A DNA stretch of 64,000 nt from Sphyrna mokarran. Taxonomy: Eukaryota. How positions within the stretch are numbered: the stretch's first letter is position 1; the number at the start of each line of letters is the position of its first letter. The translations under genes were made by a program, and so were the position numbers. The notes below the pieces were generated by a model. The model had not been told where the DNA came from and did not search any database. It was given only the letters and a program-made list of their open reading frames with translations. Where the stretch lies: positions 8,804,001 through 8,868,000 of the forward strand of contig JAGIQG010000040.1 of the NCBI GenBank assembly GCA_024679065.1, written 5' to 3'. Shown here piece after piece: positions 1-64,000 of the stretch.

Positions 1-69
1 ATTTATTTATATGCATTTCCATATGTGTCTGTTAATGTATGTAATATTGTGTATCTCTATGTCTATATA

Positions 70-1988
70 TAGGAGATGTTGGGGATCTAGAGAAGTATAA
101 GGCTTAAAGAAGAGAGCTTAAAAAGGAAATTAGGAGAGCCAGAAGGGGTCATGAGATGGCCTTGGCTGGTAGGATTAAGGAGAATCCCAAGGCCTTCTAC
201 AAATATGTGAAATGTAAAAGGATGAGAAGAGAAGGGATAGGACCTATAAAAGGTGAAGGGGGGAAAGTCTGTATGGAACCGGAAGAAATGGCAGAGGTGC
301 TTAATGAGTACTTTGCCTCAGTATTCACGGTGGAAAGTGATCTGGGAGAATGCACTACAAGTTTGCGGCAGAGTGAAAAGATTGAGTATGTAGATATTAA
401 GGAAGCGGATGTGTTAGAACTTTTAAATGCTATGGAGATAGACAAGTCTCCGGGACCAGATGGGATGTACCCCAGGTTATTGAGGGATGTCATTGCAGAG
501 CCCCTGGCGATGATCTTTGCGTCGTCGATGGAGACGGGAAAGGTTCCAGAGGATTGGAGGATTGCGGATGTGGTCCCTATTTTCAAGAAAGGGAACAGGG
601 ATAGTCCTGGAAATTACCAACCGGTGAGTCTGACCTCAGTGGTTGGTAAGCTGATGGAAAGGCTTCTGAGGGACAAGATTTACGAGCATTTGGAGAAGTT
701 TAGGTTGATTAGAAATAGTCAGCATGGTTTTGTAAAAGGCAGGTCGTGCCTTACGAGCTTAATTGAGTTCTTCGAAAATGTGAATGAACACATTGACGAA
801 GGAAGAGCAGTGGACGTGGTGTACATGGACTTCAGCAAGGCATTTGACAAGGTCCCACATGCAAGACTTCTTGAGAAGGTGAGAGGGCATGGGATCCAAG
901 GGGTTTTGGCCTTGTGGATCCAGAACTGGCTTGCCTGCAGAAGGCAGAGGGTGGTTGTGGATGGCTCTTTTTCTGCATGGAGGTCGGTCACCAGTGGAGT
1001 GTCCCAGGGATCTGTTCTAGGACCCTTGCTGTTTGTCATTTTCATAAATGACCTGGATGAGGAAGTGGAGGGATGGGTGAGTAAGTTCGCCGATGACACG
1101 AAGGTCGGTGGTGTTGTGGATGGTCTGGAGGGATGTCAAAAGTTGCAGCAGGACATCGACAGGATGCAAGAATGGGCGGAGAAGTGGCAGATGGACTTCA
1201 ACACGGATAAATGTGTTGTGGTCCATTTTGGCAGATCCAACGGGATGAATGAGTACACTATCAAAGGTAGGAGTCTTATCTGTGTGGAAGAGCAGAGGGA
1301 TCTTGAGGTCCGGGTCCATAAGACTCTCAAATCGGCCTCCCAGGTGGAGGATGTGGTTAAGAAAGCTTATGGTGTACTGCCCTTCATTCATTGAGGGATT
1401 GAGTTCAGGAGTCAGGAGGTAATGCTGCAGCTTTATAGGACCCTTGTCAGACCACACTTGGAGTACTGTGCACAGTTCTGGTCGCCTCACTATAGGAAGG
1501 ACATGGAAGCTATTGAAAGGGTGCAGAGGAGATTTACAAGGGTGTTGCCTGGATTGGGAGGCATGTCTTATGAAGACAGGTTGAGGGAGCTGGGACTGTT
1601 CTCCCTGGACAGACGAAGGTTGAGAGGCGACCTGATAGGGGTTTACAAGATGTTGAGAGGATTAGATAGGGTGGACTCTCAGAGACTATTTCCCAGGGCT
1701 GAAATGGTCGCGACGAGAGGGCACAGATTTAAGGTGCAGGGAAACTAGTACAGAGGGGATGCTAGAGGAAAGTTTTTCACTCAAAGGGTGGTGAGTGAAT
1801 GGAATCGGCTGCCATCGGTGGTGGTCGAGGCGAACTCGCTGGGGTCTTTTAAAAGACTTCTGGATGAGTATATGGGATCCAATGGGATCGGGGGTTATAG
1901 ATAGGTCTATGGCTGGGTAGGTTTTGATGTGTTTGGCACAACTTGTGGGCCGAAGGGCCTGTTTGTGCTGTAGTGTTCTATGTTCTAT
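70..1988 (+). mobile_element. CR1 LINE, 5'-truncated ORF2 (RT) and 3' UTR
   Basis: [32 protein letters not shown] and RPHLEY motifs. In-frame stops at about 1392 and 1746. (GTTCTAT)n tail. Confidence 0.97.
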
Positions 1989-2240
1989 ATACTTATTTGA
2001 GCATCTCTATGTGTTTGTCCATTTATGTGGGTCTGCATGCCTATGTATCTATCTGTTTTGTGTCTATGCATGTGTGTGTTTGTGTTTGGATCTGAATACC
2101 GACTCACGTAAGTATATGTACCTGTGTGCTTTATCTGTATATGTATGGGTATATTTGTGTATATTTGATTGTGAACGTTTGTTGTTGTTTTAGTGCCAGC
2201 TTGAACAAGCACGAGTCTATACATTCATATGCGTATGTGT

Positions 2241-2430
2241 NNNNNNNNNNNNNNNNNNNNNNNNNNNNNNNNNNNNNNNNNNNNNNNNNNNNNNNNNNNN
2301 NNNNNNNNNNNNNNNNNNNNNNNNNNNNNNNNNNNNNNNNNNNNNNNNNNNNNNNNNNNNNNNNNNNNNNNNNNNNNNNNNNNNNNNNNNNNNNNNNNNN
2401 NNNNNNNNNNNNNNNNNNNNNNNNNNNNNN
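2241..2430. other. Assembly gap (N run) in TG-rich low-complexity sequence
   Basis: 190 Ns. Confidence 1.
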
Positions 2431-3571
2431 CGCCTATAATGTGTATTTATAATTGTGGCAGTTTTCTGTAGTATTGTCAGTGGGTCTATTTTTGAATTGT
2501 TGCTTCAACTTTCACCGGCAATCATTAACTGAACGTGATCCAAACAATCCGAGTAATGGAGCATATTTTCAGAGTTTGCTGTTTAAATTTCTTTTATGTG
2601 AGTGACACTGTGATATCAGGAGAGCAAATGAATTAATTCATTGATGCATCTCAGAAACCTTAGTCGTTGGTCAGTGAAAACCCGGGAGGATTCAATTATG
2701 TTTAAATTTGTATTATGGGGAATCAATATCAGCACATCATTAACAGGAACAATAGTGTTGAAACATTTTTGAATTATGTTGCATAAGTATATATATATGT
2801 ATAAATGTATTGTATTATATACTTCAAGGGTACTTTAATAATGATAATGATACTTCAAAATTTGTAGCGAGTAAACCGGAAGGCAACTGTTGACAACTGA
2901 GTCCTTATTGCAGAGAGCCGTTCCCTTCCAAACACGCTACTTGAGATGGAGGAGAGTGAGGTCGTAGTTTCCCAATCCCTGTCCGGTGATGCAATGTCTC
3001 TGATGGTTCTAACCATTGAGGAGGTGGAGGTGCAGTAGAATAAATAATGGAATTTCTCCTCTTTTCGTTGAGGAAGTTGTGGTACATGGGTTCACTATTG
3101 CTTCTCCCCTCTCTTTGTTGGGTGAGTAGGAATCCAGTATGTTAACAATTTCACACTCACTCAATCAGATGGGGGGATTATTTCTCCATGTTTCTGTGTG
3201 ACACTCACTTCAGTTCCCAGTGGATGTTGTGCAGGAGCTTAAATCTGACTTCAGTGGATAAAGGCATGGACAATGAGAGAAGCAAGAACAACAAGATCTA
3301 AATATTGAGAATGTATGCCAGAAATTTGAAATTGTTGGATATTTCCTCAGGGAGGAAAGTCGGTAAAGACATTTTGGAGAAACGTAATAAATGTGGTCTA
3401 CTCTGTGTCTAAGACAGGGTGGATCTAAACTGGACGCGTTGGTTCAACAAGACTTTGATCAGAAGCCTGAAAACATGTTACTGAAACCAAAAAATATCTA
3501 TTGGAAGTAAAACTGAAGAAAAAAAAATCAATGAAGCAATTGGGTATTTCATTTATCGTTAAGGAAAAGAT

Positions 3572-3577
3572 TTTATT
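3572..3577 (-). terminator. Candidate polyadenylation signal of secretory mu mRNA
   Basis: AATAAA about 40 nt 3' of the stop. A second AATAAA overlaps the stop codon (3614-3619). Confidence 0.55.
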
Positions 3578-3614
3578 CTTTTTTACTGAAGTTTTTAATG
3601 TAACCGAATGATTT

Positions 3615-4006
3615 TTATTGACATGAATTAACGGTATCTATCAGTGCAAGGGAAATGTTCACAAAACTGGGTTTACCGCTGGATTTGTCGACTGTTCTGT
3701 TGATGATCTTCACGGGGATGGCTTCATGTCCCACCACACAGGAGTAGGAAGCGCCGCTGGACCATTCCTCTGCTGCAATGGATAACAGGCTGTACATGAA
3801 GAAGGAGTTATTGCCGTTCTCCGCCACCACCTCGGTGTTCCTGTAGTTCCCGGGATTCACCAGCTTGTCGTTGACGGTCCACTTGACAAAGATCTCTCGG
3901 GGGGAGAAATCTCTCACTAAGCAGCTGAGGGAGACGAATCTCTGAGCGGAGACTTCTTCTGCCGAGGGCAGGAGGACAGAAACGAACGGTTCCCGCGGAT
4001 TTGGAT
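3615..4006 (-). CDS. IGHM: IgM CH4 exon plus secretory tailpiece
   Basis: [38 protein letters not shown]...[43 protein letters not shown]. The tail has the N-x-S site and penultimate Cys. An internal G|GTAAAC donor at 3677/3676 would serve TM splicing. Confidence 0.97.
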
Positions 4007-4441
4007 CTGCGAAAAATGTACAATAAATGTCAATGAACTGGAGAATTCAGGAGATAATGAAAGCGCTAGTTAGATATCAGGAAAGTGTGCTTCACTTTCG
4101 ATTTTAAATGTTTCCATTTTTTTACTTCCAGCTTGGACGATAGGTGAACACAATTGTTTTTATTGCTATTGGACCCAACTACTTTGTTTTTCTTTAATTT
4201 TCCTTAATTAAATATGATCGTCCTTTTTTTAAAATCTAAACCCAATAACATCGCCTTCAGTTCACTTTTCATTCACCAAAAACATCACATTTCCGCGTAA
4301 ATATATCTACCGGCCCAGATTCTTTTAGTTAGTAGAGTTTCCACTCAGGGGAGACCATTAGTGCACTGAACAATAAATATTGACAACCATACTTACAAAT
4401 AGAGACAGTAACACATTTATTGTTTCAATCTCTCAGCTCAC

Positions 4442-4750
4442 CTGTTTCCTTGTGGACAGATGTTCTTAAAGGAGTCGGCAGATCCTGATGGCTCACCACG
4501 CACTCAAACACAACCGCGCTCAGCCAGGCTTGTGTCGAGGTGTTTAATTTGCTGATCACGCTGTCAGGTTCGGCTCCAGGCTTTTCGGCAATCTCCGATT
4601 TCAAATACTTCCCCTCTCGGATCCAGGACACGTTAACTCCATAAGGAGCATTGGAAATGATGCAGGTTAAGGTCACAGTAGCCTCCAGTAAGACCTGCTC
4701 TATTGGTGGTGGTTGTATCTTCACTGTGGCATCATGGCACTGGGAAGGAT
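4442..4750 (-). CDS. IGHM: IgM CH3 exon
   Basis: [30 protein letters not shown]...W...[22 protein letters not shown]. Acceptor tttacAG, donor G|GTGAGC. Confidence 0.95.
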
Positions 4751-5668
4751 CTGTAAATGAAAAATGAAAATCAACCCTAGATCCCTCTTCAGAACCAGGA
4801 CAGCAATCTTCAGCCTAAAGAAGATGAAGTCGCCTGCAATATATCAATCTCTAACTATCACCTTTCAATTTCAATGGATTATGAAAAACGAGCTTGCTCT
4901 ATGAAATTATTCAATTTATTAAAGTATTGTAGCAGCGGTATCATTTTCATGAATCAGCATTGCAGTATTCCCAAACAAATACACCATCCTGAACTCAGGG
5001 AAAAAGTACTGTCGTTAGTTTATAAATATGGTGGATGCACTTTCCAAAATTTTACCCCTAAGCTGTGAGCTGTGAAACAGTCTGATACCTACTATCTCTC
5101 CAAATCTTACCAGCTGTCTCAGGAAAAAGGTGACATCAAGGCCACCTCACTCACCATATTACTTCAAACCGAAAGGGAGCTCTCTTTCAAGGGGAGGCAA
5201 TGGCATATGGTATTCTCAATGACTTGTAGTCTAGGGCAGGACTCTGGGGGCACAGATTCAAATCTCATCATTGCAAATATGAAAGCTGAATTCTATAAAA
5301 AATCTATAATTAAAAGTTCAAATGATTATCATGAAGCTATTGCTGTAAAATCTCTCCAAGTTCACAAGTCCTCTTCAGCAAAGTAAATCTGCTGCCTTTA
5401 TCGAACCTGGCATGCATGTGTCTCCATATTCACAACAACGTGATTGACACTTAAGTACCCTGAGGTTTGGGAAATAAACGCACATCTCATGAAAGAATAA
5501 TGAACAATTGCTTTTCTGATGAAATTCTGAACGAGGCAGTGTCCTAATGCAGCAAACTACATGACAATAACTTAGACGTTGTACTATGGTTTTGTACCAA
5601 CTGTAATAGATCCCTAATTCCGATTAACATCGGAATGATATATTTTGTCCTCTATTTGAGTCTCTTAC

Positions 5669-5974
5669 CCACAGATCTACTGATGTTCTGACTCTGGATG
5701 AATCCTTGATGAGTGACCTGGCAGGTATAGACCGCATTGCTGAACCATTCCCGAGCGGAGACTGTCAGCCGACTGCTGGCCGAGAAATTCCTGTGCACCT
5801 GACAAGTGGGAGAGGTGACAATTCCTGAATCTATGGGTTGCCCATTCTTCAGCCACTTCACCGTCATTGACGCTGGCTGGAAATCAATGATTGAACAGAC
5901 GATGGTTGCAAATTTCCTGCTTGCGATTTCTTCATTGGAACTCACGGTGAGGATAATGGTTGGAGGGATGTCAC
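5669..5974 (-). CDS. IGHM: IgM CH2 exon
   Basis: [31 protein letters not shown]...W...[20 protein letters not shown], with phase-1 AG/GT boundaries. Confidence 0.95.
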
Positions 5975-6189
5975 CTTCAACAAACACATGTTTAGACGTT
6001 ACTTGAAGATTCAATTAACAACAAATCAAATTAGTTATTCTATTTCAGCACCAACACTGCCGATTTGGGAATTATATCTATGGTATCGTTGAACTAGTGG
6101 GGACATGGCGAATGGAATTAAACTGTCAAAAGTGTCACACAATGCATTTGCGGTGGGTAAACAAAGCAAGGAAATATTTAATAAAACAG

Positions 6190-6790
6190 AAGGTTGAGAG
6201 AGATTGAGGAAATGCAAGACCTTGTAGCGCATGTCCACAGTTGCTTGTAGATGGTAGAGCAACTGGACAAGGTGATCAAGAAACATTTCGGAATAATTTC
6301 GCCTATGTGTGAGGTATTGAACACAAAATCAGTGATGCAATGATGGAGCTGTATAGAACACTAGTTAAGCCATGTTTGGAGTTTGCTGCACAATTCTGGC
6401 CACCACAGGAATGACGTAATGACTCCGGAGAGAGATGAGGTTTAAGAAAATGTTGCCATGGGCTGAAAATTGTAGCCATGAGGCGAGATTGGATAGGCAG
6501 AGGTTGTTTTTATTAGAAAAAGAGGAGGCTGAGGCGTGGCATAATTTTGTGAACCATAATTACAAGGGACGTGGGTAGAAGTGATTTATTCGCCAAGTGC
6601 AGGGTTTAATTATTGGGGAGCATGCTCATTTCAAAGATATCTGGATCTGCATCTCAAATGCACCTGCAAGGATATGAAACAAGGATTAGAAAGTGGGCTT
6701 AAGATGCATGGCTAATTAATTTGTTCTCCCTTCTCGCCAGCATAGATATAATGGGCTAAATGGTCTCTATCTGCACCACAACATTTCAAT
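6190..6790 (+). mobile_element. Old degraded CR1 3' fragment in the CH1-CH2 intron
   Basis: Decayed LYRTLVRPxLE..QFW..RF..MLP coding remnants and GGGCTAAATGGTCT tail. Confidence 0.75.
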
Positions 6791-6942
6791 GGTTCTCTAA
6801 TGTTGAGCGACTTTTCAGTCAGTAGACATTTACTTGGATTTTGCACAGTTTTTTTTTCAGAATGCTACGAATCAGTTATAGCTAAGACCATATACAGTCC
6901 CACCACAGCGCCCCTCTCTTACCAAAGTTTCACAACACTTAC

Positions 6943-7242
6943 ATGGCATTTCAACGCTCTTGACTGAGTCACGGTGTCTAACCTCACAGTCAATTTTGGG
7001 GCATTCTCCCTCTGAGTCGCTGATGGTTAACTGGCTACTCAGGGTATAGGTTCCCTTCGTGTTCCTCACTGATGGGTAAGTCTTAAACCCAGTGTTGATC
7101 TGCTGCCCATCTTTCTTCCAGATCAGTTTGGAGACATCTGGAGAGTAATCCATCGCCAAACACCCGTAGGTGACGGAGCCGTCGGAGTTCTGTTGCTGAC
7201 AGGAGGAGACCAGGCCGTAGAGAATGGGCGGAGATGGTGTCA
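6943..7242 (-). CDS. IGHM: IgM CH1 exon
   Basis: Acceptor tttcccAG, donor T|[42 protein letters not shown]...W...[15 protein letters not shown](C) resembles shark Cmu1. Confidence 0.95.
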
Positions 7243-7744
7243 CTGGGAAAGAATAGGCGATTGAACAAGTTAGACTCTTGTTTCTGTTTATTAAGTCATT
7301 AAACATGTTGCCTCAAATATGTTTCTATGTTAGATGTAGCTCTTGATGTTAAAGGGATCAAGGGATATTGGTAGTAGGTGTGATCAAAGTGAATGGAGAA
7401 GCAGTCTCAAAGGGCCAAATGATCTACTCCTACTTTTCTTCGATGCTTCTATCTCAAACATTTTCTAGAATTATAAACTTACCCTATTATTTGCCGATTA
7501 AAACCTACATCCACCTTTGAGATAACGTTACTTCTATCATTTGAGAATTGTCATCTCTGTAGAAACTCAAATCCCTGTCTCCACCTCTATCAGATTAAAA
7601 AAAAATTCTGGTTTCCTCAAAATGACTTATCATTCATTGGATTAACAGAGAAGAGCAAACATTTTCTTCATCGTTGCTACCACTATTTCTTTCTCAAACA
7701 ACAGCACCTTGTGATGAAGAAGTTCTCTCTTCATTCATATCATC

Positions 7745-7862
7745 CACTCAACTGATGAAGGAGTTCCAAAACTCACAACTCCAAATAAACCTGTTGGACA
7801 TTAACCTGGTGTTGTGAGGATATTTACTATGTCCACACCAAACTAACGCCGGCATCTCCACA
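7745..7862 (+). mobile_element. Penelope-like element terminal repeat fragment
   Basis: CTGATGAAGGAG..CCAAATAAACCTGTTGGAC..AACCTGGTGTTGTGAG..ACGCCGGCATCTCCA, the same family as 21057, 24585, 33325 and 43430. Confidence 0.75.
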
Positions 7863-8144
7863 CTAGTTTTGGAAATTGCCTGTGTTCAAACTGATAGATG
7901 CCCCTTTCTCTCTCCAACTCACTGTCTCTCACTCCACAAAATGGAGATTAGTGACTTTGCTTCAAAAATACCTTCGGAATGAATACTTACTGAATGATCA
8001 GAAAACTCTAAATGTGATTACAAATTCAAATAAATACGACATTGACTAATTGAAGGATCATACATTAATAACAAGAGTTGGCCATTCGGGCCCTGAAGTC
8101 TCCTCCATCATTCATTGAGATTACACATGAGCTGATCGTGCTGT

Positions 8145-9250
8145 TCACTCTATTTTGACCTCCTCAGTCAGCCTGTCGATCACCCACTCTCTGCCCATTT
8201 CCCCCGGCTGTTTGCCCTTTCCCCTGGCTTTCTGACTTCCCACCTCTCCATATCTCTGGACAGTGCTCTTTTCCCCTTTCATCCGATTCTCTGTATTTCC
8301 ACCTGGCTCTCTAAAATTCCCTCCAGCTCTATGTCCTCTCCTATCTCCTGCCTCCCTGCCCTTTTTCCTGGCACTCTTACCTTTTCTCACTTTCTCTGTC
8401 CTTTCCCACGGCTCTCTGATCTTTGTCCTGGCTCCTTGCACTTTTTCCTGGCTTTCTGCCCTGTTCTCCGGCAGAGTGTCGTTTCCCCCTACTCGCTGCC
8501 CTTTCCCTCGGCTGTGAACCCTTTCCCCCCTGACTCTCTACCCTCCCCCACCCCTCTGTTCTCCCTTGGCTCTTTGCCATTGTCCCCTCCCCGAGCCCCC
8601 AGCAATTCCTTCCAGCTCTCTGCACTCCCAGAGCAGCTTCCACATTTAAACACCAAACGGCTACTTGAGATCTTTTCTCTCTTTCATTGCAGGCCACCAC
8701 CCCCCCTCCTGCCCCCACACAGATTCAGTGAGTGTGAGTGAGAGAATGTGAGTGCATGGTGGTGAGTGATTGAATGAGTGACAATGAGAAGGAGTGGAGC
8801 GGTGATTCAGTGAAGACAGCTCATAGATAAAAGGGATTTTTACTTAGCCTTTTCTCGGAATTTTATTCTCTGAGCCGGGAGTGTAAAACCGGAAGTAGGC
8901 TCCAGTAAGAACTGGGAATTTTATTTTTTCTTTTAACCTTAGAGCGTTCAATAATCTCATTGTTTCCAGAGGAGCAGTTGGAGTGGGGAGGGGAGGGGGT
9001 GTGGGTGAGTGAGTGAGCGAGAGAGAGAGAGAGTAGATGAATTGTGTGGGTGGATGAGTGAGTAGTGGTGGGTGGGTGGGTGAGTGCGGGTGGGGGAGTA
9101 AGTGAGTGAGTGAGTAGAGGTGGGTGTGGATGTGGGGGTGGGTGAATGAGTGAGAGAGTGAGGGTGGGTGGGTGATTGAGTGAGTGAAATTAAGTGGGTG
9201 TGTGAGTGAGTGGGGGTGGGTGGGTAGTTGCGGAGTGAGTGTCAGTGGAC
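8145..9250. repeat. Strand-asymmetric low-complexity tracts in the J-C intron (C/T-rich 8145-8720, G/T-rich GAGT/GGGT 8980-9245)
   Basis: Base composition read directly. Confidence 0.85.
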
Positions 9251-9834
9251 CACCTCTTCCTCCTCCTCTGCATCGATCTTTTTCCGATTCTCTACTTTGA
9301 TCAGCTTTCAGCAAAAGGGCTGTGTAAAGTCAGGGATCAGTGTAGATCACCGGGCAGCTGTTTTAATGTCGGTGCCTTTCTTTAAGAAACAGTGAACAAA
9401 TAGACAGACTGAGGGAGCTGGAAGGGAAGCTTACAGTAAAACTAGGGTCACACAGGAATCAAACACCAAGTTTACACCAGTATTGGGAGCCAGACGGACT
9501 TAGTCTCAGGCAAGTTCCTTCTTGTTTATTGTGTTTATACGTCCGGTGTAACACATGGAAATCTCCACTTCTGACCTCAAGTTGGATAAAATGACTCATT
9601 GATGAAGCAATAGAAGATTGTTGGTCCCAGAACAATTGGTCCTGCCGAGCTCCTGCAGTGATATCTCAACTTAGATGTTTGACTTCCAACAACCAATACC
9701 ATCTTGCTTTGCGTTAAATATGAATCCAAACACAGAAGAATTTCCCGGTGAAAATTATTCACTTGAGTTTTACTCGAACTCGTCATTCGGACTCTCATTC
9801 AAATTCAAATGGCGGTGATTGGGGGGGAGATCAT

Positions 9835-10145
9835 GGGCACGGTGTCACAGTGATTAGCTCTACTGCCTCACAGTTCAATTCCCATATGGGTTATCATGTG
9901 CGGAGTTAGTAAGTTCACCTCGTATCTCCTTGGTTTCTGTCGGGTGCTCCTCTTACCTCCCACAGTCCAAAGATGTGCGGGTTCGATGGACTGGTCATGC
10001 TACATTGCCCCTTAGTTTGAGGGGCACTAGTTAGAGTCAATACATGTGGTTGTGGGGATAGGGCTTTGTCGGGATCGCTGTTGATGCAGACTCAATGGGC
10101 TAAATGGCCTCCTTCTGCACTATCGGATCCTCTAATTCTATCCTA
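9835..10145 (+). mobile_element. V-SINE (HE1-type)
   Basis: Degenerate tRNA-like head, V-domain GGAGTT..CGGGTGCTCC..CCTCCCACAGTCCAAAGATGTGC, and CR1-like tail GGGCTAAATGGCCTCCTTCTGCACT. Confidence 0.85.
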
Positions 10146-10184
10146 TGATGTTAAGGACAGCCACTCTGACGTACGTGAGATGGA

Positions 10185-11092
10185 AAGTGTGTGAGATCGC
10201 ATTTATGTGTGTTTGTGTGCGCGCGAGAGACAGAGAGGGTGAATGTGTGTGTGGGTGTGCCTGTGTGGGTAGTTTGTGTTTGTACATGTGTGAGACAATG
10301 GGCTGAGTTTGCAAGAGGGGACAGTGTGTCTATTAGAAAGCAAAATAATGTGTTCGTGAGTGAGTGGAAGTGTGCATGGGATTATGTGTGAGTGTAAAAG
10401 ATATGGGCAATGTGTGTAGGTGATAGAAGTAATATGTGTGTGTGCGTGTGTGTCAGAGAGTTTTCGTGGTTGAGTGTGAGAGAGGCGCTGTGAATGAGAC
10501 AGTGTCAGACACATGAGTACTTTTGCAAGTGTGTGAGTCACTGATCTGTGTCTACAAGAGGAGAGAGTGTGCATGAGAGACAGGATATGTGAGATAGAGA
10601 ATGTATGTGTATGTGTGTGAGAAAGAGTGTTTGAAGAGTTATTGTTGATGTGTGCGCGTGTGTGTCTCTTCTTCAAATTGTTTCTGTGCGTGTGTGTGTG
10701 TGGGGGGGGTGGGGGTGGCGGGGAGAGAGTGTGCGAGTGAGAAAAAGTGTGAAAATTAGACAGTGACTGCGTGAGTATGTGTGAATATTAATTGTTGAGA
10801 GAACATGAGTCTGTGATAGGTGGAGTCCTTAAGAGTGTTTACATGTGTATTCGTGTGTAAGAGATGGAGAGACTGTGTGCGTGTAAGAGCAGGGTGTTCG
10901 TGAGAAAGCGTAATTGAGAGCAAGGTCGTGCATGTGTGAGGCAATGTGTGAGCGAGTGAGCGTGTGAAAGAGAGAGAAATATGTGCCTGTATGAGTGAAT
11001 CCGCCTGCAAGTATGAGAGAGAGCATGTGAATGAGCGGGAGACAGGAAGAATACAGATGAGAAATTGTGAGATGGATAGTGCGTGTGTGTGC

Positions 11093-11124
<32 letters not shown>

Positions 11125-11670
11125 AAGTATGTGTGCGCAAGTTTGTGCCTATGTGAGAGACTGTGTATGTAATAGTGTGTTAGAGTGTGTGTATGGATGT
11201 ATGTTTCTGAGAAAGTGTGAGAGAGCTAGTGTATGAGAGCAAGAATGTACACGTGCAAGATAGTGTGTGCAAGAGAGATAGAAGTAAATGCGTGAGAGAG
11301 AGAGGGAGATGCTGTTCAAGAGGAATTGTGAGTGTATATGAATAATTGAGACATCTTGAGTGCGTGTGAGACAGAGCGTGTGCAAAACCGTGAGGCTGTG
11401 CTTATGTGAGTGTATATGTCTGTGTGTAAGAGAGAATATGTGTGGGACTGTGTGCGTACGAGTGCTTTTGTGTATGAGGGTATGAGAGGCTAATTGAGAG
11501 AGCGAGAGTGTGTATGTATTTACATTTGAGGGAGTGTATGTAGACGACGAGAGAAAGAGAATGGTATGAGAGTTATCGTATAAGAGAGAAAGTAAGTGTG
11601 TACATGTGTGAGAGGATATGAGTGTATATATGAGTGTATTTATGTGTGTGAGAGTGTGTGATGTGTGTAA
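10185..11670. repeat. Degenerate (TG)n/(GA)n microsatellite field
   Basis: About 1.5 kb of mixed TG/GA dinucleotides, which explains the spurious H/T/V/C-rich ORFs. Confidence 0.95.
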
Positions 11671-11899
11671 GTCTCTATCTGGCTGATTCAGTCTGGAAAA
11701 GCACACTCACTCCACACATACCCACTCACACAGTAAGTGGGAGTGAGAAGTAGCTAAATATGGACTCCGGGACAAGGGTTGGAAAAAAAAACATTTAAAT
11801 CTTTCACAAGTCAGTCACAACTGAATGATTTCCTCTTTCCTCAATGAGCGAAACCTGTAAAATCTCACGAAATTTGACACAATCCAGGGCAAAACCACC

Positions 11900-12300
11900 C
11901 ACAAGATTATTCGCCCTCTCATTCACCCTCCTCAACAAATCCATCACTAACAAGCAGTGTCAGCAGTGTATATCATATACAACATGCACTGCAACAACTC
12001 ACCAAGGCTCCATAGAATACACTGTCCAAACCCGCTGACTTTACATCCTAACAGGGCAAGGACAGCAGCTACATATAAACATTATCACCTGCAAGCTCCC
12101 CTCCAAATCACACACCATGCTGACTTGAAGCAATATCTCAGTTCATTCATAATCGCTGGGTCAAAATCCTGGAACTTCCTCCTTAATATCAGGGTGGATG
12201 CCTGCAGCATTTGGACTGCAGTCATTCAAGGATGTTTCATATCAACACTTTCTGAAGGAACAATTAGGGAAGATTAAAAGTTCTGGCCAAGCAAATGACT
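11900..12300 (+). mobile_element. Old LINE 3' end (same family at 30430-31110 + and 58050-59580 -)
   Basis: Shared CACCTGCAAG..CCCTCCAA..GCTGGGTCAAAATCCTGGAACT..GGACTGCAG..TTCAAG..GCAATTAGGGA motifs. Confidence 0.65.
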
Positions 12301-12948
12301 CGAAAATGTCTTTAGAAGATTAAAAATAAGCTGCAAATAAATTTGACCCTTTAATTGTCATACTAAACAGATCAGGGACTGCTGTAGTGCGGAACACAAT
12401 ATACTAAGTCTCACTTTACATTTGATCATCGAACATTCTGAAGACCGATTCATCACTGCTTAAAAATCATCCAATTCTCCCCCTACAGGCTGAAGTTTCT
12501 GCTCCCTCTGATGGTCACAATATGCTTTAGGGATTTCATTTCTGAGACGCTGAGTCAAACATCAAATCAAACTATCACATTTTTCACAGATACAAGTTTC
12601 TTAAAGGCATAAATCAAATTTCATTCCCGAAATACAGCAGAAGGAACCAGAAGATTTAAAAACAGTCAGGCAGATTCCTGGCCCCAAAATAGTGGCCACA
12701 CGCATGGAAACAGAACAGGCACAAACGGTGCAAATGCTGATTGCCCCGTAGATCAAAGTATTCAATCTATCAAAATCATTTAAACGTTGGATTCTAATTT
12801 ATCAACAGCCAACTTACAACAACAGAAGATCAATCACCTATTTTAAGTTAACCTGATATGCAATTCAATTTCTGTGTCTGACTTCTCGAAGACAATGTAA
12901 AAATGTAATTTCGCTGAAAATGAGCAAACAAAAATAACAGATTCAGGA

Positions 12949-13179
12949 CAGTTCAATATCCCAAACAGAGATGCAGTGACACAGTAACAGTTCAATGTTC
13001 CGAGCAGAATGCAGTGACACAGTAACAGTTCAATGTCCTGAACAGAGATGCAGTGAAACAGTAACAGTTCAATGTCTCTAACGGAGATGCAGTGACACAG
13101 GAACAGTTCAATGTCTCGAGCAGAATGCAGTGACACAGCAACAGTTCAATGTCTCGAGCAGAAAGCAGTGACACAGTAA
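12949..13179. repeat. Minisatellite, about 40-41 bp unit, about 6 copies, in the J-C intron
   Basis: Consensus CAGAGATGCAGTGACACAGTAACAGTTCAATGTCTCGAG. Confidence 0.95.
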
Positions 13180-16156
13180 GAATTAAACACACCAAGAAAC
13201 CGTTACATAGAAAATCATTAACGGATTCGAGTTAATTTCTTAATTAAGTGTAATCAACAAAATAATCAAGGCAAAATACTTTATCAAGCTGACTATGGCT
13301 GAGTAAATAAATGTACTGTTTCAGAATTAATTTTTAATACAATTAAATACTCTAAAACGGATAATATTTTGCATGTCGGTGTAATATTCAAGGTCTTTAA
13401 TTTTGTATTAATCAGCACCAATATTATATCCAAAATTATTGTTCATTGCTAATTAGCTTTCCCTTGAGCTGAATTTTTTTCTCTGTGTAATAAAATGAGT
13501 TTTCAGTCATCCAAAATATGTTCCTACCTCCAAAATTTTTAAATAATTTGGGAACAATTCAATCTTAGACAATGTTAAATAATAATTACAAATTACTGAA
13601 TGGAAACATTCAGAAATCTGTCATTCATTCACTTAAATCTAATCACATTGTAATATTTCATTTTTACTACAAGTGATTTACCATAACGTACAAAGGTCAT
13701 AAAAATACATACTTCTGAGTTTGTCTAGACTGTAATGGCCTGGCCGTTATTTGAAACCATAATACTGCTTCCCAGATTTAGTAATTTAGAGAATTCATAT
13801 AACTTTTAGACTGAACACATTGTTTAATTAAATAAGATCTGAATTAAACAGTGCCACACAAAGAAGACAATTGATTCAATCCTCTATAGCACTAAAACAT
13901 GATGCAGAAATAAATCCAGACTTTTTCTTCATGGTAATATTTAATAAGAATTTAACATAAGTTTCAGATAGAATCATTTGTTCTATTCTGTCATCTATTC
14001 TTCCCATAATTCTACACTTGTTCAGCAGTAATGGGAGACATAATATTATACTATTACTATAGTATTTATTTTATAATTTTTTATATTAAATAATCTTTTT
14101 TGAATTTCAAACATTAACTTGTAAATCTCCAGCGCGTTTCTGTTGACACTTTACTACAACACAAACACAATTATATGAACAACTACTTGAGTGTCAGCGA
14201 ATTCCATCTGTCAGAAAATTCTGTTCGCTCTGTCGAATTTATTTAAACTGTTTGATTCTAATTGGCCAAAAGTCAAATTGCAACAACAAAATAATCAGTA
14301 AAAATTTTAAATTAACCTGATGATCATTTTAAAATTCCTTTTGCCTTTCAACAATTTTCCCTGTCAGCCTCAAATCCCAAAAGCTAGGCAAAAATGTATT
14401 TTTTTCTGAAAATGAATACATAAAATATAACAGAAACTTGGTAGTGTGATGTCTCTAACAGAGATACAATGACATTGAGAATTGCAATTCGTGATTTATT
14501 TAAAAGTTCAAGTCTGAGTTAACACGAATAAAAGCTGTAGAACAATGTTTGGTGAATATGGAGTTATATTAACGATCAATAATTGTTTGATTTATTTTAT
14601 GATTGAAATTGTTATTGAGAAGTTTGTAAATGCAGAAACGATTTAGTGTCGAAATGAACTTTGTAAGTCATGATTTATTTAAATCTGTAAACATTAGTTA
14701 AAGTTTATAAAATTGTGATATTTTTATTCCATTTTTTCGCAAAACCTGTCTGTTTTCTACGACATGGATTTTCAAACTTATAAATTCTTTGCATGCAACC
14801 AGAAAACGTGTAACCGCTCAATGCCACCGAGTTTAAACAATGCAGCAACAATGTCGAAATATCAAATCACTTCGCAAATTTTAAATTTTCAATGTGGCCG
14901 AACCACAGAACCTCCTGAACAGAAACACACCAAAGCACATCACTGAGAGAATGATTCCGTTTCTTAAGAAACAGGTGAAGTATTCATTCAAAATAATCAA
15001 ATGCAACACAATCTCAATATCGAATACAGCAAAACAGCTCGTCACCAAATGTATGAATTATTAAAAAAAAACAGAATCCGGAATAATAGCAATAGCATAA
15101 TGAAGAGATAGAATATATCGAAGAAATTAATATGGAAACTTTACCGCATTTATTTCACATTGGATCGTATTTAAAACATATTATTTAAACTGTGGATGAT
15201 AAAAGCTGCAACAATCACTGAGATTAAACATTGCAGGTAACCCAAATAGTGAATGCAGTGGCAAACTATATTCTGAACAAACGGCGTAAACTGTGATTTA
15301 GTTCCACCTGCAATTATCGATTATGCTTTTCAAAAATACCAACGGGATTAAGCCTGCCTGATTTCAACCTATTATCATGCGTCAAGCAGTTTCAGACGCG
15401 AAGGCTGTTTGTATTCAATCACAAAGGGTACAACGGCACAGTGTCACAGAGTTTTAATATTGCAGAATCGCAAAACCATTTCAAACATTTTACTTATTCA
15501 AAGTCTCTCAGATCCACAATCTTCTCAACAGAGAGAAAAAAATGCATTACTAAACCCCGCTTCATGCAGGAGCAGCTCAATTCTACAAACATTTCCAACA
15601 GAATCAAATGTAATATTGACAGAAAATCTCAAACTTAATTCCAGCCAATCCAACTCATCACAAACTAATCAATAATTAAAATGAACAGAAATATGTCAGA
15701 ACCACGTCAGCATTGCGAGTAAGCGGAATATGATCACACAATTAATACAGAATATTTAGCACATTTTGTCAATATTGGGTTATGTTGTAAATGTGTGTGC
15801 AATAGCTGGTACAAACCGCAGCCAGATGTCACCGCGTTTATACGTTGCAGTAACGTCGAACTGTTTAACAAAAGTTAGACAGTAACTTTGAAACTAAATC
15901 AGCCACACAATACCTTCAGCAATAAACACCAAAATACAACAACCAAGGATTGAGTTCCTTAACATCACCTTTTGCCCTTTAGTGGCAGAATTGTATAACC
16001 CCCATATTAAGCAGAATCACATGAAACATGGTTAAGATTTTTAGCACAACATTCACCAAATCTCATTTCAGTGAACGAATGAATTAATAAAATCGACAAA
16101 AAACATAAAACAAAAGCTCAAATAAAATCGTCACTAAATAATTGCGTGGTGCTTAC

Positions 16157-16234
16157 CTGCAGTCACCGTCACCATGGTCCCTTGTCCCCACTTGTCACAG
16201 TGTCACATTCGCTTGGCTGGGTCAGACAATAATT
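16157..16234 (-). other. JH segment (coding 16157-16195, xKWGQGTMVTVTA) with 23-RSS (16196-16234)
   Basis: WGQG motif, phase-1 donor G|GTAAGC, and RSS CACAGTG-23-ACAATAATT read on the plus strand. Confidence 0.95.
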
Positions 16235-16560
16235 GGCCCTGCAAAACATAGACAGAAAAACTACCATTATTTTAAATATTCACAAACCAGAGGAAAAGCA
16301 AAGTCAATTACCATTCATGAAATTATTATTGTAGTTGTGGATACGGTTCGGTCTACATAAATAACATTAATATTCTATATTTCACAGAGTATCACATGAA
16401 CGTGTTTTTGGAAACAGCAAATCATAATTCAATAGTTTTCATAACTTTTCCCATTTGATTCTCGTTATTGTGCAGTGCTGGACACAAATAATACAGCATT
16501 GTAAATAATGTTGGATTATAAAACAGAGCACGGACCCATACTCGGTCAATTAGCGCTGAG

Positions 16561-16629
16561 GGTTTTTGTATTGAGAGTAACTGTTGTGCTACCCTTGTTA
16601 TCACAGTGAGATACAGCATGACAGATACT
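16561..16629 (-). other. DH2 segment (coding 16589-16601, ATAACAAGGGTAG) with 12/12 RSS
   Basis: Plus strand GGTTTTTGT-12-TGTTGTG-[13 nt]-CACAGTG-12-ACAGATACT. The J-side heptamer reads CACAACA (non-consensus, CAC retained). Confidence 0.9.
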
Positions 16630-16943
16630 GTGCCTGATTGCTATCTGTAAAATACAGAGATTTAATTTCACTGCTCTCTCAGAAATTTCCTGCCTCTTCT
16701 AAGAGTGAATGAGTGAGATATTGTAACTTGTCCTAGTCATTATATTTACAAAGTGCGTCGGAATACTGTTAAACCCTCTATTTAGATTTGGCATCTCGTT
16801 CAACCCAGATTTTACAGTATTTAAGATTTCTATACTTTTTCACAAACAGGCAATACTTCTACACATTATTTCATTGAAGCCTTGTTTACTTTGAAAATCC
16901 TGCTGTAGCACTGATCACCAATTTGAACAATCTCCTTCTCTGA

Positions 16944-17022
16944 GGTTTTTGTATGAGGCTGTCTCTGTACTCAGCACTGTGATCCCCATAGTATCACAGT
17001 GACACACAGCCGCACAAAAACT
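16944..17022 (-). other. DH1 segment (coding 16982-16994, ATACTATGGGGAT) with 12-RSS on V side and 22-RSS on J side
   Basis: Plus strand GGTTTTTGT-22-CACTGTG-[13 nt]-CACAGTG-12-ACAAAAACT. The 12/22 layout is typical of shark D1. All three frames are open (ILWG, YYGD, TMG). Confidence 0.96.
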
Positions 17023-17374
17023 GCACTTACTCTCTGTTCAATTCTGCCGCTCAAAATCTACTTCGAATATTCCTGATGTTATTTACAATTTATGCAATAG
17101 TTTACAAAGCGCAATCTCGAAACGTCTCCTCCAAGTATCAGAAATATTAAAACTATCATTATATCCAGGCCTGTAATTGCTGAATCTGTTAGCAGTGAAT
17201 ATACGCAGAGTGAAAGGCACCATTATTTCTGTGTATTTGCTCGGTTTAATGTTTAATTTTCTCTAAGTTTGTCAGAAGCGGTTTGCGTTTTGATTCTGAT
17301 CAGCGTTGTTAATATATTTAAAACAGGTAGTTACCTTCAGATTATGATGAAAGTTGCTGAATTCCCTCTTGAGC

Positions 17375-17413
17375 TGTTCTTGTTTGGGTCCAGCCCTGGT
17401 TCCTCTCACTGTG
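17375..17413 (-). promoter_or_regulatory. VH 23-RSS
   Basis: CACAGTG, 23 nt spacer, ACAAGAACA. Confidence 0.95.
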
Positions 17414-17718
17414 CCCTGCTGCACAGTAATAGATGGCGGTATCTTCAATCCTCAGACCGGTTATGTCCAAAGCGAAGATATTATTTGAAAGGTCTTTGGA
17501 TGGAGTAAATCGGCCCTGAATCCCTGGGGCGTAATTATTGCTCGATGAACTTTGGTACTCCAGGAGCCATTCGAGCCCCTGTCCTGGAACCTGTCGGATC
17601 CATTGCATCCAGTAGCTGCCAAGATTAAAGCCGCTGGTTCTACAGGTCAGTTTCAGGGATCGTCCGGGACGCACGGTCTCTGCCGCTGGCTGGGTCAACA
17701 CAACCTCCGACTGGACAC
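17414..17718 (-). CDS. Shark IgM VH gene segment, germline/unrearranged, open frame
   Basis: Acceptor tttacAG. Translation [102 protein letters not shown] has the canonical Cys, Trp and YYC, and ends at an RSS. Confidence 0.98.
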
Positions 17719-17848
17719 CTGTAAATATAGATCAAAAACCCAGAGGGTTATTCGCGATGCATTGATTTCTGACTCTGAAACATTCCAGAGATAAACTAAC
17801 GTTGAGACAGTAACAGTGAGAGACTTCGTCAATAAATAAACTGCTCAC

Positions 17849-17894
17849 CAAATAAGAAGCTCAGCAACAAACTGAGAGAAATCGCCAACCTCAT
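17849..17894 (-). CDS. IgM heavy chain leader exon (MRLAISLSLLLSFLF + G)
   Basis: ATG at 17894, hydrophobic signal peptide, 46 nt, phase-1 donor G|GTGAGC. It splices in frame to the VH exon ([11 protein letters not shown]). Confidence 0.95.
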
Positions 17895-17983
17895 CTTTCT
17901 GGTGATTTGGGGGAAATGGTTGTGTCAGGAACTCAGTGAACAAACCAGCTCCCGGACTGTTGGATTCCGGTCCCAGTGAGCAG

Positions 17984-18066
17984 TATTTAAATACCCAGCA
18001 GAAGGAGGCGGCTTTCCAGGCGCCGCCTGTTGATTCCATGCTGGAGGCGGCGCCTGGATCCACGTC
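17984..18066 (-). promoter_or_regulatory. VH proximal promoter: TATA-like box and GC-rich inverted repeat, no proximal octamer seen
   Basis: TATTTAAATA at 17984-17993, about 90 nt 5' of the ATG. Perfect 14-bp inverted repeat at 18015-18028/18045-18058. Confidence 0.7.
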
Positions 18067-18289
18067 CCACCTTCCACACCCCCAACAGAATGAACTCCGA
18101 GATTTACAATATATTTGCTTGGCTGAATCTGCTCATTGTATTGTCTCCATTATCAATGATGGTGATATTACAGTTCAGCATTCCTTGATTTAAAAATCTA
18201 ATTCCATTATAAGTGTGATGATGTTATTACCACGCACCTAACAAGAAAACGAATCTAAATATGATTAAACAACATTTTCAGAAAAGTAA

Positions 18290-20520
18290 AAAAGACCGTC
18301 AGTCAGTTTTGCAACAATTGCTGGTCTCTGTCACATTACAATAATAAAGCAACATTTAACAAATGAATTGTTATCGATTTCAGTAACTAAATGCAGGGGA
18401 TGAACAAAGTGATTCGAGTTGCAGTGTGGATGGCTATCACTGTACAATTTGAATTTGGAGATGAGAAGAAACTCTCACACAATACAGTGTTTCTCCTTAT
18501 ATTTGTCAAACTGTCCCAATCTCGAAGTCAGTTCTTTGAAAATAACAGGACTCCCGGCCTCCTGATAATTAAATAGTGAGTTGACAGAGAAACATGGAAT
18601 TAAATCGGCATTTGACAGAGATGTTAATGAATCGGAACGGGCACGGACATCACTAAAGTTCTCTTTCAGCATCTAAATCATTGCAGCTCTCTCTATTGCC
18701 ATCGGCTGTCTAACATTCGTTAGTATTGTGAACACAGGATATTAGGTCTTTGCAGCGCATTGCACTGTATCACAAGACAATGTTTTATTTTCCATTGAAT
18801 CAGGTTATGAGCTGATCATTTTTCCACTCATTGGCAACCATGAGAAGAACTCTTCGATAACAGAAATCCGATCATACTGTACAATAGATACATTTTTGCA
18901 TTGTTCTGATCTCAATTGGCAGAATTTGGAGGATCAACATCTCTCGCATTTCATGAAGTCGTTAATAAACAGAATTTTATTATTGGAGGGGCAATTACTT
19001 GAAAGTTATACAAATGTAAAAAAAAATCCGGTCACTTTGTTGTTTTGCGATATTATTTATTCACATAATGAACAGGACATTGAATGAAAATATTTGATGA
19101 GAATGATTACGATTTAAAATGTGTCTTTCTTCTGGGAACGAAACATTAATTGTTCAAATAGCTGAATCCCATTTTGTCTGTTCAGGTTCGCGCTAATCTG
19201 TCCCACACAGTATTTGGCAGCAATCCAGGCTGCTGTCAAATACTCAAAGTTATTGACAGGAAGCATCTGGGGGTGTTTATGCAGTAGATCAAAGATCTGC
19301 TTCCTCATTACTGACCGCTTGGCTGCAAGCCAACTTAAAACCTTTCACGTTATCAATGAGGTCTATTTATAAACAAATCTACCTAGGAACAATACTGGAG
19401 GCACTTTAATTTTTAAAAGTTGTAAATGTAGATGATTTTTCCCATCTCTATCGAAAGGAAAGTAATGCAGCTCTGGCACCCTGTCAGCAACAAGAATGAT
19501 TTTCCCAACACATGAGGATATTGTGATGGATGGATAGAAATAATTAAAGGCAAACTAAGAGATGTATGAGAGAGACAATACATGAACATATATGTTTGTA
19601 TTTTCTTTCCATTTACCTTTTCATGGGATGTTTGGTTGGAAAGACCAGCACTTTTTGCCTGTCCCAAATTCCCTTGAATTGACTGGTTTTCTAGGCCACT
19701 ACTGAAGATATTAAAGAGTCAGCTATTTCGCTGTCTGCCTGGCATTTTTGTGTAGCGATGACAGATTTCCTCCATTGGGAAATCAGAGAGGTTCCAATAG
19801 TCGCCATTAGTATCCATTTCTGATTTATTAATTGAATTGAAATTCCACCAGCTGCAATGCTCCGATTTAAATCCCTGTTCTTACACCATCGCCCTGGGCC
19901 TCTGGGTCATTGAATTAATTAAATTAATATGAAGTCACAATCTACGCAAATAATAAATGTATTACTGTGTTGATGCAGGAATGAATTATATTGGAATGAA
20001 TGACGTTTGGATGAATGACAATTTAATGCCTGAATATTTTGATTGAGGAATCAATGAATGGATTCTTAGCAGCAGTAATAAATGGCATTGAAAAATGCTC
20101 TTCTATATTCCCATATTTGTGCTTGATTATTACATAAATTGAATCAGCTCTTTATTCCATTGCTGTCAGCTTCAATTCTTCCAGACTGTCTGGGTGAAAT
20201 CCATCCTGAGTTTATCAGGAATTAGCAAGCTGATGCTTACGGAGAGAAGAACGAAACATTCCCATGGCTCGGATGGTTCATTTCTCTGCTGATTCTGAAC
20301 TTTCATATCCAAGATAAAAAGAGTGAAGATAACTGGTTTGAGGAAGGAGGATTGTAATATTTGAAATATGTGTTTTTTCACATACAGCAAATCACTCAAT
20401 ATGCCCTCACTCAAATTAGTGGAAGTAACAGGATGAAAAACAAACAAGGTAGCAACAGAAATATTGTGAGACTCACTGGACAATTACAAGTGTTACATTA
20501 CTTCCCAAAACATCTAATAG
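18290..20520. repeat. VH 5' flank, copy 1 of a diverged segmental duplication
   Basis: Colinear with 26020-28800, e.g. GGCTGCAAGCCA..CTATTTATAAACAAATCT..TACTGGAGGCA at about 19320-19403 and 27669-27750. Confidence 0.85.
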
Positions 20521-21056
20521 TATCTGTGGAGCCAGAATACAGCCAACGTCTGGAGTCTGGGTGACGCTTCGGCAGAGTATTCCTGATGCGGTGTAGAGCA
20601 CGTCATTGTTTCTGACAAGGTGTCAGAGAAGATGCATAACTTTTCTGTGAGATAGGAATAGTTTACGTAGTTACTGGTTGATGATGATATACACCATTTC
20701 GAACCACATACAAGTTACATCAATTCACATACCAATCCCAAATATCATAATCAACTTTTCCATCCTAACTAACCTAATCAACGTTTCAATCACTATTAAT
20801 ATCTGAAAAAAAACTTCCAAATCCCTATTCACCCTCATCATTTCCAAATTTAAACCTCCTCTTCAAATTTCTCCAAATATACAACCAAAGATCTTCCTGA
20901 CTCAAAACTTTGGCTCTATTCTCTCTACACAGATGTAAGACATGTTGAGATTTTCCAGAATTTCGGACTCCTCAGGTGTTGACACAGTCTGCGTCCATTT
21001 GAAGCAAGACTGAGAAAACATTCAGTCTTGGGCTAATGAGTGCCAAGTAACATTAA

Positions 21057-21435
21057 TGATGTAGAGATGCCGGCGTTTGACTGGGGTAAACACAGTAGGA
21101 GGTCTGACAACATCAGGTTTAAATCCAACCGGTTTATTTGATAGTAAACTTACAAGCTTTCGACCCTGTGGTCTTCGTCAGGTGAAAGAGGGGATCTGGC
21201 CCACAACAGCACTCATAACAGCACTGACTGTTTACAGATTACTGATTAGAATGTGAATCTTTACACCTAACCTGCTATTCAAGTCTTAAAGTGGCTAACA
21301 ATATGAGTGGAAGGAGCACTGAGCACAGGTTAAAGAGATGTGTATTGTCTCCAGACAGCGCAGAAAGTGAGGTTTTTTGCTAACCCAGGCAAGTCACGGG
21401 GGTTACAGATAGTGTGACATAAAGCCAAGGTCCCT
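21057..21435 (-). mobile_element. Penelope-like terminal repeat with minimal hammerhead core
   Basis: Minus strand CTGACGA-A-GACC-ACAG-GGTC-GAAA-GCTTGTAAGTTT. Confidence 0.8.
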
Positions 21436-22989
21436 GTTTATATTACTCCCTAGACATTCTCTATGGATACGTAATATTCGATACTGACCCTGTATATACT
21501 TCAGTAGAATGTGTCAGTGTTATTCCTGCACTTAAATGAGGCTCTATTTGAATTATGTCTCTGTTATGACAAAGTTCTGCGAGAAGAAGAGGTAATATGT
21601 TGGGATAAACATATTGCTATCGGGCAAGATCCAGAGTCGGGCAGCACTGTTTCGACCGTATTTGGTTGGTGCAATCATGGAGGGCTGACGGGCCTTTTCC
21701 TGTGCTGTAATTGTCTTTGATTTTTATTTCTTTTTGACAGTGCATTCTACACAGGGATTGGTATCCATTTTCAGTGCAGTCAGCAGAAGTAAATTTCAGA
21801 TATTCCTTCTTCTTTTCCAGCGCCCAAAATCTCACAGAGTTTGCACATGCAGAAGGAAGCAGAGAATTGTGTAATTCCAGCCAGTTTTATCACTACTGGC
21901 CTTGACCAATGCAATGAAAACTGAGGCCGAGTCCAGTACAATATAAATGTGGACATGGTCAAATGAAGAAGTCAAACTGCATCTAGTTTGATACAAACAG
22001 AGAAAGATCTAAATTAATATAAACAGAGGCAACGTCTCGCTTTACATAAACAGAAACACGGTAACGTACAACATTAAGAAGGACAGCCTATAACTTAGTA
22101 TAAACAGATAAAAAATTCAGTTTAATATGAGTAGAGACAGGCAATATGAAATTCTACGTGCAATATAAAAAGAGTTAGAGTCTAGTGAAAAATAAAGAAA
22201 GACATGGCCTCATAATATAAGGTGACACAGGGTAAATTTCCTGTAATGTAAAGAGAATTTCAATTCTCATGAAATTTGCAGAGAAGGCCTACTGTCCTAT
22301 CAAAAACTTCCAGGACAGGAGTAACATGGTGTTAGCTGCAGAATGCAAAGTTCTCTCTGCATTGCCAAATTAAACACATTTAAGCCTGAAATAGCATGAA
22401 TTAGATTCAAAATGAATCTCCCTCTCATTCCAAGAACAGTATACTGTCTAGAAACAGAGTGAAATTCCCTCTACAACGTCTGCTCAAACAAAATGAAGGC
22501 AGAAAGAGAATAGATTCTCTTCTACGTAAAACCTCTCCTGCACTCTTCCTTTCGATATTCGGGAGGCAGATGCTAGGTACAGGGGAAAGATTGTCTACAC
22601 AGTTCCATAAAACACACCCAGGTCAGGTACAGCAGAGATTAGATACGGATTAAATTTTGATATCGATAAAGTCATGTCAAACTTTAGGCGGGTACAGTGA
22701 GTTTAAATGCAGAGTAAATATTCCTCGACACTGTCCAGTCAAATACTCCAAGGATAGGGGCAACACCTGCTAAATGTAAGGAAAAATCCTTGGTGCTGCC
22801 AGATCGAATCCTTATCACGAGCTACAGCCGAGGTTAGATGCAGAAGAAAATGTAGCAAGAACTTCAATTCATAGAATGTTCCAGAGACTTTTTTTAGAGT
22901 AAATCTCATTACCCATCCCAATTTATTGCATTACATTTTTTAAGAAGCTATAACTCTGGCTGAGAGAATACATTGGACTGACATTGACT

Positions 22990-23700
22990 TTATGCTGTGG
23001 AATGAAGACCATAAGCCGTCGTGGAGAGACAAGACACAGAACCAGACAGGAGAAAGATAGAGAAAGATGAAACACAGGAAATTCCCACATACACATTTGC
23101 CGTGTCATTATATTTCGGGGTCAGAGGGATTATTTCCTAATTTTGAACATAGATATCATATAATGTTTTTCCTCACATAACAGATGAATAAATAATGTTG
23201 AAAAATAATCATTACTGGAATCTGTTGATTGATTTGCATGGTTGTCTCTATTTCTGTGCTGCATTGGTGGGGAAATATTTGTTGTGTTTTTGTCAGTCAA
23301 CAATCTAATCTAGAATTTCTATTTTTGTATTTATTTACATAAATATCTCACTGATTACAATGAAATGTTCATGACAGCAAAACCAGTTAAACCGCCACTT
23401 TTTGATCAGTTTCAACTTAAAATATGGTTTATTTTAAGAATATTAACAGTTGGTTCAAAATGAATGGAAACTTTTTCAACATTCATTACACCAGTTGCAT
23501 TTAAAAAGATGATACATTCCATTTCAAAATTAGTTCTGAAAGTTCTGATGTCACAATTAATAAAGTCACCTTGAACAGGCAGATATTCCACTGAATGTTA
23601 ATTTGATTGAGAATTTAATCTGTTTAAACCGGACAAGTTAATTTTTTAAAAAAATCTGATGACTGAAGTACTCCTATCACACACTCACACGACAGAAGAA
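22990..23700. promoter_or_regulatory. Conserved non-coding module with octamer ATTTGCAT (23232-23239), copy 1
   Basis: Colinear reverse-complement match to 63240-64000, with the highest identity around the octamer. Confidence 0.6.
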
Positions 23701-24254
23701 TAAAAAATCCAATATGGTTATCACTAAGATAATTGACCATAACTTTGCGATTTTGTTACAAAAATGAGGATTTGTGTAGAACATCGAGCACAACAGCCTT
23801 GCTCTTTGTATTTATATCAAGAGATTTTGCATCCTGGCATCGACGTTAAATGTGAATCTGGTTCTCTCTTTGGTGATGCCCATTGAGCTGCCGAGTAGTG
23901 TTTTTTATTGTTTTTTTTGATTTTTGGAATCTACAGCACTTTGCTCTGTTTTCATTGATCTTCTGGATGTGAGCATCACAGACAAAGCCAACATTATTTA
24001 TCCCTGCTGAAAAGGCGATTGTGAACTACCCTGGTGAAACTTGCCCTCCAGATGATTTTATTGTTTGACTCTCCATAAAAACTGGATGGCTTGCTCGGCA
24101 ATTTCAGTGATGGTGAATTTCATCACAGTGGAGCTGGAGTCTATGTGGGCCAGACAGGGTGAAAATGGGAATCTTCGGTTCTCGTGCGATTTCTAAATAA
24201 CAGTGTTGTTTGAAGTATAAAAGTAAATTACTGTGTATTCTGGAATTGAAAGCA

Positions 24255-24447
24255 AAAGAAAAAAGAAATACTGGAAAATCTCAGCAGGCCTGGTAATGTC
24301 TGTAAGGAGAAAAAAGAGCTGCCGTTTCGAGTCCAGATGGACTTTTGATAAACCTTTAATGAAGGGTCTTTGGACTCGAAAATTCAGCTCTTCTCTCTCC
24401 TTACAGATACTGCCAGACTTGCTGAGATTTTCCAGCATTTTCTCTTT
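24255..24447. mobile_element. Fold-back (palindromic) Penelope-type remnant, second family
   Basis: Arms of about 80 bp, CTGGAAAATCTCAGCA..TTTCGAGTCCA / TGGACTCGAAA..TGCTGAGATTTTCCAG. Single-arm relics occur at about 20890, 23860 and 25775. Confidence 0.75.
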
Positions 24448-24584
24448 ACGATGTTTTACGTGTCTTTGGGCGGAGTGAATTGATTCTGAATCTCTGGGAC
24501 GAAAAAATTTTTAGGTTGATCCAAGACTGTTGTACTGAAGAAGATATTATAAACAATGTCCAGGGAGCTGTGGGACCCAGGCTA

Positions 24585-25209
24585 TGATGTAGAGGTGCCG
24601 GCGTTGGACTGGGGTAAACACAGTAAGAAGTCTGACAACACCAGGTTTAAATCCAACCGATTTATTTGATAGTAAATTTGCAAGCTTTCGACTCTATGGT
24701 CTTCATCAAGTGAATGAGGTGTTCTGGTCTGTGCTGTTATAGAACATAGAACATAGAACATTACAGCACAGAACAGGCCCTTCGGCCTTCGATGTTGTGC
24801 CGACCAATATAAAAAGCAATGCCCCTCCAAACTAAACCATTCCCTTCTCTTCCATATACTTATCAACTAACCTCTTAAACGCCACCAAACTTGGCGCATC
24901 TACAACTGCTGCAGGCAGGGCATTCCACTCCCGCACCACCCTTTGGGTAAAGAACCTGCCTCTGATATCCGTCCTATAACTATCACCCCTTAATTTAAAG
25001 CTGTGTCCCCTCGTGCTAGCTTTTTCCATCCTAGGAAAAAGGCTATCACTGTCCACCTTATCTAAACCTCTAATCATCTTATATGTTTCGATCAGGTCCC
25101 CTCTTAGCCTCCTCCTTTCTAACGAAGTGTGCTTTTGGAAGTGTTATGTGTGCTTTTGGAGACCAGAACACCTCATTCACCTGATGAAGACCATAGAGTC
25201 GAAAGCTTG
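24585..25209. mobile_element. Penelope-like element with inverted terminal repeats and a nested CR1 3' end (24739-25123, minus strand)
   Basis: 24681-24730 is the reverse complement of 25160-25209. The element is flanked by duplicated ACCCAG (24575-24580, 25211-25216). Confidence 0.85.
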
Positions 25210-25384
25210 AACCCAGATTATCCAGCTGCTGCCAATATTCAACGTGTTGGCTTTACAGTTTAGTCTCAGGGGCTCTCAGGGACGCCGGGTTTCTGCCTCT
25301 GGCTGAGTTAACATAACCTCTGATTCGATACTTATAAAAATATATATTTTTTTAATCTGGAATAATTCTCTATTGCGAACGTGG

Positions 25385-25640
25385 CAGGAAATTATGAAGA
25401 CACGTACAAACCGACTAAAAACAGCTTCTTTCCTGCTGCAATCAAACTTTTGAAGGGCCTACCTCGCGTTAAGTTCATGTTTCTCTACATCCTGATTGCA
25501 ACACTACATTCTGCAATTTGTCATTTCCTTCTCTATGTACGGTATGCTTTCTTTGTATATTGTGTAAGAAACATTAACTTTCATTGTGTACTAATATGCA
25601 TGGCAGTAATAAATCGACTGAAACCAAATCAAATCAAATC
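25385..25640 (+). mobile_element. Rex1/Babar-type LINE 3' end in the pseudo-VH leader intron
   Basis: KNSFFPAAIKLL C-terminal motif, AATAAA and (AAATC)n tail. Confidence 0.65.
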
Positions 25641-26019
25641 TTATCAAATAAATGAAAAAAACGAGGATTATTCCCGATGAATTGATTGCTGACACTGTAA
25701 CATTCCGGGGCTAGACTAATGCTGAGGCAGTAATAGTGAGATCCATTGTCATGTCTCTGCTAATTCAAGAGGTGGATTCGACATGTCAACTCTTTTCTCT
25801 CTTTACATATATTACGAAACCTGCTGAGGTTTTCCAGAATTTTATCTTTTGGTTTCAATTGCAGAACCATGTCTACTCTGTCTGCCTAACATAGACTCCA
25901 GTTCCAATCTGTTATAGAGGAAAAGAAAACAAAAGAAAAAATATTGTAAATTTATTTCATTTATTTGCCTCTCCAGAAGGGAATAGATATAAACAAGATG
26001 ACATTATCTTTTCAGGGGA

Positions 26020-28800
26020 AAGATGTCAATCTGATTTGCAGTAATTCTGTGTCTCTAACATATTGCAGCAAATATATAATTCATTAGAGGAATTATTATT
26101 CATTTATTGTATTTCGGGTGAGGATGACTATTACTATAACTGGGATTGGATATAAAGAAATGGGAAGCAATGGCTTAATACTTTTTTATCACTAGACAAT
26201 TAATTCACAAACTCAAATAATGTTCTCAGGATCCGACTTTAAATCCCATGCAGCAGACAGTGGAATTAAAATCCAGTAGAAGCATCTGGAATTAAGGATG
26301 TACTTATGACAATGATATCGTTGCCGATTGAGTAAAAACTTTTCTGGTTCACGGATCTCTTTTAGGGAAGGGGAACTGTGGTCCTTGCTTGGTCTGGCAT
26401 ACATGTGATCCCAGAGCCATAGCGATGCGGTTCTCTTTCAACTGCCTCGGACAAGGAGTGGACAATTAGTGATGGTCATCCAGCCGCACCCATCTCCATA
26501 GAATCTTTACAGAACAGAAGAAGGATTTTTGGCCCATGTGGCCAACCACTATTCCCACCTACGCCTTATACCCATCACCCCACACATGTTCCTTGACACC
26601 ATGGGAAAATTTATCGTCGCCCATCAGCCTATCCTTGGCCCATATGAGTAAATGGATAGACAACTGGAGTATGTATAGACTGCATAGAGACAATGACTCC
26701 ACACAGACCCAAACCGGAAATTGAAGCCGGCTCCCTGGCGCAGTGAGACAGAAGTGCAAACAACTATACAACCGTGACACCCACGAATCAATTCAGAAAA
26801 AGAAAATCCTCATGTATTCCAATGTTACACCTTATATTTCTCAAACTGCTCCCTAAGCCTGTGAAAATTGAAGGCGAAAGAAACCTGGTTGGCTTATAAT
26901 TAATTGAGTTGACAGAAAAACATAAAATTGAAATCGACTTTTGACAGAGAACTCAATGGATCAGAATGGGCACATCAGGATTTTCTGGCGTATTGCACAA
27001 TATCAGGAGAATAAATCTTCCACGGAACCAGGTTGTGAAAGATTCATTTCTTCATAGATTGGCAGCTCCGAGAGGTACTATTAAATAATCGAAATCATAT
27101 TATGCTGCACAACAGAACATGGTGCTAATCAGATGTAAGAACCTTTTTAATGAGGGGCAGAACAGTGAGAATATTCCAGGAATCGGCATTGTTCAAGGCA
27201 GATATACGACTTGCTTTTGCTTTTAATTATTTTCAAATGTGGGCCATTGCACTGACCTCACTGGACTGAGGGTTTGGGGACATCAACATCTCTTTTATGC
27301 ATTGCATGAAGTTGCTCACCAAGTGGCTTTAATTGTTGGAAAGACATTTACCTGGAAGTTATACAAGTGAAACAGCACAATATCAATTTACTAGTTGTCG
27401 ATACTATTTATTCATACAATCAATAGCGCAGTCTTTTAAAATATTGCTTGGAATAAATACCATGTAAAACATGACTTTATTGTGGGAATTAAACATTTAT
27501 TGTGTTACTGTTAAGTCCCATTTTATCTTTACATGTTCACGTTAAGCTGTCCCAGGCAGTATTTGGCACCAGTCCAACCTGCTGCCAAATACCGAAAATA
27601 TTTACAGGAATCATCTGAAGGTGTTTATTCAGAAACTCAAAGATCTGTTTCCTCAGTACTGAACAGTTGGCTGCAAGCCAGCTTCAAACTCATAGCATTA
27701 TCAATGGGCCTATTTATAAACAAATCTGCCTAGCAACAGTACTGGAGGCAATTTTAAATTTGTAAACTGGTATGAATATTTCCCATTTGTTAGGAAAAGA
27801 AAGTCATTCAGTTCTCTGGAACTTTGCTGGCAACAACACACTCTATCCAACTCAACAAAACACTGTGATTGAAGGATATAAATAAATACAGGCAGACTGT
27901 GACAGTTAAACCAGAGATGCGGTATTTTTACACTACATATATATGCTTATCTTTTATTTCACTTCTTCCATGGGACATGGGAGTCTCTGAAAAAATCAAC
28001 ATTTGTTTACTGTGCCTCATTTCTTTTCAACTGAGTGGTGTACTAAAGTATTCCAGAAGGCATTGCCTAGTTACCCATGTTACTGTCCGTCTGCAGTCAC
28101 ATCATGGTGAGAACAAATAGGGATGGCAGATTCTTTAACTGCGGAATCAGAGAGGTTTATCAGGTCTCTGTCAGAATGATTTATTGATTGAATTCAAATT
28201 CCATCAGCTGCCATGGTCGGATTCAATCTGGTGTTCCCACATCATTGGCCTGGGTTTCTGGATTACTGGCATTTGCGTAGGCACCATCTTCACAATTTTT
28301 TTAAACTGCTTGGGTTGAGACAGAGATGAAAGATAGTTGGGTGCCTAAATGCTTTGATTGAGGAATTAGTGAATGGATTTACTGATCTGACGATAGCTGG
28401 TCCTGAAGTTTACTGTTCTACATTCGCATACGTTTGTTTTACCACATCAAAAATCGAACAGATCCCTTATTACAATTGTGTCAGCCTATAACCTTTAGTC
28501 CTTCCAGATTTTCTCGGTAAATTCTATTCCCGGCATGCCGGGAACAAATGAATTGAAGCTTTTTCCTCCATGTTGATAGCAGATCGTGAAACCCAAGATG
28601 GAATGCGGAAACATGAGCAGATTGCTGAGCGCGGATTGTTATAGTTGTAACATGTGGCCTTTCTAGTGCAACAAATCATTCAACAGATCATCACCCAAAT
28701 TAATGAAGATAACAGGCTAAAAAATAAATCATGTGGCAACTAAAATATTGTGAAATTCATTGGAAAGTCTCACGTTTTAAATGAGTTTCCAGAACTGTTT
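26020..28800. repeat. Pseudo-VH 5' flank, copy 2 of the duplication (with extra SINE insertions about 26170-26800)
   Basis: Direct-orientation homology to 18290-20520. Confidence 0.85.
26500..26780 (-). mobile_element. V-SINE (HE1-type)
   Basis: Reverse-complement tRNA head and decayed V-domain. Confidence 0.65.
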
Positions 28801-28828
28801 AACAATGAACCCTTATTTTAAGCTTTTA

Positions 28829-30038
28829 TAACCAGAGAGGTGGATGGGGGTAAGGCGGTTGATGTAGTATATATGGACTTTAGTAAGGCGTTTGATAAGG
28901 TGGCCCATGGAAGACTTCTACAGAAAATGCAGATGTGTGGAATAGAGGGTGATTTAGCTAATTGGATTAGGAATTGGCTGGCAGATAGAAGACAGAGGGT
29001 GGTGGTTGATGGGAGATATTCATCGTGGAGTTCGGTGACGAGTGGTGTGCCTCAGGGGTCTGTTTTGGGGCCCCTGCTGTTTGTAATTTTTATAAATGAT
29101 CTGGATGAGGTATTGAGGGATGGATCAGTAAATTTGCAGATGATACTAAAGTTGGTGGTGTGGTAGATAGTGAAGAGGGGTGTTTTAGTTTACAGAGTGA
29201 CTTGGACAAGTTGCAGAGCTGGGCCGAGAGGTGGCAAATGGAGTTTAATGTGGAAAAGTGTGAGGTAATGCACTTTGGCAGGAACAATAAATGTGTAGAG
29301 TATAGGGCTAATGGTAGGGCTCTTAATAGTGTTGAGGAACAGAAGGATCTTGGTGTATGTGTCAATAGATCCCTGAAAGTAGGCAGTCAAGTGGATAAAG
29401 TTGTTAAGAAGGCATATGGAGTCTTAGCTTTTATTGGTAGGGGGATTGAATTTAGGAGCCGCAGCATCATGTTGCAGCTGTACAAAACTCTAGTGCGGCC
29501 GCACTTGGAGTATTGTGTGCAGTTCTGGTCGCCACATTATAAGAAAGATGTGGAGGCATTGGAGAGGGTACAGAGGAGGTTTACCAGGATGTTGCCTGGT
29601 ATGGAGGGCAGGTCCTATGAAGAGAGGTTGAAGGATTTGAGGTTGTTTTCGTTAGAAAGGAGGCGGCTAAGAGGGGATCTTATTGAATATAAGATGATTA
29701 GAGGTTTAGATAGGGTGGACAGTGATAGCCTTTTTCCTAGGATGGAGAAAGCTAGCACGAGGGGACACAGCTTTAAATTAAGGGGTATGAGTTATAGGAC
29801 GGATATCAGAGGTAGGTTCTTTACTCAAAGAGTGATTAGGGAGTGGAATGCCCTGCCTGCAGCTGTTGTAGATGCGCCAAGTTTGGTGGCGTTTAAGAGG
29901 TTAGTTGATAAGTATATGGAAGAGAAGGGAATGATTTAGTTAGGAGGGGCATTGCTTTTTATTTTGGTCGGCACAACATCGAAGGCCGAAGGGCCTGTTC
30001 TGTGCTGTATTGTTCTATGTTCTATGTTCTATGTTCTA
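28829..30038 (+). mobile_element. Young CR1 LINE, 5'-truncated
   Basis: RT C-terminal half with one frameshift and (GTTCTAT)n tail. It is near-identical to the copies at 47190, 59865 and 62163. Confidence 0.97.
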
Positions 30039-31842
30039 TAACTTTACATTAGATACAGATACTTTCAGTTATGCAGCCATTTTAAAACTGATCACACAAT
30101 CCAGTTGTATATCAGGAATTTCTGTGTGATGATGGGATGAGTACCTGTCAATAAAGCGTAAATGCTGCTCGGTAGCTGCTCTTGATCCTCGATCTGAATT
30201 AATTCCATTTCCCGCTGAAGTGTAGGGCAGATTTGATTCTTTCGTGACAGAAAGACCAATGTGATCTTAATTTATGCGAATCTCAATAAATTATATTAAA
30301 TAAACTGCAGTTGTATTTGCATACAATAAAATATTGGCAACAATGGCTGAAATGTTGATTTAGATTTGTGAATTAAGATTATTGGTGATATTGGCGCCAG
30401 GCAGTGACCATTTGCAAAAAGAGAGAATCTGACCATTGCCCCTTGTCACTCAATGACATTACCATATTGAATCAACCACTATAAATGTCATCGGGGCTAC
30501 CATTGGCTAATTGCTGTATTAACTAGGTATGTACATGCTCCGGCTGGAATATCAGGTCAGCCTGCTGTGAATAACCCACCTCCTGACTCCCCAAACCTGT
30601 GCACCACCTACACGTCAGGAGAATAAAAGAGTTCTCTCCACTTGCTTGAGTAAGTGCAGTTCAAACAACATTCAAACATCTTTGTACTATTCAGGACAAC
30701 GCAGCCGACTTGACAGGTGTAACATTTGCAAATGCTCAATCTGTCCACCACAGAGAGCAGCATTATGTACCATCTACCATTTTCACTTCCGAAACTCACC
30801 AAGACTCCTTAGGCAGCACCTTCCAACTACACAACCACCTGAAAGACAAGGGTAACAGTTATCAAGGAATATTACCTATAAATTCCCATCCAAGTCAGTC
30901 ATATATCTGAATGGAAATGTATCACCCTTCCTTCACTGTCGCTGGATCGAAATCCTAGAACTCCCTCTGCAACAGCACTGTATGTGTATCTAAACACAGG
31001 GTCTGCAGCCTTCAAGAAGGCTGCACACCACCAGCTTGCTAAAGGCAATTAGGGATAAGCAACAAATGTTGAATTCACCAGCAACGCCCATATCCCTTAA
31101 AATAAAATTTAAACGCATTAATGTTTATGATGGATGATAACCTGTGAACAAAATTGTGCATCTTTGTGAATGGATGGCAACTGGTGAAAATACATATCAA
31201 CATTCTGATTACTTATAACCTATTCTTTCTCTGTCAGAAGATAGGTTCCGTTCCATATGAGATTCATGATTCAGAAACATCATACTATCCAAAGACTTGG
31301 CCGACACAAGAGAAAGCAACATCTGTAGGTATATCTCAATCATAGCATTACGGGAAAGGTCTTCGGTGGTATGACAATTTTGTTACTTATCTGCTTGAAG
31401 ACCGGGATTAACCTGAAGCACAGTGTTGTGTTTGTTTTCAAAGGTGTACGTATCATAACCATACATTCGTGAATTTCAATAAGACATTCGACACTAGCAT
31501 CGGAGCAGAGACTACAAGATTTGGGGGAACTAAGCTCTCCATCAAAAAAAAACTTTGGTATCATTGCTGATATAGAAAAGGACAATTTACGACACAACTG
31601 TTGGCTTCATGTTGAATCAATCTCTAAAAAATTGTCCTCCACAGTCATCAACAAAATGTGTCATATGAAAGAGAAACCAAACTGAAATGAACGTGTTTAC
31701 TGTAATTCTAACTTCTATTGTAAATGGAAGGATGCCTGTTATCATTGTGACATTGATTTGTAAACTATATTACATTTATCAGACAACACACCCAAGCGCA
31801 CACACATATATTCTCGCTTGTTCTCATTCCTTCTCTCTCCCT

Positions 31843-31844
<2 letters not shown>

Positions 31845-31908
<64 letters not shown>
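31845..31908. repeat. (CA)n microsatellite
   Basis: Perfect CA run. Confidence 0.99.
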
Positions 31909-31909
<1 letters not shown>

Positions 31910-32589
31910 TGTCGTGAAATTGTTTTGTAGACAATATGACATATTTCAGACAACACACACACACACTTCCTGGAGGCTTCAGTGACAATGACCCCCATTA
32001 TCTTTTACATGGAATGATGCACTTATAAGCTTTCCCCAACGCCATGTTTACTCAGCTGGACGTCAATGGTCCGGTGCTCTCTGCACCCTGGCCAACAGCC
32101 CTCTTTTTAAACCGAAATGAACTGCTGCCTGATAGCACGAGGGACCTGACTTCACTTCCCAGCTATGATGACTGTCTGTGTGTCATCTGCATGTTTTCCC
32201 TGTTTCTGGATAGGTTTCATCCCGGTCCTCCGGTTTCCTCCCACAACCCAAAGGATGTGCTGTTTAGGTGTATTTTGGCCATGCTAAATTTTCCTCTAGA
32301 TTCTATCCGAACACGCAACTAGGGATTTTTCACATGAACTTAACTGTAGTCTTAATGTAAGCCTTAATGTAAGTCTTAATGTAATGTGACACTAATAAAT
32401 AAGTTTTAAAACTTTAATCTGCCTGTGTCTCAATTCGTACTGCATCAGAACGTATATCTGTGTATACTAAACTGAAATAACATTCTTGCACTACAAATGA
32501 TTCAGTCACATTATTTGCTTGAATAGTTCATGAGATTAAATGAAATCGACCTTGTTTTGATTAGAAGTTGCCTATGAGGAAATGTTGAG

Positions 32590-33010
32590 GTTTCTGGGAC
32601 TGTACTCGTTGGCGTTTAGAAGGATGGCAGAGAGGAGATCTTATCGAAACTTACAGGATCCTGCCAGGCCCTGGATAGAGTGGACGTGGAGAGGATGTTT
32701 CCACTAATAGGAAAATCTAGAACCAGAGGGCACGACCTCAGGCTAAAGGAGTGATCCTTCAAAACAGAGATGAGGAAGGATTTCGTTAGCCAGAGAGTGG
32801 GGAATGTGTGGAACTGTCTGCCGCAGAAGGCTGTGGAGGGCCAGGTCATTGAGTGTCTTTAAGGCAGAGATAGATAGGTTCCTGATTAATAAGGGGATCA
32901 GGGGAAAGGTAGGAGAATGGGGATGAGAAAAATATCAGCCATAATTAAATGGCGGGGTAGACTTTAAGGGCCGAATGGCCTCATTCTGCTCCTGTGTCTC
33001 AAGGTCTTAT
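32590..33010 (+). mobile_element. CR1 3' fragment
   Basis: GLYSLAFRR..GDLIETY..RVDVERMFP..RTRGH remnants and GGGCCGAATGGCCT tail. Confidence 0.85.
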
Positions 33011-33324
33011 GGGTCAGGTCTTAACGCTGCATAAATCCATGTATGTGTCTCGTTAATCCTGACTCTGCCTAAATTTCATGCGACCAGGTGAAAACTTTTA
33101 TCGATGTTCATAATCATGAAGTTGTGATTGGGTTAATTAAAGAGAGAATCTTTCAACTTTGAGGACGGTCAGCACCCAATGGGCACAAAATTACTTTATT
33201 GAGCAGGAAGACAGAAAGATAGTTGCTTGCTTTTACAGAAGCGTTGTTATGAGCTTGAAAAGGTGATCAAATTAGATTTCACAGAAATTTTGGAAAATCA
33301 ATTAAATATATCCTTCATAATGAG

Positions 33325-33461
33325 CCTTCCTCATTCGCCTGACGAAGGCTACAAATGCCGAAAGCTCGCATATTTACCATCAAATAAATCGGTTGGATTT
33401 AAAATTGGTGTTGCCAGACTTTACTGAGTTTACCCATCCAATGCCGGCATCTCTATATCAT
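33325..33461 (+). mobile_element. Penelope-like terminal repeat with hammerhead core
   Basis: CTGACGA-A-GGC-TACAAAT-GCC-GAAA at 33339-33363, ends ATGCCGGCATCTCTATATCA. Confidence 0.8.
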
Positions 33462-35330
33462 GTCTGGCAGAAGGCAGAAATTGGGGATGAAGTAATCTGT
33501 TTTCAGGATGGCAGCCAGTGACTAGTGGTGTGCCTCAGGGCTCAGAGCTGGGAATGCAACTTTTCACAATATACATTAAAGAATTTGAAGAACGAAATGA
33601 AGGCACTGTTGCTAAGTTTGCACATCATACAGAGTGACAGCGAGTATTGAGGAACTCGGGCAGGGGAGGGGTGGGGTTTGGAGGGCTGCAAAAGGACTTG
33701 GACCGGTCAGAAAGTGGGCAAAGAGGTGGCAGATGGAATACAATGAGGAAAAGTGTGAGATTATGCACTTTGGAAGGACGAATTGAGGCGTAGACTTTTC
33801 TAAATGGGGAAATACTTACAAAACGAGATGCACAAAGGAATTTGGGAGTCCTTGTTCAAGATTCTCTAAAGTTTAACCTGAAGGTTCAATCGGCAGTTAG
33901 AAAGGCAAATGGAATGCTGGTATTTGTGTCGAGAGGGCCCATACCAGGCTTGGGCCCACACTAGGCTCGAGCCCACACCAGGCTCGGGTCCACACCAGGC
34001 TCGAGCCTATACCAGGCTCAAGCCCATACCAGGCTCGGGTGCATACCAGATTCAGACCCATTCAGGTTCAGACAGAGACCAGTTCAGATTCACACAAGTT
34101 ACAAATTCAGACGATGTTCAGAGTTACACAAAGTCCAGACGCAGACCATGTGTCGACTCATTTCAACTTCACAATCATAGAATTATTGAAATATGGTAAA
34201 AGTGGGAGTAGGACATTCACATTTTCGATCTTGCTCTGTCATTCGGTTTGATCATAGCTCATCATCAACTTCAATATCCTGACCATCCCTTCCTCCCATA
34301 TCTCTGATCAATTTAACCCCAGGAGTTATACATCATTTCTTCCTGAAAATACTAAAGGTTTTGGCCTCGAATACTTTCTGTGGTTGTGCAGCCCAAAGGT
34401 GATTTGATGGAAAAAATTCTCCTCATCTCTGTTCGAAAAGGTTGATGCTTATCCTCAAATCGTAAACGTTAGTCCTCAACTTCCTGAGAGTCGGGGACAA
34501 TCTTTCTGAATCGCCCCTGTCTAAACCTGTTCCAGTATTATATGTTTCAGCCTGTTAAGATCCAATGAATAAAGCCGTAACTGACTTTGTCTCTCTTCAT
34601 ATCACAGATTGTTATCCCAGGAATCGGCCAGTTGCTGTACTCTCCCTGAGAAAGAACATCCTTCCTCAGATAAGGACACCAAAACTATACACAGTACTCA
34701 AAATGTGGCCTCAGCAATGCCCTGTATAACTGCAGTGACACATCTCTATATCTGTACTGAAATCTTCTCCCTCTAAAGGTCATCATACCACTGGCCTTCC
34801 TTTCTGCCTGTTGTACATGCGCGCTTACTTTCAGTTACTGATGCATACAGACATCAAGGTCTTGCTGAGTAGCTACTTCTCTCAATTTACACTCATTCAA
34901 ATAATAATCTGTCTTCCTATTATTGCTGCAAAGAGATAACCTCACACTTACTCACATTTTACTGCAACTGCTTTGCACATGCCCACAGATTGAACCTGTT
35001 CAGAACACACTGAAGCATGAATGCAGATTTCTCATAGCTCAATCGCATTTACCTTTTATCATCTGCAAATTTCGTAATAATGCATTTAGTTCCATTTTCA
35101 GATTCAATTAATATATACTGTCAACAGTTGTGTCTGTGCACAGATTCCTGTAGTATCCCACTCGACACTGAATGCCAACTCTTTGCTTTCTATCTGTTAA
35201 CTAGCTTTCTATCCATATCAAAACATTGCTTGCAATCCCATCTGCTTTCACTCTACATGGTAGTCTGTTATGTGAGCCCTTGTCGAAATCCTTCCAAAAG
35301 ACTCAATAAAACTATTGGCTCACATCACTT
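33460..35330. mobile_element. Degraded CR1 fragments (+ 33460-33930; - about 34200-35330)
   Basis: [21 protein letters not shown] remnants on +, reverse-complement RT/3' remnants on -. Confidence 0.75.
33935..34085. repeat. 18-bp minisatellite (GGCTCGAGCCCACACCAG-like), about 7 copies, decaying rightward
   Basis: Tandem units read directly. Confidence 0.9.
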
Positions 35331-35849
35331 CCTGAACTGTAATGTCTCGGAGATTCCTGCCTGCACTGGACCTGGTCGTAAAGGACACAAGACACAGCAA
35401 CTCCACTCCATCCACTTCCTTAAACTACCATACATTACCCCAACTCTCGGTGCTTCACTCTTTGGAGCTTGGAGCTCCCTGTGGAGCTCCCTGAGTAGGC
35501 AGATCACACAGGCCTCAGTTCGGTAGTTTACATTTGGGCATGCCCAACTCATGGACCAATTTGAAATCACTGCACCCCTCCATTTCTAGATCTGAGTAAC
35601 TGCTGAGGACTGACAGCCTTGGAAGCCTTTTTTTGAGCCTCAATGCTGGTCCAGCTCTCTTGCTCCGTTTCTGTATTAATAATCCAACAAAATAAAACCC
35701 ACCAGTCCACACCCTGAGTGTACACAACCTGAGATCTGGTAACCAAGATCCACAAGTTATATACATCTGCAGGGTTGCAGGATTGGACAACATTAACTGC
35801 CTTAATCAGGGAGCTCATATTCCAATAATTCGACCTGATGTTCAACGGT

Positions 35850-36570
35850 AAATTCATTAAATATGTCTCTCTGCCACTCCCTGTGTTTCTCTCTCTTTCT
35901 CTCTCTCACTGTCACTCTTTCCCTGTTTCTCACTGTGCCTCTGTCTCTCTCAATATTTCTCTCTATCTCTTTCTGTCTCTCCATCTCTCCTCCACTCTCC
36001 CTCTCTCTACCATCTTCCTCTGTCTCTTCTTCTCCTTCTCAGTCTCATTCTCCATCTACCACTCTCTGTCCCCCTATTCGTCTGTCTGTTCCCCCCCCCC
36101 CGCCTCTCTCTCTCACACACACACTCGCTCTTGTTGCTCTTGTCGGTTCCACTATACTCATTGAGTCTCACTGTTTGCCATTTGTTCCTGCTCGCTGTTT
36201 CTATATCTGCTTCTCTCTGTCTGGCTATTTCCCTCTGTCTCACTTTTTGTCTCCCGTTTTCCATTCATCTGCCTTTCGCTCTCTTATTACAATCTCTGGT
36301 CTGTCTTCTTCTGTCTCCCTTTCTCATTTCCTGCATATAATCCTCATCATTTTCTCCATTGTCCACCCCTGTCTCTCTCACTCTGTGAGAATCTACCTCT
36401 ATTCTTTTTCTCTCTGTCCATTTCTTTCCCTGTATCTGTTAGAAACTCTTTCAAACTCAGCTGTTCTTCATGTCTTTGTGTCTTTCCCTTTCTCTGACAA
36501 TCCCTCTCTATCACTCTCACTGTTGCTAACACTGTCCTCTCTCTCTCTCTATCTATAACTATATCTATTT
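35850..36570. repeat. C/T-rich low-complexity tract
   Basis: Degenerate (CT)n, source of the spurious Ser/Leu ORFs. Confidence 0.9.
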
Positions 36571-36646
36571 CTGTGAGGGTGTTTTGTTGTTTACAGTATG
36601 AACGCCCAACAGAAAGAATCAGGGGAGTTGTGGTTGTAGTTTCCTG

Positions 36647-37548
36647 TCAAGGCGTATTGAGTTGAAGAATTCCAATAAAGGGGTATTTCAGTAGATCTTT
36701 TAGCTGTTGTCTGAAGTGAGTCTGTGTCACAGCATAAATGGCAGTATTTGTGCAGCAGCTTGTGAGTTGAAACATGAAGCCCAATTCCATAACAAAAAGA
36801 TGTAACCTTACTGACTGATAGCCCAAGTTATACATCCGAATCCATATTAAATAAACCATTAATGTCGACCATAAGAGGATGAAATTGGCTGAGATAACAA
36901 ATAACAAAATGATGGATTTCCTTCGACTCTCCATCTCTGGGTCTCTAGAATTCTCCCCACTGTTCTGAGCCCGGAGTCTCCTGCGGGCTCTGCTGCTCAC
37001 TAAAATGTGTCGGACGGTGAGAACATTCAGCAGCAGAATCAGGATGAATGGGATACACGGAGTTAGAATGTTGTGGAGGAACTCGATTGTTCCCCAGACC
37101 GCATATTCTGCAGCTTCCAATGTGAAACCACAAAACCAGGGGTTGTTCGCCAGTTGATATCTGTTTAATAACATAAAATACCAGGAAACGTTTTTTAAAA
37201 AGCTCAGCACTGTCACTGTTCCCCAAATCACTGCCGCCAATTTCTTACTGCAATATTTACATTTCAGCTTGGGGCAGCAAATGGCCACAAATCGATCAAA
37301 GGTGAAAGTGACGGTGAACCAGACAGAACAGTCAGTGGCTGCATAAACCAGGACGGCTTGGATGTTACACACGGGGACTGACAGCAGGAAATAAAACTTT
37401 CTCCAATAAACGGTGGGAATATGTCTCAATATCAGGTCGAGGATAACAACCAACAGATCCCCTGCTGACATGGCCACCAGGTAATGAGTGACACATTTGG
37501 ACAGACCACAGTTTCTGCTCATCAATGTCAGAATTGTGATTATGTTCA
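36647..37548 (-). CDS. Exon 2 of class A orphan GPCR, GPR139/GPR142-like shark-expanded family (end of TM1 to C-terminus, open frame)
   Basis: Acceptor cttcctgacAG, then (V)NIITILTL..CGLSKCVTHYLVAMSAGDLLV, FTFDRFVAIC, DPEMESRRKSIILL and TM7 SCCTNTAIY. Confidence 0.92.
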
Positions 37549-38064
37549 CTGTCAGGAAGGAAATAAAGAATAAAATCAGACCTGATTCAGGGAAGGAAGT
37601 TACTATTTAGACTGCAGATGGAACAATTAAAAAATGTGCACACACACTGAATCACTTAAATCTTTTTTTTATGATCCAGTATGTCTTTTGGAGTATGAGA
37701 AGAAAGTGGAACATTTGGAGGAAACTCACGCATACATGGGGGGAAGGTCCAAACTCGATACAGATGATGACTTGAACCTGGAATTGAACCCAGGTTCCTG
37801 CTGCTGTCAATCAGCAATTCTAACTATTGTACCACCAAGTTGCTCCATGCGAGGGACAAAATGGTATACATTTTGGAAAGAGTTTTCCGGGGGTCCTCAA
37901 AATTGACCCTCACTGAGCTGCAGGTAAATAGTCTCTCTACTTGTGGGCGATTTGGGGAGTGAGAAGGTTGTGGGGGTAATCCTGACAGAAAATTCAGAGT
38001 GGAGTCCTGTAGGTGGCAATCTGTTACCCTTCAAACAGCTTCAGCAGAGCTGGTAACAAACAAT

Positions 38065-40422
38065 GCTAGAACATAGAACATTACAGTGCAGAATAGCCTC
38101 TTTAGCCCTCGATGTTGTGTCGATCAGTGGAACCAATCTAATGATCATCTAACCTAAACTGTTCCAGTGTTATCCATATGCCTGTCAAATGACCATTTAA
38201 ACGCCCTTAAAGTTGGCGAGTCCACAACTGCTGCAGGCATAGCATTCCACACCCTTACTACACTCTGAGTAGAGAATCTATCTCTGACATCCGTCCTAGA
38301 ATTATCATCCCTCAATTTAAAGCTTTGTCCCCTCATGTTAGCCATCACAATCTGAGGAAAAAGGCGCTAACTGTCCACCCTATCTAATTGTCTGATCATT
38401 TTGTATGCCTCAATTAGGTCACCTCTAAACCTTCTTCTCTCTGACGAAAACAACTTCAATTCCCTCAGCTTTTCCTCATAAGACCTTCCCACTATACTAG
38501 GCAGTGTCCTGGTAAACCTGCTCTGCACTCTTTCCAATGCATTCCAAAATGTGGTTCCTATTTTCAAGAAAGGGAATAGGGATAGCCCGGGAAGTTATCG
38601 ACCGGTGAGACTAACGTCAGTGGTCGGTAAGTTGATGGAGAAGATGTTGAGGGACAGGATTTATGAACATCTAAAGAAGTTTAGTGTGATCAGAAATAGT
38701 CAGCATGGTTTTGCCAAGGGAAGGTCGTGCCTTACAAGCCTAGTTGAGTTCTTTGAAAATGCGACTAAACACATTGATGAAGGAAGAGCAGTGGATGTGG
38801 TTTACATGGACTTCAGCAAGATGTTTGATAAGGTCCCCCATGCAAGATTTCTTGAAAAGGTGAGAGGGTATGGGATCCAAGCGGCTGTTGCCTTGTAGAT
38901 CCAGAACTGGCTTGCCTGCAGAAGGTAAAGTGTGGTTGTGGATGGGTCTTTTTCTGCATGGAGGTCAGTCACCACTGGATTGCAGCAGGGATCTGTTCTG
39001 GGACGCTTGCTGTTTGTCATTTTCAAAATTGACCTGGATGAGGAAGTGAAGTGATGAGTTAGTAAGTTTGCTGACAACACAAGGGTTGGTGGTGTTGTGA
39101 ATAGTTTGGAGGGATGTCAGAAGGTGCAGCGAGACATAGATAGGATGCAAGACTCGGCAGAGAAGTGGCAGATGGATTTCAACGCGGATAAATGTGTGGT
39201 GGTCCATTTTGGCAGGACCAATGGAATGAAGGAGTATGATATCAAGGGTAGGAGTCTTGGCAGTGTTGAGCAAAAAGACGTTGGGGTTCAGGTGCATAGG
39301 ACTCTTAAATCGGTCTCGCAGATGGAGGATGTGGTCAAGAAGGAGTATACTGTCCTAGCCTTCATTAATCGAGGGATTGAGTTTAGTCATCGGGATAATA
39401 ATGCTGCAATTTCATAAGACCCTTGTTGGACCCCACTTGGAGTACTGTGCGCAGTTCTGGTCGCCTCATTACAAGAAGGACATGGAAGCTACTGAGAGGG
39501 TGCAGAGGAGATTTACAAGGATGTTGCCTGGATTGGGGACATGCCTTATGAAGATAGGTTGAGAGAGCTAGGTCTCTTCTCCCTGGAGAGACCAAGGTTG
39601 AGAGGCCACCTGATAGAGGTATATAAGATGTTGAGAGGAATTGATAGGGTGAATTCTCGGAGCCTATTTCCCAGGGCTGAAATGGTGGCTACAAGAGGAC
39701 ACAGGTTTAAGGTGCAGGGGGGCAAGTACAGAGGAGATGCCAGGGATAAGTTTTTCACTCACAGTGGTAAGTCAGTGGAATCAGCCGACGTCGGTGGTGG
39801 TAGAGGCGAACCCTCAGGGGTCTTTTAAGAGATTTCTGGATGAGTAATCATTGAGGGTTATAAATTGGGATTGAGGGTTATAAATAGGCCTGATAGTTAT
39901 GGATATGATTGGCACAACTTCTGGACAGGAAGGCCTCTTTGTGCTGTAATGTTCTATATTCTATTTTTCTTATAATGCAGCGACCAGAACTGTACACAAC
40001 ACTCCAAGTGTGGCCGCACCAGAGGTTTATACAGTTGCAACATGATTTCATGGCTCCGAAATTCAATCCCTCTACCAATAAAAGCTAACATACTGTTCGC
40101 CTTCTTAATAACCTTATCAACCTGGATGCTGGCTTCACTCTTTCCTCTGCTAGCACGAGGGGACACAGCTTTAAATTAAGGGGTGATAGTTATAGGGCGG
40201 ATATCAGAGGTAGGTTCTTTACCCAAAGGGTGGTTCGGGAGTGGAATGCCCTGCCTGCAGCAGTTGTAGATGCGCCAAGTTGGTGGCGTTTAAGAGGTTA
40301 GTTGATAAGTATATGGAAGAGAAGGGAATGGTTTAGTTTGGAGGGGCATTGCTTTTTATGTTGGTCGGCACAACATCGAAGGACCTGTTCTGTGTTGTAA
40401 TGTTCTATGTTCTATGTTCTAT
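38065..40422. mobile_element. CR1 cluster in the GPCR intron: - 38065-38548, + 38549-39960, - 39960-40135, + 40140-40422
   Basis: RT motifs with many stops and several (GTTCTAT)n tails in both orientations. Confidence 0.92.
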
Positions 40423-40849
40423 GGACACTACCAGCAGTTGGCAGAGAGAGGTTCTAATGCCTCGACAACTCAGAATCTCTATTATATTTACAAAGAATGT
40501 ACCCTGGAGGGGAAACCCACAACATTGCGACCTCCGTTCGCACAATATAAGGAAAAATAGTAATCTCTCACTGGAATGGCACAGAACACAACTACCAACG
40601 TTTGCTTTCAAAGCCTCAGGGTTCAGTGTATAGCTACTGTCCATAGTGCTCAGTATATTTGCTGCTGCCCCATCATGAACTGCTGAACAAAGGAAGCTCA
40701 GTGAATCTTCTCTCAGTCGGAAAATTCCTCGTCTGTGCACCAGGTTAAAAAACTCAAACCAAGGCCGCTGCCAAAGGAAAAAAAATCAAGCAGCCTGCCT
40801 TAATGACTATTGTCCAGTGATACATATGTCAATATTATGCAATGCATCA

Positions 40850-41330
40850 GAAGGTTAATTATGGCACGAATCATTTCCAGATTCCCAGATTGCCTGGATC
40901 CATAACGGTTCATGTATCTCTGAAACAGGTCCACAGATGTCATCGCCCTGGTGCAACAGTCAACACAGTAACACTGACTCCTATTTATCGATTGCACATT
41001 AGCCTTTAAAACCATTATTCCAATGAAACTCGAGCACAAAGTCAGGAACTAAACTCCTCCCTCTGCAATTTTATCCTGACAGTCAGCAATAAATAAGGAC
41101 AGTCAAAACACCTCCTCCATAATCATCTTCATAAGCGGTGCCCCGCAACACTGTGCCCTCATCCCTTACTATACTGCTTAGATACCGATGACTCCATGGC
41201 CAAATTCCCCTCCAACTTGATATCCAAGTTTGCTGACGACACCATTGCAGTGGGTCAGATCTCAAACAATGATGATACCAAGAACAGGGAAGAGATGGAG
41301 AATCTGGTGAACTGGTGGGACCACAATAAC
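40850..41330 (+). mobile_element. Rex1/Babar-type LINE RT fragment
   Basis: [37 protein letters not shown], with upstream LFIDC..AFKTIIP and GAPQ..L.PLL remnants. Confidence 0.8.
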
Positions 41331-42092
41331 TGGGAAGTGATGGGTTTGGACTGGTTGGGTTGGCAGGGATCAGGTTATGGGAGGGGCAGGTTTGAGAGGG
41401 ATGTTAGAACGGAACCAATGTAACAACCAAAGGAATTATATTAGGTGTGTTACAGTGACCCCAGCTGTAATCTGTCTAACCAATGAAAAAATGATGTGGT
41501 TGTCAGCTGACTCAATGTAAGTAAGGAGGTACTGGGGTTTGTGGGAGCTTGGCATGGCCTAGGGTAAGACCTCGAGTGTTGGAGTTCCTTTACTAAAGCT
41601 TTTGTTTGCTTTACATGTTGGAGTAAGTTTTGTTTCATTTTATTGCTAAGAACTGAAGAATCCCTTCTGCCGGATGCACATTGAATACCGAGGGGTGGGG
41701 ATGGGAGGAGGGGTGGGGGCAAAAGCGTGTGGGTCTGTTCCATATGCGGCACCTTTAAAATAAAACCCAACGTTACAAGAGGTTCCTCCCTCCTATTTTT
41801 CAGAGTAACTCTGATCTGATGTAAGTCATTGAAATCTGTATCCCAGATGCGAACAGGCACAGCACAATTCTCCAGTGGAATAGGCCTCCTGGATAATTGC
41901 CAGGTAGATACTTAAATCTCAGCGACACAGCAAGTACGATATAACCCAGCTCCCCTTCTCATTACCAAACAGCCCACAACCCCCTCCCCCACGAACCGTT
42001 CCCCCAGCCCAGGCTCCAATCCATTACTATTCAAAACTCTGTCTCCTCAAATTTATCAAATCCCAGCATCCAAAGTACTCCGACGTAATGAC

Positions 42093-43144
42093 GTAGAGTA
42101 CAAGAGCTGGCCTTTAATGTTGCAGTTGTATAAAACGCTGGTTAGACATCATTTGGAATAGTGCGTCCAGTTCTGGCCGCCTTATTACCGGAAGGATGTG
42201 GAGACTCTGGAGAGGGTGCAGAGGAGTTTTCCATACATGCCTGGTATGGAAGGTCTGAATTATGAGGAGAGATTAGGCAAATTGGGACTGTTTTCCTTAG
42301 AAAGACGTAGACTTAGAGGAGATCTGATAGAGGTATACAAGATTTTGAAGGGGATTGATAGAGTAAACAGGGTTAAGCTTTTTCCTAGGATGGACTCAAA
42401 TAGCACGAGGGGTCACGGGCTTAGGGTGAGGGGGGTAAGGTATAATTTGGATGCTAGAGGGAGTTTTTTTCACACAGAGGGCGGTGGGGGTATGGAATGC
42501 GCTGGCAAGTAAAGTGGTGGAGGCAGGTACTCTGGAGTTATTTAAGAAATACTCAGATGGGCACATGAACAGAATGGGAATGGAGGGGTATAGAAAACTG
42601 ATTTAAAATAGGGATCATGAGCCTTGGGAGTCCCTGGGAAGTGTGTAAATAGATGATGATATTGATGTACTTGTTTTTATCCTACAGGTGCTTTGGTCCA
42701 CCTTGTTGTCTAACGAGGGGCATACACGCGATGGGTCGTGAGAGGACTGCTCTTGGACCTTTTGAGAGTATCCTACTGCTTCACATCGTTAGTGTATGCA
42801 TGACCTGGACCATCTGATGGGCAACACGACAGTTCAGCTATCGCTGTGCTGTGCAGATACATGGATTTGAGCCTGTGTCTGTGGGAGTTTGCGCATTCTC
42901 CCCGTGCTTGCGTGGGTTTTCTCCGGGTGCTCCGGTTTCCTCCCACATCCCAAAGATGTGCTCTTAGGCTAGTTGGCAAAACAAATTCTCCCTAAATTGT
43001 CTCAGATTTGGTTTTTAATCCATAGATCTATAAACATAGACAGGGATCGCGGGTAGAGATGGGAACATGGGGGTGGCGGCGCGGGCTCGTTGGGCTGAAG
43101 GGCCTGTTTCCCGTGCTGTTTTGTTCTTTGTTCTTTGTTCTTTG
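42093..43144 (+). mobile_element. CR1 with long composite 3' UTR containing a V-SINE body (copy 1)
   Basis: ORF2 end, unique spacer, V-domain at about 42875-42965, (GTTCTTT)n tail. Confidence 0.9.
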
Positions 43145-43429
43145 AATTCAACTGCTTCGCCACCCATTAAGAGAAGTAATTTCTCCCCATATCTGTCTTA
43201 AATCTGACGATTTCAGGCAATCGGGCCCTGCTTCTGGTTGTACTCCTGGCTCCAAAACTGATGGATCTGCCCTGAAGGCAGATGAGCTTTTTTTAAAATA
43301 TAATCCTAATTACCTATCAACAATCCTGGATTCAGATTGGCTTGAGGTTGTCAACAACAATAACTTGAAATAGGTCCCTTTTAGCTGAGTATTTTATTTA
43401 AACTCATGGGCTGGCACAACGCAAAACCA

Positions 43430-44250
43430 TGATTTGGAGATGCTGGCATTGGACTGGGGTAAGCACAGTAAGAAATCTCACAGCACCAGGTTAAAGTCCA
43501 ACAGGTTTATTTGGCAGCACAGCTTCTGGAACGCTTTCATCTGGTGAGTGGACGTTCTGTTCACAAGCAGGGCATATAAATATACAAACTTAATTTACAA
43601 AATAATGGTTGGAATGCGAGTCTTTAGAGATAATCAAGTCTTAAAGATACAGACAATGCGAGTGGAGAGATGGCCAAACACAGGTTGAAGTGCGTATTGT
43701 CTCTAGACAGGACAGTTAGTGGGATTTTGCAAACCCAGGATTTTTGATCACTGGGAGTGTCCTCTTCCAGTTCGAGAATACTTCACCAGTCACGAGTATT
43801 CAGCCTCTGATCTTCAGGTAAGCATTATCAAAGACGACCTTCAAAATACACGACAGTACAGCATCGCTGTACAGAAGCTGATAGTAAGTTCCGCACACAT
43901 GAGGGCGGTTTCAACCGGGACCTTGTGTTGATGTTACATTATCTGTAACTTTCACGACTTGCCTAGGCTTGCAAAATTTCAATGACTGCCCTGATATGAG
44001 ACAATAGACACTTCTTTAACTTATGCTTAACCGTCTCTCCACTCATATTGTCTGCACCTTTAAGACACTTGATTACCTGTAAAGACTCACATTCCCACCA
44101 TTATTTTGTTAAGTGAATTTGTGTCTTTATGTGCCCTGCTTGTGAACACAGTTCCTCACTCGCCTAAAGAAGTAGCAACATTCCAGAACCTCATACTACC
44201 AAATAAACCTGTTGGACTTTAACCTGGTGTTATGAGAATTCTTACAGTGC
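43430..44250 (+). mobile_element. 5'-truncated Penelope-like element: inverted terminal repeats around a GIY-YIG endonuclease C-terminal remnant
   Basis: About 43455-43740 is the reverse complement of about 43960-44250. The centre encodes PVREYFTSHEYSASDLQVSII..LQNTRQ..QKLI and FRTHEGGFNRDL. Confidence 0.85.
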
Positions 44251-44647
44251 TGATTGCAATGCAAAACCTGCAGTGCCAGTTACCAGGCAACCCCTATGCT
44301 TTTGGCCTTTGAAATAAGTGTTGCAACATAGAGGGTTTGCACATTCTGCAATTTAAACATCTTAGCGTCAAATTAAAACGGATTTTTTTAAAAAAAGGGA
44401 TCACACACACGTTCCCCACTTCTACAGGTTTTCACAATTCTTTTATATCTCTCTAACATCTATTACATCTTTACAAACTCAAATTCACAACACAGGCAGC
44501 ATTGGCATAGTGATCAGCGCTTTGTAGATGCGATTACTTGACAAGGACGCAGAACACATGCAACAGTCACAAACAAGGTAAAGCAGATGGCAAGAGTGGC
44601 AGAGTTAAACACAAGCTTCAACATTAATAACCAGTGAATATACTTAC

Positions 44648-44863
44648 CAGGCACACCAACAACAGCCAGGATTGGATAGTAGAAGTATCAAATCAATTTC
44701 AGTGCATATTCAACTCCTTAGCTGTCGACAGCCAATCTTGAGAAAGCACGTAAAATGTCGAGTATAAATTCCTCCCAATTGCTGTAACATTCAGATCTGT
44801 GTCCCTCAGATGCTGATCCAATTTGGGAACATTCAGATTTACCTTTCCTCTATTCAGATCCAT
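44648..44863 (-). pseudogene. Exon 1 of the GPR139-like GPCR, disabled by frameshift and nonsense codon
   Basis: The ATG frame MDLNRGKVNLNVPKLDQHLRDTDLNVTAIGRNLYSTFYVLSQDWLSTAKELNMH* stops at about 44700. The TM1 frame reads EYALKLI*YFYYPILAVVGVP G|GTAAGT, and its phase 1 matches exon 2. Confidence 0.85.
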
Positions 44864-45369
44864 TGCCAAAAGCTTGCAATTTCTTTCTCAAATGTTGATC
44901 CCTTGACTCCCTTTCTGTGGAGATGCTTACACCGTTACACTCCAACTGACACCATGCGTAACACTGGAAGGCTTCCTTTATGAAGCATGGATGGGAATGC
45001 TCCTGAGACACGATGAGTACGAGCGGAATTAATTCCGACATTAATTACAGTCATTGAACAAACGTGTTATTTCCCATCCAAAATATTTCATGTAAATGCA
45101 TTGCAAAAAAAAAAGTCTGGGTCTGTTTAAGAGTTCCTGACGGTAGGAATTTTGGAAATATCAGAAGGGCTGACCAGTATCTTTCATTCCTGCTGGGAGG
45201 TGGGATTGTGACCAAAAAAAGTGCAAAAGTTCCTCCAACCTCTTCGTAAAGGGAGAACATTTTAAACCTGGAAATATAGACCTGTCGCCATCCTATCAGT
45301 GAAAAAATTGGGGAATGTCTGAACCCAAAATGTAGAAGAAAATAACTTATGACCTCTAACACCATGGAT

Positions 45370-47150
45370 GGGTCCGTTGTGATTTGTCATTTATATAAAT
45401 GATTTGGATGAGAATTTAAAAGGCATGGTTAATAAGATTGCAGATGAACCAAGATTGGTGGCATAGTGGACAGTGAAAAATGTTATCTCGGATTGTAACG
45501 GAATCTTAATCAATTGGGCCAATGGATTGATGAATGGCAGATGGAGTTTAATTTAGATAAATGCAAGATGATGCATTTGATCGATCGAACCAGGGAAGCA
45601 GTTACTCAGTTAATGCTGAGTTACTGGGGACAAAAACATCTGGGGTGGGGGGGGGGGAGGTTTGGGTTCATGGATTCTTGAAAGTGGAGTCAAAGGTGGA
45701 CAAAGTTGTGTGGAATACCTTTGGCATGCTTGATTTCATTGGCCAGAATAGTGAATGAAGGAGTTAGGGCATCTTGTTAAAGTTGTACAAGACATTGGTA
45801 AGGTCATACTTGGAATATCATGTTAGCCCAGGCAGACCCTGAGCTGCAGGTGTGAGCAGACCCCTTTGAAGTCCTCTGACAGATAGAGGGGATTAATTTG
45901 ACTTAGCTGAGCGGGGGAATGATTTCAGGTGACTGAGGGAGATAGAGGGCAGTAGGGCGACCTCTTCTACCTCATAACGTCAGGGACCCAGGTTCAATTC
46001 CAACCTCAGGTCACTATCGTTATGGAGTTTGCACATTCTCCATGTCTGCATGTGGTTTCTCCTGGTACTCCAGTCTCCTCCGACACTCAAAGTTGTGTTC
46101 GTTTGGTGAATTGGCCATACTATATTAACTCTTGTGTAAGGGGAATTAACAGGGATAATATGTGGTAATGCAGCTTCGATGGACTGAATGGCCTCCTTCT
46201 GCACTGTAAGGATTTTATGATTACATGATTGGTGCAGAAAAGCGTAGCTATGAGGAGAGATTGGTTAGGGTTGGGATTACTTTCCTTGGAACAAAGACGA
46301 TTGGACAATGACTTGATTTAAGTGTACGAAATTATGAGGGTAAGATATAGAATGGACAGGGTTAAAACTTTTCCCTCGCTGGAGAAATCCAGAACCAAGG
46401 GACATGGGGGAACATGAAACATTGTTGTTGTCCAGATTCACTATCTTATTTGCTGGCAGAGCCAGAGACCTTAAACTCTGTTAAAAGTGTCTGGATCTAT
46501 AGATTATTATCTGAATGGCTTTATACTAAGAGAGGGGTGTGTGCAATGAGACTTGGGTGTCCTCATACACCAGTCACTAAACGTAAGTATGCAGGTGCAA
46601 CAGGCAGTAAAGAAGGCAAATGGAATGTGAACCTTCATAGCGAAAAGTTTCGAATGCAGGAGCAGGAATATCTTCCTGCAATTAGACAGGGTCCTGGTGA
46701 GGCCATACCTGGAGTACTGTGTGCAGCTTTTTTCTCATTATGTGAGGAAGGATTTTCTCGCTTTGGGGGGGGGGGGGGGGGCGGAGGGTGCAGAGAAGGT
46801 TTACCAGACAGATGACTGGGATGACAGGTTTGACGAATGAGGAGAAATTGAGACTGTTAAGATTGTATTTGCTGGAGTTCAGAAGAATGAATCAGAGGAA
46901 GAAGGTAGGGTGGAATTTCATAGAAACCTATTAAATTCTAACAGGGTCAGACAAGGTAGATTCAGAAAGAATGGTGGGGGAGTTCAGAAGTAGACTGATG
47001 ATAAGGAGTAGACAGTTTGGAAGAGGGATAAGGAGAAATTTCTTCACCCAGAGAATGGACAGCCCAAAGAAGTGGTTGAGGCCAAAATATTGAATGTTTT
47101 CAAGAAGCAGTTCGGTATGGAACTTGGAGCGGAGAGGGCCAAATGTTATG
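45370..47150 (+). mobile_element. Older CR1 fragments with an embedded V-SINE (about 45980-46220)
   Basis: INDLDE..WQMEFN remnants and SINE V-domain GGAGTTTGCACATTCTCC. Confidence 0.8.
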
Positions 47151-47189
47151 GTGGGGAAGGGAGGATCGGGGTGAAGTGGATGACCAAGT

Positions 47190-48770
47190 GGATGAAGTGG
47201 ATGAGGGTTTGAAGTTGGATAAGTCCCCTGGGCCGGACGGGATTTACCCTCGGATTCTCTGGGAGGCAAGAGAGGAGATTGCAGAGCCTCTGGCTCTGAT
47301 CTTCAGGTCCTCGTTGGTTACGGGTGTGGTTCCGGAGGACTGGAGGATAGCGAATGTGGTCCCATTGTTTAAGAAGGGGAAGAGAGACCTTCCAGGGAAT
47401 TACAGGCCAGTGAGTCTTAATTCTGTTGTGGGCAAGGTATTGGAGAGAATTATTAGGGATAGGATTTATAGTTATTTAGAGAGAAATGAATTGATTGGGG
47501 ATAGTCAGCATGGTTTCGTGAAGGGTAGGTCATGCCTTACTAACCTCATTGGGTTTTTTGAGAAAGTGACCAGAGAGGTGGATGGGGGTAAGGCGGTTGA
47601 TGTAGTATATATGGACTTTAGTAAGGCTTTTGATAAGGTGGCCCATGGAAGACTTCTACAGAAAATGCAGATGTGTGGAATAGAGGGTGATTTAGCTATT
47701 GGATTAGAAATTGGCTGGCAGATAGAAGACAGAGGGTGGTGGTTGATGGGAGATATTCATCGTGGAGTTCGGTGACGAGTGGTGTGCATCAGGGGTCTGT
47801 TTTGGGGCCCCTGCTGTTTGTAATTTTTATAAATGATCTGGATGAGGGTATTGAGGGATGGATCAGTAAATTTGCAGATGATACTAAAGGTGGTGGTGTG
47901 GTAGATAGTGAAGAGGGGTGGTTTAGTTTACAGAGTGACTTGGACAAGTTGCAGAGCTGGGCCGAGAGGTGGCAAATGGAGTTTAATGTGGAAAAGTGTG
48001 AGGTAATGCACTTTGGCAGGCACAATAAATGTGTAGAGTATAGGGCTACTGGTAGGGCTCTTAATAGTGTTGAGGAACAGAAGGATCTTGGTGTATGTGT
48101 CAATAGATCCCTGAAAGTAGGCAGTCAAGTGGATAAAGTTGTTAAGAAGGCTTATGGAGTCTTAGCTTTTATTGGTAGGGGGATTGAATTTAGGAGCCGC
48201 AGCATCATGTTGCAGCTGTACAAAACTCTAGTGCGGCCGCAATTGGAGTATTGTGTGCAGTTCTGGTCGCCACATTATAAGAAAGATGGGGAGGCATTGG
48301 AGAGGGTACAGAGGAGGTTTACTAGGATGATGCCTGGTATGGAGGGCAGGTCCTATGAAGAGAGGTTGAAGGATTTGAGGTTGTTTTCGTTAGAAAGGAG
48401 GCGGCTAAGGGGGGATCTTATTGAAACATATAAGATAATTAGAGGTTTGGATAGGGTGGACAGTGATAGCCTTTTTCCTAGGATGGAAGAAGCTAGCACG
48501 AGGGGACACAACTTTAAATTAAGGGGTATGAGTTATAGGACGGATATCAGAGGTAGGTTCTTTACTCAAAGAGTGAGTAGGGAGTGGAATGCCCTGCCTG
48601 CAGCTGTTGTAGATGCGCCAAGTTTGGTGGCGCTTAAGAGGTTAGTTGATAAGTATATGGATGAGAAGGGAATGGTTTAGTTAGGAGGGGCATTGCTTTT
48701 TATTTTTGGTCGGCACAACATCGAAGGCCGAAGGGCCTGTTCTGTGCTGTATTGTTCTATGTTCTATGTT
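47190..48770 (+). mobile_element. Young CR1 LINE ORF2 (RT), 5'-truncated, one frameshift
   Basis: KSPGPDG to DKYMDEKGMV* and tail. Confidence 0.97.
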
Positions 48771-49246
48771 AACCATGAAAAGAATGAATGGGGGAGCAGG
48801 CTGGAAGGGCCGAATGACCTCGTCCTACTTCTAGTTTCGAATGTTTGTACGGGCTAGGTGCAAAAATCTGAGATTACAGTGTGTACTTGGGTATCCATGG
48901 GCCAGCATGAGCAAAATTGGCTGAATACCCACTTGAAGCTTAATGGAACCAAAACTACAATGTGTGTTATATGTAGACCACGCAGCAGTATCCCACAAGT
49001 GCTAGATGGGGTAAATGCTGAAATTAGACAACTGTGTAATCAAATCAGAGTGAGCATGGATGGATATTAATCCGAATGTAGTCTGGAGAAGACAGACAAG
49101 TACCTGTCAGGAAGATTTTATGGAGTAAGTGCGGAATCGCCTCTTATGGCAGCATGTCAAGGATGCAACAAGGGATCAAACATTACTGGATCTAATACTG
49201 AGCAATGAAACTGCTATAATTCCTGACCTAGATGTTTGAGAGCACT

Positions 49247-49698
49247 TAGAACATAGAACATAGAACACTACAGCACAGAACAGGCCCTTCGGCCTTCGAT
49301 GTTGTGCCGACCAAAATAAAAAGCAATGCCCCTCCAAACTAAACCATTCCCTTCTCTTCCAGATACTTATCAATTAACCTCTTAAACGCCACCAAACTTG
49401 GCGCATCTACAACAGCTGCAGGCAGGGCATTCCACTCCCTAATCACTCTTTGAGTAAAGAAACTCCCTCTGATATCCGTCCTATAACTCATACCCCTTAA
49501 TTTAAAGCTGTGTCCCCTCGTGCTAGCTTTCTCAATCCTAGGAAAAAGGCTATCACTGTCCACCCTATCTAAACCTCTAATCATCTTATATGCTTCAATA
49601 AGATCCCCTCTTAGCCGCCTCCTTTCTAACGAAAACAACCTCAAATCCTTCAACCTCTCTTCGTAGGACCTGCCCTCCATACCAGGCAACATCCTGGT
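49247..49698 (-). mobile_element. Young CR1 3' end
   Basis: [23 protein letters not shown] and tail. Confidence 0.96.
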
Positions 49699-52203
49699 AT
49701 GTTGTCAACTTGTCAACCTTTGATCATCCAATGTCAGTGCCATCCCTTCACCCGACGGTGCAAAGCCAGCAAAGAAAGACAAAAACATCTGAGAAACAAA
49801 GAATCTGAAGGAGAATAAGTAACACACACATTCCATTCCCCAATCCAACCTTCCCGGCTAAACCTCCGTTTCCCTACAGCTCAAACATTCCTCCCCTATG
49901 CAAAAAAGAAACCCTCAACAAAACAGTAAAATCCTCCAGGCCACACCCTCCCTTCTCTCTCTCTCCCATACACCTGAGGATCAGAATACATTCCTCATCA
50001 CACAGTCCAGTAAGACTCGACAATAAAGAAATAGAGAGAAAGAAATGAGCCCAGCTGGTAAGCATCGCAGCCAAGACAATGAGGACAAGGAACTATACAG
50101 GATGGAGGGAACTGGATGACTTCCAAATGGAAAAAAAGGAAGAGAAAGGGAGACACATCCCCCTCCTTACCAACCCCTCAATCGAGGACAGATCCATCCC
50201 ACTCACAACATCCCAAAGCCAACAAGACAAAAAGAAGAATGCTGACGAAGAAGGGAAAGAAAGAGTCCAACGCAAAACAAACAATTATCCCACTAATCAC
50301 CGAGTGAACAGCCTCATAATGGGAAGTCAACTCCTCCTCAACTAGCACAGATAGAGGAAGTTCTTCCAATCCCCTAGAGCCCAACGTGAACCAACCCTGA
50401 CATATAATCCCCTCCTCTCAATCTGCCCCTTACGAAACTACATGTACCTATTTTCCCTTAGAGTATGTGGATTAGTCATGGTAAATGTGTGAGGCTAACG
50501 GGGAGATGGTAGAGGGGAGGACTTGGGTGGGATGCAGACTCGGTGGGCCAGATGTCTTTTTTTTCTGAACTGTAGGAATTTATAGTTCTATGTCTGAGAA
50601 ATGTCAAAGACATTTGAGTGCTTATTTATTTTAAATAGACTGTTTTCTAATAACCCCTTTGGAGAAATGATCTGTTTTAGCACTTCCCCTTCAGTTTTAC
50701 TAGTGATAACCTTCAGCTCATCTGTGCCTTCCATGAATGCATGGAAACACCAAACAGTTCATGTGTTTCAGCTGAAGAACATTTAATATGTAACTATTTA
50801 TTGACAACCATTCTGTTGTGTGTTCTTGCGTACAAAATGATTTCAGCCTCACTATTTTGTTCCTGGTGTTGACTTATTTGTGTTTAGAGATCTGTTGGAA
50901 AATGAATAAATCACATCTCCAATGACGAGGAGATTGCGGAAATTGATATTCTCAGTGTCTCACTAAAGTTCCTGATATAGGACTCAATTGTGTGCTTGTT
51001 TGTGAACATGATGGCGAAAATGACCCTGGATATATTGCCAACAGGAGATAATTACACCCGTAATTCTCAAACTTCTTATTCCTATTGATGCAAAGGATTG
51101 AAACATCTGCCACTCTCCAGAAAAGAAGCAATGTACCTCGTTAACCCTTACATTCACCATTTCCATGGTAAGCATCCTAAATATTTTCTACTGTGTATAG
51201 GTTGTGCAATCTCGGAAATACGATGAATCAGAATAAGCTATATCATAAGGCCAGACCTTACGTGATATGAACAGTGATATTGTCCAGTGGACATGGACTG
51301 CAGTGATTCAAGATAGCAGCTCATCACCACATTGTCAGGGGCAATTAGAGAAGGGCAACAGATGTCACTGCTGCCCACATCCTATAAATGATTAAAAATT
51401 ATGCAGTAACAACAGAGACAGAACCTAATTTAATATAGACAGATGTGCTAGCACAATGATGGGAGAGTCATGTAAATCAATGTGTGAGATCTCTAGACTA
51501 AGAGAGACAGACTGTGATATATTGAAATAAACAGTTTTTGTGCGTGTGATAATTCTAGAAAAAGTACTTTGTCCAATAATAACCGGCAAGTATCAAATGA
51601 AGCAATATCAGATACAGATTCTAATTCACAACGGATTAGGTAATTGTTTCCAAAACCAATCATAGAGGATTAGAATATTATAATTTGAATGATTGGCTCC
51701 AGTGTATCACTGACAGAGACAACTGGGCCTGGAATCAGACTGGGACCTGATATAAAGACGACTGCTCGGGTCTTGACGCAGGTTTCTTTGTCATGACGAG
51801 TGATGCAGGGATTTGTGTGCCAAACACGGATTGGAAGCCCTATGATAACGGCAGGAGTGGCAGACTCCACCTGAATAAGAGCTGTTATCCCAAAGAATGG
51901 GGTGGTTGTGGGGAGGGGGAGGTGTCAATCATGGCGAACTCCATAAAGTTTTGTTATCTGAAATAACAAAAGCGAATCTATCAGAGGAACAGAAAATAAT
52001 CTGTTCCTTCCCATTCTTACTGGCAATTCCACATTTATAGACAGAATTAGGACCTAATATGAGATACTCCATCGGATGAAAAAAAAAACAGTGCAACAGA
52101 TGTTTAAGGCAACTGCGTTTTTCCTAGGCAACTTCGATCCAATGCTCATCTGTTCAAAGTGATGGCTTGTAAATAGAATTGAATTTCGGAATGGTTCCTG
52201 CCA

Positions 52204-52206
<3 letters not shown>

Positions 52207-52238
<32 letters not shown>
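52207..52238. repeat. (CA)n microsatellite
   Basis: Perfect CA run. Confidence 0.98.
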
Positions 52239-52241
<3 letters not shown>

Positions 52242-55200
52242 TGTTGTCAAAAGATATAAGAAAAGATGATAGCTGTAAAAATATTGTATTTATTCAGTCT
52301 TAATGAATGATAGGGAGACACACAAAGTGAATGCTAGGACAGTTATATAAACAAACCATCAAAATGCTCCCATTCCCAAATTTTAGCCTCATGAAGGACT
52401 TATCTAATTTATTTTCCAAAGTTTCTGTGAAATCAGCTCGATTAGCCTTTCAAGCTGTTCATTCTAATTCATAACAACACTTGTGTAAAATAAACAGTCC
52501 CGTTTCTGTCTCTCTGCTCAATAAAATAAACCTGTGCCCACGGGTTGCTGACCGTCTTCCCAATTGAAATATTCTCTCTTTATTTAACCCACTCGCAACT
52601 TCGCGATTTTAAATATTAATAAAAGTGTTCAAAAACTGACAAGGAGTGGAGAACGACACCGAGAGTTCGGAGAAAGAAAAAATGGAGTGCTGAAAGATAA
52701 ATGCTTGGGAACAAAAAATAAATAGCAGATGGAGAGAAAATGATCAAACAATGAAAGATAATAACTATCATTCTCTTTCTTCACAGAACCCGGGGTAACT
52801 CAGTGACCCATCCAGTTATGTCCGGGAATGGAAACTCTGAACAGATCACACCAGACTCATTTGTAAATGTCATCGCAATGTGATCTGTGTGACTCTGCCC
52901 TGACTCTGTGGACAGATATAGGCCGCACTGACAGATGTTCTCACCAGATTGTGGTCTCTGGATTTATTTTCTGCTCAGAAGTGAGATGTGCGGTTTGGAA
53001 CTGGCAGCATGAAACAGGAAGTTGTGTTACCTGAGAATGAAACAACCGGGGCCAGTTTGATGTTATCACCGAGAACAGTCTTCCTGCCTGTGAGGGTGAA
53101 CTCACTCTGAAAGCATCAAGAACAGTCACACAAATTGCTGCCGGTCTCAGCATTACATTCACCACCACTCCCATTTTAATGTATCAAGAAAATTATCATT
53201 TGGGATTTACATATATTGATTGAAGAGAAGATAGACTGAAGATTATCACTAATAGAAAAGAGGGAAAATTAAAGCCATTTTTTTCCCTTCGGAGGTGTTC
53301 TAAAGTAGAAACTTTCAGTGTTTTATATGTTGTGTGACAGAAATCGAGGAGAGAGATTAAGTGAGTGAACTGGCCTGTTTCCGACACTGAAGTTTCCTCT
53401 GATGAGACTTTTTGCTTCATCTTTTCAGTCACAAGGCGCCTTAAACAACAAAAAAAAAAACCCTGCCCCCCCTCCCCGCAACTAGTAGCCAGATCGGCTT
53501 CTGTGCATTTGTATAAGTGAATTAATGGAGACTGACAGAGCAGCAGAAGTTTTGTAATTTAGTTGCAGTCTGAAACAGAGAGAGGAGAGAAGTTCAGTGA
53601 GTCATCTGAAAGCTGCGCTGCTTTGGCAGCGGAATGGCCAGCTGTACATCACATTCAGGAGCGTCCAGGACAATTCATTAACTTTGGATATTGACTGAGA
53701 CATGGAAGGTATAACTAAGTACTGAATAAATTACCCACTGCATGTTCAAACGTAACAGTAGTTATTTACACAGTGGTTAGCACTGGTACCTCACACAGTT
53801 ACTGACACAGGTTCCATTTCGGCCGTGAGTAACTGTCTGTGTGATGTGTGCAAATTCACCCCGTGTGTGCGTGGGTTTCCTCCATGTTTACCACTTTCCC
53901 CCTACAGTTCAAAGATGTAGAGGTTAATTGGAGTGGCCACGCTGAATTGCCTCTAATGCAACGTGGCATAAGTTTGATCTGTTCCTCAATCCCCTTTAAA
54001 CAAGAACATGTTACAAGATTCATCGCAAGTTTTCAAGAAAATATTCCACACAATATGAGAGCAATTAGGTACGCGACACATTAGTTAGTAACAATAACGA
54101 ATGAACTCCTTTCATCCACATAATTACATAAATTTTTAAGTTAATATACATCTATTCTTCTCACTCACTCTTTCTTTCATTCCATCTATCAGGCGCATTT
54201 TATAGAAAAGCAATTATTGAAATAGTCTCTGCTTTATTTTGAGGACTCAGTGTGATACAATGTAACGCACGGATGCGTTCATAGAGCCGAGCACAATAAT
54301 ATCCGAGATACAATTTCATATAACGTAAGTGGACTCTTGACTAAGCAACAACAGCTCAGAAATGATGATTTGCAGTATTTATCACGGCATGTGTTCATGT
54401 GTTCATAAATGAAGTGGCGCATAATTTAGTGTAAACAGATTCAAGGTTTATTGCAATAATGTAAATTCAAATGAAATAAATGCAGTATATAAAGAGACAT
54501 AGCCGAGTGCATGACTGTACAAGATTGCACCAAATGTGTTATTGTACTGAATATTGTCAAATACAGTAATAACTGAGATCGGATTAATTGTAGCCCTTAT
54601 AGAAACAAGGTTCAGCGCATTAATAAATTAAACTTCAATTGTGTGATATACACGGATAGTGTTGAAAGAAAGGAAAACAAGAGACATGGCCTCGTACATT
54701 ACTGAGACAACTCCTGTGTAAGATGAAGTATTAACATGGTAAAATGCAGTAATAACTAAAAGAGGTACAGTGTGATAAATCTGAAGTCAGTGTTTAGTAA
54801 AATATACACATATACATTGCCCCATTCTGGAAACAAATAAAAACAATGGTCAAACATTTCTTCCACAGAACCATAGCCTAATTCAATAGTAATGATATAT
54901 GATCTAATGTTATGAATCAGAGAGGATGAACTGCGATGTTGACTGAGAAAGGAGAAAGAAAGAGAGAGAGAAAAAGGGAGAATTGAATAAGTGCAAGAAT
55001 AACACTCCAGATAGTGTCTACTGTCATATAATTAAATATAGGATCTGGTACAGAATAAATACAAGTATGGACTGGTGTAATGTAATCAGAGGGATGGTTC
55101 AGTTCATCCACAATTAATAAAACAGTGTCTTCTGTATACTGATCCACTTGCCAGTGGATAATATGTTTTTCTTAATGACTAACACATTCCTGTTCATAGC

Positions 55201-55337
55201 TTTGAAATGTTGTACCAAATCTCCCGTAAACTGCTAAGTTCCAAGGAGAAAAAAAAACTCAGTGTTCAGTTGTTCTGATAGTGCAGTTCATGCAGGATTA
55301 ACATCAAGCTCTGTAAGATCTTCTGCCTCAAGTGTGC

Positions 55338-58006
55338 CTCGATGACATTGTAGGAATTGGTAGAATTTTAAAATGATTCACATTAATCATTGCCATCGTG
55401 TCAGAATAAGAATCAAGGCTAGGAGAAGACTTGTTTCTGACAATTAAATGCACCAGTGTAATATTGGACACAGATCTCAGAATTTAGATGTACTGCACTA
55501 AATGTCATAATGGCAAAACTCAAAGTGTGGGCAATTAACAGCTTTTTCTCCATGGAATCAACATCAGTTTCGAATCAAATGGTAATGTGTTCAATCAACG
55601 CAACAGATGATTGACTTTATGATTCAACATGTGAACCAATGCTGAATGTTCAGTTATTCCATTATTAGATATGATGATATTTCAGTCTAAGGAGCAATAC
55701 AGAAACATTATCATTATCAAGATAGTATTCCAGAAGCTTGAAGTAATGTTCTGGAACCAGGAGTTCAAATTCTCTAAATGTCTGCGTGGGTTTTCTTGTG
55801 TTGCTCCCGTTTCCGCCCACAGTCCAATGACCTCTTAAGAGTATAGAAACGCATAGGGACCTGGGGGTGCAGGTGAACAAGTCTCTGAAGGTGGCAGAGC
55901 AGGTGGAGAAGGTTGTGAAGAAAGCATATAGTATGTTAACCTTTATAGGAAGAGATATAGAGTGCAAGAGCTGGCCTATAATGTTGCAGTTGTATAAAAC
56001 GTTGGTTAGACCTCATTTGGAATACTGCGTCCAGTTCTGGTCGCCCTACTACTGGAAGGACGTGGAGACTCTGGAGAGGGTGCAAAGGAGGTTTACCAGG
56101 ATGCTGCCTGGTATGGAAGGTCTGAGTTACGAGGAGAGGTGAGGCAAATTGGGAGTCTTTTCCTTAGAAAGACGTAGACTTAGAGACGATCTAATAGAGG
56201 TGTACAAGATTATGAGGGGTATAGATAGAGTAAACAGGGTTAAGCTTTTTCCTAGGATGGACTCGAATAGCACCAGGGGTCACGGGCTTAGGGTGAGGGG
56301 GATTAGGTATAATTTGGATGCTACAGGGAGTTTTTTCACACAGAGGATGGTGGGGGTATGGAATGCGCTGCCAAGTTAAGTGGTGGAGGCAGGTACTCTG
56401 GAGTTATTTAAGAAATACTTAGATGGGCACATGAACAGAATGGGAATGGAGGGGTATAGAAAACTGATTTAAAATAGGGATCATGAGCCTTGGGAGTCCC
56501 TGGGAAGTCTGTAAATAGATGATGATATTGATGTACTTGTTTTTATCCTACAGGTGCTTTGGTCCACCTTGTTGTCTAACAAGGGGCATACACGTGATGG
56601 GTCGTGAGTGGGCTGCTCTTGGATTTTTTTTCAAGAGTATCCTAGTGCTTCACATCGCTAGCGTACGCTTGACCTGGACCATTTTATGGGCAACACAACA
56701 GCTCAGTGACTATCGCTGTGCTGTGCAGATACATGGATTTGGGTCTGTGTCTGTGGGAGTTTGCGCAATCCTCCCGTGCTTGCGTGGGTTTTCTCCGGGT
56801 GCTCCTGTTTCCTCCCACATCCCAAAAATGTGCTCTTAGGGTAATTAGCAAAACAAATTCTCCCTAAATTGTCTCAAATTTGGTTTTTAATCCATAGATC
56901 TAGAAACATAGACAGGGATTGCGGGTAGAGGTGGGAACATCGTTGGACCGAAGGGCCTGTTTCCCGTGCTGTTTTGCTCTTTGTTCTTTGATGTGCGAGT
57001 AAGATAAGCTGACCAAACTAAATTATCCTTAGTATCCCCGCATGTGTAAGTTAAATATGTGATGTAAGTAAATATACTCATAGTGTAGTTAAGAAGGGAG
57101 TTACAGGATTTTCATCCGTGGACATTGAAATATTGTGATATAGTTCCCAGTCAACTGTGGGTTTTATGCAGACCTGCAGGGTAATTGTGGTGTTACGCAG
57201 CTATTGCCCTTGTCCTTTTAAATATCAAAGTTAATGTGTTTCGAAGATGCACTGCGTTGTATGTTTCTCGATGACATTGTAGGAGTTAATGCAATTTTAA
57301 AAGGATTCACATTAATCATTGTCATCGTGTCAGAGTAAGAATCAAGGCGAGGTGAAGACTTTTTTCTGACAATTAAATGCACCAGTGTAATATTGGACAC
57401 AGATCTCAGAATTTAGATGCACTGCACTAAATGTCATAATGGCAAAACTCAAAGTGTGATCAATTAACAGCATTTTCTCAGTGGAATCAACATCAATTTC
57501 GAATCATATGGTTATGTGCTCAATTCCTGCAACAGATGATTGACTTTATGATCCAACATGTGAACCAGTGCTGAATGTTCATTTATTCCATTATTAGATG
57601 TGGTGATATTTCAATCTAAGGAGTAATACAGCAACATTATATTATCAAGATAATATTCCAGAAGTTTGAAGTAATGTTCCGGCGCTAGGAGTTCAAATTC
57701 TCTAACAGTCTGCGTGGGTTTCCTTCTGTTGCTCCAGTTTCCTCCCACAGTCCAATAATGTTCGAGTAAGACTAGTTAACCAAGCTAAATTTTCCTTAGA
57801 GTCCCAGTATGTGTCGGTTAAATGTGTGGTGTAAGTAAATATATTCACAATGTAGTTAAAAAGTGAGTTACAGGATTTTATCCATGGACATTGAGACAGT
57901 GATATAGATCCCAGTCAAGTGTGGGTTTTATGCAGACCTGCAGGGCAATTGTGTTCTTATGCATGTATTTCCCTTGTCCTTTTAAATATCAAAGTTAGTA
58001 TGTTTC
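55338..58006. repeat. Local tandem duplication (unit about 740 bp): copy 1 55338-55828 plus 56991-57243, copy 2 57268-58006
   Basis: Long exact matches, e.g. TTTCTGACAATTAAATGCACCAGTGTAATATTGGACACAGATCTCAGAATTTAGATG. Confidence 0.93.
55830..56990 (+). mobile_element. CR1 with long composite 3' UTR containing a V-SINE body (copy 2)
   Basis: Same structure as 42093-43144 but with a different 5' truncation point and different flanks. Confidence 0.9.
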
Positions 58007-59864
58007 GGGTTGCATTTGAAAGATTATGTTGCCGCTATACCAGTTATATACCGTTCACACGGCCAGAATTGTACATCTGTAATGCAGAGAGTGTCTGTTT
58101 AATGGGGTGGTGAGCATTAATTGACCCGGCTGCTTTTTACTTGGTGGTATCGAATTTGTTGTGTGTTGTCTCAGAGCCATACGACAGTAAAGTGGAGAAT
58201 ATTAACTCACAATGCTGACTTTTGCCCTGAATATGATGGATAGGTTTTGGGAAGTCAGGAGGTGAGTTACTTCACGCACATTTCCCAATTCCTGACCTGC
58301 TCTTGTAGCAATATTATTTACATGGTTGTCCCAGTTCACTTTTACATCAATTGTAATTCCCAAAATGATGATAGTGGAGGTTATAGCTGTAGTCATTCTA
58401 TTTAATGACAAGTAGAGATGTTGGGAATCTCTCTTACTTGAAAGGTCATCGCCAACCACTTGGGCTGCGTGAATGTCACTTGGTATTTTACAGCCAAAGC
58501 TTGAACGCTTTCTAATTCTTGCTGCTTATAGGCACTGGCTGCTTCAGTACCTGAGGAGTTGTAAATGTGCTGAACAATGTGCAATCATCAGTGAACATGT
58601 CACTTCTGAGCTTGTATTGAAGTGAGAACATTAGGCCGAGGACTCTATCCTGAGGTGTTCCTTCAGCAATGCCCTGTGACTCAGATGATTGGCTTTCAAT
58701 AACCACAGGTATCTTACACTGAACTTGGTGTGACTGAAGCCGGTGGAATACGTTTGCCCCCCCAAAGAACCCCATTGGCTTCAGCTTTGCTCGACTTCTT
58801 GATGCCACAACCGGTCAAGTGTTGTGTTGTCGAGTATAGACACCCTCAACTCACATCATTAAATTAGCTATTTCCACTATGTATGGACTAAGATTGAATT
58901 TTTTTCTAGAGCTGAGCACTCCTAGTGGGATCAAAACAGAGCATCACTGAACAAATTATTTTTAGTTGTAGTTGTAGCAGTATTGTTGTGATTATTATAT
59001 TATTACTACTTTTTTGGATCATCCTTCATACTTCCAATTACGTTGATGGAGTGTGGAAGCATTGGGTGGTCGGTGGTCGGGTTGGATTTGTCCTGCCTTT
59101 TGCAACAGGGCATGTCTGCCAGTTTCCACAATGTTCAGTTTGGGACCGTGATGTAGCTATGCTTGAATACATTGGCTAGGGCACAGCTGGCTCAGAGCAC
59201 AAATCTTTATTATCATTCTTGAAATACTGTCAGGGCACATCATCATTGCACTGTCCAACTTCAGTACAAGGTTAGGCCACAGATCAATTATGATCAGATT
59301 GCATGGCGGAGTGGGCGGAATGGTGCACACATGTTCTTGTGCTCCATGATATCATGTTGAATGAATTGACCTCCTTGGAGACTGGCATCTCTGATGCTTG
59401 GGGGATCATAGGAGGCCGAGATGCTATATCCTCTCGACCCTTCTGACTGAAGATGGTAGCAATTGTTTCAGTCTTGCTTCGTTTCCTTTTTTCTGGGATC
59501 CCCCATCAATAAGAATGAGGGCTTTATTTGAGTCTCTTGCTGTAGTTTTTTTTTAACGATCTGGAACCATTTAGGACTGCATGTGACGGAACTGCAAAGT
59601 TAGACTGTACCTGAAAAAAATACAAATCAGGGTGATTGTGTGATGCATACATTGGCACGCACTGGTGCAATATGATTTAACCAGAGTGTCATATAGTATA
59701 ATATATTATAACACAGTGAGGGTCGATTATTTTATGTATGATTAGAGTGATTAGGGAGTGGAATGCCCTGCCTGCAGCTGTTGTAGATGCGCCAAGTTTG
59801 GTGGCGTTTAAGAGGTTAGTTGATAAGTATATCAACTTGTTTAATCTTAATTGTTTAATATCAG

Positions 59865-61372
59865 TTGTTTAAGAAGGGGAAGAGAGACCTTCCTGGGAAT
59901 TATAGGCCAGTGAGTCTTACTTCTGTGGTGGGCAAGGTATTGGAGAGAATTATTAGGGATAGGATTTATAGTTATTTGGAGAGAAATGAATTGATTGGGG
60001 ATAGTCAGCATGGTTTCGTGAAGGGTAGGTCATGCCTTACTAACCGCATTGAGTTTTTTGAGAAAGTGACCAGAGAGGTGGATGGGGGTAAGGCGGTTGA
60101 TGTAGTATATATGGGCTTTAGTAAGGCTTTTGATAAGGTGGCCCATGGAAGACTTCTACAGAAAATGCAGATGTGTGGAATAGAGGGTGATTTAGCTAAT
60201 TGGATTAGGAATTGGCTGGCAGATAGAAGACAGAGGGTGGTGGTTGATGGGAGATATTCATCGTGGAGTTCGGTGACTAGTGGTGTGCCTCAGGGGTCTG
60301 TTTTGGGGCCCCTGCTGTTTGTAATTTTTATAAATGATCTGGATGAGGGTATTGAGGGATGGATCAGTAAATTTGCAGATGACACTAAAGTTGGTGGAGT
60401 GGTAGATAGTGAAGAGGGGTGTTATAGTTTACAGAGGACTTGGACAAGTTGCAGAGCTGGGCCGAGAGGTGGCAAATGGAGTTTAATGTGGAAAAGTGTG
60501 AGGTAATGCACTTTGGCAGGAACAATAAATGTGTAGAGTATAGGGCTAATGGTAGGGCTCTTAATAGTGTTGAGGAACAGAAGGATCTTGGTGTATGTGT
60601 CAATAGATCCCTGAAAGTAGCAGTCAAGTGGATAAAGTTAAGAAGGCATATGGAGTCTTAGCTTTTATTGGTAGGGGGATTGAATTTAGGAGCCGCAGCA
60701 TCATGTTGCAGCTGTACAAAACTCTAGTGCGGCCGCACTTGGAGTATTGTGTGCAGTTCTGGTCGCCACATATAAGAAAGATGTGGAGGCATTGGAGAGG
60801 GTACAGAGGAGGTTTACTAGGATGTTGCCTGGTATGGAGGGCAGGTCCTATGAAGAGAGGTTGAAGGATTTGAGGTTGTTTTCGTTAGAAAGGAGGCGGC
60901 TAAGGGGGGGATCTTATTGAAGCATATAAGATAATTAGAGGTTTGGATAGGGTGGACAGTGATAGCCTTTTTCCTAGGATGGAGAAAGCTAGCACGAGGG
61001 GACACAGCTTTAAATTAAGGGGTATGAGTGATAGGACGGATATCAGAGGTGGGTTCTTTACTCAAAGAGTGATTAGGGAGTGGAATGCCCTGCCTGCAGC
61101 TGTTGCAGATGCGCCAAGTTTGGTGGCGTTTAAGAGGTTAGTTGATAAGTATATGGATGAGAAGGGAATGGTTTAGTTAGGAGGGGCATTGCTTTTTATT
61201 TTGGTCGGCACAACATCGAAGGCCGAAGGGCCTGTTCTGTGCTGTATTGTTCTATATGGAAGAGAAGGGAATGGTTTAGTTTGGAGGGGCATTGCTTTTT
61301 ATTTTGGTCGGCACAACATCGAAGGCCGAAGGGCCTGTTCTATGCTGTATTGTTCTATATTCTATATTCTAT
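59865..61372 (+). mobile_element. Young CR1 LINE with duplicated 3' tail
   Basis: RT motifs with several frameshifts. The 3' UTR occurs twice (61150-61255, 61253-61372). Confidence 0.96.
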
Positions 61373-61919
61373 ATATTTAAGTATGTATAGACACATAGTG
61401 CAGTGTAGCATTCATTCAGGTAGTGCCTACTTCATGCAATATAAACCATGAAGATTTCAACTCCATCTGTTGCAATTACTGTAAAGAAAGTCGCTGTCAG
61501 ATATGACGTATGATATTAACGCATCAAGAATTCGCACCCATAAATATAATACACATCCCCACCAGTGGAAGGTGCACGAATCTAACGTGCAATGAATTCA
61601 CTGAGGCGCAACGATGAGTACATGGGATTTAATGGGATTGAGAATTATAGATAGGCTCTGTAACTATGGATATGGTTGGTGCAACTTGTGGGCCGAAGGG
61701 TCTATTCGTGCTGTAGTGTTCTATGTTCTATATACGAATTATAGTTGTTGCTGAATAATGCAAGTTAAATGATGTCTTGCAGAAATCTATCTTGCGTCTC
61801 AATTATTCACAATATTCATAATAGCTTAGATAATGGCACAAAAATTCAAAAATCCAAATGATAGATCAAGATAGTTTTTTAGAACACACAATATTAAATA
61901 TAGTGTATGGCCAGCAAGA

Positions 61920-63150
61920 TTTGCAGATTCAGCTGCATAGCTTCTCAAAATGCCACGAACTGATGCAGAAAATAGTCAAGGAGGCTAACGGAATTTTGAT
62001 CTTCGTGTCTAAAGGACTGGAGTGTAGGGATGTAGATGTTATGCTGCAATTGTGCAAAATCCTGGTTGGACCCCATCTAGTGTACTGTGTGCAGATATGG
62101 CCACCACAACTTTGGAAACATTTTGGCACTAGGAGGAGTTGAACACAAGTTCACAAGAATTTTAAGAAGGCATATGGAGTCTTAGCTTTTATTGGCAGGG
62201 GGATTGAATTTAGGAGCCGCAGCATCATGTTGCAACTGTACAAAACTCTAGTGCGGCCGCACTTGGAGTATTGTGTGCAGTTCTGGTCCCCCCATTATAA
62301 GAAAGATGTGGAGGCATTGGAGAGGGTACAGAGGAGGTTTTCCAGGATGTTGCCTGGTATGGAGGGCAGGTCTTATGAGGAGAGGCTGAGGGATTTGAGG
62401 TTGTTTTCGTTAGAAAGGAGGAAGCTAAGAGGGGACCTGATCGAAACATATAAGATGATTAGAGGTTTAGATAGGTTGGACAGTGATAGCCTTTTTCCTA
62501 GGATGGAGAAAGCTAGCACGAGGGGACACAACTTTAAATTAAGGGGTATGAGTTATAGGACGGATATCAGAGGTAGGTTCTTTACTCAAAGAGTGATTAG
62601 GGAATGGAATGCCCTTCCTGCAGCTGTCGTAGATGCGCCAAGTTTGGTGGCGTTTAAGAGGTTAATTGATAAGTATATGGAAGAGAAGGGAATGGTTTAG
62701 TTTTGGAGGGGCATTGCTTTTTATTTTGGTCGGCACAACATCGAAGGCCGAAGGGCCTGTTCTGTGCTGTAATGTTCTATGTTCTATGTTCTAATTATAC
62801 CTTATTTTCAGGAGAAATTGGGAGTTTTGTCTTTCAAATTCGAAAAATGAGGGGTGCTCTGACAGAAATCTAGAAAATCTTTACGGGGTAGGACAGGGCG
62901 GATAAAGATTATTTTTCAAAATATTAAGGCTGTAGCATAAAAGAGCATTATTTAAAGAAAGGACAAAGCTGTTCTGGAGATTTGATCGAAAGCATTTCTA
63001 CACACAGAGAGTGATGGACTTTTGGAGCTCTCTCTCTCATAGGCGATTGGGTGTTGGTTCAATTATCAGATTTATGTCTGAGATCTTCTTTTACTGAACA
63101 GGGATATCAAGGAATATGGGCCAAGGGTGGGCACATAGAGTTTGGCTCAG
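61920..63150 (+). mobile_element. Young CR1 (62163-62793) nested in an older CR1 fragment
   Basis: The intact C-terminal ORF2 frame 62227-62700 is flanked on both sides by decayed CR1 coding sequence. Confidence 0.9.
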
Positions 63151-63239
63151 ATCAGACCACACACAAACAGTCACTCAAGGTTGGAATCGAACCCGTTTCC
63201 CTGTGACTGTGAGGCAACAATACTAATTATATCTGTCAG

Positions 63240-64000
63240 TGATAGGCACAATGTTTTTTTTTATTCTTCTCTCATGTGAGTCTGATTACTATTTGTAACA
63301 GGAATATTTCACATATCAGTTCTTTTCGTTTTAACTTGTCTAATTGAAGATAATTGGATCATCGATCAATTTAACATTCAGTGGAATACCAGCCTATACA
63401 CAAATACTTTATTTATTGTGACATCAGAACTTCCAAAGCAGATTCTTAAATAGAATATATTTATTTATTTAATTAAATAACATCTGGCGTAATGTATGTT
63501 AAAAAAGGTTTCTATTAATTTTGAATCAACCCATGATAGTCTGAAAATAAACCATTGTTTTGTGTTGAAACTGATCAATAAGTGACGATTTATCTGGTTT
63601 TGCTGTCATGAACATTTCATTCTAAACAGTGAAGTGTTTATGTAAATCAATAGAGAAATAGAAATCTCAGATTAGATTGTTGACTGACAAAAACGCAACA
63701 AATATTTCCCCACCGACACAGCACAGAAATAGAGACAGCCCTCATGCAAATCAATTAACGGATTCCAGAAATGATAGTTATTTCTATATTATTCATTCAT
63801 CAATTATATGAAGAAAAAAATCATGACAATATCTATGCACAGAATTAGGACAAAAATCGCTCTGATCCCGAAATATAATAACACGGCAAATGGCTTCGTG
63901 GAAATTTCCTGTGTTTCATCTCTCTCTCTCTGTCTTTCTCCTGTCCAGTTCTGTTGTTTGTCCCTTCACGATAGTTCATCGTCTTCACTCCACTACCTGA
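63240..64000. promoter_or_regulatory. Inverted paralog of the octamer module (ATGCAAAT 63744-63751), copy 2, runs off window end
   Basis: For example GATTAGATTGTTGACTGACAAAAAC and TTTGCTGTCATGAACATTTCATT are exact reverse complements of copy 1. Confidence 0.6.

Follow-up and report, generated by a model that had tools for sequence, protein, structure and literature searches.

A duplicated, octamer-bearing block 5.3 kb upstream of VH in a shark IgM cluster: a tentative candidate for a distal lymphoid enhancer

The window analysed here (the whole stretch of 64,000 nucleotides) is cartilaginous-fish DNA whose minus strand carries an IgH minilocus in unrearranged form (Table 1). Identity of the last C exon was 78% with a Chiloscyllium protein and 60% with IgH of elephant shark, the V segment matched solved heavy-chain V domains, and the order of segments agrees with the layout of one V, two D and one J with Cmu given for IgM in the available text of PMC2435157. 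Degenerate recombination signals were seen between 16145 and 16650 on the minus strand (the D2 3′ heptamer, CACAACA, the D2 5′ nonamer and the J nonamer), and only 5 bases separate the heptamer of J from its Trp codon. With such D2 and J signals the cluster may recombine poorly and its activity is doubtful, which counts against an enhancer acting on it.

Multi-copy repeats, mostly pieces of CR1-type LINEs, account for approximately 32% of the window. An assembly gap of 190 N (2241–2430) lies downstream of the last C exon, and the transmembrane exons were not located. The J-C intron harbours a 38-bp tandem array of 6 copies (12948–13179) and two old internal duplications (14750–15241 with 15369–15854, and 12761–12981 with 14224–14474), while a direct duplication of ~ 510 bp with 89% identity (55315–55828 and 57244–57756) flanks a LINE insertion. 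A GPCR-like gene, also on the minus strand, has a 319-residue open second exon (36647–37606) and, ~ 7 kb upstream, a probable first exon at ~ 44650–44720 with an in-frame stop; it is possibly a pseudogene, and may resemble the expanded shark GPR139-like family.

Table 1 Features of the minilocus and of the duplicated block (positions within the window; strand blank where none is given)
Feature	Position	Strand	Details
Remaining unrearranged IgM-type cluster	3615–16995	-	D1 (~ 16988), D2 (~ 16600), J (~ 16190), four C exons and secretory tail
Intact VH gene	17414–17894	-	Leader, intron, V exon, 23-spacer RSS; start codon 17894, V exon end 17414
Degenerate internally repeated DNA, adjoining copy 1 on the V side	22280–22920	+	Weak self-matches; 5 loose matches to a satellite-like motif
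Copy 1 of AT-rich duplicated block (~ 730 bases, non-coding)	22997–23725		77% identity to copy 2; GC 32%
Overlapping ETS-like and kB-like sites	23074–23086	+	Strict kB consensus in copy 1 only; copy 2 has GGAAATTTCC, 63912–63900
E-box CATTTG	23094–23099	+	In both copies; not the muE5 form CAGGTG
Best-conserved core (~ 200 bp)	23215–23413		Copy 2: 63768–63567
Consensus octamer	23232–23239	-	ATGCAAAT on the IgM cluster strand; copy 2: 63744–63751, + strand
GGGGAA, muB/PU.1/Ikaros-like core	23269–23274	+	In both copies
Variant octamer ATGTAAAT	23333–23340	-	Copy 2: 63640–63647; 9 such 8-mers in window
TGATGTCA, CRE/ATF-like	23546–23553	+	In both copies; 2 of 3 occurrences in window
V pseudogene remnant, split by repeats	24462–25751	-	Exon pieces 25345–25220 and 24579–24462; intron piece 25751–25648
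Pseudogene 5′ flank	26800–28795	-	63% identity to VH flank 18466–20511; homology ends at LINE (28831)
SINE-like piece and old LINE remnant, adjoining copy 2 on the distal side	62796–63226		
Copy 2 of the block, inverted	63238–63993		Reaches 7 bases from window end

Upstream of VH lies an AT-rich block for which a sequence-only reading had proposed an inverted second copy at the far end of the window. This was borne out by alignment: 22997–23725 matched 63993–63238 at 77.5% identity (E about 1e-161), with 587 of 759 columns identical and a K2P divergence of 0.22. The accompanying description of the block as AT-rich and non-coding also held, the copies sharing no conserved reading frame and having no protein relatives. 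A profile built from both copies detected no third copy in the window. An older third copy at 54–55 kb was considered and rejected, as the block itself scored within shuffles there and one adjoining stretch was borderline (171 versus a maximum of 145 in shuffles). Prokaryotic collections (plasmids and GTDB genomes) yielded no further copies, which is unsurprising for shark DNA. In the part of the window around copy 2, no Ig segment was found. The evidence on the block thus consists of two copies only, and neither a functional role nor a link to antibody genes is demonstrable from n = 2.

Between VH and the pseudogene flank we recognised a V pseudogene which the earlier reading had missed, in the same orientation as VH and interrupted by SINE-like and LINE pieces. 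It ends ~ 0.7 kb from the block, which therefore sits between a pseudo-V and an intact VH and has two possible anchors. A 188-bp imperfect palindrome resembling a MITE (24260–24447) was noted where the pseudo-V ends, and it recurs in part at 25773–25866 and 20887–20964. Beyond the pseudogene flank (30–33 kb) there was no homolog of the block; an octamer at 30315 was considered as the pseudogene counterpart and rejected, since its surroundings do not align with the block. The block is hence present in one of the two V-type 5′ flanks of the window, but a LINE cuts the flank of the pseudogene short of where a copy would be expected, which weakens this count as a test of per-cluster occurrence.

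The block had previously been described as better conserved than the duplicated V flank. Numerically this is correct (K2P 0.22 versus 0.37), although the flank of the pseudogene belongs to a different, older pair. With a flank divergence of 0.37 and pseudogene exon pieces diverged by 0.33 and 0.36 from VH, the pseudogene pair is older or decayed, and the comparison gives no sign of constraint on the block. The best-conserved part of the V and pseudo-V flank pair was located at 19208–19411 and 27557–27753 (K2P 0.20 versus 0.37, p = 0.0003–0.0008). This segment, 1.3–1.5 kb upstream of the VH start codon, carries in-register ETS, E-box, forkhead and GAGGAA sites without an octamer, and may be regarded as the better-anchored regulatory candidate because it is V-linked in both copies.

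Kokubu and colleagues reportedly described in 1988 a TCR-like decamer in shark VH promoters; the full decamer, in the form used for the search, had no match in the window. Directly 5′ of the TATA box of VH, where the DNA is otherwise AT-rich, lies a short GC-rich inverted repeat (18010–18060, minus strand). Three further statements of the sequence-only reading proved accurate, namely a perfect octamer in both copies of the block (ATTTGCAT, at 23232 in copy 1 and mirrored at 63744 in copy 2, in register), a distance of 5.3 kb to VH (5,338 bp from octamer to start codon) and the lack of a proximal VH octamer. The 500 bp upstream of VH contain no consensus and only a version with one mismatch, AAGCAAAT, at 18120, which matches the missing upstream octamer of shark IgH genes in the available text of PMC2435157.

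The argument from octamer retention to function, on the other hand, did not survive scrutiny, as an 8-mer survives such divergence 12–20% of the time. Intact 8-column windows make up 20% of all those in the block alignment, and of 150 neutral simulations, 18 ended with the octamer intact in both copies. The window as a whole shows no excess of octamers (3 observed, 3.5–5.0 expected), and the one in the block sits at the edge of the core, where identity within 25 columns (0.84/0.84) is close to the average of 0.80. The long exact blocks put forward alongside it fared no better: the longest run covered 28 columns, where 23.9 is the mean under the null (p = 0.21), and runs of at least 15 numbered eight (p = 0.052). 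No conserved leader adjoins the block octamer in either direction, the nearest real leader being 5.3 kb off, and a leader exon starting from an ATG that overlaps the octamer was rejected on account of implausible geometry and marginal similarity.

Conservation is unevenly distributed along the block. In the core, 177 of 199 ungapped columns are identical, compared with 177/218 and 233/309 in the flanking parts (K2P 0.12 versus 0.22 overall). The best 200-column window had a permutation p of 0.003–0.007 (about 0.004), and none of 150 neutral simulations reached p of 0.005 or less for this excess, which weakened to p = 0.08–0.13 after removal of the distal third. Among six other pairs tested, the V flank and one of three LINE control pairs (p = 0.0007) were equally heterogeneous, and heterogeneity of conservation is therefore not specific to function.

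Motif content was assessed with panels based on general definitions of the kB/ETS-like, GGGGAA and other sites, that of the variant octamer being taken from catfish. With a relaxed lymphoid panel, drawn up post hoc after inspection of the alignment, 6 of 15 motif classes were kept in register, while 1000 letter-permuted decoy panels gave a mean of 0.48 and a maximum of 3. Copy 2 retained six of the seven motif instances of copy 1 (two of these six overlap), whereas retention among decoys was 0.29 (p = 0.003). AT-rich tiles of 730 bp with at least six classes numbered 3 of 25, all overlapping the block (7 of 172 among all tiles). A strict-consensus panel left the octamer alone as conserved (1/13, p = 0.33), and a non-lymphoid control panel gave 2/20 (p = 0.85). 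The muE5 form CAGGTG was absent from both copies, their only E-boxes being CATTTG and CAGTTG/CAGATG. The regulatory reading of the block is consequently left with the better-conserved 200-bp core and the in-register motifs, neither of which had been cited for it, rather than with the exact blocks, octamer retention and V-flank comparison which had.

Mammalian IgH enhancers contain kB and PU.1 sites, and the block likewise combines an octamer with ETS/PU.1-like and kB-like sites. The mammalian 3′ enhancer is stated to depend on OCA-B and OCT2 (PMC13043367, in part). In contrast to the block, the mammalian Emu and 3′ enhancers (excerpts of PMC1800861 and PMC13043367) are single elements of a translocon locus, placed within the J-C intron or downstream of the C genes, and the block resembles neither region of the window cluster. 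No similarity was found to the J-C intron (12000–16150) or the 3′ region (2430–3600), and homology to a J-C intron, V-J, 3′ or proximal-promoter element was rejected, scores being at shuffle level.

A closer likeness is that to the Emu3′ enhancer of channel catfish, which in the excerpts of PMC1800861 is likewise octamer-based, belongs to a fish IgH locus and uses ATGTAAAT as a functional variant octamer of its core. That core, however, has two variant octamers and muE5 and lies just 3′ of Cmu, whereas the block, known from sequence alone, has one consensus and one variant octamer without muE5 and is situated 5′ of V. None of the Ig enhancers placed in the same excerpts lies 5′ of V; their positions are 5′ of C genes or 3′ of Cmu. 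The block also shares a consensus octamer with the octamer-TATA type of Ig V promoter, including shark light-chain NS4 in the available part of PMC2193156, and copy 1 has the heavy-chain orientation relative to VH. In such promoters the octamer is found within a few hundred bases or less, while the block is 5.3 kb from the start codon and is not followed by a leader exon. Given the missing muE5 site and its position, we do not class the block as a member of the octamer-type Ig enhancers, and its enhancer activity is a prediction.

The duplication, the positions of the copies, the in-register motifs and the modest core excess are direct observations. Taken together, they suggest a reading of the block as low-copy duplicated locus DNA with no recognisable transposon, which might act as a distal enhancer for the octamer-less VH promoter 5.1–5.3 kb away, the intact VH being its presumed target. 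We assign this reading, the likeliest single one, a probability of about one in three, and the block would accordingly be described as a plausible yet unproven lymphoid-type cis-element and a tentative IgH enhancer.

Among the alternatives, a neutral relic left by duplication of a segment or of a cluster flank, with repeat-eroded surroundings and with motifs that are post hoc chance matches in AT-rich DNA, fares best, though we consider it rather unlikely. Neutral divergence would account for the exact runs and for octamer survival, the lack of octamer enrichment and the null result of the strict panel point the same way, and repeats adjoin both distal ends of the block. A second inverted two-copy block (33089–33318 and 52631–52391, 75% identical) has a near-equal divergence (0.24) and lies on nearly the same anti-diagonal. 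The two inverted blocks nevertheless share no homology, and the second is weakly LINE-like, resembling an old LINE piece (E = 0.1); a single large inverted duplication joining them was set aside as unproven, with no homology in between. The core excess and the retention of relaxed motifs also argue against neutrality.

An old dispersed element of ~ 740 bp, such as a non-autonomous transposon, a solo LTR or a retroposed 3′ fragment, with an origin unrelated to Ig loci, appears unlikely. The opposite orientation of two copies separated by 40 kb would be in keeping with it, as would an AATAAA and an A-rich run near one end. Copy 2 stops 7 bases short of the window end, which makes its V-side limit provisional, and similarity seems to drop at 22997/63993, where 3 of the last 7 window bases match (p = 0.03 at 80% identity). 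A 6-bp direct repeat surrounds copy 1 (22983–22988 and 23732–23737); it is within chance expectation, however (p = 0.21–0.6), and TG...CA ends with a target duplication were seen in 0 of 3726 end pairs (full test on copy 1 only). The earlier statement that no transposon is recognisable stands within the window: terminal inverted repeats and LTR ends are lacking, and the block does not match the LINE profile of the window, in whose 64 kb only two copies occur.

A protein search against 1.84 billion representatives returned two matches. One of them, P0009, is a 43-residue open reading frame with 70% identity over 30 residues and was the sole match among four candidates in a second search; it points to a further homolog of the block outside the window, which also suits a dispersed element. 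This single close homolog counts against such an element, with the qualification that protein searches are insensitive to non-coding DNA. The other match, P0008 (1402 aa, 29% identity, 19 stretches; phmmer), was taken as a probable low-complexity match and set aside.

Less likely still is a remnant of the promoter, or of the last exon and 3′UTR, of some other multi-copy gene, the body of which would be lost at copy 1 and lie off the window at copy 2; an orphan V gene of TCR or light-chain type located among IgH clusters would be an example. On the minus strand the octamer, a TATA-like AT run and the kB site follow each other in promoter-like order. In copy 2, one frame would encode a hydrophilic stretch and then a hydrophobic segment, with AT-rich DNA and two shared AATAAA coming after it; its Arg/Asp pattern looks TCR-like. 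Copy 1, copy 2 and P0009 are nonetheless in differing frames, and the length of 10 of the 12 indels is not divisible by three. Shark light-chain genes have an octamer upstream of the leader in the available text of PMC2193156, and TCR-type V exons occur between IgH clusters in that of PMC12227049. Similarity to the VH leader was unconvincing, though (one of four comparisons at p = 0.013, over 31 AT-rich bases).

Nor did any Pfam family match in 24 frames, save one below-threshold phage match elsewhere; no longer protein was found as a relative, and no atlas match exceeded 0.75. A terminal transmembrane exon, suggested by the stalk and transmembrane-like frame of copy 2, was discarded since the frames disagree among the three homologs and there are no protein relatives. 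There was no convincing similarity to GPCR coding sequence, and a piece of the GPCR gene was also rejected: protein similarity was absent, and the sole DNA match above shuffles was a GA-rich tract downstream of that gene. An RNA family or fold was rejected as well, with no Rfam entry at gathering score in the window (one chance match, E = 0.68) and an uninformative two-sequence fold.

The enhancer, neutral, dispersed-element and exon readings are not fully exclusive, and a repeat-derived element could have been co-opted. If the block is a distal enhancer, Oct1/Oct2 would bind both octamers, 100 bp apart, and OCA-B, which is present in sharks according to the accessible part of PMC13043367, would be recruited to the consensus site. 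Further activation may come from NF-kB/ETS and ATF-type factors, and the assembled complex would contact the TATA promoter of VH by looping. The block may have spread via duplications of cluster flanks, and copy 2 might serve a head-to-head cluster just outside the window. If copy 2 mirrors copy 1, a plus-strand VH is expected ~ 5 kb past the window end, with a start codon near 69,000. The two VH genes would then be ~ 51 kb apart, which counts against this arrangement, being below the 120 kb or more given for nurse shark, possibly another species than the present one, in the available text of PMC2435157.

The block bears on how octamer-less shark IgH miniloci are activated, mostly one at a time. 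A limiting promoter-enhancer complex is proposed in PMC2435157, whose available text does not name a shark enhancer and takes the missing octamer to mean that heavy-chain factors differ from light-chain ones. No described shark IgH enhancer was found in the literature searched, a scope that leaves most subscription immunology journals outside. PMC3308330 and PMC8692893 contributed nothing about enhancers, and neither PMC5192425 nor the available text of PMC2192082 mentions octamers or enhancers. A wider proposal is that every shark IgM minilocus has its own distal Oct/OCA-B and NF-kB enhancer ~ 5 kb upstream of V, acting as a limiting switch which activates few clusters per B cell; we regard this generalisation as improbable at present.

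Should the block be neutral or a repeat, it would be ordinary. Were it real, it would constitute a novel V-upstream, per-cluster variant of the octamer-type Ig enhancer, and a candidate of 200–730 bp with mutable Oct and kB sites would make the limiting-complex model testable. If the proposal is true, the octamer input missing from the VH promoter would be supplied by a distal element; this V-upstream architecture would set shark clusters apart from bony vertebrates, with their intronic or 3′ enhancers, and the inference of different trans-factors for shark heavy and light chains would be undercut.
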